Positions 1 through 64,000 of a stretch of 64,000 nt of DNA are shown here, piece by piece; the first letter of the stretch is position 1, and every line of letters starts with the position of its first letter. Source of the stretch: Eledone cirrhosa (Eukaryota); assembly GCA_964016885.1 (NCBI GenBank), contig OZ024741.1:66340001-66404000 (forward strand), in the 5' to 3' direction. The notes beneath the pieces are model-generated. The model was given only the letters and a program-made list of their open reading frames with translations, made no database searches and had not been told where the DNA came from. Made by a program: the position numbers and the translations under genes.

Positions 1-769
1 ATTCAACAACAAGCGATAAATCTTTTTTAAAACCTCTTTTCCAAACGCATACAAACACACACTCACTTCAACAACAACAACAATCTGCCTTTTATAGATA
101 ATGATAAACAATAATATCCACTATGAGGTCACTAAACCTGCTAGAAACAGCAGCTAACTCTCCCCCATACCACACCCCTCACTACTGTCTTAAATTTAGA
201 AAACATATCTTCTATGAGGTCACTAAACCTGCTAGAAACAGCAGCTAACTCTCCCCCATATCACACCACTCCCTACTGTCTTAAATTTAGAAAACATATC
301 TTCTATGAGGTCACTAAACCTGCTAGAAACAGCAGCTAACTCTCCCCCATATTACACCACTCCCTACTGTCTTAAATTTAGAAAACACATATCCTCTATG
401 AGGTCACTAAACCTGCTAGAAACAACAGCTAACTCTCCCTCATATCACAACCCTCCCTACTATCTTAAATTTAGAAAACACACAGACAACCATGCAGAAC
501 AACTCCATCGCAGCTCTGTTGTTCGGCTGGCATCGTCTACGCGCGTGTTGCGCAAGTACTGTGAAACAATAAATTTCAACACTTTTTTGCACACAGATAA
601 TATCCATAGGTGAAACTACAATTGTCACTGCTGGCGCAGCTCCTGTTTCCAGGTCTGCAATTCATTCACCCAGTGCCTGGCAGACAAAAAAGTGCTGCCA
701 TAAAATGGGTGGTGCAACCTAACTTTGGTAACTTAATGACCCCGAGAAACGCCGGGCTTTAATGCTAGT
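1..769 (+). mobile_element. Non-autonomous Helitron-like element, 3' part
   Basis: Subterminal GC hairpin cccg-agaaacgc-cggg (741-756), then CTAG (765-768) and T, the usual Helitron 3' signature. It carries an internal minisatellite. The 5' end is not identified. Confidence 0.6.
121..482 (+). repeat. Tandem repeat, 4 units of about 91 bp
   Basis: Units starting ctatgaggtcactaaacctgctagaaac at 121, 212, 303 and 396. Confidence 0.95.
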
Positions 770-1339
770 CTATAATATTGGTGATTATAGAGGAGTATTC
801 CAATATTATTTTTGGTAAGGTAAGAGAAGCTCTATCCTCAATCCATCAGTTTAAAAAAGAAGAAAAAGTCAACGAAAGGTATGACCTTGAGCCAATCTTC
901 TGCGAAACGTGCATAACAAGTTGATACACAATAATAATCTAATACATGTAAACGAAACTTCCTCGTTTTTTTTCTGATATATATATAAGAAAAAAACGAC
1001 CATTCTTTAATGTCTATGTCCGTTGTTAACCTTGATCTTTTATCATATCGAATATTAATGCTCTGCTACCTAAACTGTCCCCAACGAGAACTTTAACTTT
1101 AACTTTCGATGACTTTTTCGTCTATTTTAAACTGATGATTTTAGTGTGCATAGAGCTTCCCTCACCTTACCAAAATTAATATATATATATATATATATAT
1201 ACATGTGTGTGCATGTATGTACCCGTAACTCTTGATGGAATCGAAGGGGCGTTGTCGTGACATTAGGCAAAGCTCATCCCTCTCCAAATATGAACACAGC
1301 CAGAGAAGGGGAGAGATGAAGTGAGAAAGAGATACGGCG

Positions 1340-1485
1340 GGATGAATCGACTGGCATTTTTTAAATCAACTTCGAAAGGAAAAAATGCAAAGTTGACCTT
1401 GGTGGAATTTGAACTTAGAGAGTGCCGGAACGAATACCGCAAAGCAATTTAACCGACGTTCTAACGACTCCGTCAATTCACCACT
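1340..1485 (-). mobile_element. Diverged copy of SINE family 1
   Basis: gcaaagttgaccttggtggaatttgaactt and tctaacgactccgtcaattcacc resemble the reverse complement of the SINE head. Confidence 0.6.
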
Positions 1486-2009
1486 TTAACACTTCTCAAT
1501 GATGTTAAGTCGGAAAAAAGGGGAACATTCTAAATCTATAAGTACGGTTTAACGAGGGATCACTATACACCCCAACCATACATTGTGAATAATTGTTTTC
1601 TTTTATAGAATTATTAACTGATAGCAACAAACATTAAACTACATTTTAAAACTACGACAGGTTACGTTGACACGAGATTTTAGCAGTAAAAAATTAGAAA
1701 CAACGATCAGGACATTTGTCACCGATTGTGTGGCGGTTTGCGTCTCTTTCGCTGCAGGTCAGGCATCGAACTGGCTGATAATCATTTCGTGTTTTAGACA
1801 CATCCCAGTTTCCATGTTTAATATATCTAAGACAACATTATCTAACTTGTCTTTAGATATATCTAAAGGCGGTAGGGTGTGATTTGAAAGACATTTGACA
1901 GCTATTTCTAGCAAATTCAGTGGTCACGTAGAAGTTCACTCACCGGCTTGTGCGTGGCACTGTTTTGTCACGGTGTTGATATACATATATATATATATGT
2001 ATGTGTGTG

Positions 2010-3140
2010 TATGTGAAAAGAAAAGGAACGAGGAACTAAAAGTCAAGGTCGAATGAAAGAGAGACAAATGAAGAGAAGAATTACACAAAAAGAATGAACA
2101 AAGTTTTTACAGACAATAAAAAAAAGAAATAAAGATTAAAAAATAAAAAAGGGCGATAGACAGAGAAGGAGTAACTAAAAAGTATGAGGCGATAGAGGAA
2201 AGAAAGAAAAAGCAATAAAAAAAACGAGGAGTCGAAGGAGCAAAGTTAATCCAAATATCGAGGAAAGAGATTAGAGAAATAAAAGAAGAGAATGAAAAGG
2301 GGAAACATCGAAATAAAGAATGTTAGAACGAGGAAGGAGAAATTACTGAAAGAACAAAAACCATAAAAATAGAGAAAAGAGTTTAAAAGATTGATAAAAA
2401 TATAGAGAGGGGTGGGGGATGGAAATAAAATAGTGAAATCGGTAAAAATAACAGAAATTATGTATAAGAGAGAAGAGAAAAAGGGAAAAGTATGAAAAAC
2501 AACCGTATTTTACGCTGTCTCCACCTCACAGTTTGTTATTAAAAACTACGTATGTTGAAGACATTTGCGAAAGAGAGATGAGAAGTAAATATAGAACAGG
2601 TGGGCCAAAAGGAAAAAAACACGGAAAAAAGAAAGTAAAATGCAAGGAAAGAAGGACAACGAGAGAGAAATATGCGTGTCTAAGTAAATGAGAGAGTGAA
2701 TACAAAATGAGAATGAACGAGTAAGAGAGAACATGTGAAAGAGAGTGAACGGGAGTGATAAAGTTTGTATAAAAGTGACGAAGCATGATACGAAAAAAAA
2801 AAGGAGAGAGAAAAAGAAAAGGAAGAGAGAAAGAAAGAAAGTGAGTGAGCGAGTAGGTGAGTGCGTTTATGTGGCAAAATCAGAGTGATTGATAAGAGTG
2901 AAAGAGAAAAAAGGGAGGAAGGAGAGATAGAGAAGAACAAGAGAAGGGGAGGGGGTAAAGAGATGTAAATAGAGAGTAAGAAATAGCAAAACAAGCATGA
3001 GTGAAAGGGAGAGGTGGATAAAAGAAAGACAGAAAAGTTAGTAAAACGTGTGCATGAGAGATAGAAAAACAGAAATATAGATAGATAAAGAGAGACGAAA
3101 AGAGAGCAGTTATGTAGGGGCAGAAAGAAAGTAATCACAG
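2010..3140. repeat. Purine-rich (A/G) low-complexity tract
   Basis: About 1.1 kb dominated by A and G on the + strand. The F/L/S-rich ORFs on the - strand are compositional artefacts. Confidence 0.8.
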
Positions 3141-3546
3141 TGTACAGAGAAAATGTTAAATCGACAAGTATGTTGGAAAACTTTTATCGAAAATTAACTA
3201 GAAACAGACAATCACTACAAAAATGCATAACTGAAATGTAAGTATTTTATTCGTAAACGCCACTTAACAGAAATATAGACAAACGATAAATTGATTAACT
3301 CTTGAAACTATTTTCAAAGCCAAGTTTTCTTTTTAATGATTTTTTTTATTAGTCAAGCTGTTTGATATCTATTTCTCAATACCTGTTTGTCTATCGAGTT
3401 AGCTGAATCTGTTTAACTATATATATATATAAATAAATTTGTATCGATACACACACGCATGCTTGCACTCACACACACATCTCTCCCTCACTCTCTCTCT
3501 CTCTCTATATATATACACACACACACACACACATATATATATATCC

Positions 3547-3735
3547 TTCTTCGTCCACTTATTCCTGTGAGGGTCGTGGGAAGAAGAGTCCTTAAACACT
3601 CCTTCCAGCGGATCCTGTCATAAACAACCATCTCCAACTGATCCAGCTGGATCCCCAAGCGAGACCAGCCAAGCCCAGCTCATGGTTGTTATCCAACCAT
3701 CTTGCTCTGTGTCTCCTGCCGGTTGGTTTTCCTCG
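3547..3735 (-). mobile_element. RTE-like LINE 3' fragment
   Basis: The - strand reads RGKPTGRRHRARWLD and, in another frame, EMVVYDRIRWKE. These resemble the RGRP..RW.D and DR..WR C-terminal motifs of RTE ORF2. Confidence 0.55.
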
Positions 3736-4166
3736 TAATATATGTATATATAGTAATAATAAATACAAGACCCAAATCCAAAGAGGACTCGATAAGGGTT
3801 ACACACATACATATAGAGTAATTTTTAGCGATTGGTAGATTCCTAGTAAAGCAACTTAAAATAAGACTGCCTCACCATTAATCTCGCCCTTACTATATAT
3901 ATATATAAATACATTATCGGAGAAAGCTAATAGCGATACTCCGGCCAAATCCCAACTCACTCAAATATATATATATACACACCTAATTATCCTATAGATT
4001 TACCGAATTTATTCTTTCTTTAACGCTGTCTGTCTCTCTCCCTTTCTTTCTCGTTCTCTCCCCACACTCGTTTTACATATATATAATACATTTCAATTGA
4101 TATGTGTGTGTGTTACCTACTTGTTATCCACATTCTATTTATTCTTTCTTTTTCATTCGACAGTAT

Positions 4167-5846
4167 ATGATAATGTCTTCTGCATCGTCCTTGTCTGCTA
4201 CATCGCCCTCGCCTTCTTCCTCACATTGTTCTTTCTGCAATCATTCTTCCACAACCTGCCCACCAGGTGCGTGTAACCACACGGCGGAGAAATCTGAGGA
4301 TTATAAAGATCGGGAGGAATACGAAATAATCGACAGCAAATTCATTTGTTCAGTACATTCCAAAAGGTTTTGCGAATTTTGTACTTGTTGCAAGACCTTG
4401 TGTTGCAAAACTTGTTTGTCAGAGTTGCACTTAAGATGCAATAAAACATTTATATCGATTGATGCTGCTGCAAGCCAAATACAGAAAGAGCTTTTGTCTC
4501 ACAAAACCGATTTGGGAGATTTCAAGTCACGTATCGTGAAATACATGCTGACCATAAACGATATCCAACAAAAAAAAGACACACAGAAAGATGAAGTGAA
4601 GAAAAGTTACAATGATATTTTCCATAAGATCGTCAAGGCAATTGACTCAAAAAGACAAGAGCTTCTGGAAATCATCCAAAAAGATTTGGACGATTCTAAA
4701 TTGATAAAGCATTTAGAACGCAAGTGTAACCGAGAACTGAAGTACATATCAGAACAAATGGACTTGATTGACAATACGCTTGAAGATCAAGAAAGCAAGG
4801 AAATATTCTTCAATAGATATTTCAAATGTAATATTTCAAGAGATTTGAAGACAGTTTTGCAAGAAATTGAACATTTGATGAGTGACTGTAGTGTTTACCA
4901 ATTGAGTCAAAAGAAATCGAAAGTTTTTGATTTGCTTATACAAGATTTTGTATCGAAACTGTGTCTACCTGAAACACATAACAACAGCTCAGAAGACGAT
5001 GAAAGGCAACAGTTGTTATCTTTAGTTATGTATTTGAAACCTCAACGAATTTTTAAAATTTCTACAACCACAGAACATGAAAGGATCAACAAAAAATATC
5101 TCAATGATATGGTTGTATTTAAGGATGGTTGCATTGTTCTGACAGATAGCTTTAATAATAAAGTGAAACTATTCTCTAGTTCTGGTCATTTGGTCAGCGA
5201 ATGTATCTTAGAATTTTGGCCATTCGGTGTGTGCATATGGGATGAAGACATGTTCATTGTTAGTTTGCCCAGTGTACGAAAGATCTGCTTTGTAAACCAC
5301 TTATGCCCAATGTCGGTGAGTCATTACATTGTGACAAAATGGTCTTACTATTGCCTTGCAAAATTGGACAGCGCCCATCTTGTGTGTACACACTGCATCA
5401 CATCTAAAATTGATATTGTTTGCTTAAATGGCTCTTCGTTAATACTGTTGCGTACCATCGAACCTGATATACTAGGAGAAATCGGTAACAGTGTGTGCTA
5501 TGTTGCCGTAACACCAAGTGGTAACATAGTTGTATCTGACCATCTTAACGAATGTCTTAGTTGCTATGGCCAGGATGGCAGTTTTAAGTTTAGTGTGAAA
5601 TACATTGGGCAAAACCCACTTGATGGACCAGCTGGTGTCTGTGTAGACAATCACTTCATTTATCTATCGGAAATGGGCCAGTCACGTGTGTTGCGTTTAA
5701 CTTTTAAGGGCATGCTTAGTGGAGTGCTTATACCCAAAGAACGAAACCTCATTCGACCAAAAGCTATTAGCGTCGGTCCGAAAAGAACGATTGCCATTTC
5801 GAACTTTACACGTCAACATTCTTTCATACAGGTCTTCCAAATTTAA
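4167..5846 (+). CDS. RING-less TRIM-like protein (B-box, coiled coil, NHL beta-propeller), single coding exon
   Basis: Uninterrupted 580-codon frame (4104-5846). B-box-like CSVH-x7-CTCC-x4-CKTC-x4-HLRC, then a helical coiled-coil region, then NHL-like blades (IVLTDSFNNKVKLF, VAVTPSGNIVVSD, GPAGVCVD, RPKAISV). A polypyrimidine tract plus CAG (4161-4163) just before ATG 4167 suggests a splice acceptor and the true start. Confidence 0.85.
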   Translation: MIMSSASSLSATSPSPSSSHCSFCNHSSTTCPPGACNHTAEKSEDYKDREEYEIIDSKFICSVHSKRFCEFCTCCKTLCCKTCLSELHLRCNKTFISIDAAASQIQKELLSHKTDLGDFKSRIVKYMLTINDIQQKKDTQKDEVKKSYNDIFHKIVKAIDSKRQELLEIIQKDLDDSKLIKHLERKCNRELKYISEQMDLIDNTLEDQESKEIFFNRYFKCNISRDLKTVLQEIEHLMSDCSVYQLSQKKSKVFDLLIQDFVSKLCLPETHNNSSEDDERQQLLSLVMYLKPQRIFKISTTTEHERINKKYLNDMVVFKDGCIVLTDSFNNKVKLFSSSGHLVSECILEFWPFGVCIWDEDMFIVSLPSVRKICFVNHLCPMSVSHYIVTKWSYYCLAKLDSAHLVCTHCITSKIDIVCLNGSSLILLRTIEPDILGEIGNSVCYVAVTPSGNIVVSDHLNECLSCYGQDGSFKFSVKYIGQNPLDGPAGVCVDNHFIYLSEMGQSRVLRLTFKGMLSGVLIPKERNLIRPKAISVGPKRTIAISNFTRQHSFIQVFQI

Positions 5847-5885
5847 TCAAAATCTAGTTTTTGTCTAGTTTTTGAAAGTCTAATG

Positions 5886-5940
<55 letters not shown>

Positions 5941-5943
<3 letters not shown>

Positions 5944-6033
5944 GATGTCCCCCAAAAATGTACACATCAATAACATTCTAATAAATATTGTCTGTACAAG
6001 TAATCAAACTGTGTATACTTTTTTTGGGACACC

Positions 6034-6037
<4 letters not shown>
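5941..6037. mobile_element. Tc1/mariner-type MITE
   Basis: TIRs caggatgtcccccaaaaa and tttttgggacaccctg, embedded in TA repeats. Related copies lie at 19154-19230 and 24685-24762. Confidence 0.75.
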
Positions 6038-6071
<34 letters not shown>

Positions 6072-6129
6072 ATATATATATGGAATTTCTACAGTGCAAA
6101 GACTGGAAATATATATATATATATGTGTG

Positions 6130-8496
6130 TGTAGTGAAAGGAATGTTTTCCCACAGTGTTTTTTTCCCTTGTGGACATGATCATGAAATGAGTGACTTGC
6201 AACCTCGCAGGGAAGACAATAGATACATTTCCCTGATGGAAGGCTATACGGCAGCAGCTGTATGAAGGAGAACATTTTCTAGGGCCATCTGTTGTCAGTT
6301 AAATAGCTAGTGGTCATTATAAATAGGTTGTCATGTGGCCCTAGTATCACTCAGTTCACTGCCATTTCACCTTTACAACACAGCTTGTCCATATAACAGT
6401 TTACTATTACTTCTGCTGGCACATACTGTCTGACTACAACTTGTCACTTTTTAAGAGAACATCCCAGGTAAATAAAGAGACTCTCACTCAACACAAACCT
6501 TATTAAACACTATAAGCAACAATTGTATTTACAATTTATTATACATCTCGTTTAATATCATCGTCATGGAATATCTGAACTGTATAATAATGTTTGTGTC
6601 TTCATATATTAAGCAGTATCATCTGGACGACATAATTTCCTAGAAATGACTATGGTAGAAGGCTCCAGACTCAACAGCTCAGACTCCAGACTCAGTCAGT
6701 CTCTTGGTTAGTACCCATATCTACCCACTTCATGGTCCCCATGCTAGTGACTTTGCTATTTGCCACCATGTTGTGAAACATTTCAGTTGTTTACTTTAGA
6801 GCCCTGTCCACATTCAATCGGTCTGTTGTAGCAGCTTGGATGTGTGGATTGTTCTTCAATGACTCTAGCATTCCTTCTGTGATTGTACGTTGTCTGAACC
6901 TGGCAAAGGCACAGTTGCAACTCTCAGGGTTGACATTACTCTTCAGCAGCTCTGACATGTAGTACTTGACATTTTTGTACTGTATGTGTTCTTGATGGCT
7001 ACTACTCGCACTAGTGTCTTTTGGGGTTTAATGTTTTTAAACCCTTCAAAGAATTTTGACAGCTCTTCCCTCCTGTGCCATGTTTTATAATTAATGACAG
7101 TACACAACACTCCTCAAAGACGGTACCCAGTTGTGCATGATAAACCAGCTCCCCATTTGACATGGCATCAGTTGCATCTCCCATGATCATGCATAGGGTT
7201 TGTAAGTGGTTGGCTTTCCTCACTGACTCAAGACTAGTGGATCCACTGAGGCAGTGGTGTCGGCCTCCTTTGGTTTCTCGTGGTAACTAGTCCAGTTACG
7301 GCAGCAAGAAGAGCTAGCACCACCTTCACTTCTATAGGTTTTCTGGTTTTGAGCAGTTCTAGAGAATCTGCACAACCAAGGTGAGCATAAGACCTTTTTA
7401 GGGCATTGACTAGTTTGTCTGCGTATTTATCATTCCTTGCTTGAGCTAGCTTTATGGCTCCTCCCATTGACTGAGTTAGTGAGTTTTGAGTGGAGCCAAG
7501 AGACCTCCTCACATTAAATCTTATACTTCGAGTCCACTCCGAACTGACTAATAGGAGTCACTCTATCCTTCGCTCCTTCTTTTGAGTACATAATGTTATC
7601 AGGCGATATCTTTAGCTCAGTCATTCACTCAGCAAACAACGTCTACAGAGTCTGTGCTGTTTTTGCCCACTGAGGGTGATCTCCATATCTCTTTGGCGCT
7701 CATGGTACATGTGCGTAGTGCATGGCATTGGTCATTTCTTTCTCAACCTCTCCAGGGGTGAATATGAACGTTGAACCCCTGATTTCCAACCTAGCATGGT
7801 CCTTGATGAGTTTTGTCCATCGTCCTCTATCCCCCCCCCCCCCCTCCACCTAAATTCTTGCTTATGCCTAAAGGCATTGTGCCAACTGTTTACCTGCCTG
7901 GCTACTGAGATTGTGTGGTGGAGGTAAAATATGTCGTTCATCACAGCCAGTGCAGTATTGTTTGAGGTGCTCATTGCTTAGCTCTATTGTCACAGAATTG
8001 GGTAGTCAAATTAACTTGACATATGCAAAAGCAAACAGGTGTTGAATGTATTTCACATCTCTATCACTTTTGTCAGTAATCACTCAGTTTGTCCCTTTAC
8101 CCTGTGTCGATTTTATCCTTTTTGTTGGTGGTTCTTTCCTCGGGATCCTCTCTTGCACTTTTGTGCTAGACATAGGGCTAGTGGTGGTGTCTTCTACTAT
8201 CATCTCTTGATCTTCTTTACTGGTTGACATAATGAAATGCACTGTTTTTTAACTGTTATATGGACAAGCTGTGTTGTAAAGGTGAAGTGGCATTGAACTG
8301 AGTGATACTAGGGCCACCCGACAGCTTATTTATAATGACTGCTAATTACTTAACAGAAACAGATGGCCCTAGAAAATGTTCTCCTTCTTACAATATAAAT
8401 CCTTCCATCAGGGAAATTTATGTATTGTCTTTCCTGCAAGGACGTAGGTCACTCCGTAAGAGAAAAAACACAGTGGGGAAACATTTCTTTCGCTGC

Positions 8497-8497
<1 letters not shown>
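6130..8497. mobile_element. DNA transposon with long (about 250-270 bp) terminal inverted repeats and a decayed interior
   Basis: 6130-6402 is the imperfect reverse complement of 8250-8497 (e.g. gagaacattttctagggccatctgtt / aacagatggccctagaaaatgttctc). Termini are TGTAGTGAAAG...CTTTCGCTGCA. Confidence 0.8.
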
Positions 8498-8530
<33 letters not shown>

Positions 8531-8538
<8 letters not shown>

Positions 8539-8769
8539 TAAAATAACACATTAACGTTTAAGCAAAGAATCGGTGCTTTTACCCTTAACGGGATCTTCTG
8601 AAACGGGAGTTTCAGAAGATCCCGTTAAGGGTGAAAGCAGCGATTCTTTGCTTAAACTTTAATCTGTTATTTTAATAAATATTTGCTCTACGGTTCTTAT
8701 ATATTTGATATATATTTATCCTTATCGAACCCTCTTTGGATTTTAGTCTTCAAATTTATTATTATTACT
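8531..8769. mobile_element. Fold-back Penelope-like remnant in (TA)n
   Basis: Arms of about 70 bp (8531-8682) around a 4-nt loop, with a degenerate hammerhead-like CAGAAGA-tccc..ggg-tGAAA. The unpaired tail (8718-8768) matches the reverse complement of 3751-3800. Confidence 0.65.
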
Positions 8770-8986
8770 ATATATATCACCTTGATCACCTTAACCGACC
8801 AGTCTGTCGGGCGCCACTGGTCACAGCACGTCGTGCTGTTTTAGCCATAAGATAACGCCATCTCACTGGCTGGGCAGGCAGGCTGACTATATATATATAT
8901 ATAATATATGTGTGTATATATATATATATATAATATAATATGTGTATATATATATATATATGATATAATATAATATATATACATAT

Positions 8987-9020
<34 letters not shown>

Positions 9021-9842
9021 CATTTATATATATATATATATATACATTTATATATAATATAGTATATGTGTATATATATATATATAATATAATATGATAT
9101 ATATATATATGATGAGTGTGTCTGTGCATCACTCATTTTAGTTATATATTTAAAAAAATCATAATAAATGTAGTAAAACATTATCCATGGTTCAATTTAA
9201 CCATACAAATCACACCAGGCATGGCATGTATGGTGACTTTATCTACAGCTTGCCATGTTGTACACTTGTGATTACCGCTGCCCTTCGGTTATCAACAAGT
9301 GCACACATTCATACACATAAATATACACACATACATACAGATAGACAAATATATACATACAAACACATATATTCATACATGCATGCACACACACACATAC
9401 ATACATACTTACATATATATACACATATATACATGCACACACACACATACACATACATACATGTATACATAAACATGAAGGTGCATATAAAATCACTGTA
9501 CATGTCAGGTTTGGTGTGATCTGTGGATGAATTAAAATGTGGACAACACTATGTTTATTATGATAAATCACCAAAAGAAGTTCTGTACAGACAAACAGTA
9601 TTTCAAATCAATGAATAGTTTATTAAATTTACAGTGATTGTTGATGCTTAACAGCAGTGTATTTGTATCAGATTGTAATCACAGTCAGATTAAGCTAATT
9701 CAAGTCCTGTAAGCATATATTTTTTATTAAATTACATATTTATGTTCATTTTAATTAACTTATATATGAATTCATTTCATAGAATTGATCATAAAGAAGT
9801 ATTATTTTCACTTGATTGCCATCTACTGGAAGCAGTATTTAT

Positions 9843-10228
9843 AATAATTGTTTCTACTTTTGGTACAAGGCCAGCAATTATCCAGTACATTACTGGTACT
9901 TTATTTTATCGACGCGTAAGGATGAAAGGCAAAGTTAACCTCGACAGGATTTGAACTCAGACCGTAAAAGGACGTAACTATGCTGGAAAGCATGGCGTCC
10001 GACCCTCTACCGATACTGCCAATTCACCGCAGTAGTTATAATAATTGTTTCTATGTTAGGCACAAGGCCAGCAATTATCAGTACATTACTGGTACTTTAT
10101 TTTATCAACCCCGTAAGGATGAAAGGCAAAGTTAACTTTGGCGGGATTTGAACTCGGAATGGCAAGGGCCGTAACTCTATATGTCAAAGCATGGCGTCCG
10201 ACCCTCTACCAATACTGCCAATCCAATG
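9843..10228 (-). mobile_element. Two head-to-tail copies of tRNA-derived SINE family 1
   Basis: Each copy has an A-box-like TGGCAGTATCGG, the B-box GAGTTCAAATCC, the body gcctttcatccttac..gataaaataaagtaccagtaatg, and the 3' end ggccttgtg/acc..gtagaaacaattatt. Confidence 0.9.
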
Positions 10229-11831
10229 ATAATAATTCATCATCTAAACTTTACGATAGAATTATAAAACCCAGCACAAGCTTTTAGTAAGATTACTTCA
10301 ATATTTCACGTGAGCAGACTTGTTTATAATACAGGAAATTATGTATTTACCACAGTTCATCCTCTATATTCATTAAAAGAAAGCAAACTGTTGAATCTGT
10401 TTTAACACTTAAGAGGATTCTTTGTTCATTCTTTATCCCACTGATCTTTTAAAATAACTGACAGTTCAGGTGATTTCAACATTTAGAAAAATTATTTCAA
10501 ACAGCTGTTCATTTCTAGGCAATACAACTAAAGCTTTACTTGAGCCAATGAAGGAACCTTTACAATGTGATCACAATTGAAGCTATAAAATCTTGTACCA
10601 ACATGAACAACAAGTGGCTTTCCAAAGCACACTAAATTGTGTCTTTCAAATCATTAGAATATGCTCTTGCAATAAGGGCAGACAATTTCTATATAACATG
10701 TAAATAATTTCAATATATGAAGCACACCAAACATTTTTATTTCTGGTATTTTTTTTCTGTCATTTTGACAAAACAAAATGGTTTGACCACCATGTCCAAA
10801 AATGATTAATTTTTTTTTCATTAAAATTTTTTTTGAGAAGTGGTTTGAGGTTTACGAAGAGTTTTAATTGCACTTTAACCTAAACATTTTGTTTTTGCTG
10901 AGAGACTACTATCATAATGGGCATGATTCTTACAATTTTGACCCCACAATTTAAGAGGCTGATCACATTAAATGTGTGTCTGTTTCTGTCTGAGCACAAA
11001 GTCAGAGTGCACAAGTCATATTTAACTGTTCATCTGTATATTATAAAGTAAAACTGGTTACTTGAAATCGTGTTACCACAAATTGTTTAACCCCAGATGA
11101 ACTGAATAAGCAAACCACTCACAAAAGGGACTGGCAGAGGGCACATGGTACCTGGGTCTGGCTGTTTCCCGTGATCTCGGAAACTGAATATATTGAAGAC
11201 TAACATTCACATTTTGTGAAGAGGGTCCCGAAAGAAACACTGTACCACTTGATAAAATTCCTCTTAGAAACCATGAAGCAGACCTATGATGATCAAAGGC
11301 ATTCCAACTGTGACCATCCAGTCTGCTTTAGATCTATCTCGAACTAAATTATTTAATGTTGATGGGAGAGTTTGGTAAGATATATTGTCAAGAAGTGTAT
11401 AGAATCCAACATTTCGGATCATTGCCACTCATCTGAAAATCTAGAAGAAAAAAAGCAATTTCATCATTTGAATTGTAGACAAATAACCAATTGAAAATTT
11501 CCAACCCATAATTCTGCTTAGTCCAGAACTTCATGCTAGCAACATATAAACAAAAGAGGGTGTGGTCCTGGCTGAAATTGTGATGGGTTGTAAATTTTTT
11601 AAAGTTTAATTGATGCATATATAGCAACAGAAGCCCGAAAAGTTTAAATATGAATTCTACTTTAGACACAAGGTCAGGATTTGAACTCAGAATGCAAAGA
11701 GCCAGAAAAATGATGCTACACATTGTCTGACACTTTAACGACTGTGCCAATTCATTGTTTATATATAATGTAACCTTAAATACTAACCAGAATGCTATAT
11801 GCGCATATTAAATATACATACAGTGATGCAT

Positions 11832-12056
11832 AATAATGGTTTCTGAGTTAGACACAAGACCAACAATTTTTGGGGAAAAGGGAAAGTCAATTAAATCGAC
11901 CCCAGTACATTACTGGTACTTTATTTTATTGACTCCGTACGGATGAAAGGCAAAGCTAACCTTGGCAGGATTTGCATTCAAAACGTAAAGGGCCATACCT
12001 CTATGCTGCTAAGCATGTTGTCCGACACTCTACCGATTCTGCCAATCCACTGCCCT
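11832..12056 (-). mobile_element. SINE family 1, long variant
   Basis: Same head and body, with an extra ggggtcgatttaattgactttccc..ccccaaaaattg segment before the 3' stem-loop. Confidence 0.85.
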
Positions 12057-13030
12057 ACAGTCATGCATATTAATAACATTCATTATTTGTAAAGCTCAAG
12101 TTATATTTTATCAACCTGTTTTGTAATCTGATTGACTTCTCATCTAAAACACGAGTTTAAAAACTAGGGATTTACAGTGGAATTCAATCTGTTTAAGTTT
12201 ACTTCTACTTTAGTTATGGGACTTTGAACCATATTGAATGACAATATACTATTAGTTCCGGGTTTATTGTGGTGTCATTATGAGCTGATACATTATTTTA
12301 TTCAGATTTGTGTGAAGCTATAATAGAATCTCTGTGCATAGTCATTTAGTGGTTAACGAGCTACAATACTGGGGCCTGACATACAGTGGCCCACTTGAGG
12401 AGGGAGCTCCATGAGGTGAGGTGGCTGTTGTAACAGGTGTCTTTCGCCATTCTCTACAGTAGCAATTTTGCTATTTTGTTCACAAGGCACGGCTAAGCTA
12501 CCACTCAGACTAAGGTATAGTGACTGTCCCTCCTCCTCTCTATTTCTTTCACTACTTGATCCTTCTTTCTTTTTCTCTTTTTCATTTTCTTTTTCCCTTT
12601 CTGTTCCCTTTTATAGTGTGTTTTGTTTTTATTAGATACTATTCAATTATTTTTATATGTCAATGACCTTTCATTACTTAGATTTTGTATTTTGAATAAA
12701 TTATATAATGTGCCCTTAAAAAATAAAAAATTAACATTAAATTTCAGAAGTGCTGGCAATGAAAGTTTCTTTGCCAGTATCAGATTTAGATTTAAGCTAT
12801 ATAAAGCTGGGAGATCCCTTGATAAAAAAAAAAAAAAATAAATAAATAACACCAGGACACACTGAAACTGAAAACATATATGCCTTTCAATTACATTAAG
12901 TCCCCCCATGAATTGTGAAACCCTAAACTATAGCATTTTTAGCTTCTACACAAAATATGACACTGAGAACACGTTATGACATCACGTAGAAATTAGGAAA
13001 ACATAAGTATGGACTTTAAACAATGTTTAA

Positions 13031-13210
13031 CCTTTTACCATTTAAACCGGCCAGAATTCTCACCTCTTTCTGTTCAAACCGGCTGTAACTTATGTTAAGG
13101 CATTGTTCTCAAAATAAATATCAAAATCTTGTAGATTTAATATTATGTGAGATAAAGCCTTTCCCACGAAAATACAATAGTATATATAGAGTAATGTAAA
13201 TGCTAAAGGG
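13031..13210. mobile_element. piggyBac-like MITE
   Basis: TTAA on both sides (13027-13030, 13211-13214). Imperfect TIRs ccttttaccattta / taaatgctaaaggg. Confidence 0.7.
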
Positions 13211-13581
13211 TTAAAGTACTGTTTTGACAATATTCATCCACATATTTTTATGACCAGGCCATGTGAATGCACAATACATGGGAGATCCATTCTAAACCTA
13301 TGTCCAGTTTTTGTTATTTAGCTTCATATTAGCTCTTATTGAGCAGAATTACAGTAAGATCAAAGACTTTCCCATCTCATCATTTTTAGTATGTAGCACT
13401 ACATTATGTATTTTCCTTATTTAAAACAGTAGTGGGATTTGCAAGAGATTTTACTGCTATTTCTTGTAGGTCAAGTGACCTCATGAGAAGCTTCTTCATA
13501 TCAGATGTCTTGCAAAATGAGTACAACTGAAGAATATATATAGTTTGGTTTATTATATTGTATATAATCCTGGCCTATATA

Positions 13582-13613
<32 letters not shown>

Positions 13614-13616
13614 AAT

Positions 13617-13793
13617 ATTAGAAAAAGTTGGGGCTCGATGGCTGAGCTCTAGCCGTTTCAACTTGGTTGTCAAAATGGAAAAAGCTCAACTGTCGGGCCC
13701 TCACTCTTTCTAATATAGTCACACTCTACTACCCCAAGTATCGAGTACTCTATTGAATAATGCTCCAACTAGTATAATACTGGTTTAATCCTG
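13617..13793. mobile_element. Degenerate fold-back element in (TA)n, related to 24243 and 50938
   Basis: attagaaa..ggctgagct / agctcaact..tttctaat inverted repeat, followed by the tail ctctactaccccaagtatcgagtactct. Confidence 0.6.
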
Positions 13794-14051
13794 ATATATA
13801 TATATGGTTAAGATTTTTATGATATATTTAAACTTATCTTATACATTTATATACAAGCTAAATGCAATAGAAAATAATGTGCAGGAATTGAACCATGTAC
13901 TTGCTATATACTACATATACTAGACAATCACACAAAACCACTATGCTAGGATGATTCAATAGATTTTAGCATCAAATTAACGTATATAAATGCATTACTA
14001 GATTAAACTGCATATTGGTTAATGTCCATTTTCCACGCTAGCAATAGATAT

Positions 14052-14215
14052 AACATTTAATATAGAAATGGCTTCTACAGGACTAAAACTGTTTCCTTCA
14101 AATGAAACAGTTCTAGTCCTGTAGAAGCCATTTCTATATTAAATTTGTTGTTTACATTCTACTTATGTATTGAGTACCTTATTTACTGTGGTTTCCCCCG
14201 ATTTAATCTGGGACT
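14052..14215. mobile_element. Fold-back element with unpaired tail
   Basis: atttaatatagaaatggcttctacaggacta / tagtcctgtagaagccatttctatattaaat. The tail contains gtattgagtac, as in the other fold-backs. Confidence 0.65.
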
Positions 14216-14467
14216 CACACACACACACACATATATATACATTCAGGAGTCAGAATAAGCTAAAACTATTCTTGCATTTTATAGGCCAAAATCTTACTTA
14301 AGAGTTTTCAAATCATGGGAAGCAAGGAAAAGGGGAGAGAACTATTGTCTGAGCTGATCTAAGTAATTTGAAATAATTTTAGACAAACAGTGGTAGTGAA
14401 CTTTGTTTATAGCTAACTTTTTCGAATGGCTTGAATCATTTCATTCTATGTCTTACTAGCTTGCTTC

Positions 14468-15870
14468 TCAGGATCTGAACAAACCTAGAGAAGATTTAGG
14501 TTTTGAAATTGAGAGGCTGTGGAAAGAAGCAAAAGAGTCACTAACTGTGACGTCCCAGACAAGGCACCTGCCTCTCGACCATGGACACGGTAAGGCCGTC
14601 AGGTTTAGTTCCGTGTGATGCGCAAAGCGACCGGCATTCAGGTGGAAAGAAAGACCGCGGAGTCGAAGAGTTTGCCACACTGACACCTCAAACCCGTACA
14701 GACGTCAGCTGCCACTGAGGGAAATGGAGATACGAAGTTCGTCCAAGCTGAGTGGGCCACCAACGTTAGCCACAGGTAGGGCATCGACCCAGTCACCTGA
14801 GTATTTGGTGCTGACAGATAGTAAGTGGCACCATGAAAATTGATCCGACTGGACGAAGATGGAGTCGAAGGTGGCCTTCGAACCTATGCTCTGACTTCGA
14901 CTGTCCTACACCTTCTCAGGAACAGACAAGCCCAACTCACTCCATTGTTGCAGAGCTTCATCCAACTACTTGTTGGAACTAGTCCATGTTGGAGAGGAGA
15001 GGATGTTGCTCACCACGGTGGAGCAAGCGTGGGTGGAGGAAAGGAAGCAGGGGAGAGAGAGGGACGAACATTTACGAAGACCAAGACCCCCAAATCGCTT
15101 GTGCAACGCAGCCTGATCGCGGGACTCTGGAGAGAGTCTGACATTGACCAAGCACTCGAGTCTCTTGAAGATTAGGTCGTCGGAGCTTTGGAGGCAGGAC
15201 GGAAATCTGAGAAGGGCTGACCCTGAGCAGATACAGAAACTTAGGAATTGAAAGGTAGTTTCTGAGTATGAAAAAACCTTGATGGGGTTCGGTTGTTTCA
15301 ATATTCTTCAGCAGCTGCTCAAGGCCAACCATCTTCGGCTGGAAGATTGACTCAAAGCCAAGGTCTGTAATTGGGGCTCCTAAGGAGCACCAAGCCGATG
15401 GGGGAGGGCCGCAATGGAAAGGAAGGACTCCGTAAACAGGTCAATTGTCTATTGATGGTTGAGGATCCAGAGCTCACATTTGGAGCTATTGATCTGGAGA
15501 CCCCGACGGCCAAGCTCCTCAATCATTTTGTTAGCAATGGCGAGAACCTTATCCGGAGTTCCCCCCAAGCAAGCGACGTCGAGATACCAGACACTGAGGT
15601 CCAACTCAACCCCCATCTTGGTGACGTCATCAATGCCCAGTGCAAAGAGTGCGGGCTCGAGTGGGTCACCGTGTTGGACTCCTGAGGCAGAGGTGATGGT
15701 TTGGTCACCAAACGAAAGGTAGGAGGGCTCCCGATAAGCCTGCCAAGCAAAGTGGTAGAGTTGTGGGATCCTCTCTCTTACTGAGCTGAGGACGACATCA
15801 CAGCCGACGGAGTTAAAAGCATTCTTGAGGTCAAAATTGAGGATGACCTTGGGGGATAAGGAGGGCAATG
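14468..15870 (-). mobile_element. Decayed CRE-like non-LTR retrotransposon (RT plus restriction-like endonuclease region)
   Basis: DLKNAFNSV, GVQHGDPL and WYLDV (degenerate YLDD) RT motifs, then RFGGLGLR and PWSRGRCLVWDVTVSD. Multiple frameshifts. Confidence 0.8.
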
Positions 15871-15932
15871 CATTCTAAGGTTCAGAATACACACATTAAA
15901 GTTATTCAGGGAGTTCTATTGCAATGTGTTGG

Positions 15933-15971
<39 letters not shown>

Positions 15972-16201
15972 TAGGTAATTCCGAAGGAAAAGCAAAGGAA
16001 AAAAGAATGCTCTATATATGGAACAGAGCTATTTAATTAGAAAGTGAACAACACAAAATATAACTACTCCATTACCAAAGGTTTCTGGTTCCCAGACAAT
16101 AATAATATATGTCTGACGACCGATCCAGACGTATATTATTATTGTCTGGGATCCAGAAACCTTTGGTAATGGAGTAGTTATATTTTGTGTTGTTCATTTT
16201 C

Positions 16202-16206
<5 letters not shown>
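15972..16206. mobile_element. Fold-back element next to (TA)n
   Basis: Near-perfect arms of about 80 bp (16035-16206) with a 10-nt loop. Contains the 3' half of a hammerhead (GAAAcctttggTA). The unpaired tail is on the left. Confidence 0.7.
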
Positions 16207-16259
<53 letters not shown>

Positions 16260-16413
16260 CGTCCATTTATTCCAGATGATTCTGGATTTAATGCGTGGCT
16301 TCTGAGCACTGTGGTGCAAATACTGCACCATAGTGCTCAGAATACAGGGAAGAAACCAACGATTTTCGTTTGGTCCAGGCTAATTGTCTGTCTATTTCGA
16401 CACACACACACAC

Positions 16414-16501
<88 letters not shown>

Positions 16502-16619
16502 ATATCTGTTACAGATTCGTGTGGCTGGCCGTAACCTAAAAGTGCACCATTTTCTGTAATCTGACAAGCGATTGCAACACTCTTAGCAGAGTTTGCAGCC
16601 ATCATATATATATATATAT

Positions 16620-17655
16620 AAAATGTAATAGCATTGTATATTAGGGATTAACTTTCAAAACAATGTATATTATTACACATGGCATATCTATTTTGACATA
16701 TTAACAGCTATACAATCCTTCATAACATATACCTTGCCCAGATAACAATCTAAAGAGACCTTTAATGTATGATAGTAAAACACACTGTATTTAAAATCAG
16801 GTATAAATATACAGCGTTATGTAAAAGAGATCCAATGGTATCACATTATAATGTGTATTAGAACAAAGAATTTTAATAACTGAATTGAACTTAATTAGCT
16901 AGTTACCTCCCCTTACGCATTAGCTCCCCTTATTCACTTCCGGAAATTAACGATTGGAAAATTTAACGGTTGATCAAATATAGTCTATGAATATGAATAC
17001 ATTAAGTCTAATTTACAATCCATTGCTCTAACTAACTTAAAACATTCAATATAAACATTAACTAAAATTTAATTCAACATGTGTCATGGAAAAGTCTGCA
17101 AAAACTGTATGTTTCTCAACACACACAAATTCGAACACTATCAGCATACAGCACCCACCATAGATTCTAATACATTAACATATTTGCTTAAAGTGCAGCA
17201 TTTATTCATCTAAATATGCATAATAGCTTTGCTTGACTCCTTCTCAAGTATATGACTAACGCAGTTGCACTCTCCACACGCCTGCATATGAATGGTTAAT
17301 GTACTCTTCCTTTCTCAAAACTACTTTCTCAATGCCTTTTTAATGATGGACTATTCTCTTGTCTATTGCATGTATTCCACTCCGTGCTTTTGATTTTAAT
17401 TTAATTTGAATTTGAATTTGAACTTGAATGTTTGTACAATTATTGTACAATTCTCGTAAAATATATGTCACATCCATTCCACCCTGTAAATACGAAACTG
17501 TTGCTCACAACACCAATTTATATGTATCTATATTATTGTTCAGTTGAATAGGAGGTTAATTATATGTGCAAACATTGATAATGCTCCGATGATTCCAAAT
17601 GAGAGTTTGGAAGAAACGATTGTCAGCTATTAAATGATTTGAACACAACTTTGAT
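16620..17655 (+). mobile_element. Penelope/Naiad-like 3' UTR / pseudo-LTR remnant
   Basis: Homologous in reverse orientation to 47010-47950 (e.g. agctagttacctccccttac). Ends in a hammerhead motif and is TA-flanked. Confidence 0.7.
17583..17627 (+). ncRNA. Minimal type I hammerhead ribozyme (variant core)
   Basis: gct-CCGATGA-ttccaaa(tgagag)tttggaa-GAAA-cgattg-TC-agc. Confidence 0.65.
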
Positions 17656-17687
17656 AATTGTATAATATATATATATTTTTTTTTAAC

Positions 17688-18145
17688 GATCGACTTTCGT
17701 CAAATCGGACCGAGGAAACAATGTTTCCGTTGGTCTTTCCAATTGCTAATACTATCTATCGGTCGCAACTCCAGGTAGAAGGAGCAAAGTGCCGAAAAGG
17801 AGAACTGGTCAACATCATCGGATGCTTCCGAAGTGGCAGGTTTTATTTCAGAGTTTCCCTCTCTTAGAAAGGCGTTGTGACAACAACTGGGGGCCTTTCA
17901 CTCCCAGGTGGAAAAAAAAGGGTGCTATTTGGATATATCACCCTCCTCACCAAGCAAGTTTGGTTGGTTGCCAGTTTAGTCGCCGACAACCCGACCACAA
18001 GACAGGTTGTACTGGGTTACATGTTACCAGTACCACTCGAGAGCGACTTGTCACATACATACATATATATTTTTTAGAAGGAGCAAGGTGAAATAAAGTG
18101 TCTTGCTCAAGGACATAACGCATCACCCGGCTAAGTGGTTAGAGA
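17688..18145 (-). mobile_element. SINE family 2 copy interrupted by a LINE fragment
   Basis: 17688-17787 plus 18087-18145 match the uninterrupted copy at 24953-25163. Confidence 0.75.
17788..18074 (+). mobile_element. 5'-truncated R4/Dong-like LINE 3' end with 12-bp TSD
   Basis: Direct repeat tagaaggagcaa at 17776-17787 and 18075-18086. KKRVLFGYITLL resembles the QK.VLLG...IL terminus of RLE-type LINEs. The tail is (CATA)n-like. Confidence 0.55.
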
Positions 18146-18166
18146 ATATATATATATATATATATG

Positions 18167-18630
18167 GAAAAAATGAAATTTCATTTCTCACTCTTAGTAC
18201 GGCTGATACTTAAATATAAGTATGTATACGTACATACATATATGTATACAGACGTACAGTAGTATGTATATACATACATACATGCACACATATATATATA
18301 TATGTACGTATGGGTTTACCGAACATTTATTATAATGTTCGGTCTGTTTTTAAACAAACAGCCCGAATTAAGCCGTACAGTGTTAGGCAACCATCGTTGC
18401 CCTTTGTTCAACACTGACAAAGGAATGATGAACTAGTTTCTAGCTTATTAGCTGTCATCAGGAAGGTATACGATGCTGATGACAGCTAATAAGCTAGAAA
18501 CTAGTTCATCGTTCCTTTGTCAGTGTTGAACAAAAGGGCGACGATGGTTGCCGAACACTGTACGGCTTAATTCGGGCTGTTTGTTTACAAACAAACCGAA
18601 CATTATAATAAATGTTCGGTAAACCCATAC

Positions 18631-18690
<60 letters not shown>

Positions 18691-18752
18691 ATGTATGTAT
18701 GTATATACATACTACTGTACGTCTGTATACATATATATATGTACGTATACAT
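18167..18752. mobile_element. Large fold-back Penelope-like pseudo-LTR pair
   Basis: Arms of about 240-270 bp centred near 18468, with a hammerhead core in both arms. A second, internally deleted copy lies at 42481-42700. Confidence 0.8.
18471..18511 (+). ncRNA. Minimal type I hammerhead ribozyme
   Basis: cgatg-CTGATGA-cagct(aata)agcta-GAAA-ctag-TT-catcg. The stem III region AACTAGTT is palindromic. Confidence 0.8.
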
Positions 18753-19934
18753 ACTGATATTTATATATATATATATATATATACACAAACACACGTGGCG
18801 TATTATTATGGTTGGTAAATTACAAATTAGAAAAGATTTTAAGTATCATCATGCCTCAAAACTATATAAAGTGTTTATGTGTATTTTACTGTGTAACTAT
18901 ATCATTTGTACATCTAAAGTTAACATTTAAATTTGCACACGGAATATATTAACACATTGTTTTTGCCTGTCGGCCTCTCTCTCTCTCTCTCCCTATACAC
19001 GCACACACACATATATATATACGTATATGTGCACATACATATATATATATATCATGTGACAACAATTTGTGCTACATTTGTTTGCGAAATGGTAATTTGA
19101 TATCTTATTCCTACCCCCCCCCCCCCTCTCTCTCTTCCACACACACACATACACAGGTTGTCCCCCAAAATATATATACACTTTGATTAGAATGCTGTTG
19201 AAGTGTGTGTACATTTTTTGGGGACACCCCGCAGACCTGCCAACCTCTAAAATCCCAAACAGGGAGTACCATGAAAAAGTGCCCCAAACTAGGGAGAAAT
19301 GAGGCAAAATGGGGAAATTTTACACAATGAAACTATACCCATTTTCACAAGAAAAGACATCTCTCACCCACCCCAATGTCGGACGGGGAGAGTTGACAGG
19401 TCTGCACAATATATATATATATAATAAAATTAGGAAAATTAACAAAGAGAAGACAACGAACGAAAACAAGGCAAAACGGAAAGAAAAAAAACATTTTTTG
19501 AAAGGAAAACCTTAAAAAAGTAAAAAAAAAAAAAAAATAGACAAACGAAAGACACAGAACTCCAAGATCTTCAGCCGCCAAGTCTTCTGGCTGTTTCGAC
19601 CCATATCGACGGCACTGCTGGTCAACCCGGGGTCACAGCGTCTGACATAAGCCAAAGCGCTGTCAGTGGAGTAATAGACAAAACAATAACTTACAGCAAT
19701 AAAGCCATAACAGTTACACATAGAGTTTTATGTGATGACTAGCAGAAGGTATTGTGATATTTATAGCAACCATAATCTCCTGGGAAAAAGGAGGTAAAGA
19801 AAAAGAAAGGAAAAAAAGGCAAGAAGTAAGATGTGTTAAAAATGTATTCCATTGAAATGATTAGGGGAGAAGAAAGAAACACTTCGTTAGTAACAGTAAT
19901 TTTTTTTATTGGTTATTTGAAATCATATATATAT

Positions 19935-19960
19935 ACTAGACCACCCGTGACGCGTTGGGT
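19935..19960 (-). mobile_element. Helitron-like 3' terminus
   Basis: The - strand reads accc-aacgcgtcac-gggt-ggt-CTAG-T. Confidence 0.45.
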
Positions 19961-20228
19961 AATGTTCACTTCAAAATATTTTTTGAATAATAAAAATATA
20001 CACAGACATGTATATAATGTGAAATGAAACTGGAAGGCCCCACATATATATACGTGTGTGTATGTATATATACAAATGTGTGTGTGTGTGTATATATATA
20101 TTTATATATATGTGAGTGTCTGTGATCTATATGCACTGGTCATAGACACACACACACATACACACATGTATATATATACACACACACTCACACACACACA
20201 CATACACATGTATATATATACACACACA

Positions 20229-20284
<56 letters not shown>

Positions 20285-20536
20285 ATATATATATATATAC
20301 AACAACACCACCAGCTCTCTTCTATTCTCCTTCTCTATCTCCTCTCCCTTTCTCTATGTCTCTCTTTCAATCTACTCTGTCACAACCACTATCTCTTCCT
20401 CTCTATCCCTCTCTCTCTCTTTGTTTATGAAGGTACCCGGAAACCCCCATATCTTAGGAACCCTTGCTTCTATTCACGCGAAACTTGTTTTATTCCATTT
20501 ATATTCCCATTTCAGGGGCAACCTCTTTTCAAAGTA

Positions 20537-20606
20537 TTTTCCCATTATGCGCCCTTTTGGCTGTATTACATTACAGACAAGCAAGCAAGCAATCACAGAC
20601 TTTTAG

Positions 20607-20685
<79 letters not shown>

Positions 20686-20753
20686 TCTGTGATTGCTTGC
20701 TTGCTTGTTTGTAATGTAATACAGCCAAAAGGGAGGGCGCATAATGGGAAAAT
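20537..20753. repeat. Inverted repeat enclosing a (TA)n loop
   Basis: ttttcccattatgcgccc..gcaagcaatcacagactt, then (TA)n, then aagtctgtgattgcttgc..gggcgcataatgggaaaa. Confidence 0.85.
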
Positions 20754-20958
20754 ATTTACTGTCAAAACCGGAATTGAACCATCAGCACAGTTGAGGTATG
20801 TCAGACATCAATTTATTTTATCTGATGAGGACATACTGATGAAACAGCCCAGTACCTCTGAAATATATATAATAAAATATATTTGATCACATGAATGTTT
20901 ATATTTATTTATATTTTGAAGTAATATAAACTAGAAGAAATGTGTACATATTTAATTA

Positions 20959-21034
20959 CCTCTACCATGGTTTCGTCCGCATTTTAAGACATCCGATAAC
21001 ATAGGATATCTAGAGCTTCGGATTCATCAGGAAG
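20959..21034 (-). ncRNA. Type I hammerhead ribozyme with extended loop II, inside the inverted repeat 20929-21130
   Basis: The - strand reads cttc-CTGATGA-atccg..(loop)..cggac-GAAA-ccatgg-TA-gagg, with palindromic ACCATGGT. Confidence 0.7.
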
Positions 21035-21481
21035 TTAGCTCAAATTTAGACAATTAATTTTCCAAAGTGATCGCGCCAAGAATACATTAAAAAATGGCTA
21101 ATTAAATATGTACACATTTCTTCTAGTTTATTTTACACCTAATTCTGTTTAGTTGACTGTATATCTGGTGGATTTATACATGCTGTAGAAATGTTCGATA
21201 AATACTCCGTCGTAGCCGCCGCGAAGGGCCTGCTTTCGATTATTTGTCGGAGATTTCTTCATAGGAGCCTTTATTCTTATAGCTTGGTCTAATTGATTTG
21301 TATATGGTTAATTATGCTAATTGGGAGAGGAAACGGTATATATTTTATCTAGTGATTCTATAGACATGTTTTATGATATATAGCTCTGATTATTTAATTT
21401 ATTAATTCTTCATTGAGCCACAAAGTGACCCGTTGCAAAACACATATATATCTATGACTTTATATATATATATATGTAAAC

Positions 21482-21539
<58 letters not shown>

Positions 21540-22069
21540 ATGTGTGTGTGTGTGTATTTATAATTATATTAGATATGAATCGAAGTTGTAGCTGCCACAT
21601 AGCAGGTACCACTCGAGTTGTTTGAGGCAATCAGATAGAGGTGTATATGAATGTATGGGGAAGCTATATAATATAGGTGTGTATGCTGGCATAAGGAAGC
21701 TGCGACAGGCTGCAGTTTTACACACCCTAGATTCTATGCGAGCTGCGTCCGACCTGCTCATCCCAAATACTCCAGCCAAAACCACCATAGGAAAATAACA
21801 CAGCACATTGGAAGTGTGCTGAGGTTGCGCGTACTGCCCCGATGAAGAGGAGACAGTATGCAGAAGCAATACAGACTGTAGCCGCGGAGCAACACTCTTT
21901 TTTAAACATGGCAGAAAATATTGTGAAAAAGCTGACTTGACTTCATCAGATACAAAGCCAAAGTCAGTAACACTAACATTCGCGACCACCACAAATAAAG
22001 GACCTTGGGTGGCCACCACTGATACCCATACAAATGTCATATCAGCGGCCACCTCTGGCACTCCAAATG

Positions 22070-24062
22070 TCACACCAGTGCTACTACTAAATGTTAGTGA
22101 CCTGGTAAAATTGACCAACATATGTAAAATCCCCTACTTAAAAGACCTAGTCATAAGCAATCAAGCAATATGAATGGCACTAATTGAAACTCACCTGACG
22201 CCTCGCATAGCAGATGCGGAAATACGTATACCAAAAGAGGGAGAGAACTCACAGTGAATTGCTTTGTACATCCGTGAAGATGTCACACCATTGGTACTGT
22301 TGTCACATTCCAACTCTGTCTGTAACACGCTAATAGTACACGTAAAGCAATTCGAAAAGGTAATATGTGTCACACATCGACCACCAGATGCTCCCAGACA
22401 CGAGGACAAGTTTGAAGATAGCCTTAGAAAGATTGAAGAAGTACTAATCAATTTTGATCAGAGTTTCAACATCCTGCTACTGGGAGATTTTAACCTCCCC
22501 AAGGTCAAATGGCCCGATGGCTACCCCCTTCTCAGGAATGACGGCACTTGAACAAAGGCAGGCAGAATCTTTGATGGATCTTACAAACCGACTTTTTCAT
22601 GTAACAAATGTAACTTCATCCAACAAGAGGTGAGAATACCCTGGATCTCTGCTTCATAAATAACACTGTGAAAGTGACACCAACGATTTTCTCAGACTAT
22701 AACATAGAAGTTGTAACGTATAGTCCGAGGAAGACTGTAGATGTGCAGCCGACAGGAAGCATATCCAGCCTAAACTTCCACAAAGCTAACTGGAAAAAGA
22801 TTCAGAAGGAGATCCTGAAGCAATACTAGACTGACAGTCTCTCTACGGAAGATGTCAATATACAACTTGAGCAATTCATGGAAATAATACGTAGCTTTGG
22901 CATAGCGGGAAAACTAGGTAAATGGCTTCATGACTTCTTAAAAGACAGAAGCCAGACTGTTGCTGCCAACGGGGCCCTCTCAAAGGAAACGTCAATAACA
23001 AGCGGCGTGTCGCATGGAACCGTCTTGGGACTACTACTGTTTGTGGTAGCTCTCTCAGACATGCCTTCTGTAATACGGACAACCTCCCTCAAGCTATGCT
23101 GATGACACGAAAGTAGCACAGGCAATCAAAAACCGACTGAAGCAACTCTCTTATAACAATATTTAGATACCATATATAGATGGGATGCAGACAATAATAT
23201 GCAATTTAATGCAGGTAAGTTTCAAGCCCTCCGCTTTCAACCCACAAACATAGGACCACTACAACAAAGGTACACTGGTTCAGGAAGAATCGAAATCCCC
23301 GAGTCAAAATCAATACGGGACCTGGGCATTGATATGAGCAATGATGCATCGTTTCATGCATACTTCACCAAAATGACGGCAACGTGCAGACCACTAGGGG
23401 ATTGGATTCTGAAGACTTTGAGGACAAGAAATCCGGAAATCATGTTGGTCCTCTGGAGGACTTTCGACTTCAGTCGACTTGACTATTGCTCTCAGCTGTG
23501 GTCACCCCTCAGTCTAACCACGGAAATTGAAGCAATCCAACGAAGCTACAATAAGAGGATTACCTCAATGACAGAGACGAGCTACTGGGAGAGGCAGAAA
23601 GAACTAAAGATTTACTCCCTGGAGCACAGATGGGAGAGATACGCAGTGATACACATATGGAAGATCCTGGAAGGGTTAACACCAAATTCCGGCATTGATG
23701 GTCGGACCATCCCACGAACAGTTCGCCACTGTGTAGTGTTAAAGGTCCTATCTATCGCATCAAGAATAAGGATAACATACTGCAATAACCTAGTATTGAA
23801 AGGACCCCAGCTTTTTAATAAGCCGCCAAAAAATTTGAGAGATCTGCGTGGTGTGCATGTAGATGTTTTCAAGAAACATCTCGACATTCTGCTAACCAAG
23901 ATCCCGGATGAACCCACAGCACGAAGTGAAGCGTAAATAAGGGCGACAGCAACATACTCCCTTTGGCATCAATGGCCAACTAAGGATGGCTGGCTGTAGA
24001 AAATGTAGCGTCAATGACAGTGCCCCAGCATGGCCTAAGCTTTTCGGCTGGAACACGTAATA
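22070..24062 (+). mobile_element. Decayed, internally deleted CR1/L2-group LINE
   Basis: APE endonuclease remnants (HRPPD, LLLGDFNLP) and RT remnants (SGVSHGTVLGLLLF, frameshifted YADDTK, MQFNAGKFQ, SRLDYCSQLWSP). The 3' end ccccagcatggcc..cggctggaacacgtaa recurs at 53110-53165. Confidence 0.85.
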
Positions 24063-24242
24063 CTATAAGAGAGCAATATATAAGTCTCCCTATGAATGTT
24101 TTAAACTGTGATCATGTCATACCTTAAAACAGTCATAACGTAATATATACTTTCATTATACAAAAACATATACATACATGTCGTCATATACACCTCTATT
24201 ATGAATCATGCTATGTTAGTGCTATTGCTTATATATATACAT

Positions 24243-24430
24243 ATAGGAAAAGAGTCAGGACCCCCGACGGCTGAGCTCCGGCCGTTTCGACAGCTAGATG
24301 CGAACTAAATCACTGGTTTAGCTCACCCATCTGGGTCCTGACTCTTTTCCTATTACCCACTCTTCTACCCTAAGTATTGAGTACTCTGGTGCGTTATGGT
24401 CCACCTGGTTCCTTACCACACTTTCTTTGT

Positions 24431-24431
<1 letters not shown>
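24243..24431. mobile_element. Fold-back element with tail in (TA)n
   Basis: ataggaaaagagtcaggaccc / gggtcctgactcttttcctat. The tail acccactcttctaccc..accacactttctttgtt is shared, inverted, with 50938-51017. Confidence 0.75.
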
Positions 24432-24469
<38 letters not shown>

Positions 24470-24473
<4 letters not shown>

Positions 24474-24678
24474 GGTGGCCACTGAAAAGCTTGTTCGATT
24501 TCAATCATTTTTAGTTTTTTGTTTTTGCAGGTTATACAGCATCCCCTGTTTCTCACACATAATACTGAAAAAAATCCATTACTTATATTTCCAAATAAAA
24601 TAATGAAAAAAAAAAAAAAAACGTGTTTGTAAAAGTTATTTTTGTTTTATATCATTCAGTCTTTCAGTGGCCACCCTA
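24470..24678. mobile_element. Tc1/mariner-type MITE
   Basis: TIRs cagggtggccactgaaa / tttcagtggccaccct in a TA-rich context. Confidence 0.75.
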
Positions 24679-24871
24679 TATATAAAGCGTGTCCCAAAAA
24701 TGTGTATATACAATATTTATTAGAATGCATATATTTGTGTATACATTTTTTTGGATACCCTGTATATATATATATGTCTGAAATGTATAGCCTTACACAC
24801 GCTGATGAACCATAGGCTAATCATTTCTGTCAACAAATTAGTTGGTGAAACAGATCCTGTTGGATTTATAG

Positions 24872-24948
<77 letters not shown>

Positions 24949-24952
24949 GAGT

Positions 24953-25163
24953 CGATCGACTTTCGTTAAATCGGACCGAAGGAATAATGTTTCCATTGGT
25001 CTTTCTAATTACTAATACTCTCTATCGGTCGCAACTCCAGGTAGAAGGAGCAACGTGGGACAAAGCGTCTTGTCCAAGGACACAATGCATTGCCCGGTCC
25101 AGGAATAGAACTCACAACCTCACGATTGCGAATCCAATTCTCTAACCACTCAGCCACATGCCT
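24953..25163 (-). mobile_element. tRNA-derived SINE family 2
   Basis: The - strand has A-box TGGCTGAGTGG and B-box-like GAGTTCTATTCC, then tgtgtccttggacaagacgctt. Confidence 0.8.
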
Positions 25164-25171
25164 TCATATAT

Positions 25172-25236
<65 letters not shown>

Positions 25237-25548
25237 CAATTGTAACAATGACGATAGTGAAAATGGAAGTAAGATGTCGACGAAGGTCTGGTTATGAAGA
25301 AAACACAGATTTTAGAATCGTGTTAAGCATAAAGGACGATTGACATAGATATATATGGATTGATTTCATCAAAATGTCCTGATAAAACAAAAGACGTAGG
25401 GAATAGAACAGCTGGTTATAACGGACACACACACACACACACACAACAGTCGGTAGTTATATAATAATATATAGATAACGGCTGACAGTGAATAGGAAAT
25501 AAAGATAGGGATTATATAATTAGAGAACACAAGAGAGCTTGCTACAGC

Positions 25549-25603
<55 letters not shown>

Positions 25604-25863
25604 GTTAAGGTATCAATACATACTTAACTAGGTTAAGGTATCAATACATACTTAATATGTATGATGATAATATTTTTTAATAAATATGTTCAATGGATAG
25701 TTCATTACTTAAATTGATTGTTCGCTTTTTTTTGTGGTGGTGGGGGGTTATGAAACGGCGCTGTAGGAAAAACTGGCTTTTTCCACCTTAGTATGTATAT
25801 TTTCCTGAATATTATTTGCTTTATATATGTGTACAAAATACTATGTGTTTCACAAACGATATA

Positions 25864-25944
<81 letters not shown>

Positions 25945-26495
25945 ACCTATATCTCTTCAATTTGAATTATTGATGTTCTGAACCAAGGTCCATTGAGCTT
26001 ATTTATTGAGAAACATGATCATCATGTATATTAAATATGTATTGATACCTTAACATAGTATATAACCACATACAATTTATCAATTTGTTGAGTTGCTTCA
26101 ACTGTGATTAGTACTTCGCAGTTCTTTCTACCCGATACGACGTCCAGTCCTCTTTATATTTGCCTTGGCCGTTAAACCTTTTTTGACACCAAGTGGAGTA
26201 GAGATTTAACCAAACTCTCTGATCTAGACTTTAAAAAATATTGTGTACAGTATGGGACATATGTAAAGATAATTCCTCTGATAATTAAATCCTTGTCTTC
26301 CGTTGCTTTACCAAAATCGATAAACTTAGACTGATTGTTCGCTTCGTTTTTTTAGACTACGAAACGGTACTGAAAGGAAAAAATGGCTTTTTCACCTTAT
26401 AGCATGTATATTTTCCTGAATATTATTTGCTTTATATGGTCAGCCTATGAAGGAGTGATGCTAGAGCTCTGAAATCTTGCATGCATTAATTTCAA

Positions 26496-26639
26496 GGGCG
26501 GTGAATTGGCAGTATCAGTAGAGGGTTGGACGCCATGCTTTCTAGCATAGTTACGTTCCCATCCTTACGAGGTCGATAAAATAAAGTACCAGTAATGCAC
26601 TTGGTTATTGCTGGCCTTGTGCCAAAAGTAGAAACAATC
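26496..26639 (+). mobile_element. SINE family 1 (internally deleted) inside a 13-bp TSD
   Basis: atttgctttatat at 26425-26437 and 26640-26652. An empty paralogous site is present near 25800-25845. Confidence 0.85.
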
Positions 26640-26747
26640 ATTTGCTTTATATATGTGTACAAAATACTGTTTCTCAAATAACGATATATGATTCTCTCTC
26701 GCGTCACCAATCAATAAACGTAATGAAGGCTTAACATATCGTCCTTG

Positions 26748-26803
<56 letters not shown>

Positions 26804-26809
<6 letters not shown>

Positions 26810-26889
26810 AGAATTAGAAATAGAAGCCAGGACTATCCGTCATCTGTGGTCTACTAGTCTGGCTTCTATTATTTCTAATTCTTCTTTTT
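26804..26889. repeat. Fold-back element in (TA)n
   Basis: aaaagaagaattagaaatagaagccag / ctggcttctattatttctaattcttctttt. Confidence 0.75.
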
Positions 26890-26934
26890 ATATATATATA
26901 TCCTATATGCAACAACACAGCTCGCCATTTTTCA

Positions 26935-26992
<58 letters not shown>

Positions 26993-27452
26993 GAAAATAG
27001 AGAAATTAATGTAAGCAAAAAGCCTACAATCATTAGACATATAAGTGACTATAACATCAAGATGAAACATTTTTAACGAAAGATATGGGATAAGTAATAA
27101 AATCTTAATTCAATAAAATCAAGAAAAAATACTTAACCTTCAATTTGGGAAAACTACAAATGTACTATATAGTCTTAAAAGACTATTTCACGAAACTTTT
27201 CAGTGGGGTTAGTCACGTTTGTAATCGATCTTCAGTAGTGCTCAAACACGTTAACTAAATCATACTGCTAAAATGCCGGAGGGGAATTGAAAGCAGGCAA
27301 GCGAACATCGTGTAGAATTGAAATAACAAAACACACATGGACACATGCTTTTGATGCCGGGATGAGACGAAAATCTGTTTACAAGAAACACCAGTCAAAA
27401 CATTCCGAAAAAACTCAACAAAGATATGGAGTTCAGAGAACACTGGAAGGTA

Positions 27453-27521
<69 letters not shown>

Positions 27522-28093
27522 CGTGCGTGCGTGTGCGTGCGCGCGTGTGTGTGTGAGTGTGTGTGGTAGTGTGTGTATGTGTGTGTGTGTGTGTGTATGT
27601 GTGTGTGTGCGTGTATGTGTGTGTGGGAGTGTGTGTGTCCGTAATTATTTAAAATTGACACGCTGTAACATATACATACAAAGCATTTCCAACCCCAATC
27701 ATGTTGCTACAATAACAAGTTCATTTTCCAGTCACAAGGTCTTTAGTTCTTTACAGTGTCCATGTCAATAACTATTTCATCCAAGTTACCTATCCTTTAC
27801 ATTACGTATGTCATTTGTACATATCCTATAAATAAGTTATTAACATATCAATTTCATCATTAACCACTGTTTGTCAATAATCAACATAAACTAAGTAGGT
27901 TCTCTCATGCAAACCATTTATCACAAGGCACATTTCCCAGTTTGTATGATTGTTCATATATTCAGTAATCCTGGTATATATGGCATACCACTCATGGACT
28001 CCGAAAATTAAATAAGGTCAACGTTATTACCGTCATTATTGACGGGAGGGGTCCACTTCTATGTAATATTTTCTACTTTGGTATTCAGCACCG

Positions 28094-28168
<75 letters not shown>

Positions 28169-28423
28169 AATGATTTCATTTATTGGCCACAAGGGCCGAC
28201 ATATAGGGGACAACACAATAGACAGGGACAGTGGGGGTTTACATAGAGATCGAGTAAGTATAAATAACAAAAAACAAAATAACAATAAAAATACAACAAT
28301 GAAAGTTCCCCAATAAGAGGGATCACCACCCAGGGTTGACTCAAGCACCCCACCAGTCCTGAGCCACCCGACGCTCCTAGGGCACCCGGGAAGGGCACCC
28401 CTCTCCTTCTCGAATTCACCAGC

Positions 28424-31400
28424 CTACAGGCGCATGATCAGAGTAGGCCCACTCACGCGGGCCATTCTCGCCACATTCACCCACCTTTCAGTAAATGTAC
28501 TGGGGGGCAGCACTTCTCTCTCCACCCTCACCTTCCTTTCCAAGTGAAACTTGAAGAAGTTGATGAGGGATTGGCCGAAGAGAAAAGTGTCTGTCTTCAG
28601 TCCTTTCAACCTGGTCCACCATGCAACCTCTTTCGCTACTGCCACCAGGCAGAGGAAAATTGCCTGCCCTTCCTGACCAAAAGAAGGCGGCGGGTCAATC
28701 TTCACTATGGACTCGGACGATAGCCGGATCCGTTCTACACGCGACAATAGCTGTTCGACATAACCCCACAAGTCAGCAATGCACGGACACTGGACGAGTG
28801 CGTGCAGAACGGTTTCGTCGCTCTGCGCGCATCTCGGGCAGGTTCGTCTGACAGCACTTCCGTGCCTGTAGAGTTTATCCCGAACCGGCAGCGCCCCCCG
28901 GTAGCACTGCCAAGCGAGGGATTTCTGGAAGTTATCCATCGTCCCCGGCTCGAAAGTCCTCCGGAACATACTGGTCAGTTCTACTTCGTTGACGCCCAGA
29001 GCCTCTCCTAGTACGTCATCGCACTTGCCCTCCACTAATCCTCTATAGAAATCTTGAGTGGAAGTTCCACTGACCGCATTGCCCACCTTGCAGAGTGCAG
29101 TGAGCGCCTGGCAACATTCCAGATGCCAGTCGCCCAGTCTCGGTCTCTTCTTGACCCAGGACTGCAGCTCAGTCAAAGAGATGAGCTGCGGAAAGGCCCG
29201 TCTAACAAACGGCGACCACACCTGTTCACCGTTTAGGCAAAATATCTGGAGATGTCGCAGCCTCAGCGCATGTCTGCGCATCATTAGCCACGGCATGCCC
29301 AGCCCTCCACGAAGAGGGTGCTGGCAGCAGATGGACCGCCTCACCAACGGGACCCGTCCCCTCCACAAAAATTTGAAAAGGAGCCGTTCCAAATTGGCGA
29401 GGCGTGGACGGGGGCAAGGCACGACGGTCAGGCGGTAGTAGATGACGGACGCGATGTACGCGTTCGCCACCTCCGCCCGCCCTTTCAGTGATAGCTTTCT
29501 CTCAGCCCATTTCTGAGTGAGGTTGGCTATCCTGCTCGTCACCTCGTCCCAATTCTTATCCACCTGGAGGTCTGGTCCGAACCAAACCCCGAGCAACTTT
29601 ACCGGTCCGTCTGTCCAGCGCCCAACGACGCTGTTGGACGGCATGGACTTGCCTCTCCAGGTGCCGAGCTGCAAGCCCACCGACTTTTCCGGGTTAAGTT
29701 TTGCTCCCGTCAACCTTTCATATTCCTCCAAATGGGTGCGGATCACCTCGATTTCCGAGGTGTCCGACACCATCACGGTGATGTCGTCCGCATAAGCGGA
29801 CGCAGCCTTTCTACGTCCCGGTTCGAGCGGGATGCCCTGCAACAACTCCAGCTTCCGCAGTAGAGGCTCAAGAGTCAATACGTACAGAAGTGAGGATAGA
29901 GGGCACCCTTGACGGACCGATCGAGAGATCTGAAACGGTTCCGAGAGGTGGCCATTAACTTTGACCACCGAGCAGATGCCGCTGTACATTGCAGCGATCC
30001 AGCTTCTGAAGACGGGGCCGAAGCCAGCCGCCTCGAGGACAGCCTCCAAGTACCGATGGTCGACCCTATCGAATGCTTTCGATTGATCTAAATTGATCAG
30101 AGCCCCACCGAAGCCAGGTTTGCACCCAACCCTCTCTATGATGTATCGCATGAGGTGGAGGTTGTCGTGTATGGACCTGGTCGGGATTGCGCAAGTTTGC
30201 GCCTCCCCAACCAAATCTTTGACGACAAGCGCCAACCTTTTCGCTAACACCTTGGCCAAAATCTTAAACTCTGTGTTGAGCAGGGTTATGGGCCTGAAAT
30301 TATCTAGTGTGTCCCTCTTGTTCTCGTCTTTCCTTATCAGCGTCACTACGCCACGGCTCACAGAACTGGGAATGCTCCCGTTCTGCTGCCAGTTGCAGTA
30401 GAGCGCTTCGAGGAGATCGGAGAACAAGTCTGGCATATTTACGTAAAGCTCGTAGGGCAGACCATCCAAACCGAGTGACTTGCGACTCGAGCAGCCGACA
30501 AGGGCGTCCTGAATTTCGACTGATGTTATCGGCTCTTCGCAGCGCTCAGCGTCGGCCGTCGAGAGGCGTGGCAAGCCGTCGAGGTAGGGATTGAAGTCCG
30601 CCGCCGTCTCCGACTCACCCATCCTCCCGAACAATCGAGCAAAGTGCTGGCGAAAGGCCTCACACATCTGCTTGGAATCGCTCAGTTCGTGTCCATCTCG
30701 ATCCGTCAAAGACCGAATTGTGGTTTTATTTCCACGCTGCGTCTCTGCAAAGCGAGCCCATCGGGCAGCTTTGGTTCCCTCGTTCCTCAGAGCACGCGCC
30801 TTAGCTCTGACAATGCAACCTTCGTGTTTCGCATTGAAGAAATGGTCTAGTGCCATTCTCGCCGCTAGCACGTCTGTTGCAATGCCACTACAAATAGCCT
30901 CGTCTAACTTAGCTATCAGCCCCTCCTCCTTTCTATTTTTCTCTATTGCTACTTCTTTGCTAAATCCTATCGAGGTTGCTCTAATCTCTCTTTTGAGTGC
31001 CCCCCACCACCTGTTGTTGACAACCCCCCCTGTCAACTTTTGCTTAACTAAGTTGTTGACCCGGTCCCTGTAAGCTTTACGTGCCGGAAACGACATGTTT
31101 AGCTTCCAGTAGCTAGGTCCTAACCTACGTGTCTTATCTAGGTCGACCATACAGATCACAAGCTTGTGATCTGAATAGGCAACCGTTTTAAAATGTGGAC
31201 ATCCTACACTATTTCTATCTCTTTTCCTAATGAAAATCCTATCTATGTACGATCTAGATGACCCTATGCGATTGGTCCAGGTCCATACTGGCGCATTAGG
31301 GAAATCTAGTCGGTACCTGTCAGACAGTTGAAACTGGCTGATCAGGTACTTGAGGCTTTTGCACCCCCCGCTCCTATCAGATACTCCCACACAATCCCAG

Positions 31401-31843
31401 CGTACTTCTAAGATGCCATTCCAATCCCCTATTAACAGTAAAGGGCGAGACGTAAGCAGAAAGTTTTCCAGGCGCCTAAAGAAGTCCGGCCGACCGGCCC
31501 CAGTAGGGGCGTAGACGGCCACCAGTCTAAAGGCACCACCTTCGCTATTGCTCACGTCCAGGACCACCAACTTTCCGTCAGGATCCCGGAAGATTGACCT
31601 TACCTCGAGATCCAGACATTTCCTAAACAGCACAGCCACTCCACCTCCCATTCCCGGCCGACTAACAGATGCAAAGATCTGATAATCGTCGAAAATCGGC
31701 GCCAGTGCGCGTGTGTCGGAAATTCTGGTCTCGCTGATGGCAATTACATCCATTCCTAGTGACCTGAGGTCGTTGAGCAAGTGACCTTGCTTCCAGGGCG
31801 ACCCCAGGCCACGAACATTTAAACTTCCTACTCTTATGGCCAT
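28424..31843 (-). CDS. Tx1-like ORF2p: APE endonuclease, reverse transcriptase, C-terminal Cys/His finger (1139 aa, intact)
   Basis: SLNVRGL, SET, VYAP, GDWN, YIDRIF, YSDH; NFRPITLLN, DQSKAFDRV, VRQGCPLS, AYADD; GGLG; CPRC..ETVLHALVQC. Confidence 0.95.
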   Translation of the reverse strand: MAIRVGSLNVRGLGSPWKQGHLLNDLRSLGMDVIAISETRISDTRALAPIFDDYQIFASVSRPGMGGGVAVLFRKCLDLEVRSIFRDPDGKLVVLDVSNSEGGAFRLVAVYAPTGAGRPDFFRRLENFLLTSRPLLLIGDWNGILEVRWDCVGVSDRSGGCKSLKYLISQFQLSDRYRLDFPNAPVWTWTNRIGSSRSYIDRIFIRKRDRNSVGCPHFKTVAYSDHKLVICMVDLDKTRRLGPSYWKLNMSFPARKAYRDRVNNLVKQKLTGGVVNNRWWGALKREIRATSIGFSKEVAIEKNRKEEGLIAKLDEAICSGIATDVLAARMALDHFFNAKHEGCIVRAKARALRNEGTKAARWARFAETQRGNKTTIRSLTDRDGHELSDSKQMCEAFRQHFARLFGRMGESETAADFNPYLDGLPRLSTADAERCEEPITSVEIQDALVGCSSRKSLGLDGLPYELYVNMPDLFSDLLEALYCNWQQNGSIPSSVSRGVVTLIRKDENKRDTLDNFRPITLLNTEFKILAKVLAKRLALVVKDLVGEAQTCAIPTRSIHDNLHLMRYIIERVGCKPGFGGALINLDQSKAFDRVDHRYLEAVLEAAGFGPVFRSWIAAMYSGICSVVKVNGHLSEPFQISRSVRQGCPLSSLLYVLTLEPLLRKLELLQGIPLEPGRRKAASAYADDITVMVSDTSEIEVIRTHLEEYERLTGAKLNPEKSVGLQLGTWRGKSMPSNSVVGRWTDGPVKLLGVWFGPDLQVDKNWDEVTSRIANLTQKWAERKLSLKGRAEVANAYIASVIYYRLTVVPCPRPRLANLERLLFKFLWRGRVPLVRRSICCQHPLRGGLGMPWLMMRRHALRLRHLQIFCLNGEQVWSPFVRRAFPQLISLTELQSWVKKRPRLGDWHLECCQALTALCKVGNAVSGTSTQDFYRGLVEGKCDDVLGEALGVNEVELTSMFRRTFEPGTMDNFQKSLAWQCYRGALPVRDKLYRHGSAVRRTCPRCAQSDETVLHALVQCPCIADLWGYVEQLLSRVERIRLSSESIVKIDPPPSFGQEGQAIFLCLVAVAKEVAWWTRLKGLKTDTFLFGQSLINFFKFHLERKVRVEREVLPPSTFTERWVNVARMARVSGPTLIMRL

Positions 31844-31872
31844 GCTGGCAGGATGAATGGGAGAGGAAAGGT

Positions 31873-33782
31873 TTACTTACCTTCCGGGGTCTTGTGAAGG
31901 TCGGGTGGTTCGACCTCCATGGTTTGTGGGGTTTCTTTTGGGAACCCCTTTAATAGTCTTGACGTGGGTTTTACGTTCGGGGTTCCCACATCCCGAGGAA
32001 AGCTCTTTCGAATTTCTTTGTATGAAGCGAGCGACATTCGCATCAGAAGCAAATTATCTGGTACGCGAAATGTGCTCGCTTCAAATGTTTCCCCGTCTTT
32101 TTCGATGTTTGTGCTTCGTGCTACATGGGCCATCAATTCCTTGTTGGCCCTTCTGGCAAGCACGAAGTTTTTAATGTTTTGTTGCTCGGGTTTTATTTGT
32201 TCGTGTGATTGTGGTGGTGATAGCTTTGTTAGTGTTGTTTCTATTGTGTCTGCGTTTGTTGTGGGTGGGGTGTCTGTAGTTTCTGATGTTTGTGTGTCTA
32301 TTTGTTCTTGTGTCTGTTTAGCTTGTTTGCGTTTGGGGGATTTTGGTGGTTGTGTTGGTGATGCTGTGGGGAAAATGTTTGTGTGGGTGGTGTGTGTATT
32401 TTTTTTTGTGGGGGTGTTTGTGCTTTGTGGATTTCTTTTTTTTTGTGTTTTGTTTTTTGTATTTTGGGGGACTTTGGTTTTCCCTCATCTTCACTGCTGG
32501 AGGATGAGGGGTCTGTGGCTGTGAGCGTGTTTGTGTCTGAGTGAGTGTTTATGTTCTTGTTCGTGTGTGTATTTTGGGGGGGAGGGGGAATGGGAGAGCT
32601 TTCCTCGTTTCCCCCCTGGGTGTGCAATTTTGGTGGTTCCATTGTTGACGGTGTTGCTGGTGGTCCTTGTCCCGGCGTCGCCAGCAGTGGAATCTTTCGA
32701 CCCCTTGCGCTTTTCGGCAGTTGAGGGCAGAAGGCTCGCAAGTGTGTCGTTTCCCCACAAAGGAAACAATGCGGCCTTTTGCCCTCAGTCATTATATGCA
32801 ACACCCTCCCGTTTTGGAGGCGGATGTGGTCCGGGATTGCTTTTACGTTTTCGGGTCTGATTTGGAGCAGTATCTCCAGATCAACCCCGGACCAGTCGTC
32901 CCTGGCAGTTCTCGTTGCCTCTACCGGGACTGTATCCGTTCCTTCCACGATTACGCAACCCAGGAGCCACCACATATCAAGTCCTGGTGGAATCCTGGGA
33001 ATGCGCACACGTGCTATTCGTTTTCCCATGTGGGAGGGGTACATTATAACCTTGCTGGTTTTGCAAGGGGTCATTGAATGCTTCACAGCGAGGGCTTCAG
33101 ACTTGAACAGCACCGAAACGGTGCCGTATTGCCTGCCCCTCTCTATGAAGTCTGTGTCCTCTCTGATGTATTTCAGTGCGGCTTCTATATCAGCTTGGGC
33201 GATTATCGCTGCCCTCTTTGTCTCTACTGAGATGCATCTGAAATGCACCGTTCTTTTTTCCACTGCCTCAATGGCTTCTGCCGGGACAGTTAAGTTTGCC
33301 CAGGTCTGCTCTTGATTTATGATTTTCCAGGCCTGGGCCAACTTTTCCTCTCTGTTGGTTAAGTCGATGCTGTAGCATGGTCTCCTTTTAGCCGCTGCCA
33401 CAGCAGCGAAGGTGTTCTTGTTGGTGTTGTCACTGTTGTTGTTCTTGTTGGTGTTGCTGCTGCTATTGCTGTTGTTGTTCTCCCCTGTGTCGTGGTTACC
33501 CTCTGTGCTGTTGGCCTTGTTGGTGCTGTTGCTGTCGCTACTATTACTCTCTGTGCTGTTCGTTTTGTTGGTGCTCTCGCTATTACCACCTTCTGCGCTG
33601 TTCGGCTTGTTGGTGTTGGTGTTGTCGCTGTTACCACCTTCCGCGCCGCTCGGCCCGTTGGTGCTGGCACTGTCGCTGCTCACATTCGTGCTGGTGGCGC
33701 TCCTCGCCTCACCTCTCCTCTCAACGCTCAAGTCGCCGTTGCACGACAGCAGACCCGCCTCTAGGGGGCGTGGCTCCGCCAT
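31873..33782 (-). CDS. Tx1-like ORF1p, split by one -1 frameshift at a poly-A run near 32436-32444
   Basis: Asn/Ser-rich N-terminus and CCHC knuckle CFLCGETTHLRAFC. The -1 frame ORF 31873-32163 is homologous to the in-frame C-terminus of the copy D ORF1 (F..DVG.P.V.P..R.L and ME..pPD). Confidence 0.85.
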
Positions 33783-34021
33783 GTTTTTTTGAGAAAAAAA
33801 TTATTATTTTTTTTTTTTTCAAAATAAAGTTCAAATATTTGGGCCAAAAGGCCCAAATATTATGAGTTATTCCTTCACAGGATACAAATTAATGTCTTAT
33901 AATGCTTCAGCGGTACAAAAAATAAACAATTCTCTACAATTAATCCTCAAAAAATTGCTTACTCACGGAGCTTCAAAAAACGTACATCCACTTTCGTCAA
34001 TAATAATAATAATAATAATGA

Positions 34022-34212
34022 TAATTGTTTCTACTTTTGGCACAAGGCCAACAATTAATCAGTGTATTACTGGTACTTTATTTTATCGACCCCATAAGGA
34101 TGAAAGGCAAAGTTAACCTCGGCAGGATTTGAACTCAGAATGGCAAGGGCCGTAACTCTATGCGTCAAAGCATGTCGTCCAACCCCCTACCGATACTGCC
34201 ACTCCACCGCCC
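34022..34212 (-). mobile_element. SINE family 1 between Tx1 copies A and B
   Basis: Full head, body and 3' stem-loop. Its (ATT)n tail abuts the 5' end of copy A. Confidence 0.9.
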
Positions 34213-34217
34213 TGTGG

Positions 34218-34249
<32 letters not shown>

Positions 34250-34250
<1 letters not shown>

Positions 34251-35645
34251 CTTTCTTTATTAACCACAAGGGTTTACGCAAAGTAAAACATTCAGGACAA
34301 TACAGGACAATACAGGACGGTACAAATGGGCATTTCTGCGTGTTATAAAAACAACAACAGAGGATGTAACAACAAAAGAAACAATGAAAAATTCCCTAAT
34401 AGGGGGGGGGGGGGGACTTCCGAGTGACATTCGTGGAGAAAGCCCATTAAAAAAGCCACGGTGACCCTGACCACCAAGGCAAGTGCTCTCTCCCAGTTTT
34501 CCACCTTTAATTTACAGGCGCATGCTCAGAGTAGGCCCATTCACGCGGACCATTCTTGCCTCCCTCACCCATCTTTCAACAAAATGCTGGGAAGAGAGCA
34601 CTTCCCTCTGTACCCTGATTTTCCTTTTCAAATGAAATTTGAAAAAGTTATTCAGGCCATCACCGAAGAGGTAAGTGCTCGTCTTCAGCCCTTTCAAACG
34701 CGTCTACCATACTATCTCTTTCGCCATGGCTACCAGACAGATACAAACTGCCTGCCCTTCCCGGCTAAAGGAGGAGGGCGGGGCAATCCTCACGATGGAC
34801 TCAGCTGATAGCCGGATCCGTCCTACACGCGACAGTAGGTGTTCGACACAAACCCACAAGTCAGCAATGCTCGGACACTGGACGAGTGCGTGCAGGACGG
34901 TTTCGTCGCCCTGTGCGCATCTCGGACATGCCTGGCTGACGTCACTTCCATGCCTGTAGAGTTTATCCTGAACTGGCAAAGCTCCTCGGTAGCACTACCA
35001 GACCAGGGATTTCTGGAAGTTGTCCATAGGCCCCGGCCCGAAAGTTCTTCCGAAGAGATTGGCTAGTTGATTTTCGTCGACGCCCAGAGTCTCCCCAAGT
35101 ACGTCGCCGCTCTTCCCCTCCACTAATCCTCTATAGAACGCCGAGGTGGAGTTTCTACCGATCGCATTGCCCGACTGGTCGAGGGCTATGAGCGCCTGAA
35201 CACATTACAGTCTCCAAGCGCTCCCTCTCGGTCTTCGCTTGTCAAGGAGACGAGCTGGGGAAACACGCGTCTAGCACACGGCGACCACACCTGATCACCG
35301 TCGAGGAAGAGGTGGAGATGTCGTAGCCTGAGCGCGTGTCTGCGCACCATCAGCCACGGCAAGCCCAGCCCTCCACGTAGCGAGTGTTGTCAGTAGATGG
35401 ACCGCCTGACCATTGGAGCGGGCCCCTTCCACAAAAAGCGAAAGAGCAAACGTTCGAGCGCAGTCAGGCGAGGCTTAGGACAAGGCACGACGGTCAGGCG
35501 GTAGTAGATGACGGACGCGATGTACGCATTCGCCACCTCTGCTCGACCTTTCAGGGATAGCTTCCTCTCTGCCCATTTCGGGGTGAGAGAAGCCACCCTG
35601 CTCGTCACCTCGTCCCAGTTTTTGTCCGTCTGGAGGTCTGGACCG
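34250..35645 (-). mobile_element. 5'-truncated, decayed Tx1-like LINE, copy B (distinct 3' UTR subfamily)
   Basis: ORF2 C-terminal fragments (KWAERKLSLKGRAEVAN, CPRCAQGDETVLH). (AAT)n lies at both junctions. Confidence 0.9.
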
Positions 35646-35655
35646 AATAATAATA

Positions 35656-35838
35656 ATTGTTTCTACTTTTGGCACAAGGCCAGCAATTACCCAGTACATT
35701 ACTGGTACTTTATTTTATCGACCCCATAAGGATGAAAGGCAAAGTTAACGTCGACGGGATTTGAACTCAGACCGTAAAGGGACGTAACTATGCTAGAAAG
35801 CATGGCGTCCAACCCTCTACCGATACTGCCAATTCACC
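35656..35838 (-). mobile_element. SINE family 1 between Tx1 copies B and C
   Basis: Full SINE with (AAT)n on both sides. Confidence 0.9.
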
Positions 35839-35860
35839 TAATAATAATAATAATAATAAT

Positions 35861-38800
35861 GATTTCATTTATTGGCCACAAGGGCCGACATATAGGGGAC
35901 AATACAAAACAGTGGGGTTTTACAGAAAAATCGAGTAAACAATATGAATAACAATAACAAAGTAACAATAACAAAGTAACAATAAAATTACAACAAGAAA
36001 AAATTTCCCAATAGGGGGGGATGACCACCCAGGGTTCTCTCAGGTACCCCACCAATCCTGAACAACCCGACGCTTCGAGAGCACCCTGGAAGGGCACCCC
36101 TCTCTTCCTCAAATTCACCTACCTACTGCCGCATGACCAGAGTAGGCCCACTCACACGGGCAATTCTCGCCACATTCACCCACCTTTCAGCAAATATACT
36201 GGGAGGAAGCACTTCTCTCTCCATCCTCACCTTCCTTTCCAAGTGAAACTTGAAAAAGTTGATGAGGGATTGGCCGAAGAGAAAAGTGTCTGTCTTCAGT
36301 CCTTTCAACCTCGTCCACCATACAACCTCTTTCGCTACTGCCACCAGACAGAGGAACATTTCCTGCTCTTCCTGGCCAAAAGAAGGCGGCGGGTCGATCT
36401 TCACTATGGACTCGGTCGATAGCCGGATCCGTTCTACACGCGACAACAGCTGTTCAACATAACTCCACAAGTCAGTAATGCACGGACACTGGACGAGTGC
36501 GTGCAGAACGGTTTTGTCGCCCTGCGCGCATCTCGGGCAGGTCCGACTGACAGCACTTCCGTGCCTGTAGAGTTTATCTCGAACCGGCAGTGCCCCCCGG
36601 TAACACTGCCAAGCGAGGGATTTTTGGAAATTATCCACTGTCCCCGGCTCGAAAGTCCTCCGGTTCAGACTGGTTAGTTCGACTTCGTTGACTCCCAGAG
36701 CCTCTCCGAGTGCGTCGTCGCACTTGCCCACCACTAATCCTCTATAGAACTCGAGAGTGGAAGTTCCACTGACCGCATTGCCCGCCTGGTAGAGGGCAGT
36801 GAGTGCCTGGCAACATTCCAGATGCCAGTCACCCAGTCTCGGTCTCTTCTTGACCCAGGACTGCAGCTCAGTCAAAGAAACGAGCTGCGGAAAGGCCCGT
36901 CTGACAAACGGCGACCACACCTGTTTACCGTTTAGGCAGAATATCATTAGCCACGGCATGCCCAGCCTCCACGTAGAGAGTGCTGGCAGCAGATGGACCG
37001 CCTCACCAGCGGAACCTGACTCCTCCACAAGAATTTAAAGAGGAGCCGCTCCAAGATGGCGAGGCGCGAACAGGGGCAAGGGACGACGGTCAGACGGTAG
37101 TCGATGATGGACGCGATGTACGCGTTCGCCACCTCGCCCGACCTATCAGTGAGAGCTTCATCCCAGCCCATTTCTGGGTGAGACTGGCTACCCTGCTCGT
37201 CACCTCGTCCCAATTCTTATCCACCTGGAGGTCTGGCCCGAACCAAACCCCTAGCAACTTTACCGGTCCGTCGGTCCAGCGCCTAACGACGCTGTTGGAC
37301 GGCATGGACTTGCCTCTCCAGGTGCCGAGTTGCAAGCCCACCGACTTTTCCAGGTTAAGTTTTGCTCCCGTCAACCTTTCATATTCCTCCAATAAGTTGC
37401 CGACCACCTCGATTTCTGAGGTGTCCGACACCATCACGGTGATGTCGTCCGCATAAGCCGACACAGCCTTTCCGCGTCCCGGTTCGAGCGGGATGCCCTG
37501 CAACAGCTCCAGCTTCCGCAGTAAAGGCTCGAGAGTCAATACGTACAGAAGGGAGGAGAGAGGGCACCCTTGACGGACCGATCGGGAGACCTGAAACGGT
37601 TCCGAGAGGTGGCCATTAATTTTGACCATCGAGCAGGTGCCGCTGTACATTGCAGCGATCCAGCTTCTGAAGACGGGGCCGAAGCCAGCCGCCTTGAGAA
37701 CAGCCTCCAGGTACCGATGGTCGACTCTATCGAATGCTTTCGATTGATCTAAATTGATCAGAGCGCCACCGAAGTCAGGTTTACACCCTACCCTCTCTAT
37801 GATGTATCGCATTAGGTGGAGGTTGTCGTGTATGGACCTGGTTGGGATTGCGCAAGTTTGCGCCTCCCCAACCAAATCCCCGACGACAAGCGCCAACCTC
37901 TTCGCTAACACCCTGGCCAAAATCTTAAACTCTGTGTTGAGCAGAGTTATGGGCCTGAAATTGTCTAATGTGTCCCTCTTGTTCTCGTCTTTCATTATCA
38001 GCGTCACTACGCCCCGGCTCACAGAACTGGGAATACTCCCGTTTTGCTGCCAGTTGCAGTAGAGGGCTTCAAGGAGATTGGAGAACAAGTCTGGCATATT
38101 TACGTAAAGCTCGTAGGGCAGACCATCCCAACCGGGTGATTTGCGCCTCATGCAGCCGACAAGGGCATCCTGAATCTCGGCTGGGCCTTTCGCAGCGCCC
38201 AGCGTCAGCCGTCGAAAGTTGCGGCAAGCCATCGAGGTAGGGATTGAAGTCCGCTACCATCTCTGACCCGCCACTTCCGAGCAAAATGTTGGCGAAAGGC
38301 CTCACACATCCGCTTGGAATGGCTCAGCTCGTGTCCGTCTCGGTCCGTCAAAGACCGAATCGTGGTTTTATTACCACGCTGCGCCTCTGCCACGCGGGCC
38401 CATCGAACAGCTTTGGTTCCCTCGTTTCTCAGAGCACGCGCCTTAGCTCTGACAATGCAACCTTCGTGTTTCGCATTGAAGAAATGGTCTAATGCCATTC
38501 TCGCCGCTAGCACGTCAGTTGCAATGCCACTACCAATAGCCTCGTCTAACTTATCTACCAACTCCCCCTCCTTTCTATTTTTCTCTAACGCTACTTCTTT
38601 GCTTAACTCTATCGACATTACTCTAATCTCTCTTTTGAGAGCCCCGCCACCATCTATTGTTGACGACTCCCCCTGTCAACTTTTTCTTAACTAAATTGTT
38701 GACCTGGTCCTTGTAAGCCTTACGTGCCGGAAATGACATGTTTAGCTTCCAGTAACCAGGTCCTAACCTACGCGTCTTATCTAGGTCGACCATACAGATC

Positions 38801-41702
38801 ACAAACTTGTGATCTGAATAGGCGACCGTTTCAAAACGTGTACAGCTTACACTATTTCTGTCTATTTTCTTAATGAATATCCTGTCTATATACGATCTAG
38901 ATGACCCTATGCGGTTAGCCCAGGTCCACACTGGCGCATTAGGGAAATAAAGTCGTTACCTGTCAGACACTTGAAACTGGCTGATCAGGTTCTTGAGGCT
39001 TTTGCACCCCCCCGCTCCTATCGGATACTCCCACACAGTCTCAGCGTGCGTCTAAGATGCCGTTCCAGTCCCCCGCTAACAGTAAAGGGCGAGACGTACC
39101 CAGAAAGGCTTCCAGGCGTCTAAAGAAGTCCGGCCGTCCTGCCCCAGTAGGAGCATAGACGGCCACCAGTCTAAAGGCACTACCTTCGTTATTGTTCACG
39201 TCCAGGACCATCAACTTCCCGTCCGGGTCCCGGAAGATCGACCTTACCTCGAGATCCAGGCCTTTCCTAAATAGCACTGCCACCCCGCTTCCCATTCCCG
39301 GCCGGCTAACAGATGCAAAGATCTGATAGTCGTCGAGAATGGGGGATAGTGCACGCGTGTCGGAAATCCTGGTTTCGCTGACGGCAATTACATCCATTTC
39401 TATAGACCTGAGGTCGTTGAGCAGGTGACCCTGCTTCCAGGATGATCCCAGGCCTCCAACATTTAAACATCCTACTCTTAATACGACCATGTTGGCAGGT
39501 TAAAAAGAGAGAAAGGAAGGTTTACTTACCTTCCGGTCTCTTGTGAAGGTCGGGTTGTTCGACCTCCATAGTTGGTGGGGTTTCTTTTGGGAACCCATTT
39601 AAAAGTCTTGAAGTGGGTTTTACGTTCGGGGTTCCCACGTCCCGAGGAAAGCTGTCTCGTATTTCTTTGAATATGTCGAGCGACATTCGCACCAGAACAA
39701 AATCTTCCGGCACGCGAAATGTGCTCGATTTAAAAATTTCCCCCTCTTTTTGTATATTTTCACTTCGTGCTACGAGGGCCATCAGTTCCTTGTTGGCCCT
39801 CCTGACGAGCACGAAGTTTTGTATGTTTTGTTGGTGTGATTTTATTTGTTTGCGTGGCTGTGGTGGTGATGGTTTTGGTGGTGTTGTTTTGGTTGTGTCT
39901 GTGTTTGTTGTGAGTGCGGTGTCTGTGGTTTCAGATGTTTGTGTGTATATTTGTTCTTGCGTCTGTTTAGGTTGTTTGCGTTTGGGGGATTCTGGTGATG
40001 GTGATGGTGGTGTTGATGTTGGTGTTATTGGAGAGATGTTTGCGTGGGGGGTGTCTGCATTTTTTTTTTTATTGTGGGTGATTTTGTGCTTTGTTGAGTT
40101 TTTTTTTTCTTTTTGTGTTTACTTTTTTGTATTTTGGGGGATTTTGGTTTTCCCTCATCTTCACTACTGGTAGATGAGGGGTCTGTGTCTGTAAGTGTGT
40201 CTGTATGTATGTTTATGGTTTTATTGGTGTGTGTATTTTTTGGGGGAGGGGGAATTTGACAGCTTTCCTCGTTTCTCCCCTGGGTGGTCAATGTTGGTGG
40301 TGGTATTTCTATTGGTGTTGTTGTTGGGGGTTTTGCCGGTGCTGGTGTTGGTTGTGGTCCTCGCCTCGGCGTCGGCAGCAGTGGAGCCTTTCGACCCCTT
40401 GCCTCTTTCAGCAGTTGAGGGCAGAAGGTTCGCAAAAGGGTTTTTTTCCCACAAACAAAACACTGCGGCCTTTTGCCTTCGGTCATAATGTGAATGACCG
40501 TTCCATTCTGAAGGGGGATGTGGTCTGGGATTGTCTTCACATTCTCGAGCCTGATCTGGAGAAGGATCTCCAGGTCAACCTCGGACCAGTCCTCTCTGGC
40601 CGTTCTGGTCACTTCTATAGGGACGGTATCCTCCCCTCCACAATCACACATCCCAGAAGCCACCACATGTCAAGTCCTGGTGGGATTCTGGGAATGCGGA
40701 GACGGGCCGTTCTTTTTCTCATGTGGGAGGGGTACATTATGACCTTGCTGGTTTTGCAAGGAGTCATAGCGTATTTCAAAGCGAGGGCTTCTGACTTGAA
40801 CAACACCGAACTGGTGCCGTACTGTCTGCCCCTCTCTATGTATTCGGTGTCTTCTCTGATGCACCTCAGCGCGACTTCGACATCTGCTTGTGGGATTAAA
40901 GCTGCCCTTTTGGTTTGTGCTGAGATGCATCTATAATGCACCGTTCTGCGCTCCACTGCCTCAATAGCTTCTACCGGGACAGTTAAGTTGGCCCAGGTTT
41001 GCTCTTGCTTGATGAGCTTCCATGCCTGGGCCAACTTTTCATCTTTGTTTGAGAGGTCCATGTTGAAGCATGGCCTCTTTTTTGTTGCTGCCGCAGCGAA
41101 AGTGTTCTTCTTGTTTTCGTTGGGGGTGTTGTTGTTATCACTGTTGCTGTTATCATTGTTGTCTTTGTTGCCACCGTTGTTCTCGGTGCAGTTGGTATTG
41201 TTGGTGTTGGTGTTGTCGCTATTTGTTTTCATGTTAGTGGTGTTGATATTGTTGCATTTGTCATTTTTTTTTTCGTTATCTGTACTTTCGTTGTGGCTGT
41301 TACTGTCATTTTTTTCAAAATTAGAGTTCTCTTTGGTATCATTGGTGTCTTTGTTTACATTGTTTGTGGTGGTGTTTGTGTTATCAATGTGTGTTAATTT
41401 CACTGTAGCGCTCCTCTCAACTTCTACGTCGTTGTCGCACGACAGCCGGCATATCGCTGGGGGGGGGGGGGGGGGGGGGGTTCGTGGCTCAGCCATATTT
41501 TTTTTTTTCCTCCGTAAATTTTTTTAACATGTAAAAAAAGTTCAAATATTTGGGCCAAAAGGCCCAAATATACTTTCCCCTTCACGGGGAAAAGTCTAAG
41601 GGCTTATATCCCTTACACAACAAGAAATATTTAACAACAAATAATTTTAACAGGCAAATAAAGCGACTTACTGGGAGCGAGCAAAATACGTCCGCTTAGA
41701 CC
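35861..41702 (-). mobile_element. Full-length but decayed Tx1-like LINE, copy C
   Basis: ORF1 in three pieces (40615-41496, 40025-40666, 39522-39812). ORF2 in pieces from 39490 to 36123, closely similar to copy A. (AAT)n lies on both sides. Confidence 0.95.
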
Positions 41703-41944
41703 AATAATAATAATAATAATAATAATAACATTAATAAAGATGCTGATGTTACAAAAATCGTTTATTCATTATAATTATTTCAACGGTTCTCCCATGCAAT
41801 GAAGATGTAATTCATGCATTTGTTGTTGTTATGAGAACGGTATCCTCAGATGAAATTCGATTTTGTGATATGCTGCCGGCAGGAAAAAAAACACACGTCC
41901 TTCTGCTCGTGCGTCCAGCATCTTTATTGATGTTATTATTATAC

Positions 41945-42338
41945 TGGGGTCGATTTAGTCGACTTTCCCCACCCCCAAAATTGCTGGCCTATAAGAAACC
42001 ATTATTATACTGAGTTCAAATCCCGCCGAGGTTGACTTTGCCTTTCATCCTTACGGGGTCGATAAAATAAAGTACCAGTAATGTACTGGTTAATTGCTGG
42101 CCTTGTGCCAAAAGTAGAAACTATTATTATACTGAATCTCTAGGGCGGTGGATTGGCAGTATCAGTAGAGGGTCGGACGCCATGCTTTGACGCAAAGAGT
42201 TACGTCCCTTTACGATCTGAGTTCAAATCCCGCCGAGGTTAACTTTGCCTTTCATCCTTACGGGGTCCATAAAATAAAGTACCAGTAATGTACTGGGTAA
42301 TTGCTGGCCTTGTGCCAAAAGTAGAATCAATTATTATA
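41945..42338 (+). mobile_element. Tandem SINE family 1 cluster (fragment, partial, full)
   Basis: Repeated gagttcaaatcccgccgagg and ggccttgtgccaaaagtagaa. attattatactga recurs at the junctions. Confidence 0.85.
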
Positions 42339-42424
42339 CTGAATCTCCATCGTAACTACAAACTACGAATGTTGAGAGCTTTCTCCTGCTTGTTCCTCTT
42401 TTTACCAAAACAATCTCTTCGGAA

Positions 42425-42480
<56 letters not shown>

Positions 42481-42483
<3 letters not shown>

Positions 42484-42700
42484 TATGCATACGTACATAC
42501 ATATATGTATACAGACGTACAGTAGTATGTATATATATACACACATATATATATATATATATGTACGTATGGGTTTACCGAACATTTATTATAATGTTCG
42601 GTTTGTTTGTATTAAGCCGTACAAACATATATGTATGTAGTATACATACTTACATTTAAGTATCAGCCGTACTAAGAGTGAGAAATGAAATTTCCTTTCA
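42481..42700. mobile_element. Deleted relative of the 18167 fold-back element
   Basis: Shares gtacgtatgggtttaccgaacatttattataatgttcgg and the tail ttaagtatcagccgtactaagagtgagaaatgaaattt. Confidence 0.8.
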
Positions 42701-42702
42701 TT

Positions 42703-42819
<117 letters not shown>

Positions 42820-45319
42820 GGTTTGATTAGAATATCAGGAGGCCGGACTGATGATGTTCCTTTAAACTTTTATTGTTGCAAAAACACTATATATATTTCA
42901 ATGGCCTGGTTACGTAATATCCTGACGACATCATCAGGTCTGGATTGCATAATTAGTTAATCAATAAAGGAAAGGAATTACGGCAAACACAAACAGAAAA
43001 TAAAGCAAAAAATATTTGATTCGGAGTTGGCCCACGACATATGTATTATTGTTGCCGCAGACTATCTATATTTTCTGAGTGTATAGGTGAAATTGACGCT
43101 TTTCTCATTTCGTTTGAATACCATAAATAATAAAGTATTTCAACATATATAGTAAATCGCTAATTACTGACAACATAATTTATATAATGACATAACACAT
43201 ATGGGAAAAAGAAACACGTTTTAGTGAATAAAGCAATGAAACCTAAACCACATTGAATCAGTTATTTACTGCAGTTTCTTGTGACATTTATCTTTGCATG
43301 CTTTTTTTTTGTCTTTCTGGATTGTATTTATCCAGGGTCGGCGTTTACCATTAAGGTCAACTAAGCAGCCGCTTAGGGCGCACATTTTAATGAGGCGCAT
43401 TATTGAACCTTAAATGATGCAGATTTGTACATATTGTATTATTAGATATAATATTTTGTACAAATTTGCATAATTGTATTAAACTTGTATAATTTAATTA
43501 AATATTTTGTACAACGTGATTGTAACAGACTGCTGAGGGCCAGCTAAGGTGACATAGGTTAACATACAGCTAACTGCTAAGGACCAAAAGTGTGTTTTCA
43601 CTGCTCATTTAAAGTGACACTGACTAAGAGACTGCTGAGGATTAGAATTTGGGAGTTATTTTTAACTCACCCCAAGCAAGGCAATAAAGCCACTAAAAAT
43701 ATATGGGTACGTTGGTTTAACCTATTTACTAAAACTTTCAGTGATACTGGGTTTGTAAGCAGTGTTTCTGTGTGTAGTTAAAGAGAGTACGCCCTCGCAG
43801 ATGAAATCCTAACGCAATACTTGAATTTGTTTGGCTGATCTGTTCACTACGTTATTGTATATTCACGTAAGGCTTTTATATATTTCTATGCATACACTGT
43901 TGGCAAACATCTATAGATATATTTTGTCGCACAAAACAGCATTGAAACAAATCCCCATTAATGGAACAGCAATTTATGAATCGAACTAGCTGCCAAGAAT
44001 GCGTTATATATGCAAATCGGTCTATCCCCGTGTTTCTGTATACAGTTAAAGAAGGTAGTCGGTCCCAAACACGGGATTGAAATTAGTCTGACTGATTTAT
44101 CTTTTTCTGTACATGAAAATATATTATATAAAGTCAAGGTCTTTACTGTGTCTTTACATAGCATTAGCTAATAGTTGTACATATTATTTAATATAATATA
44201 GCATTGTTAAACTAAGCTTTTCTCCCTGCTAGTTAATCAATACACGCTGCCAATGCTGGCAATGTTTTGCAAATCAGAGCAGATCAATTCAGTTCTATAT
44301 GAGTTTATGTATACTATAAATAGCTATAAGATGATATTCGGTTTCCCTATTTTAGTGCTTTATATAAACGAACATGATTTTTTTTTCCATTAAGAAATGA
44401 AAGACGAAGTGATAGAAAGTAAGCACAAAACCAAACACTGTTAAATGTGATGGAAATTGTAGTTGCTGAATATCTTTATATGAAAAACCCGTAGTTCATT
44501 TATGAAGGAAATAAGATTAGTGAGGTTGGTTTTGGTTACTAAATTAATCTCACAACGTGTGTTCATATAGGTACGAAGAGAATAAAATAGGACGCGTTTA
44601 CCAAACAGGATTTACTCGACTTGATATACAGAACATACTGCTTAAAGAAAATTTATTACGATGCAACTTTTAGAAATAATAATTTGCTTATCTTAATTCC
44701 GTTTAAATACATATGTAGCGAAATTATTACGGGTAAATATGCGTTTATGAAATTCAGACCAAAATAACTATAACGTTATCACCGGAAATAGATACGGCGA
44801 AACCTACGAGTATTTAAGCTCAAAATCAACCCAGCTTCTGTCTTTTTTCGCTTTCCCTATCAGACACTGTAGAAAAGACTTCGGCTGTGGTAGTCATCGT
44901 GCTAGTCGGTGCTGTCACAGCCAAGTCATGGCATGGCACTCATTAAGGCGATATCTTATCTCAACCAACATCTCCCCATTTTCACATTCACAAATTCCAA
45001 CACATCACAACAAAACACTCATATCTACGAATACTATATTCAGTAGCGTTTTAACGAAATACTCTCTGTTATAACAAACCTTTTACGTATTCCGTTTGTG
45101 TTATATTTTACTACACAGTTTCGTCGCATTCCATGGTACAAATAAAAATATCGAAAATAGCAGTTCCGTTTCTCTGTTGGTTTGTTTCAATTCATCGTTG
45201 ATTTTGATCGTTTTCCCCACACCAATTAACAGGTACATGTACAACACATCTACCAACACATTTCTGCTAAACATATGTATCTACTAAGAGAAATAAAATT
45301 CATATTTAAATACTAATAA

Positions 45320-45822
45320 TTATTTTTGATTTAGGCACAAGGCCAGTAATTTGAGGGATGAGGAAAGTATTTATTTCATCGATCCCGGAAGGACAAAAGG
45401 CAAAGACGACCTCGGGGTATTTTGAACTCTGAATTTAAAAGGTAATAAGTTATTACGGTAGAGGGTCGGACGCCATGCTTTCTAGCATAGTTACGTCCCT
45501 TTACAGTCTGAGTTCAAATCCCACCGAGGTTAACTTTGCCTTTCATCCTTACGAGGTCGATAAAATAAAGTACCAGTAATTGCTGGCCTTGTGCCCAAAG
45601 TAGAAACAATTATTACTAATAACTAAATATTGCAAGGCATTTTGTCCGACAGTCTAACGATTCCGACAATTTATAATATATAATTATTTCTACTACAGGC
45701 TCAAGGCCAGCAATTTGAAGATGAAGGGAAAATCGATTAAACTCAGACCGCAAAGGGCCATAACTCTATGCAACAAACTATGGCGTCCGACACTCTACCG
45801 ATACTGCCAATCCACCGCCCTT
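45320..45822. mobile_element. Cluster of SINE family 1 pieces in both orientations
   Basis: A + strand copy at about 45457-45615 sits inside a - strand copy. A further - strand copy lies at about 45683-45822. Confidence 0.75.
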
Positions 45823-46094
45823 ATTACCCAATGTGATGGCTGGCTGTTTAGTCGGATTACAGATGTCACGCTTTACATCGGATAGAGTGAGGAAGAAAGA
45901 GAGTAAAATAACGTGAATTGAAGCGGGAGTATACATACTGACCTGAGTGACAGTTAACAACAGAGAAACGAACGCTGAAGTCAGGAGGGACATGTGTGAG
46001 CGCGCACACACATGCATACAAACACACATAGACAAACGCACACACACATAGGCACACGCACATAGACGCACACACACACACACACACACACACA

Positions 46095-46165
<71 letters not shown>

Positions 46166-46274
46166 CGCTGTATTTAGCTTGCAAGTAGTTTGTCTTTTGC
46201 TCCTCGACACTCATGTAATTGGAAACATTGAAAATATCTCTCTACTAAGATTTGTTTTCAATACTATAATTTAC

Positions 46275-46460
46275 AGGTTTGCGGTCGTGCTCCTGGCAGT
46301 GGAGACTTCTAGTGTCCTTGGCCCTAGGGCTACCTCCTTACTCACCACCATAGGCGCTGAGCTGGCCAGCCGCAGGTGTGAGCCTCGCGAGATGGAATAG
46401 CTCTTCCAGTGCATCTCCTTTACCATCCTCCGGGGAAACGCCTTCTCCATTCTGTCCGCC
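46275..46460 (+). mobile_element. CRE-like LINE 3' fragment
   Basis: LAVETSSVLGP..REME*LFQCISFTILRGNAFSI resembles the E..G / FQR.S.A..RGNA RLE terminus. Confidence 0.65.
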
Positions 46461-46660
46461 AGGGCTGTGAGGAGGCCAGCACGTGGGACCCCATTTGCTC
46501 ACCATACAGAGAGATGGGGAGGGCGAGAGAGATGGAGGCGATGACAGTGGGAGTTCAGCTCTTCCACATTCGGACCATATCCTTGTGGTTGTGTTTATTA
46601 TCTATATAGAAAATTATTTATTTCCTTATTACTTCGTTGAAAGATTTTATCATGATTTTC

Positions 46661-46872
46661 AGGGCGGTGGATAGGCAGTATCGGTAGATCGTTAGACACC
46701 ATGCTTCGCGGCATAGAGTTACGTTCTCATTTCAAATTCCACTGAGCTTAGCTTGCCTTTCATCCTTACGGGGTTGATAAAATAAAATGCCAGTAACGCA
46801 CTGCAGTCGATTTATCGACTTTTCCCTCCCCCAAAATTGTTGGCCTTGTGCCTAAATCAGAAACCAATATTA
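46661..46872 (+). mobile_element. SINE family 1, long variant
   Basis: gggcggtggataggcagtatcgg..ccccaaaattgttggccttgtgcctaaatcagaaacc. Confidence 0.85.
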
Positions 46873-47009
46873 TAATTTTCATGACAAATATTTATTCACT
46901 CGTGGCAGGAGAAACCAAAGAAATTATATGCATCTTGATCGTATATATTTACATTTACACTATATACATACATATATATATATAGAATTCACAAGAATCA
47001 AAGTTATGT

Positions 47010-49550
47010 TCAAAACATTTATTCACTTACAATTGTTTCATCCAAACCTAGGCTTGGATTCTTCGGAGCATTTTTTAATGCTTGTACATATAATTGACCT
47101 CCTATCCAACGCAAGAGACATACATATACATATATATATATATTGATGTATAGTGGAGCGACATATATTGTACTATACTATATTTGTATAGTAATTCAAA
47201 TTTAAAATCAAAATTAAAATACATGCGGCAGATAACACAGATAATGCAAGAGAATAGTCCAATAATCAAATCTAGTAGATAGTGTATGCGTTAGTCATAT
47301 ATAGAGCATGTAAGTGTCTTATTTATATAAGAGTATTGTGTGGCAAGGTATTACATGTAATACAAGCACTTTAAGCGGGTAAGCAAGAGTATTATGGTAG
47401 TTGTAGTGGGAAGGTATTTTTTGTATAGATCAAATTAGTATGTGTGCAGAAAAAGAAAAAGAAAGTTATAGTTTTCACATCCACCACCATTTTCACATCC
47501 AGAAAAAGGAAGTTATAGTTTTCACATCCATCACATATGTTACGATGTATTCGTATTGAATGTTTGATGTAGTAAAGGATTGTAACGTATTGAGGCTCAG
47601 TGTTATTTAATCCATATTTATAGAATAGGTTCTTTCTGCTGCGAGAATTTACAGCGGTTTATTATCCGGAAGTAGGTATGCAATTAAGGGGAGTTAATGT
47701 GTAAGGGGAGGTAACTAGCTGATTCTCATAACTAAATTCATTGTTCTAATATACATTATATGGTGCTTCAATTGAGTCTCTTATATAAAAGGTTATATAT
47801 TTATATTTAATTTTAAATACAGTCTACTCTATCATAATGTGTTAAAGGTATCTATAGGAAGTTGATTACTCCTTATTATATAGCGCTATAATTGAATTTC
47901 CCACGAAAAGTGCTATATCTTTATATCAAATTCACTTTAAATACAATCTACTCTCAAAACATATTAAAGGTCCAATTAGATTTTTGTCTACATAACCTTT
48001 GGTAAGCTATGGAGCAGCGTACGGCTGTTTGCATGATAAAATTAGATACATCTCTTGGGTAAACAAATTCATCCTCCATATACAATGTCATTAACCTATC
48101 CATTAAGTTATAAATGCATATATAATTCATATATAATTCATTGCACCACACTACATATAAGTTAGTCAAATCCCTATATATATCCAATGTTATTACTCTA
48201 TACATTTAATTACAAATGCATATATAATTCATTGTTGTATCCAGTATTTAAAGTTTATATAAACTGTATTATATTTCAATCCCTATATAATTATAAGTAA
48301 TCAAAAGTAATCATATTAAAAGTTGGTGCTTATGGGGATATTTCTAGGGTATAAAATTATAGATAGATAGAATGATTTGTGTCGAGGAAAGGGTGGATAA
48401 GAGAGTGTGGTGTAGTGGTGGAAGGCAAGCCCTTGAGGTGCAGTGTTAAAAATGGTGATGAGTTCAAATCTGACATTGTTATATACTAAGTTTAAAGCTT
48501 TGGAAGGAGTGTCGGAAGCGGTGCTGGCACGACGCAAACACTTCCGATTTTTTATTATGGAGGTTAAGATTCGAAAAGATTATAGTATGGGTCTTTAGTA
48601 GACAGAGGTTACAGCATTTATTAGGTGGTTTGTACGATGCCGCCCTACCTATCACCTCCCATTGAAGTGTATATGATCTATTCCTAGTTTTCAGATAGTG
48701 TATGTAGCTAGATAGTGAAGTGGAGTTGGCTAGACTGTGTTTTTTGAAAGAATGGATATGTGAGTTGTATCTCTTTTGAAGCAGTTCGAAGTAGAGCATA
48801 TATATAGGTTTCAGAAGAGTTGCTAGTTCTGACCGTGCATGAGTAAATGATGTCCTTGATTAAGCAGTTTTTACCTAAAGGGCAGGTTCTATTAGATCTA
48901 CAGTTACATTTATTTTGGATGTTAACCTGTCGGCTATTATGTTGTGTAGAAGTCTGGTTGCTAGGTATTCCATTATGGCTATGAAGGTTGTCGCTCCTAA
49001 TGCTGTTGATTTCACTAGTGTTATTACTATTATTACTATTGATATCAGGGTTTGTAGTTATTATGTTGTTTTGAAAGTTTATCCTCTGCTGTGTTTTAGT
49101 TTGTTGAAAGTAAGTATTAATCTTTCTTTTATTGCTACTAGCTATGTGGTATGCTATGTTAGGCGTGGTAGAGTAGGAGATTTTAATGGTGTTTTTATTT
49201 ATAAGACTATGGTACTTGTGGCCAGATGGGAAGTTTTTATCCAGGATTGAGAAGAAAGCCTTAAGTAGGTTGGTAGAGACGTTTAGGTTGAAAGGGGGGT
49301 TGAAAAATGTATTAGTTCTTCTTCTATTTTTGTTTTTTATATCTGTTGAGGTGTTTCCATTTATAGTATTTTGGTGTCTTCTCTGGTGCGAGTTACGTTT
49401 GATGCTACCCTTCGTATTAGTGTGTGTGTGGTTATTACTCTTATTACTATTTTTCCCCATGGACATATTGTGAGAAATAATGTTGTAACTATGTGTTTTT
49501 ATAGGTAGGAACTCAATCTCATTATTATGGCCTGATCTAGCTAATGCCTG
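47010..49550 (-). mobile_element. 5'-truncated Penelope-like element, Naiad-type (RT C-terminal linker, GIY-YIG endonuclease, long 3' UTR)
   Basis: FNPPFN..KISYS..CNCRSNRTCPL (CxCx5C), DIIY..TYI (GIY-YIG), then frameshifted KRYNSH..STSLS..CNLC..SCQH. A hammerhead lies at the 3' end. Confidence 0.85.
47025..47069 (-). ncRNA. Minimal type I hammerhead ribozyme (variant core)
   Basis: The - strand reads gct-CCGAAGA-atccaag(cctagg)tttggat-GAAA-caattg-TA-agt, with palindromic ACAATTGT. Confidence 0.65.
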
Positions 49551-49739
49551 ATTACAGTATTGTGAATTTTTGCATATATATATATATTTACATAGTAAAA
49601 TTTTTTATTAATTCTTCAGCGTGTGTAAAAATATAATAATATAATGTAATTCATTGAACAATAATTATAAAAGAAAGAAAAAAGAGAGAAATCGAGAGGG
49701 GGGTGGGCAGTTCATCACCAAGTGCGCCAATAGGCCGCA

Positions 49740-49930
49740 CCTCACACCTTAGGGATTAACTACACACTTTCAGGCAAGCCAGCATGCTCGCAGCATTACC
49801 ACGGGTGATGGCGAGGCTAAGGCGCTGAAATAACCAGGTACCCTCATGGGTATCACCCAATACCTCAGTAAGATGAGCCGCCAGTGAAGATAAGAACATA
49901 GCCCAACTCCACCAAACCTCTCAAACGCCA
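49740..49930 (-). mobile_element. CRE-like LINE 3' fragment
   Basis: The - strand reads EGTWLFQRLSLAITRGNAASMLACL. Confidence 0.7.
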
Positions 49931-49990
49931 CAATAATTATTTTTGACACGTTTGGTGGAGTCGCGCTTATCGGTTCTGAATGAAAATAAC

Positions 49991-50079
<89 letters not shown>

Positions 50080-50372
50080 GCGAGTAACGCGTTATTTTAC
50101 CACGAATCGTTTGATCCGTCTACGAACAATTATCACTTGTATTCTGAGTCTGTTGTGGCATTGTGAATTCCTTATTGGCGCCATGGTCTAAGATTTGCCG
50201 TTCACTTATTCAGGAACCAGGTCATTCAGAGATACTTTAGCAGTTAAATATCAAATTATGTACTGATTTTATTACTGCACTAGGGCTTGATGAACATAAC
50301 CACAAGGATATGGATGTTTAGACTCTACTTTATGTCAACTACAGCTACTCAGAGGCAGGCCTCTGACTGTCT

Positions 50373-50837
50373 ATGAATCACACTATTTTCTTTAGAGTAA
50401 CATGACACTTTATTTCATGTAGCTCCAGTCTATCTCAGTTGGCAAAAATGAGGGCCAGCTTTGTCACGCATTTTATATATAATTCAAGATCAACACAGAA
50501 AAAACAGACATACAATCACGCAATGTCTCATTAGTTTCACGGTATATATATAAGTGGTAACACGCGGATCCTCAGCTCGTAATCGATTACGAGCTGAGGA
50601 TCCGCTAAGGTGAAACAATTGTTCTCGGTATGGTGAACTAACTGTTGTGTTACCACTTATATATATACCGTGAAACTAATGAGACATTGCGTGATTGTAT
50701 GTCTGTTTTTTCTGTGTTGATCTTGAATTATATATAAAATGCGTGACAAAGCTGGCCCTCATTTTTGCCAACTGAGATAGACTGGAGCTACATGAAATAA
50801 AGTGTCATGTTACTCTAAAGAAAATAGTGTGATTCAT
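50373..50837. mobile_element. Large, near-perfect fold-back Penelope-like pseudo-LTR pair
   Basis: Arms of about 190 bp plus an inner palindrome gcggatcctcagctcgtaatcgattacgagctgaggatccgc. Confidence 0.85.
50590..50627 (+). ncRNA. Minimal type I hammerhead ribozyme
   Basis: cgag-CTGAGGA-tcc(gctaa)ggt-GAAA-caattg-TT-ctcg, with palindromic AACAATTGTT. Confidence 0.8.
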
Positions 50838-50937
50838 ATATATATATATGAGATTTTGCGTGATTGTATTTATATATATATGTATGTGTGTATACCCCCC
50901 CCCCCCACACATACCCATCCACACACACACATATATA

Positions 50938-51126
50938 AAACAAAGAAAGTGTGGTAAGAAACCAGGTGAACCATAACGCACCAGAGTACCCGATATATAG
51001 GGTAGTAGAGTGGGTAATAGGAAAAGAGTCAGGACCCCGACGGCTGAGCTCCGGCCGTTTCGACAGCTAGATCTAGCTGTCGAAACAGCCGGAGCTCAGC
51101 GGTCGGAGTCCTGATTATTTTCCTAT
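50938..51126. mobile_element. Fold-back element with tail (same family as 24243)
   Basis: Loopless palindrome centred on ctagatctag (about 51068-51077), with arms ataggaaaa..tcgacag / ctgtcga..ttttcctat. Confidence 0.8.
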
Positions 51127-51514
51127 ATATATATATATATATACATATAGATATGCTTGTATATACATACATACATACACATACAAACTACGTAATTCTG
51201 CGCGGTTTCTGCCTACCAAATTTCATTCACTAGGCATTGGTCAGCTCAAGATTACAGTTAACGACGCTTCCCAAAAGTATTATATGGATAAAATGTATAC
51301 ACATTTTTATACGTGTCTAAGGTATAAACGTCACAACTTCGATCATTTTAAAACTGTATACTGTGACTTTATAAATTACATCATTTTTCAGACAGATCAC
51401 TAAGAATTATTACAGGGGAGACAAGTATCTAATAAACTATCCAGTGGTATTCGAGTTATTCCCCCTAGTTGCTTTTATTTTTTATACGCATATACGAAAT
51501 TTTATATTCGAAAG

Positions 51515-52750
51515 GGTTGGCGAATTAGCTGAATCGTTAGAACGTCTGATAGAATGGTTCGTGGTATTCGTTCCAGTTCTCTGCTGTTTGTGTTCAAATC
51601 TCACCAAAGGCAGCGTCCAGAGGGTCGGACGCCATGCTTTGACGTATAGAGTTACGGCCCTTGCGATTCTGAGTTCAAATCCCGCCGAGGTTAACTTTGC
51701 CTTTCATCCTTACGGGTCGATAAAATAATGTACCAGTAATGCAGTGGGTAATTGCTGGCCTTGTGTCAAACGTAGAAACAATTATTTCGAGGTCAATAAA
51801 TACAGTATCAGTCCAGTACTGGGTCGATGCTTAAAACAGTCATAGTGAGCCTTATGCATGGTTAGTATACATAAAAATATTGAGGGTGGCGGATTGACAG
51901 TATCAGTAGAGCGTCGGACAACATGCTTTATGGCATAGGGTTATGCTACTTTACGATCTAAGTTCAAATTCTGTCGAGGTTAGATTTGCCTTGCATCTTT
52001 ACAGGGTCGATAAAATAAAGTACCAGTAATGTACTGGGGTCGATTTAATCGGCTTTCCCCTCCCCCAAAATTGTTGGCCTTGTGTCTAAATCAGAAATCA
52101 ATTTACATAAACATATCACATATGCCTTCACATATACCTCTATTATGAACCACGCTATGTTAGTGCTTCTGTTAATGGCTACTACTTATGTTTACACTTC
52201 AAGTAGATGAAAGTCAAAATGGATACCGTTGGGAAGATTTAAACCTAAGACGTGGAGCAGATGCTAAACTGACAAGCGACTGTTAGCTATTGACATGGGG
52301 AAATATAATGGGAAACTAGGAAATCTATATTTTCTTTTCTATTCTACTCGTGCTTTTCACGTGTATGGTATGAACACTGTACGGGAAATGTTTGCAATCG
52401 AGAATCGAAACTGGGTTGCAGACATGACTTGCCGGCAGCTATTTTCTTTCATAACATACACAGGCTTACGGGGTCTATAAAATAAAGCACCAGTAATGCA
52501 CTGGGGCCGATTGAATCGATTTTCCTCTCCCTTAAAATTGAGGGCCTTGTGCCTAAATCAGAAACCATTGGCAATATCGGTAGAGGGTCGGACGCCATGC
52601 TTTGTAGCATAGAGTTATGTCTCTTTATGTTCTGAGTTCAAATCCCGCCGAGGTTAACTTTGCCTTTCATCCTTACGGGGTCGATAAAATAAAGTACCAG
52701 TAATGCACTGATTTATTGCTGGCCTTGTGCCAAAAGTAGAAACAATTATT
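51515..52750 (+). mobile_element. Cluster of at least four SINE family 1 copies, nested or tandem
   Basis: Copies at about 51515-51785, 51884-52100, 52463-52568 and 52568-52750. Confidence 0.85.
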
Positions 52751-52867
52751 AAAAAGATGGAAATAGCTTTCATCTAGGGGAGATAACTCTCCATACTTAT
52801 TGGTATAGTCGATGCCTGAGACGAGTTGTTGATAATTTAAAATCTTTGTTTTTAGTTTTAGAAAAAC

Positions 52868-52902
<35 letters not shown>

Positions 52903-53465
52903 TTATAGAAGTATATCCACAATTCCTCTTTTCCTCTACTTTCCCATACAGCCAGATCTGCCCTTCTTTATGCCTTCCCCCTTTTCTCATTACTTAATTT
53001 TGCTTTTATCTTTCGTCTTCAAATTTATGTAATTATCAATGGTTTTTAAGCCAACTTTGTGAATAAAATAAAGTACCATTAAAAAAGAAAACAAAAAACT
53101 ATGGCAGTTCCCCAGCATGACCTTAGTTAGTCGGCTGAAACACGTAATAGAGTAATAGAGTAATTATTCGTCAATGTATGTATATTTAAAAACGAAAAAG
53201 AAAGAAAGTTGAATAGCGAAAGGAAAAGTGGTGGGGAACGGAGCGGTAGACATTACACCCCAGTGTAGGTGATATATATTATAGGCTTACCGTTGACAAA
53301 TTGGCGAAGACATTGCTGCTGAGAACATCCAGTAGCACACGCCACATCAGCCACTCTACCCCACGCCACTTCGGGTGAGATGCACTACTCTCGATTTGGG
53401 GGAGAAAATGTGTCTCGTAATAAATTTTGTGGAGGAAATCTATCATCTACTATATTAAAGGGCTA

Positions 53466-53655
53466 GGGTGATGGATTGGCAGTATCGGTAGAGCGTCGGA
53501 CACCATGCTTTGCACATAGAGTTACGGCCCTTTACGTTCTGCGTTCAAATCCCTCCGAGGTTAACTTTGCCTTTCATCCCTACGGGGTCGATAAAATATA
53601 TCGACTTTTCCTTCCCTCAAATTGTTGGCCTTGTGCCTGAAGTAGAAACAATTAT
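53466..53655 (+). mobile_element. SINE family 1
   Basis: ggattggcagtatcggtagag..gttcaaatccc..ggccttgtgcctgaagtagaaacaatt. Confidence 0.85.
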
Positions 53656-53872
53656 ATTAAAATGCTAACAATAGATTACATGTTATGTCAATTGGTGACC
53701 ACACTATAGCAAGGGATTAGTGTTAATGTGAGAAAGAGTGGCGGTGGTTGTGGTGATATCGAAATATATTTTTTAAACATTTTCACTGCATGAAAACTAT
53801 AAATCCTCAAATTATAAATAAGTAAAATATTTCATTTCGAGTTTCAGCCATTTGCTAAATTTATACATTACT

Positions 53873-54533
<661 letters not shown>

Positions 54534-54559
54534 GGATGGTGGAAGCAGATTGACCACCT

Positions 54560-55835
54560 CACCAATGGAACCCTGATGGTGGTGTCGATGCTGGTTGTGT
54601 GGCCAGTTGGTGTGGTTGTGGAGGTGGTGTTGTTTCAGATGAGTTCGTGCGTGGTATGGGTATGTGTTTGTGTGTTTTGTGTTTTCTGGAGTGGGTGCTG
54701 ATCTCTGGCAGGGAGTTTTTTTCTGATTTTTTTTTGTGTTTTTTTAATTTTTTTTTTAGTTTTTTTGGTTAGTGTGTTTCGTCTTCTCTTTCACTGGGAG
54801 AGGAGGAGGAGGCGCATGTATCTGATAATGGCAGGGTGTAAATATGTTTGTGGCTGTATGTGTGTGTGTGTGTGTGTGTTTAGAGCAGAGTGAGAGAGGG
54901 AGAGATTTTTGACGGAACCACTGGGTGTTGTTTTTTGGAGTCAGTTGCTGCTGTAGGTGATGATGCTGGTCATGTTGGTGTTGTCATTGCTGCTACTGCT
55001 GCTGCTGCTGTTAATACCGCAGTTGCTGATGTTGTTGTGGCTGTTGAGGCCCTTGTGTTGGCAACAAGGGGGTCTGTTGTTCCCTGCGTTGTGCCGAGGG
55101 AAGAACACTCTCAAGTGGATCATCTTTCTTTCAACGATGATATGGAGTTCCACGCCAACCAACAAGCGAATAAGGTCTGGTTTGATGTCTCCCAGACCAG
55201 TTTCCCCTTGTGTCCTCTTCACCTCGCGGAAGGTGTTGCTTACTTCAAGGGCTACGCAGGCCAAGATCCGCCAGATATCCAGTTCTGGCTGGATTCCTGC
55301 AATTTTTATCTTTACAGTCTTTCTACACAGATGCACCGGATAGAGTATGAATTTGTCTGTCCAACCGGAGACCACAGAGTTTGTCAGGACCAGGGCTTCA
55401 CTCTCGAAGAGCACTGAAATGGTACAAAATTTCCTGGCTCTAGCAATGTGTTGGATGTCCGGCAATATGGTTTTCAGTGCTCTTCCAACTCCATTAAGGG
55501 GTATTGCCTCTAGTCGTCTAGTTTGTACTGAAATGCATTTGTACGTTAGAGCCTCTTTGGTTATTGCTGCCAATAGGACAAGACAGCTATGGCGGCCCAA
55601 GTCTTGTCCGATTTTCCAAACAGTTGTCCTTGTTCACAATTTCCAAATCCAACATTTGTGTGGCTTTAGCAACCGTTCTTGCCAACGTTTTGTTCATATT
55701 GTTGTTATTCTTGTTGTTATTGTTGCTGCTGTTGTCATTTGTGCTGCTGTCTGTGTTACTGTTATTTTTGTTTTTTTTTGCTTCTGTTGTATTTGTTGTT
55801 GTTGGTAGTGTTAATGATTGTATTGTTGTTGCAAT
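54560..55835 (-). pseudogene. Decayed ORF1 of a further Tx1-like subfamily
   Basis: YKCISVQTRR..TISVLFESEAL..ILYP.H..IAGIQPELDIW aligns with copy A FRCISVETKR..TVSVLFKSEAL..IMYPSH..IPRIPPGLDMW. No adjacent ORF2. Confidence 0.8.
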
Positions 55836-56141
55836 TTAAGGGAAAGGGAAAAGCTGATTGTACTTGATTTTATTGAGCTCAGAAAAATAAAAGGCAAGGT
55901 TGACCTCATCGGGATCTGAGCTCAGATGTAAAGATTTGCAACTAAATGCTAGAAAGTATTTTGTCCGACATGCTAACGATTCGGCCATGATGTTGATTTC
56001 TAACATCACCTCGTATTCTAAACATGTACTACTAGAAGATAAAGTAATCTTCACCAATTTTTTGTCATGATGTGGCAAGAATTATATCTTCATTCTTTTG
56101 CTCTCCATACTTCAGTGTTTATTCTGTCTCTTTCTAGCACA

Positions 56142-56311
<170 letters not shown>

Positions 56312-56924
56312 CTCTCTCTCTCTCTCATCCTCTCTCTCTTCTTCTAACTCTCTCACACGCAGGTACACACACACACACACACACTCACACGCACACACAC
56401 AGACACAGACACATACACACACACACACACGCGCGCGCGCTACCACACACACACACACTTTCACTTTCGCTCACATGTGCTCACACACATACAAGCACAC
56501 TCATGAACACACACGACTTCACGTACACACATAGGCATACACTTGCACACACATTTTCATAGGCGCCCTGACAAACACACATGCACACACTCAAACACAC
56601 ACATCCACATGCACAGACGCGCGCACACACACACATATACACACACATACCCCCCCCCCCCACTAACACAATGCCAATATGTACACACATACATACTCAA
56701 TGACTCTTGCTCTCTCATCCATTTCTTTCAACAATTTTTTACAATGACTTCACCAAAAAATATTAAATAAATACTTCATGGCAGTTTTGCCAATTTTTTT
56801 AATATTATTGTAAAAAAATACCTGCAAATGATTTCATTAGGGATGACAGAATTGTGTGGGAAGTAGGCGACAGATAATTTGAAAGTGTGTAATAAGAAGA
56901 GAGAGAGAGAGAGAGAGAGAGAGT

Positions 56925-56960
<36 letters not shown>

Positions 56961-57136
56961 TACAGATAGGCAGTTAGCCAGATAGATAGATAGATAGATA
57001 TACAGATAAATAGATAAATAGCACAGACACATGCACACAAACACACACTCACGCACACGCACACAATACACACAGTCACACACACAAATATATATGATAA
57101 AGTTACATCTATATATATATATAATGCAGATAATTT

Positions 57137-57184
<48 letters not shown>

Positions 57185-57354
57185 TAAACGATGCTGATGA
57201 CTGAAATGAAATGTAGGAAGATGAGTAAGGTTAGAGGAGCGGTTGTTATAAAATGCCACACTGGAGGTTTAAAGTAAGACAATATAGAGAAGAAGTAAAT
57301 AGACAACCAGTGAAATAATCAAACATCAATATGGAAATAGCAGTAAGAAAGCAA

Positions 57355-57406
57355 TAACATCGTCATCATCATCACCATCATCACCATCATCACCATCATC
57401 ACCATC

Positions 57407-57438
<32 letters not shown>

Positions 57439-57484
57439 CATCACCATCATCACCATCATCATCATTACCATCATCATCATCATT

Positions 57485-57529
<45 letters not shown>

Positions 57530-57699
57530 GTCATAATCATCGTCATCATCATCATTATCATGATCATCATCACCATCACCATCGTCATCATCATCGTCAT
57601 CATCATCGTCATCATCATCGTCATCGTCATCGTCATCATCATCATCATCATCATCATCGTCATAATCATCGTCATCGTCATCATCACCATCACCACCAC

Positions 57700-57742
<43 letters not shown>

Positions 57743-58032
57743 GTCATCGTCATCATCGTCGTCATCATCATCATCATCGTCATCGTCATCATCATCATCA
57801 TCATCTTAATCATCTTCGTAGTCGTGGTCGTCGTCATCCTCATGAAAATCACCGCCGCCACCACTACAACCATCATCATCATCATAACGATCATAATAAT
57901 CATCTTCATCATTCTCAAAAGTATCATCATCGCCATCGTCGTGGCCGTCTTCATGACTACCACAGCCACCACCACCACCACAGCCACCACCACAACCACA
58001 GCCACCACCACCACCACAGCCACCATCACCAC

Positions 58033-58064
<32 letters not shown>

Positions 58065-58270
58065 ACAACAGGAACAACAGGAAGAAGAAAAACAACAGTA
58101 TCCCCACCACCTCCACCAGGACAACCACAACCACCATCACTACCACTACCACCACAAGCAGCACCACCATTCCTCCCCCCCCCCTCACCAGCGCAATCTC
58201 CACCACCACCACCATCACCACCACAAACCAACACAATTGAAAACAACACGAATAACAACAACACAAACAA
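57355..58270. repeat. Long compound (CAT)n/(CAC)n/(CAA)n trinucleotide tract
   Basis: About 0.9 kb of degenerate triplets. The poly-M/I/D ORFs are artefacts. Confidence 0.95.
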
Positions 58271-58666
58271 CCACAGCTATGAAAATCAAACCCTTACCCC
58301 TCCCTTCCCCCCATCCCCAGGAAACACAACAACAATATTATAAAATGTTGATTGATGACATTTTCTTTAGGCCCCAACACAAGGTTTCGATAACCTTGGT
58401 GAAAGAAACTCCCTTGAGGGGTCGGGGAAAATAAAAGATGAAATTCTTCACTTGGTTTATTTATAAAGAAAAATAGATTGCACTGGAGGAAAATAGAGAC
58501 AGCACCACCTTCTTTCTTTCCTTCCCCTTTCTTTCTTTCTTTCTTTCTTGCTTTCTTTTATTTTTTCTTTCTTTTATTTTTTCTTTCTTTTTCTTTCTTC
58601 CTTTCATTTTTACTTTCTTTCTTCCTTTCTTCCTTTCTTTCATTTATTAAATTCTTTTTTTCTTTT

Positions 58667-58712
<46 letters not shown>

Positions 58713-58929
58713 CTCTGGGATGGACACACGCGTATAACTTGCTGAGTAAGTTCTGTTTAAATTTCTATAGAAATTCTTGTCTGATAACTTTAATTTTTGT
58801 ACCATTTTGTAGAGGGACTGCCAGGTCAAACTTTGATCTGGTCAGTCTCTCAAAATATTCCACGCCTTTAGGCGAAATAGTTAAACAAAAATAAAGTTTT
58901 TTCTTGTTGAAAAGTCAATATTTTTTTAA

Positions 58930-60717
58930 ATGGCCGAAGCTTCTTCACCAAAATTCGAAGGAGGAAAGGGGAAGATGAACTTACAGCTTCCCCCTGCCAC
59001 TGTCACAGTAGCAGAGGTCAAGAAGAAAGGTCAGCCAGAGGAAGAATTCTCTCCACCTGTTAACCGACAACTTGACGTTGCCATGGCAACAACTCAAAGA
59101 ACCAGCAGCAACAGCAACAACAACAATGCGACGGACGAAAACAACACCAATAACAATAACAATAACAACAACAAGACCAATAACGGTGACAACAACAACA
59201 ATGATAACAACAACACCACCAACGACAACAACAACACAAACAAACAAAATTTCTCCTTCGCCGAGACGACAAGGAAAACCCTCGACTATCTGCCAGTAGA
59301 TATAACAAAAGCGAAGGAGCTACTGGCGGATGCGAAAAAATATATAGTGTACGGGGAAAATGGTTCATTCACAATCCATTCCCCCCCGGAACTAAAAAGC
59401 CAGAGACTCCTAAACACGGTCATGTTTAGGACAATCTCGAACAAAAGTAAAAAACCAGCTCAACCATCACAGAGCGAGATAGAGCTGGTTTTAAAAGACG
59501 TCATGAAGGACATCACCTTCATTCAGAAGGATAGACTCTACGGGAGTCTATCCATTCTCATGAAGGACAGGGACACAGCAGTGAAACTGTCCATCAAACC
59601 AATCACATCCACCGCATACACCTTCTACCCTACGTACATGGGTAGAAGAACACAAAAAATAAAAATCCACACCATCCTGCCGATTATGGACATATGGTGG
59701 GTTTTGACAGGTTTTCTGGACCTGGAGGATGACATGCTGGTGTCCATGGGAAAGGCATCGGGTGACGCGTTCAGTGGAACGAGCCTCGAACTTGTAGTTC
59801 AAATGAGGCCCGAAAGGATCGCCCAGATCCCTGAACGCGTCATACTGGATGATCTAACCTTCATCAACATTACCGTTGAGGGTAGACGGCCCTCGTGTTA
59901 CCTCTGCGGAACCAGAGGTCACCTGAGGGCTGTCTGTCCCCAACTTAATAAGAAAACCCCAATCCTGCCTACACCACCAACAACTGCACAACCAACACAA
60001 TCACCACAACTACCACTACAAAAACAACCACCACAGCTCAAACCAAAACAAAACAATGTCCAACCCATCCCCTCCACTCAAAAAACAAAAACAATTTCCA
60101 AAACACCCGTACCGCAAACACAACCCGAAAATATACCCCTCCCCTCCAACGCGGAAGATGACCCTAGTTCGTCGTCAGACGAGGAGGAGCACTTCCACAC
60201 AATCAAAAGAAAAAAAAGAAAACACACCTCAGACACACAAATGAAAAAAAACCCTCCCCAAAACATAACACTGACACCAACACAAAAGAGCTCACAACAA
60301 CAGCAAACAAAAAACACCACACAAAAACAAAAACATGCATACACATACATAAATACAAGAAACAAAAAACTGTTAAACATTGTGTACAACAACAATCTAA
60401 TAAAAACACAAGGGCCTAACTTCACCCAGGCAGGGGATTTCCCCCACCTCAAAATGATTAAGGCCCCACAGGACACCTATAAAACTTTAAAAAACAATTT
60501 TAAAGAGGACGTGGGTCCCCCCTGCGTCGGGCCCATTAACCGCGTCCTCCTAAAAAACTATCCCACCCCCTCCCCAAACACCCACACAACTCCAAGCTCC
60601 CCAACCACACATCACACTGATGCCCCCACACTTCCACAAACCACCACCCCACCCAACAACCCATCCCCCACCCTAATGGAAATTGTGCAGCCCGATACCC
60701 GGGACGCAGAGAGGTAA
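58930..60717 (+). CDS. Tx1-like ORF1p, 595 aa
   Basis: Poly-Asn N-terminus, YPTYMG, CCHC knuckle CYLCGTRGHLRAVC, DPSSSSDEEE plus a basic patch, and a conserved C-terminal module. Confidence 0.9.
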   Translation: MAEASSPKFEGGKGKMNLQLPPATVTVAEVKKKGQPEEEFSPPVNRQLDVAMATTQRTSSNSNNNNATDENNTNNNNNNNNKTNNGDNNNNDNNNTTNDNNNTNKQNFSFAETTRKTLDYLPVDITKAKELLADAKKYIVYGENGSFTIHSPPELKSQRLLNTVMFRTISNKSKKPAQPSQSEIELVLKDVMKDITFIQKDRLYGSLSILMKDRDTAVKLSIKPITSTAYTFYPTYMGRRTQKIKIHTILPIMDIWWVLTGFLDLEDDMLVSMGKASGDAFSGTSLELVVQMRPERIAQIPERVILDDLTFINITVEGRRPSCYLCGTRGHLRAVCPQLNKKTPILPTPPTTAQPTQSPQLPLQKQPPQLKPKQNNVQPIPSTQKTKTISKTPVPQTQPENIPLPSNAEDDPSSSSDEEEHFHTIKRKKRKHTSDTQMKKNPPQNITLTPTQKSSQQQQTKNTTQKQKHAYTYINTRNKKLLNIVYNNNLIKTQGPNFTQAGDFPHLKMIKAPQDTYKTLKNNFKEDVGPPCVGPINRVLLKNYPTPSPNTHTTPSSPTTHHTDAPTLPQTTTPPNNPSPTLMEIVQPDTRDAER

Positions 60718-60741
60718 GTGCCTTTTCTCTTCACTACCAAC

Positions 60742-63700
60742 ATGGCTATGCTAAGAGTAGGCTGTTTAAATGCGCGTGGCCTGGGCTCAACTTGGAAGCA
60801 AGCAATGCTTCTAAATGACCTCAGGTCACAACGTATAGATGTGATGGTTATTTGCGAGGCCCGGATCAGCAACGTGCGACAGCTGGCCCCCGCCTTTGAT
60901 GACTTTGAGATGCACGCATCTCTCTGTCAGCCCGGAGGCGGGGGTGGAGTTGTCGTTCTGCTGCAAAAACATCTGGGTCTCGCAACACAGATGGTACATT
61001 TGGACCCGGAGGGTCGACTAGTGGTTCTGGACCTTGGCAGTGGTAAAGGCGGAGCGTTTAGGTTGGTAGCCGCCTACGGCCCTTTCGGGTCAATGCGGCC
61101 GGACTTCTTCCATCGTCTGGAGACTTTTCTAGGGACGTCCCGCTCCTTGCTATTAGTGGGGGACTGGAATGGTATCCTAGATGCACGCTGGGACTACGTA
61201 GGGGCCTGCCCCGATAGAGAGGGGTGTAATAGCCTCAAAGGGTTAATCGGTCGATTTGACCTGGCCGATAGATATCGACTAGATTTTCCGACTGCGCCAA
61301 CCTGGACTTGGGCAAATCGTAGCGGATCATCTAGGTCGTACCTAGATAGGTTCTTAGTTAGAATTAAGGATAAGGACTTTTTAAGTTGTCCAAAAATGCG
61401 CATGGTTGGCTATTCAGACCACAAATTAGTGACCTGCATGGTCAACCTTGACAGAACTCATAGACAGGGCCCCGGTTACTGGAAGCTCAACTTGTCCTTG
61501 CCGGCAAGTAGAGCCTACAGGAATCGGATTAGTACGTTAGTTAAGGAACGGTTGACTGGAGCGATCGTCAACAGCAGGTGGTGGGTATCTCTAAAGAGAG
61601 AGATTAGAGTAGTCTCGATAGAATTTAGTAAGGTTCTAGCTGCGGATAGGAATAGGAAGGAAAGGGAGCTAATAGATAGAGTAGAAGAGGCAATTAGAAG
61701 CGGCGACGTGGCCAGAGTGCTAGCGTCGAGAACGGCTTTGAGCCAGTTTTTCGACGCGAAGCACGAAGGCTGCGTTGTCCGAAGTAAAATACGTGCTCTA
61801 GGGAACGAGGGGACCAAAGCTGTTAGCTGGGCCCGCGTGACAGAGGCCAACAGTGGAACTAAATCCACCATCCGGTCTTTGCGAGACCTGGATGGACGAG
61901 CGATTCTTGAGCCTAAGCAGATGTGTGAGGCCTTTCAAAGGCACTTTGCCCGACTGTTCGGGAGGGGCGGGGAGCCGGTTGGGAATGTGGACTTCGGTCC
62001 ATACCTCGACGGCCTGCCGCGCCTCTCGGACAGGGAGGCGAAGTCCTGCGAGGAGCCGATTTCGGCCGCTGAGATAGAGGACGTGCTGAGCCAATGCGGC
62101 AAACGCAAATCCCCGGGTCTCGATGGTCTTCCTTACGAATTATATCTAGCTATGCCGGACTTGTTCCCCGATCTCCTCGAGGTGGTCTACTGCAACTGGC
62201 AACAGAACGGGAGAATTCCCTGTACTGTGACCAAGGGCGTAGTCACGCTAGTGAGGAAGGACGAGAACAAGGGGGACGAAATAAGTAACTTCAGGCCCAT
62301 AACACTGCTAAATACAGAGTTACAGATTTTGGCCAAGGTGCTAGCAAAGAGGTTGGCGCTTGTCGTGGGCAACCTGGTGGGAGATGCGCAGACATGCGCT
62401 ATCCCGTCCAGGTCCATCCATGACAACCTCCACCTCATGCGATACATCATAGAGAGGGTTGGGAACGAACCCGGCTTTGGTGGGGCTCTGATCAACTTGG
62501 ATCAATCTAAGGCGTTCGATAGGGTCGACCATGGTTACCTGGATGCGGTGCTAGCGGCGGCAGGCTTCGGACCCGTTTTCAGGGGCTGGATCACTGCTAT
62601 GCACAGCAGCCGCATCTGCTCAAGGGTCAAGGTGAACGGCTACCTCTCGGAGTCGTTCAAAATCGCGCGGTCCATCCGACAAGGGTGCCCTCTCTCCTCC
62701 CTTCTGTATGTGTTGACTCTCGAGCCACTACTGCGGAAGTTGGAGTTGTTGCAGGGCATCCCTTTGGAACCGGGATTGCGGAAAGCGGTGTCGGCCTACG
62801 CCGATGACGTGACAGTAATGGTGTCGACGGCCTCCGAAATCGAGGCGGTCGGCACCTTACTGGAGGAGTACGAAAAGTTCACAGGGGCTAAGCTGAACCG
62901 GGACAAGTCGATCGGTTTGCAACTCGGCACGTGGAGGGGCAGACCGATGCCCTCCGATGGCGTCGTCGGACGCTGGACGGAGGGCCCGGTGAAGTTGCTC
63001 GGGGTCTGGTTCGGACCGGACCTCCAGGTGGAGAAAAACTGGGCGGAGGTTACGAACAGGGTGTTTGCACTGACCCAGAAGTGGGCCAGTTGCAAACTAT
63101 CCCTGAAAGGTCGGGCGGAGGTGGCGAACACTTATATAGCGTCCGTCATCTACTACCGCCTGACCGTAGTGCCCTGCCCAAGGGAAACCCTCACCAAGAT
63201 GGAGCGCGCGCTCTTCCAATTCCTTTGGAAGAGGCGGGCTCCTATGGTGAGGAGATCCATCTGCTGTCAACACCCTTCGAAAGGAGGGCTGGGGATGCCG
63301 TGGCTAATGATGCGTAAACACGCATTAAGGCTACGGCACCTCTACGTATTCCTCACCGGACAACCGGTGTGGGCCTCGTTTGTAAGACGAACCTTTCCCA
63401 GACTCGTCTCACTCACCGAGCTGCAATCCTGGGTCAAGCAAAGACCGAGAAAACTGGGCGCCTGGCACACTGAGTGTGCCCAGGCGCTCACCGCCCTCTG
63501 GCAGGCGGATCCGGTTATCAGTGGAGACTCCACCGCAACATTCTATAGAGGGCTGGTACGCAGCAGGTGCGACGACGCCCTCGGAGAAGCCCTAGACATG
63601 GAGGAGGACGAACTGGCCAGCCTGTTCGGTAGGACATTCAGCCCGGGACCTATGGACAACTTCCAGAAGTCCCTGGCCTGGCAGTGCTACCGAGGGGCTT

Positions 63701-64000
63701 TACCCGTTCGAGAAAGGCTCTACAGACACGGGCGCCCGGGTAGGGACCCCGCCAAAAAGATCTGTCCCAGATGCGTGTGCGACGAGGAAACCGTTGCACA
63801 CGCATTGGTACACTGCCCGGGCGTAGCCGATCTGTGGGGCTATGTCGAACAACTGCTGTCAAGGGTGGGACCGATCCGGTTGACCACCGAGTCTATTGTA
63901 ATGATCAAGCCGCCTCCCCCCTTCAAAGATGAAGCAGAGGCGGTGTTTCTGTGCGTAATAGCCATGGCGAAAGAGGTTGTATGGTGGACGCGTCTGAAAG
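60742..64000 (+). CDS. Tx1-like ORF2p (EN-RT), 3' end outside the window
   Basis: ATG 60742 (MAMLRVGCLNARGL) is in the same frame as AMAKEVVWWTRLK at 63961-63999. GDWN, YSDH, QGCPLS and YADD are present. Its absence from the ORF track is consistent with no stop inside the window. Confidence 0.9.
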   Translation, partial: MAMLRVGCLNARGLGSTWKQAMLLNDLRSQRIDVMVICEARISNVRQLAPAFDDFEMHASLCQPGGGGGVVVLLQKHLGLATQMVHLDPEGRLVVLDLGSGKGGAFRLVAAYGPFGSMRPDFFHRLETFLGTSRSLLLVGDWNGILDARWDYVGACPDREGCNSLKGLIGRFDLADRYRLDFPTAPTWTWANRSGSSRSYLDRFLVRIKDKDFLSCPKMRMVGYSDHKLVTCMVNLDRTHRQGPGYWKLNLSLPASRAYRNRISTLVKERLTGAIVNSRWWVSLKREIRVVSIEFSKVLAADRNRKERELIDRVEEAIRSGDVARVLASRTALSQFFDAKHEGCVVRSKIRALGNEGTKAVSWARVTEANSGTKSTIRSLRDLDGRAILEPKQMCEAFQRHFARLFGRGGEPVGNVDFGPYLDGLPRLSDREAKSCEEPISAAEIEDVLSQCGKRKSPGLDGLPYELYLAMPDLFPDLLEVVYCNWQQNGRIPCTVTKGVVTLVRKDENKGDEISNFRPITLLNTELQILAKVLAKRLALVVGNLVGDAQTCAIPSRSIHDNLHLMRYIIERVGNEPGFGGALINLDQSKAFDRVDHGYLDAVLAAAGFGPVFRGWITAMHSSRICSRVKVNGYLSESFKIARSIRQGCPLSSLLYVLTLEPLLRKLELLQGIPLEPGLRKAVSAYADDVTVMVSTASEIEAVGTLLEEYEKFTGAKLNRDKSIGLQLGTWRGRPMPSDGVVGRWTEGPVKLLGVWFGPDLQVEKNWAEVTNRVFALTQKWASCKLSLKGRAEVANTYIASVIYYRLTVVPCPRETLTKMERALFQFLWKRRAPMVRRSICCQHPSKGGLGMPWLMMRKHALRLRHLYVFLTGQPVWASFVRRTFPRLVSLTELQSWVKQRPRKLGAWHTECAQALTALWQADPVISGDSTATFYRGLVRSRCDDALGEALDMEEDELASLFGRTFSPGPMDNFQKSLAWQCYRGALPVRERLYRHGRPGRDPAKKICPRCVCDEETVAHALVHCPGVADLWGYVEQLLSRVGPIRLTTESIVMIKPPPPFKDEAEAVFLCVIAMAKEVVWWTRLK

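Follow-up and report, generated by a model that had tools for sequence, protein, structure and literature searches.

In UnaL2/UnaSINE1 and in the zebrafish elements ZfL2-1 and ZfL2-2, a stem-loop is located before a short 3' repeat, as at the locus analyzed here, and these elements serve as the model for loop-specific binding by ORF2 (PMC4176376). They belong to the L2 clade, their recognition is proven by experiment and their stem has an upper and a lower part (PMC4176376), whereas the elements described below carry a predicted stem of 3-4 bp and a repeat that is mostly target-derived. In maize and sorghum, ZmSINE2, ZmSINE3 and LINE1-1_ZM possess a common 3' hairpin, which shows compensatory changes and whose loop is conserved, and stringent recognition was inferred for it as it is here (PMC3747384, PMC3472496). 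In contrast to the present case, that pair represents a plant L1 lineage with about 50 nt in common and poly(T) SINE ends, and no microsatellite target is described in the available parts of these reports. In Table 1 of a 2013 survey (PMC3747384), which contains 58 SINEs with LINE tails, L1 tails are given for three, all from plants or algae, none of them Tx1 and none from octopus; 3' ends common to a SINE and an L1-clade LINE are thus rare. The previously published Tx1-driven SINE that was found, SINEU of crocodilians, was inferred to be mobilized by Tx1-Mar from target preference and overlapping age, as is done here, common targets being the sole ground of that case (PMC4494074). SINEU has a poly(A) tail and a Mariner transposon target, and no non-LTR family with the SINEU-1 3' terminus is given in the available text (PMC4494074), whereas here the 3' end is common and the target is ATT. 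Kibi, Koshi and related Tx1 elements insert into simple repeats, as here, but the targets listed for them are TC, TTC, TTCC and TTTC; neither ATT or TATC targets nor a SINE with a common end appear in the parts of these papers that were available (PMC4494074, PMC3812793). The mechanism of microsatellite targeting has been termed not well understood (PMC3812793). In literature searches, and in the available parts of these papers and of PMC13282606, PMC8967140, PMC7245038, PMC5804259, PMC4758252, PMC3531059, PMC4824008 and PMC6007223, we found no Tx1/SINE pair with a common structured end and no partner LINE assigned to an octopus SINE; a prior description may exist in Repbase, Dfam, SINEBase, Ohshima and Okada 1994, or Kojima and Fujiwara 2004.

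Here, we report a likely Tx1/SINE pair whose common end is weakly structured and whose LINE is both intact and young. If the proposed relationship is true, animal L1-clade elements would join those with stringent recognition. It would also bear on the question of whether mammalian poly(A) recognition is a derived relaxation, and name the engine of a SINE that occupies about 2.4% of the sampled DNA (evenly spaced stretches totaling 750 kb, with 126 copies). The LINE family concerned, family A, has intact and very young copies, which makes the role of the hairpin and the mechanism of microsatellite targeting accessible to direct tests.

Organization of the locus and its elements

The window, i.e. 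the whole 64-kb stretch of DNA that was analyzed, contains 18 SINE copies. Its minus strand between 28152 and 41737 is occupied, in head-to-tail order, by LINE C, a SINE, the truncated LINE B, another SINE and LINE A, with an (ATT)n run at each joint (Table 1).

Table 1. Coordinates of the Tx1-type LINEs, SINEs and ATT runs in the 64-kb window
Feature	Position	Strand	Remarks
Tx1-type LINE A	28172..33998	-	full length, young, intact
LINE A ORF2, 1139 aa	28424..31843	-	endonuclease, reverse transcriptase and zinc-binding domain (Pfam PF03372, PF00078, PF13966)
LINE A ORF1, 494 aa	32298..33782	-	CX2CX4HX4C knuckle in translation; no Pfam family
LINE A terminal stem-loop (predicted)	28185..28197	-	followed by AATAAA and GAAATC
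(ATT)n run, 3' junction of LINE A, target or tail	28152..28171	-	
(ATT)n run, SINE 3' end to LINE A 5' end	33999..34025	-	LINE A inserted within
SINE copy	34026..34214	-	tRNA-type A and B boxes by eye; terminal stem-loop 34038-34050
(ATT)n run, LINE B 3' end	34218..34249	-	
Tx1-type LINE B, 5'-truncated	34250..35645	-	stem-loop 34262-34274 with A-U pairs
SINE copy	35658..35838	-	stem-loop 35670-35682; four ATT units at 35646-35657
(ATT)n run, LINE C 3' end	35839..35860	-	
Tx1-type LINE C, full length, frameshifted	35861..41702	-	85.7% identity to A over 5.4 kb, UTR included; stem-loop 35874-35886
(ATT)n run, 5' junction of LINE C	41703..41737	-	
Long SINE variant	46659..46870	+	3-bp stem; C-rich stretch in common with A-type UTRs
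Sister Tx1 LINE D, 72.6% to A	58715..64000	+	at the right edge, within (TATC)n; 3' end past the window: stem, different loop, (TATC)n run

The terminal motifs named in an initial sequence-only reading were all recovered on the minus strand: GGCC/CTTGT/GGCC in LINEs A and C (loops 28189-28193 and 35878-35882), AACC/CTTGT/GGTT in LINE B (loop 34266-34270) and TGGC/CTTGT/GCCA in the SINEs (loops 35674-35678 and 34042-34046). The three LINEs and the SINE share a CTTGT stem-loop with a stem of 3-4 bp, followed after 16-17 nt by ATT. As that reading had it, the 3' UTR of LINE B is otherwise different, since B aligns with A (78% identity) to the end of ORF2 only, while C aligns through the UTR. The 7-mer spanning the loop occurs 29 times in the window versus 8.4 expected, a count reached by 0/100 shuffles.

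Among solved structures, the best match of LINE A ORF2p is human L1 ORF2p (E 5e-56), R2 being the only other reverse transcriptase (RT) matched (E 8e-21); a protein of Argonauta hians (69%) is nearest among the named relatives, which makes a cephalopod host probable, and the homologues are nearly all unnamed. Judged by its encoded domains (APE endonuclease, an RT closer to L1 and a C-terminal zinc-binding domain), LINE A is an L1/Tx1-clade element. The Tx1 label is a putative one, derived from this anatomy, including the CCHC knuckle in ORF1, a Tx1-clade feature, together with target specificity. All 150 scored LINE A matches in the element's own 3.0-Gb genome are 100% identical over the last 225 aa, and most of them sit in an open 1,150-codon frame; many of the matches recur at intervals of about 5.84 kb, in series of up to six. 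With this degree of identity, family A ranks as very young. A perfect inverted repeat is present in the 5' UTR of LINE A (33833-33862) and of LINE C (about 41544-41570).

The SINE is about 190 nt long, with a variant of 220 nt; A and B boxes are visible by eye, and searches with Rfam and ARAGORN found nothing. Being short and non-coding, with boxes, many copies and target duplications, the SINE is tRNA-derived. MetaSINE was taken as a presumable lead to its identity. It was rejected, the bivalve Meta sequences in the available supplement of PMC4824008 being by eye unlike the SINE core.

Elsewhere in the window, a long host-like reading frame with a Cys/His-rich N-terminus and an NHL repeat is located at 4101-5846 (+), a piece of a further Tx1-type ORF1 at 54600-55800 (-), and a decayed frame without a Pfam match, which we take to resemble a Penelope-type element, at 48500-49900 (-).

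Comparison of the SINE tail with LINE ends

The last 40 nt of four SINE copies were compared by end-anchored alignment with 13 LINE ends. Besides six Tx1 ends, these included ends of RTE, BovB-like, two Dong-like, Nimb-like and two CR1-like families from RT fragments mined in 1.15 Mb, the clade labels being presumptive assignments from motifs. All 24 SINE-Tx1 alignments gave z-scores of 2.0-5.2 (p <= 0.046), and 0/28 comparisons with the other seven ends rose above z 1.3; no better-matching LINE clade was thus found among the seven non-Tx1 ends. The long SINE variant lengthens the match upstream, as had been claimed, and its alignments with A-type UTRs scored highest of all tails (z 4.2-5.2); it matches A- and G-type UTRs best, and its oldest form equals G over the last eight bases. 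By these alignments, a short and diverged 3' terminal sequence is common to the SINE and the Tx1 LINEs. Since the match extends over 28-40 nt only, and the last 28 positions contain 10-18 identities, one has to consider that short, AT-rich ends with a common preference for ATT sites came to resemble each other by convergence or by chance. We regard this as very improbable, given that significance is confined to the Tx1 comparisons (24/24 versus 0/28) and that the match keeps a constant distance to the junction and reaches upstream in the long variant.

Individual LINE clades were rejected as partners on their ends. The Dong-like LINE ends in (AAT)n on its sense strand, which is the opposite register, and its tail has no match; the end of the RTE-like LINE is (GAT)n, and its match is to another short repeat that is also abundant. 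This second short repeat, with a (GAT)n end, has the same 3' end as the RTE-like LINE, and the two form a probable second SINE/LINE pair (L312, L131, L083, L037). No Tx1 family with the exact stem of the SINE was found. All 13 matches to the SINE-type stem with AATAAA were SINEs; with the upstream sequence changed, the same stem gave 190 matches, and 26 of the 30 read contained the SINE core. These stem searches gave no non-SINE family with a SINE-type stem. Among random tails, the core was present in 132/135, the other three looking like short truncated copies.

A second type of explanation holds that another LINE drives the SINE, either a CR1-like (ATT)n family or an unsampled or extinct clade. 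The CR1-like LINE (L305:2080-2790 (+); L357-L386), for which no Pfam match was obtained, terminates in a hairpin of its own followed by a genuine (ATT)n tail, and most of its copies lack target duplications. It has 5,973 exact ends, it is about as common as Tx1 in the random sample (10 versus 9 ends), and its divergence (8.5% in the random sample, n=9; 2.8% for pattern-selected copies) overlaps in age with the SINE; moreover, the habit of the SINE to use short targets is unlike that of the young Tx1 families. Nevertheless, its tail cannot be aligned with that of the SINE (z -0.4 to -1.0), its spacer is 20 nt, and at least three ATT units are present in 21/30 of its ends. Its duplications show no excess (5/44 versus 24/214 controls), and the one clear case begins after the ATT run. 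The RTE, BovB-like, Dong-like and Nimb-like ends, mostly represented by one copy each, mismatch the SINE and use other repeats. We therefore consider a different LINE engine improbable.

Conservation and stability of the predicted terminal hairpin

Stems were compared in 83 distinct ends, 71 of the ATT type and 12 of the TATC type. Pairs 1-3 are kept in 67-68 of the 71 ATT-type ends, a set that contains about 30 A copies and six SINE-derived or chimeric ends and was collected with a pattern fixing one stem G, and in 12/12 TATC-type ends; pair 4 is kept in 61/71 and 5/12, respectively. In the SINE, pair 4 is broken, as a U-U mismatch, in 44 of the 113 ends that carry one of the two main arm types, and it is broken in family E as well. 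The shared stem is 3 bp, because the fourth pair is broken in many SINE ends and in several Tx1 families. Double changes occur at pair 2 in the SINE relative to the LINEs, at pair 3 in B relative to the others, and as three types at pair 4. The stem change of LINE B that had been read from the window as compensatory is among them; independent events number only two or three. The hairpin motif looks lineage-specific on the sequences compared, because no such hairpin was seen by eye in the 3' regions of those with a complete ORF end among 80 distant relatives from metagenomes (25-40% identity); in several of them the 3' end consists of AATAAA and poly(A).

In folds of 45-nt ends, stability did not exceed that of shuffles (z -1.0 to +0.2), and the hairpin formed part of the best fold in LINEs A, B and C and in two of the four SINE copies. 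When 65-70 nt were folded, A, C, F and one SINE reached pair probabilities of about 0.9; D and E stood at about 0.7, B at 0.2, and the three remaining SINEs at 0.06-0.45. A 3-bp hairpin stabilized by protein is possible on these predictions.

In the collected LINE ends, the stem is succeeded by AATAAA, which the search pattern required; LINE ends read without that pattern have it as well. The SINE has no AATAAA and retains the stem, with the second pair reversed, the loop, the spacing and AGAAAC; because it kept them without AATAAA, these features may serve ORF2 and not polyadenylation.

One pattern search revealed 11,370 further LINE-type ends. In families B, E and G the stems differ but CTTGT and ATT are retained, whereas other families, to which LINE D belongs, target (TATC)n. 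A tree of ORF2 C-termini was built for 22 of 41 copies (at most three per end type) with four outgroups, and its nine TATC copies form one clade (99/100). CTTGT is kept in all 13 ATT copies of the tree, while the loop varies in the TATC clade; the 12 TATC ends contain seven loop types with the three pairs kept, and the TATC family F also has CTTGT. The CTTGT loop is consequently not private to the SINE and ATT-type Tx1, TATC-targeting sister families carrying it too. The TATC-targeting clade forms tandem arrays, and its stem is kept while its loop varies (window 58715-64000 (+), L031).

These data bear on the possibility that Tx1 is the engine but does not recognize a hairpin: pairing of the terminal AUU with the nicked target and a linear AGAAAC would suffice, and the stem-loop would be baggage or would act in LINE 3' processing beside AATAAA. 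The weak fold, the broken fourth pair and the AATAAA after the stem in LINE ends agree with it, as does the separation of clades by tail unit and not by loop, family F with its TATC unit and CTTGT loop included. Yet the SINE, devoid of AATAAA, keeps three pairs (the second reversed), the loop and the exact spacing; the TATC clade changes its loop (seven types in 12 ends) while the three pairs stay; and in the census of repeats ending at ATTAT, the only retroelement-like families among the matches listed are the SINE, Tx1 and one CR1-like LINE. This alternative appears unlikely to us, albeit less so than an engine from another LINE.

The distance from loop to junction is 16 nt in 77/80 SINE ends and in B, E and G, and 17 nt in the intact family A. 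The sequence-only reading had put forward this L1-clade family as the engine; the Tx1 group is well supported in this role, while the ORF2 of LINE A may not be the historical engine because of the 17-nt spacer. By spacer length, families B, E and G are more likely to have played this role than A.

Divergence from column majorities has medians of 3.4% (n=27) and 6.2% (n=69) in SINEs, and amounts to 0% in A, 1.8% in B and 2.5% in E, the Tx1 sets, including B and E, being drawn from pattern-selected copies and hence biased young. The age profiles, which that reading had left to be compared, therefore overlap.

Four SINE bodies (L283-L286) continue, from the common loop on, as Tx1 ends that come from different families, and at L333:1495-1530 a single Tx1 ORF2 runs into the end of a SINE. 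These chimeras were not counted as evidence, as template switching or later deletion in nested arrays is possible.

ATT targets and the proposed mobilization mechanism

The (ATT)n at the element ends had been read as part of the shared 3' end. It is present, but does not hold as a tail of the SINE itself: in the 1.15-Mb random sample, 100/135 SINE ends run on into ATTAT and only 17/135 have at least three ATT units, and ATT starts the duplication. Target-site duplications, mostly of 12-25 nt, were detected at 59/131 SINE ends versus 26/641 swapped controls, a test that superseded an unreliable boundary-based search (23/122 SINEs). In 55/59 cases the duplication starts at the first ATT, and the base before it is C or T in 41/46. 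Hardly any tail thus belongs to the SINE itself. Genome-wide, 118,438 exact 31-nt SINE ends are followed by ATT and none, in the end form searched, by TATC; at most 23,724 (about 20%) have three ATT units.

At least three ATT units were present in 81/100 Tx1 ends, and directly upstream of the 5' end in 20/20 full-length LINE A copies checked; the upstream run belongs to an earlier Tx1 end in 6/20 and to a SINE end in 4/20. LINE A is thus inserted into the ends of its own family, and (ATT)n is mainly the insertion target and not a tail. A blind duplication test on Tx1 ends gave no excess (7/78 versus 41/382 controls), because most copies lie within repeats or extend past the 1.5-kb flank. Duplications were then examined in 18 Tx1 copies picked for short ATT runs. 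In two truncated copies, L398 (16 nt) and L404 (12 nt), the duplication starts at the junction; the same is plausible for L388 and L393, two copies lie within a minisatellite at C^ATTAT, and the others are ambiguous. The ATT register is the same in LINE and SINE insertions, and junction-start duplications were seen in both, for Tx1 in the few copies just named, but the targets of the SINE are shorter: it lands at short ATTAT sites, and LINE A inside (ATT)n repeats.

The claim that Tx1 is the engine of the dominant SINE is supported by the Tx1-specific tail match, the same ATT register and style of duplication, overlapping ages and the lack of a better LINE end among those compared; mobilization of the SINE by this Tx1 group is, in our judgment, quite probable. 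More specifically, we favor, with a probability of roughly 60%, a reading in which Tx1 ORF2 copies the SINE in trans by gripping the predicted three-pair CUUGU hairpin 16 bases upstream of the priming start. Following the established course of target-primed reverse transcription, a nick by the endonuclease would fall on the strand opposite Y^ATTAT, and the DNA end released in this way would base-pair with the AUU that terminates the RNA. ORF2, bound to the hairpin, would start reverse transcription 16-17 nt downstream, and a second nick roughly 10-25 bases away would produce the target duplication. The AUU of the LINE would come from read-through into its own target, which would also lead to head-to-tail arrays. 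The terminal 30-40 bases of the SINE would derive from an ATT-type Tx1 ancestor; AATAAA, unneeded by a Pol III transcript, would then have been lost, while stem, loop, spacing and AGAAAC were kept.

Stringent hairpin recognition by ORF2 is a step that we only infer from sequence comparison, and several points count against it: the hairpin is no stabler than shuffles, pair 4 breaks, compensatory events are few, no extant Tx1 has the SINE's own stem, and target use differs between LINE and SINE (at least three units in 81/100 versus <=20%). A wider proposal is more doubtful still. According to it, the same enzyme would direct the LINE to long (ATT)n and the SINE to any short ATTAT; the endonuclease would read the five-base motif only, and the apparent microsatellite specificity would arise through RNA-DNA pairing, depending on how long an AUU stretch terminates the RNA. 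The terminal unit (ATT versus TATC), and not the loop, would decide which Tx1 clade is usable, these elements would represent animal L1/Tx1 elements with stringent hairpin recognition, and the SINE would amount to a natural experiment on microsatellite targeting.

SINEs also enter the duplicated target of an earlier SINE, producing tandem runs with a repeated spacer (window 9845-10225 and 42010-42333; L047, L114, L134). Furthermore, Tx1 copies and SINEs are often located tail-to-tail with Dong-like LINEs, on the opposite strand of the Dong (AAT)n (L008, L015, L054, L062, L094, L333).
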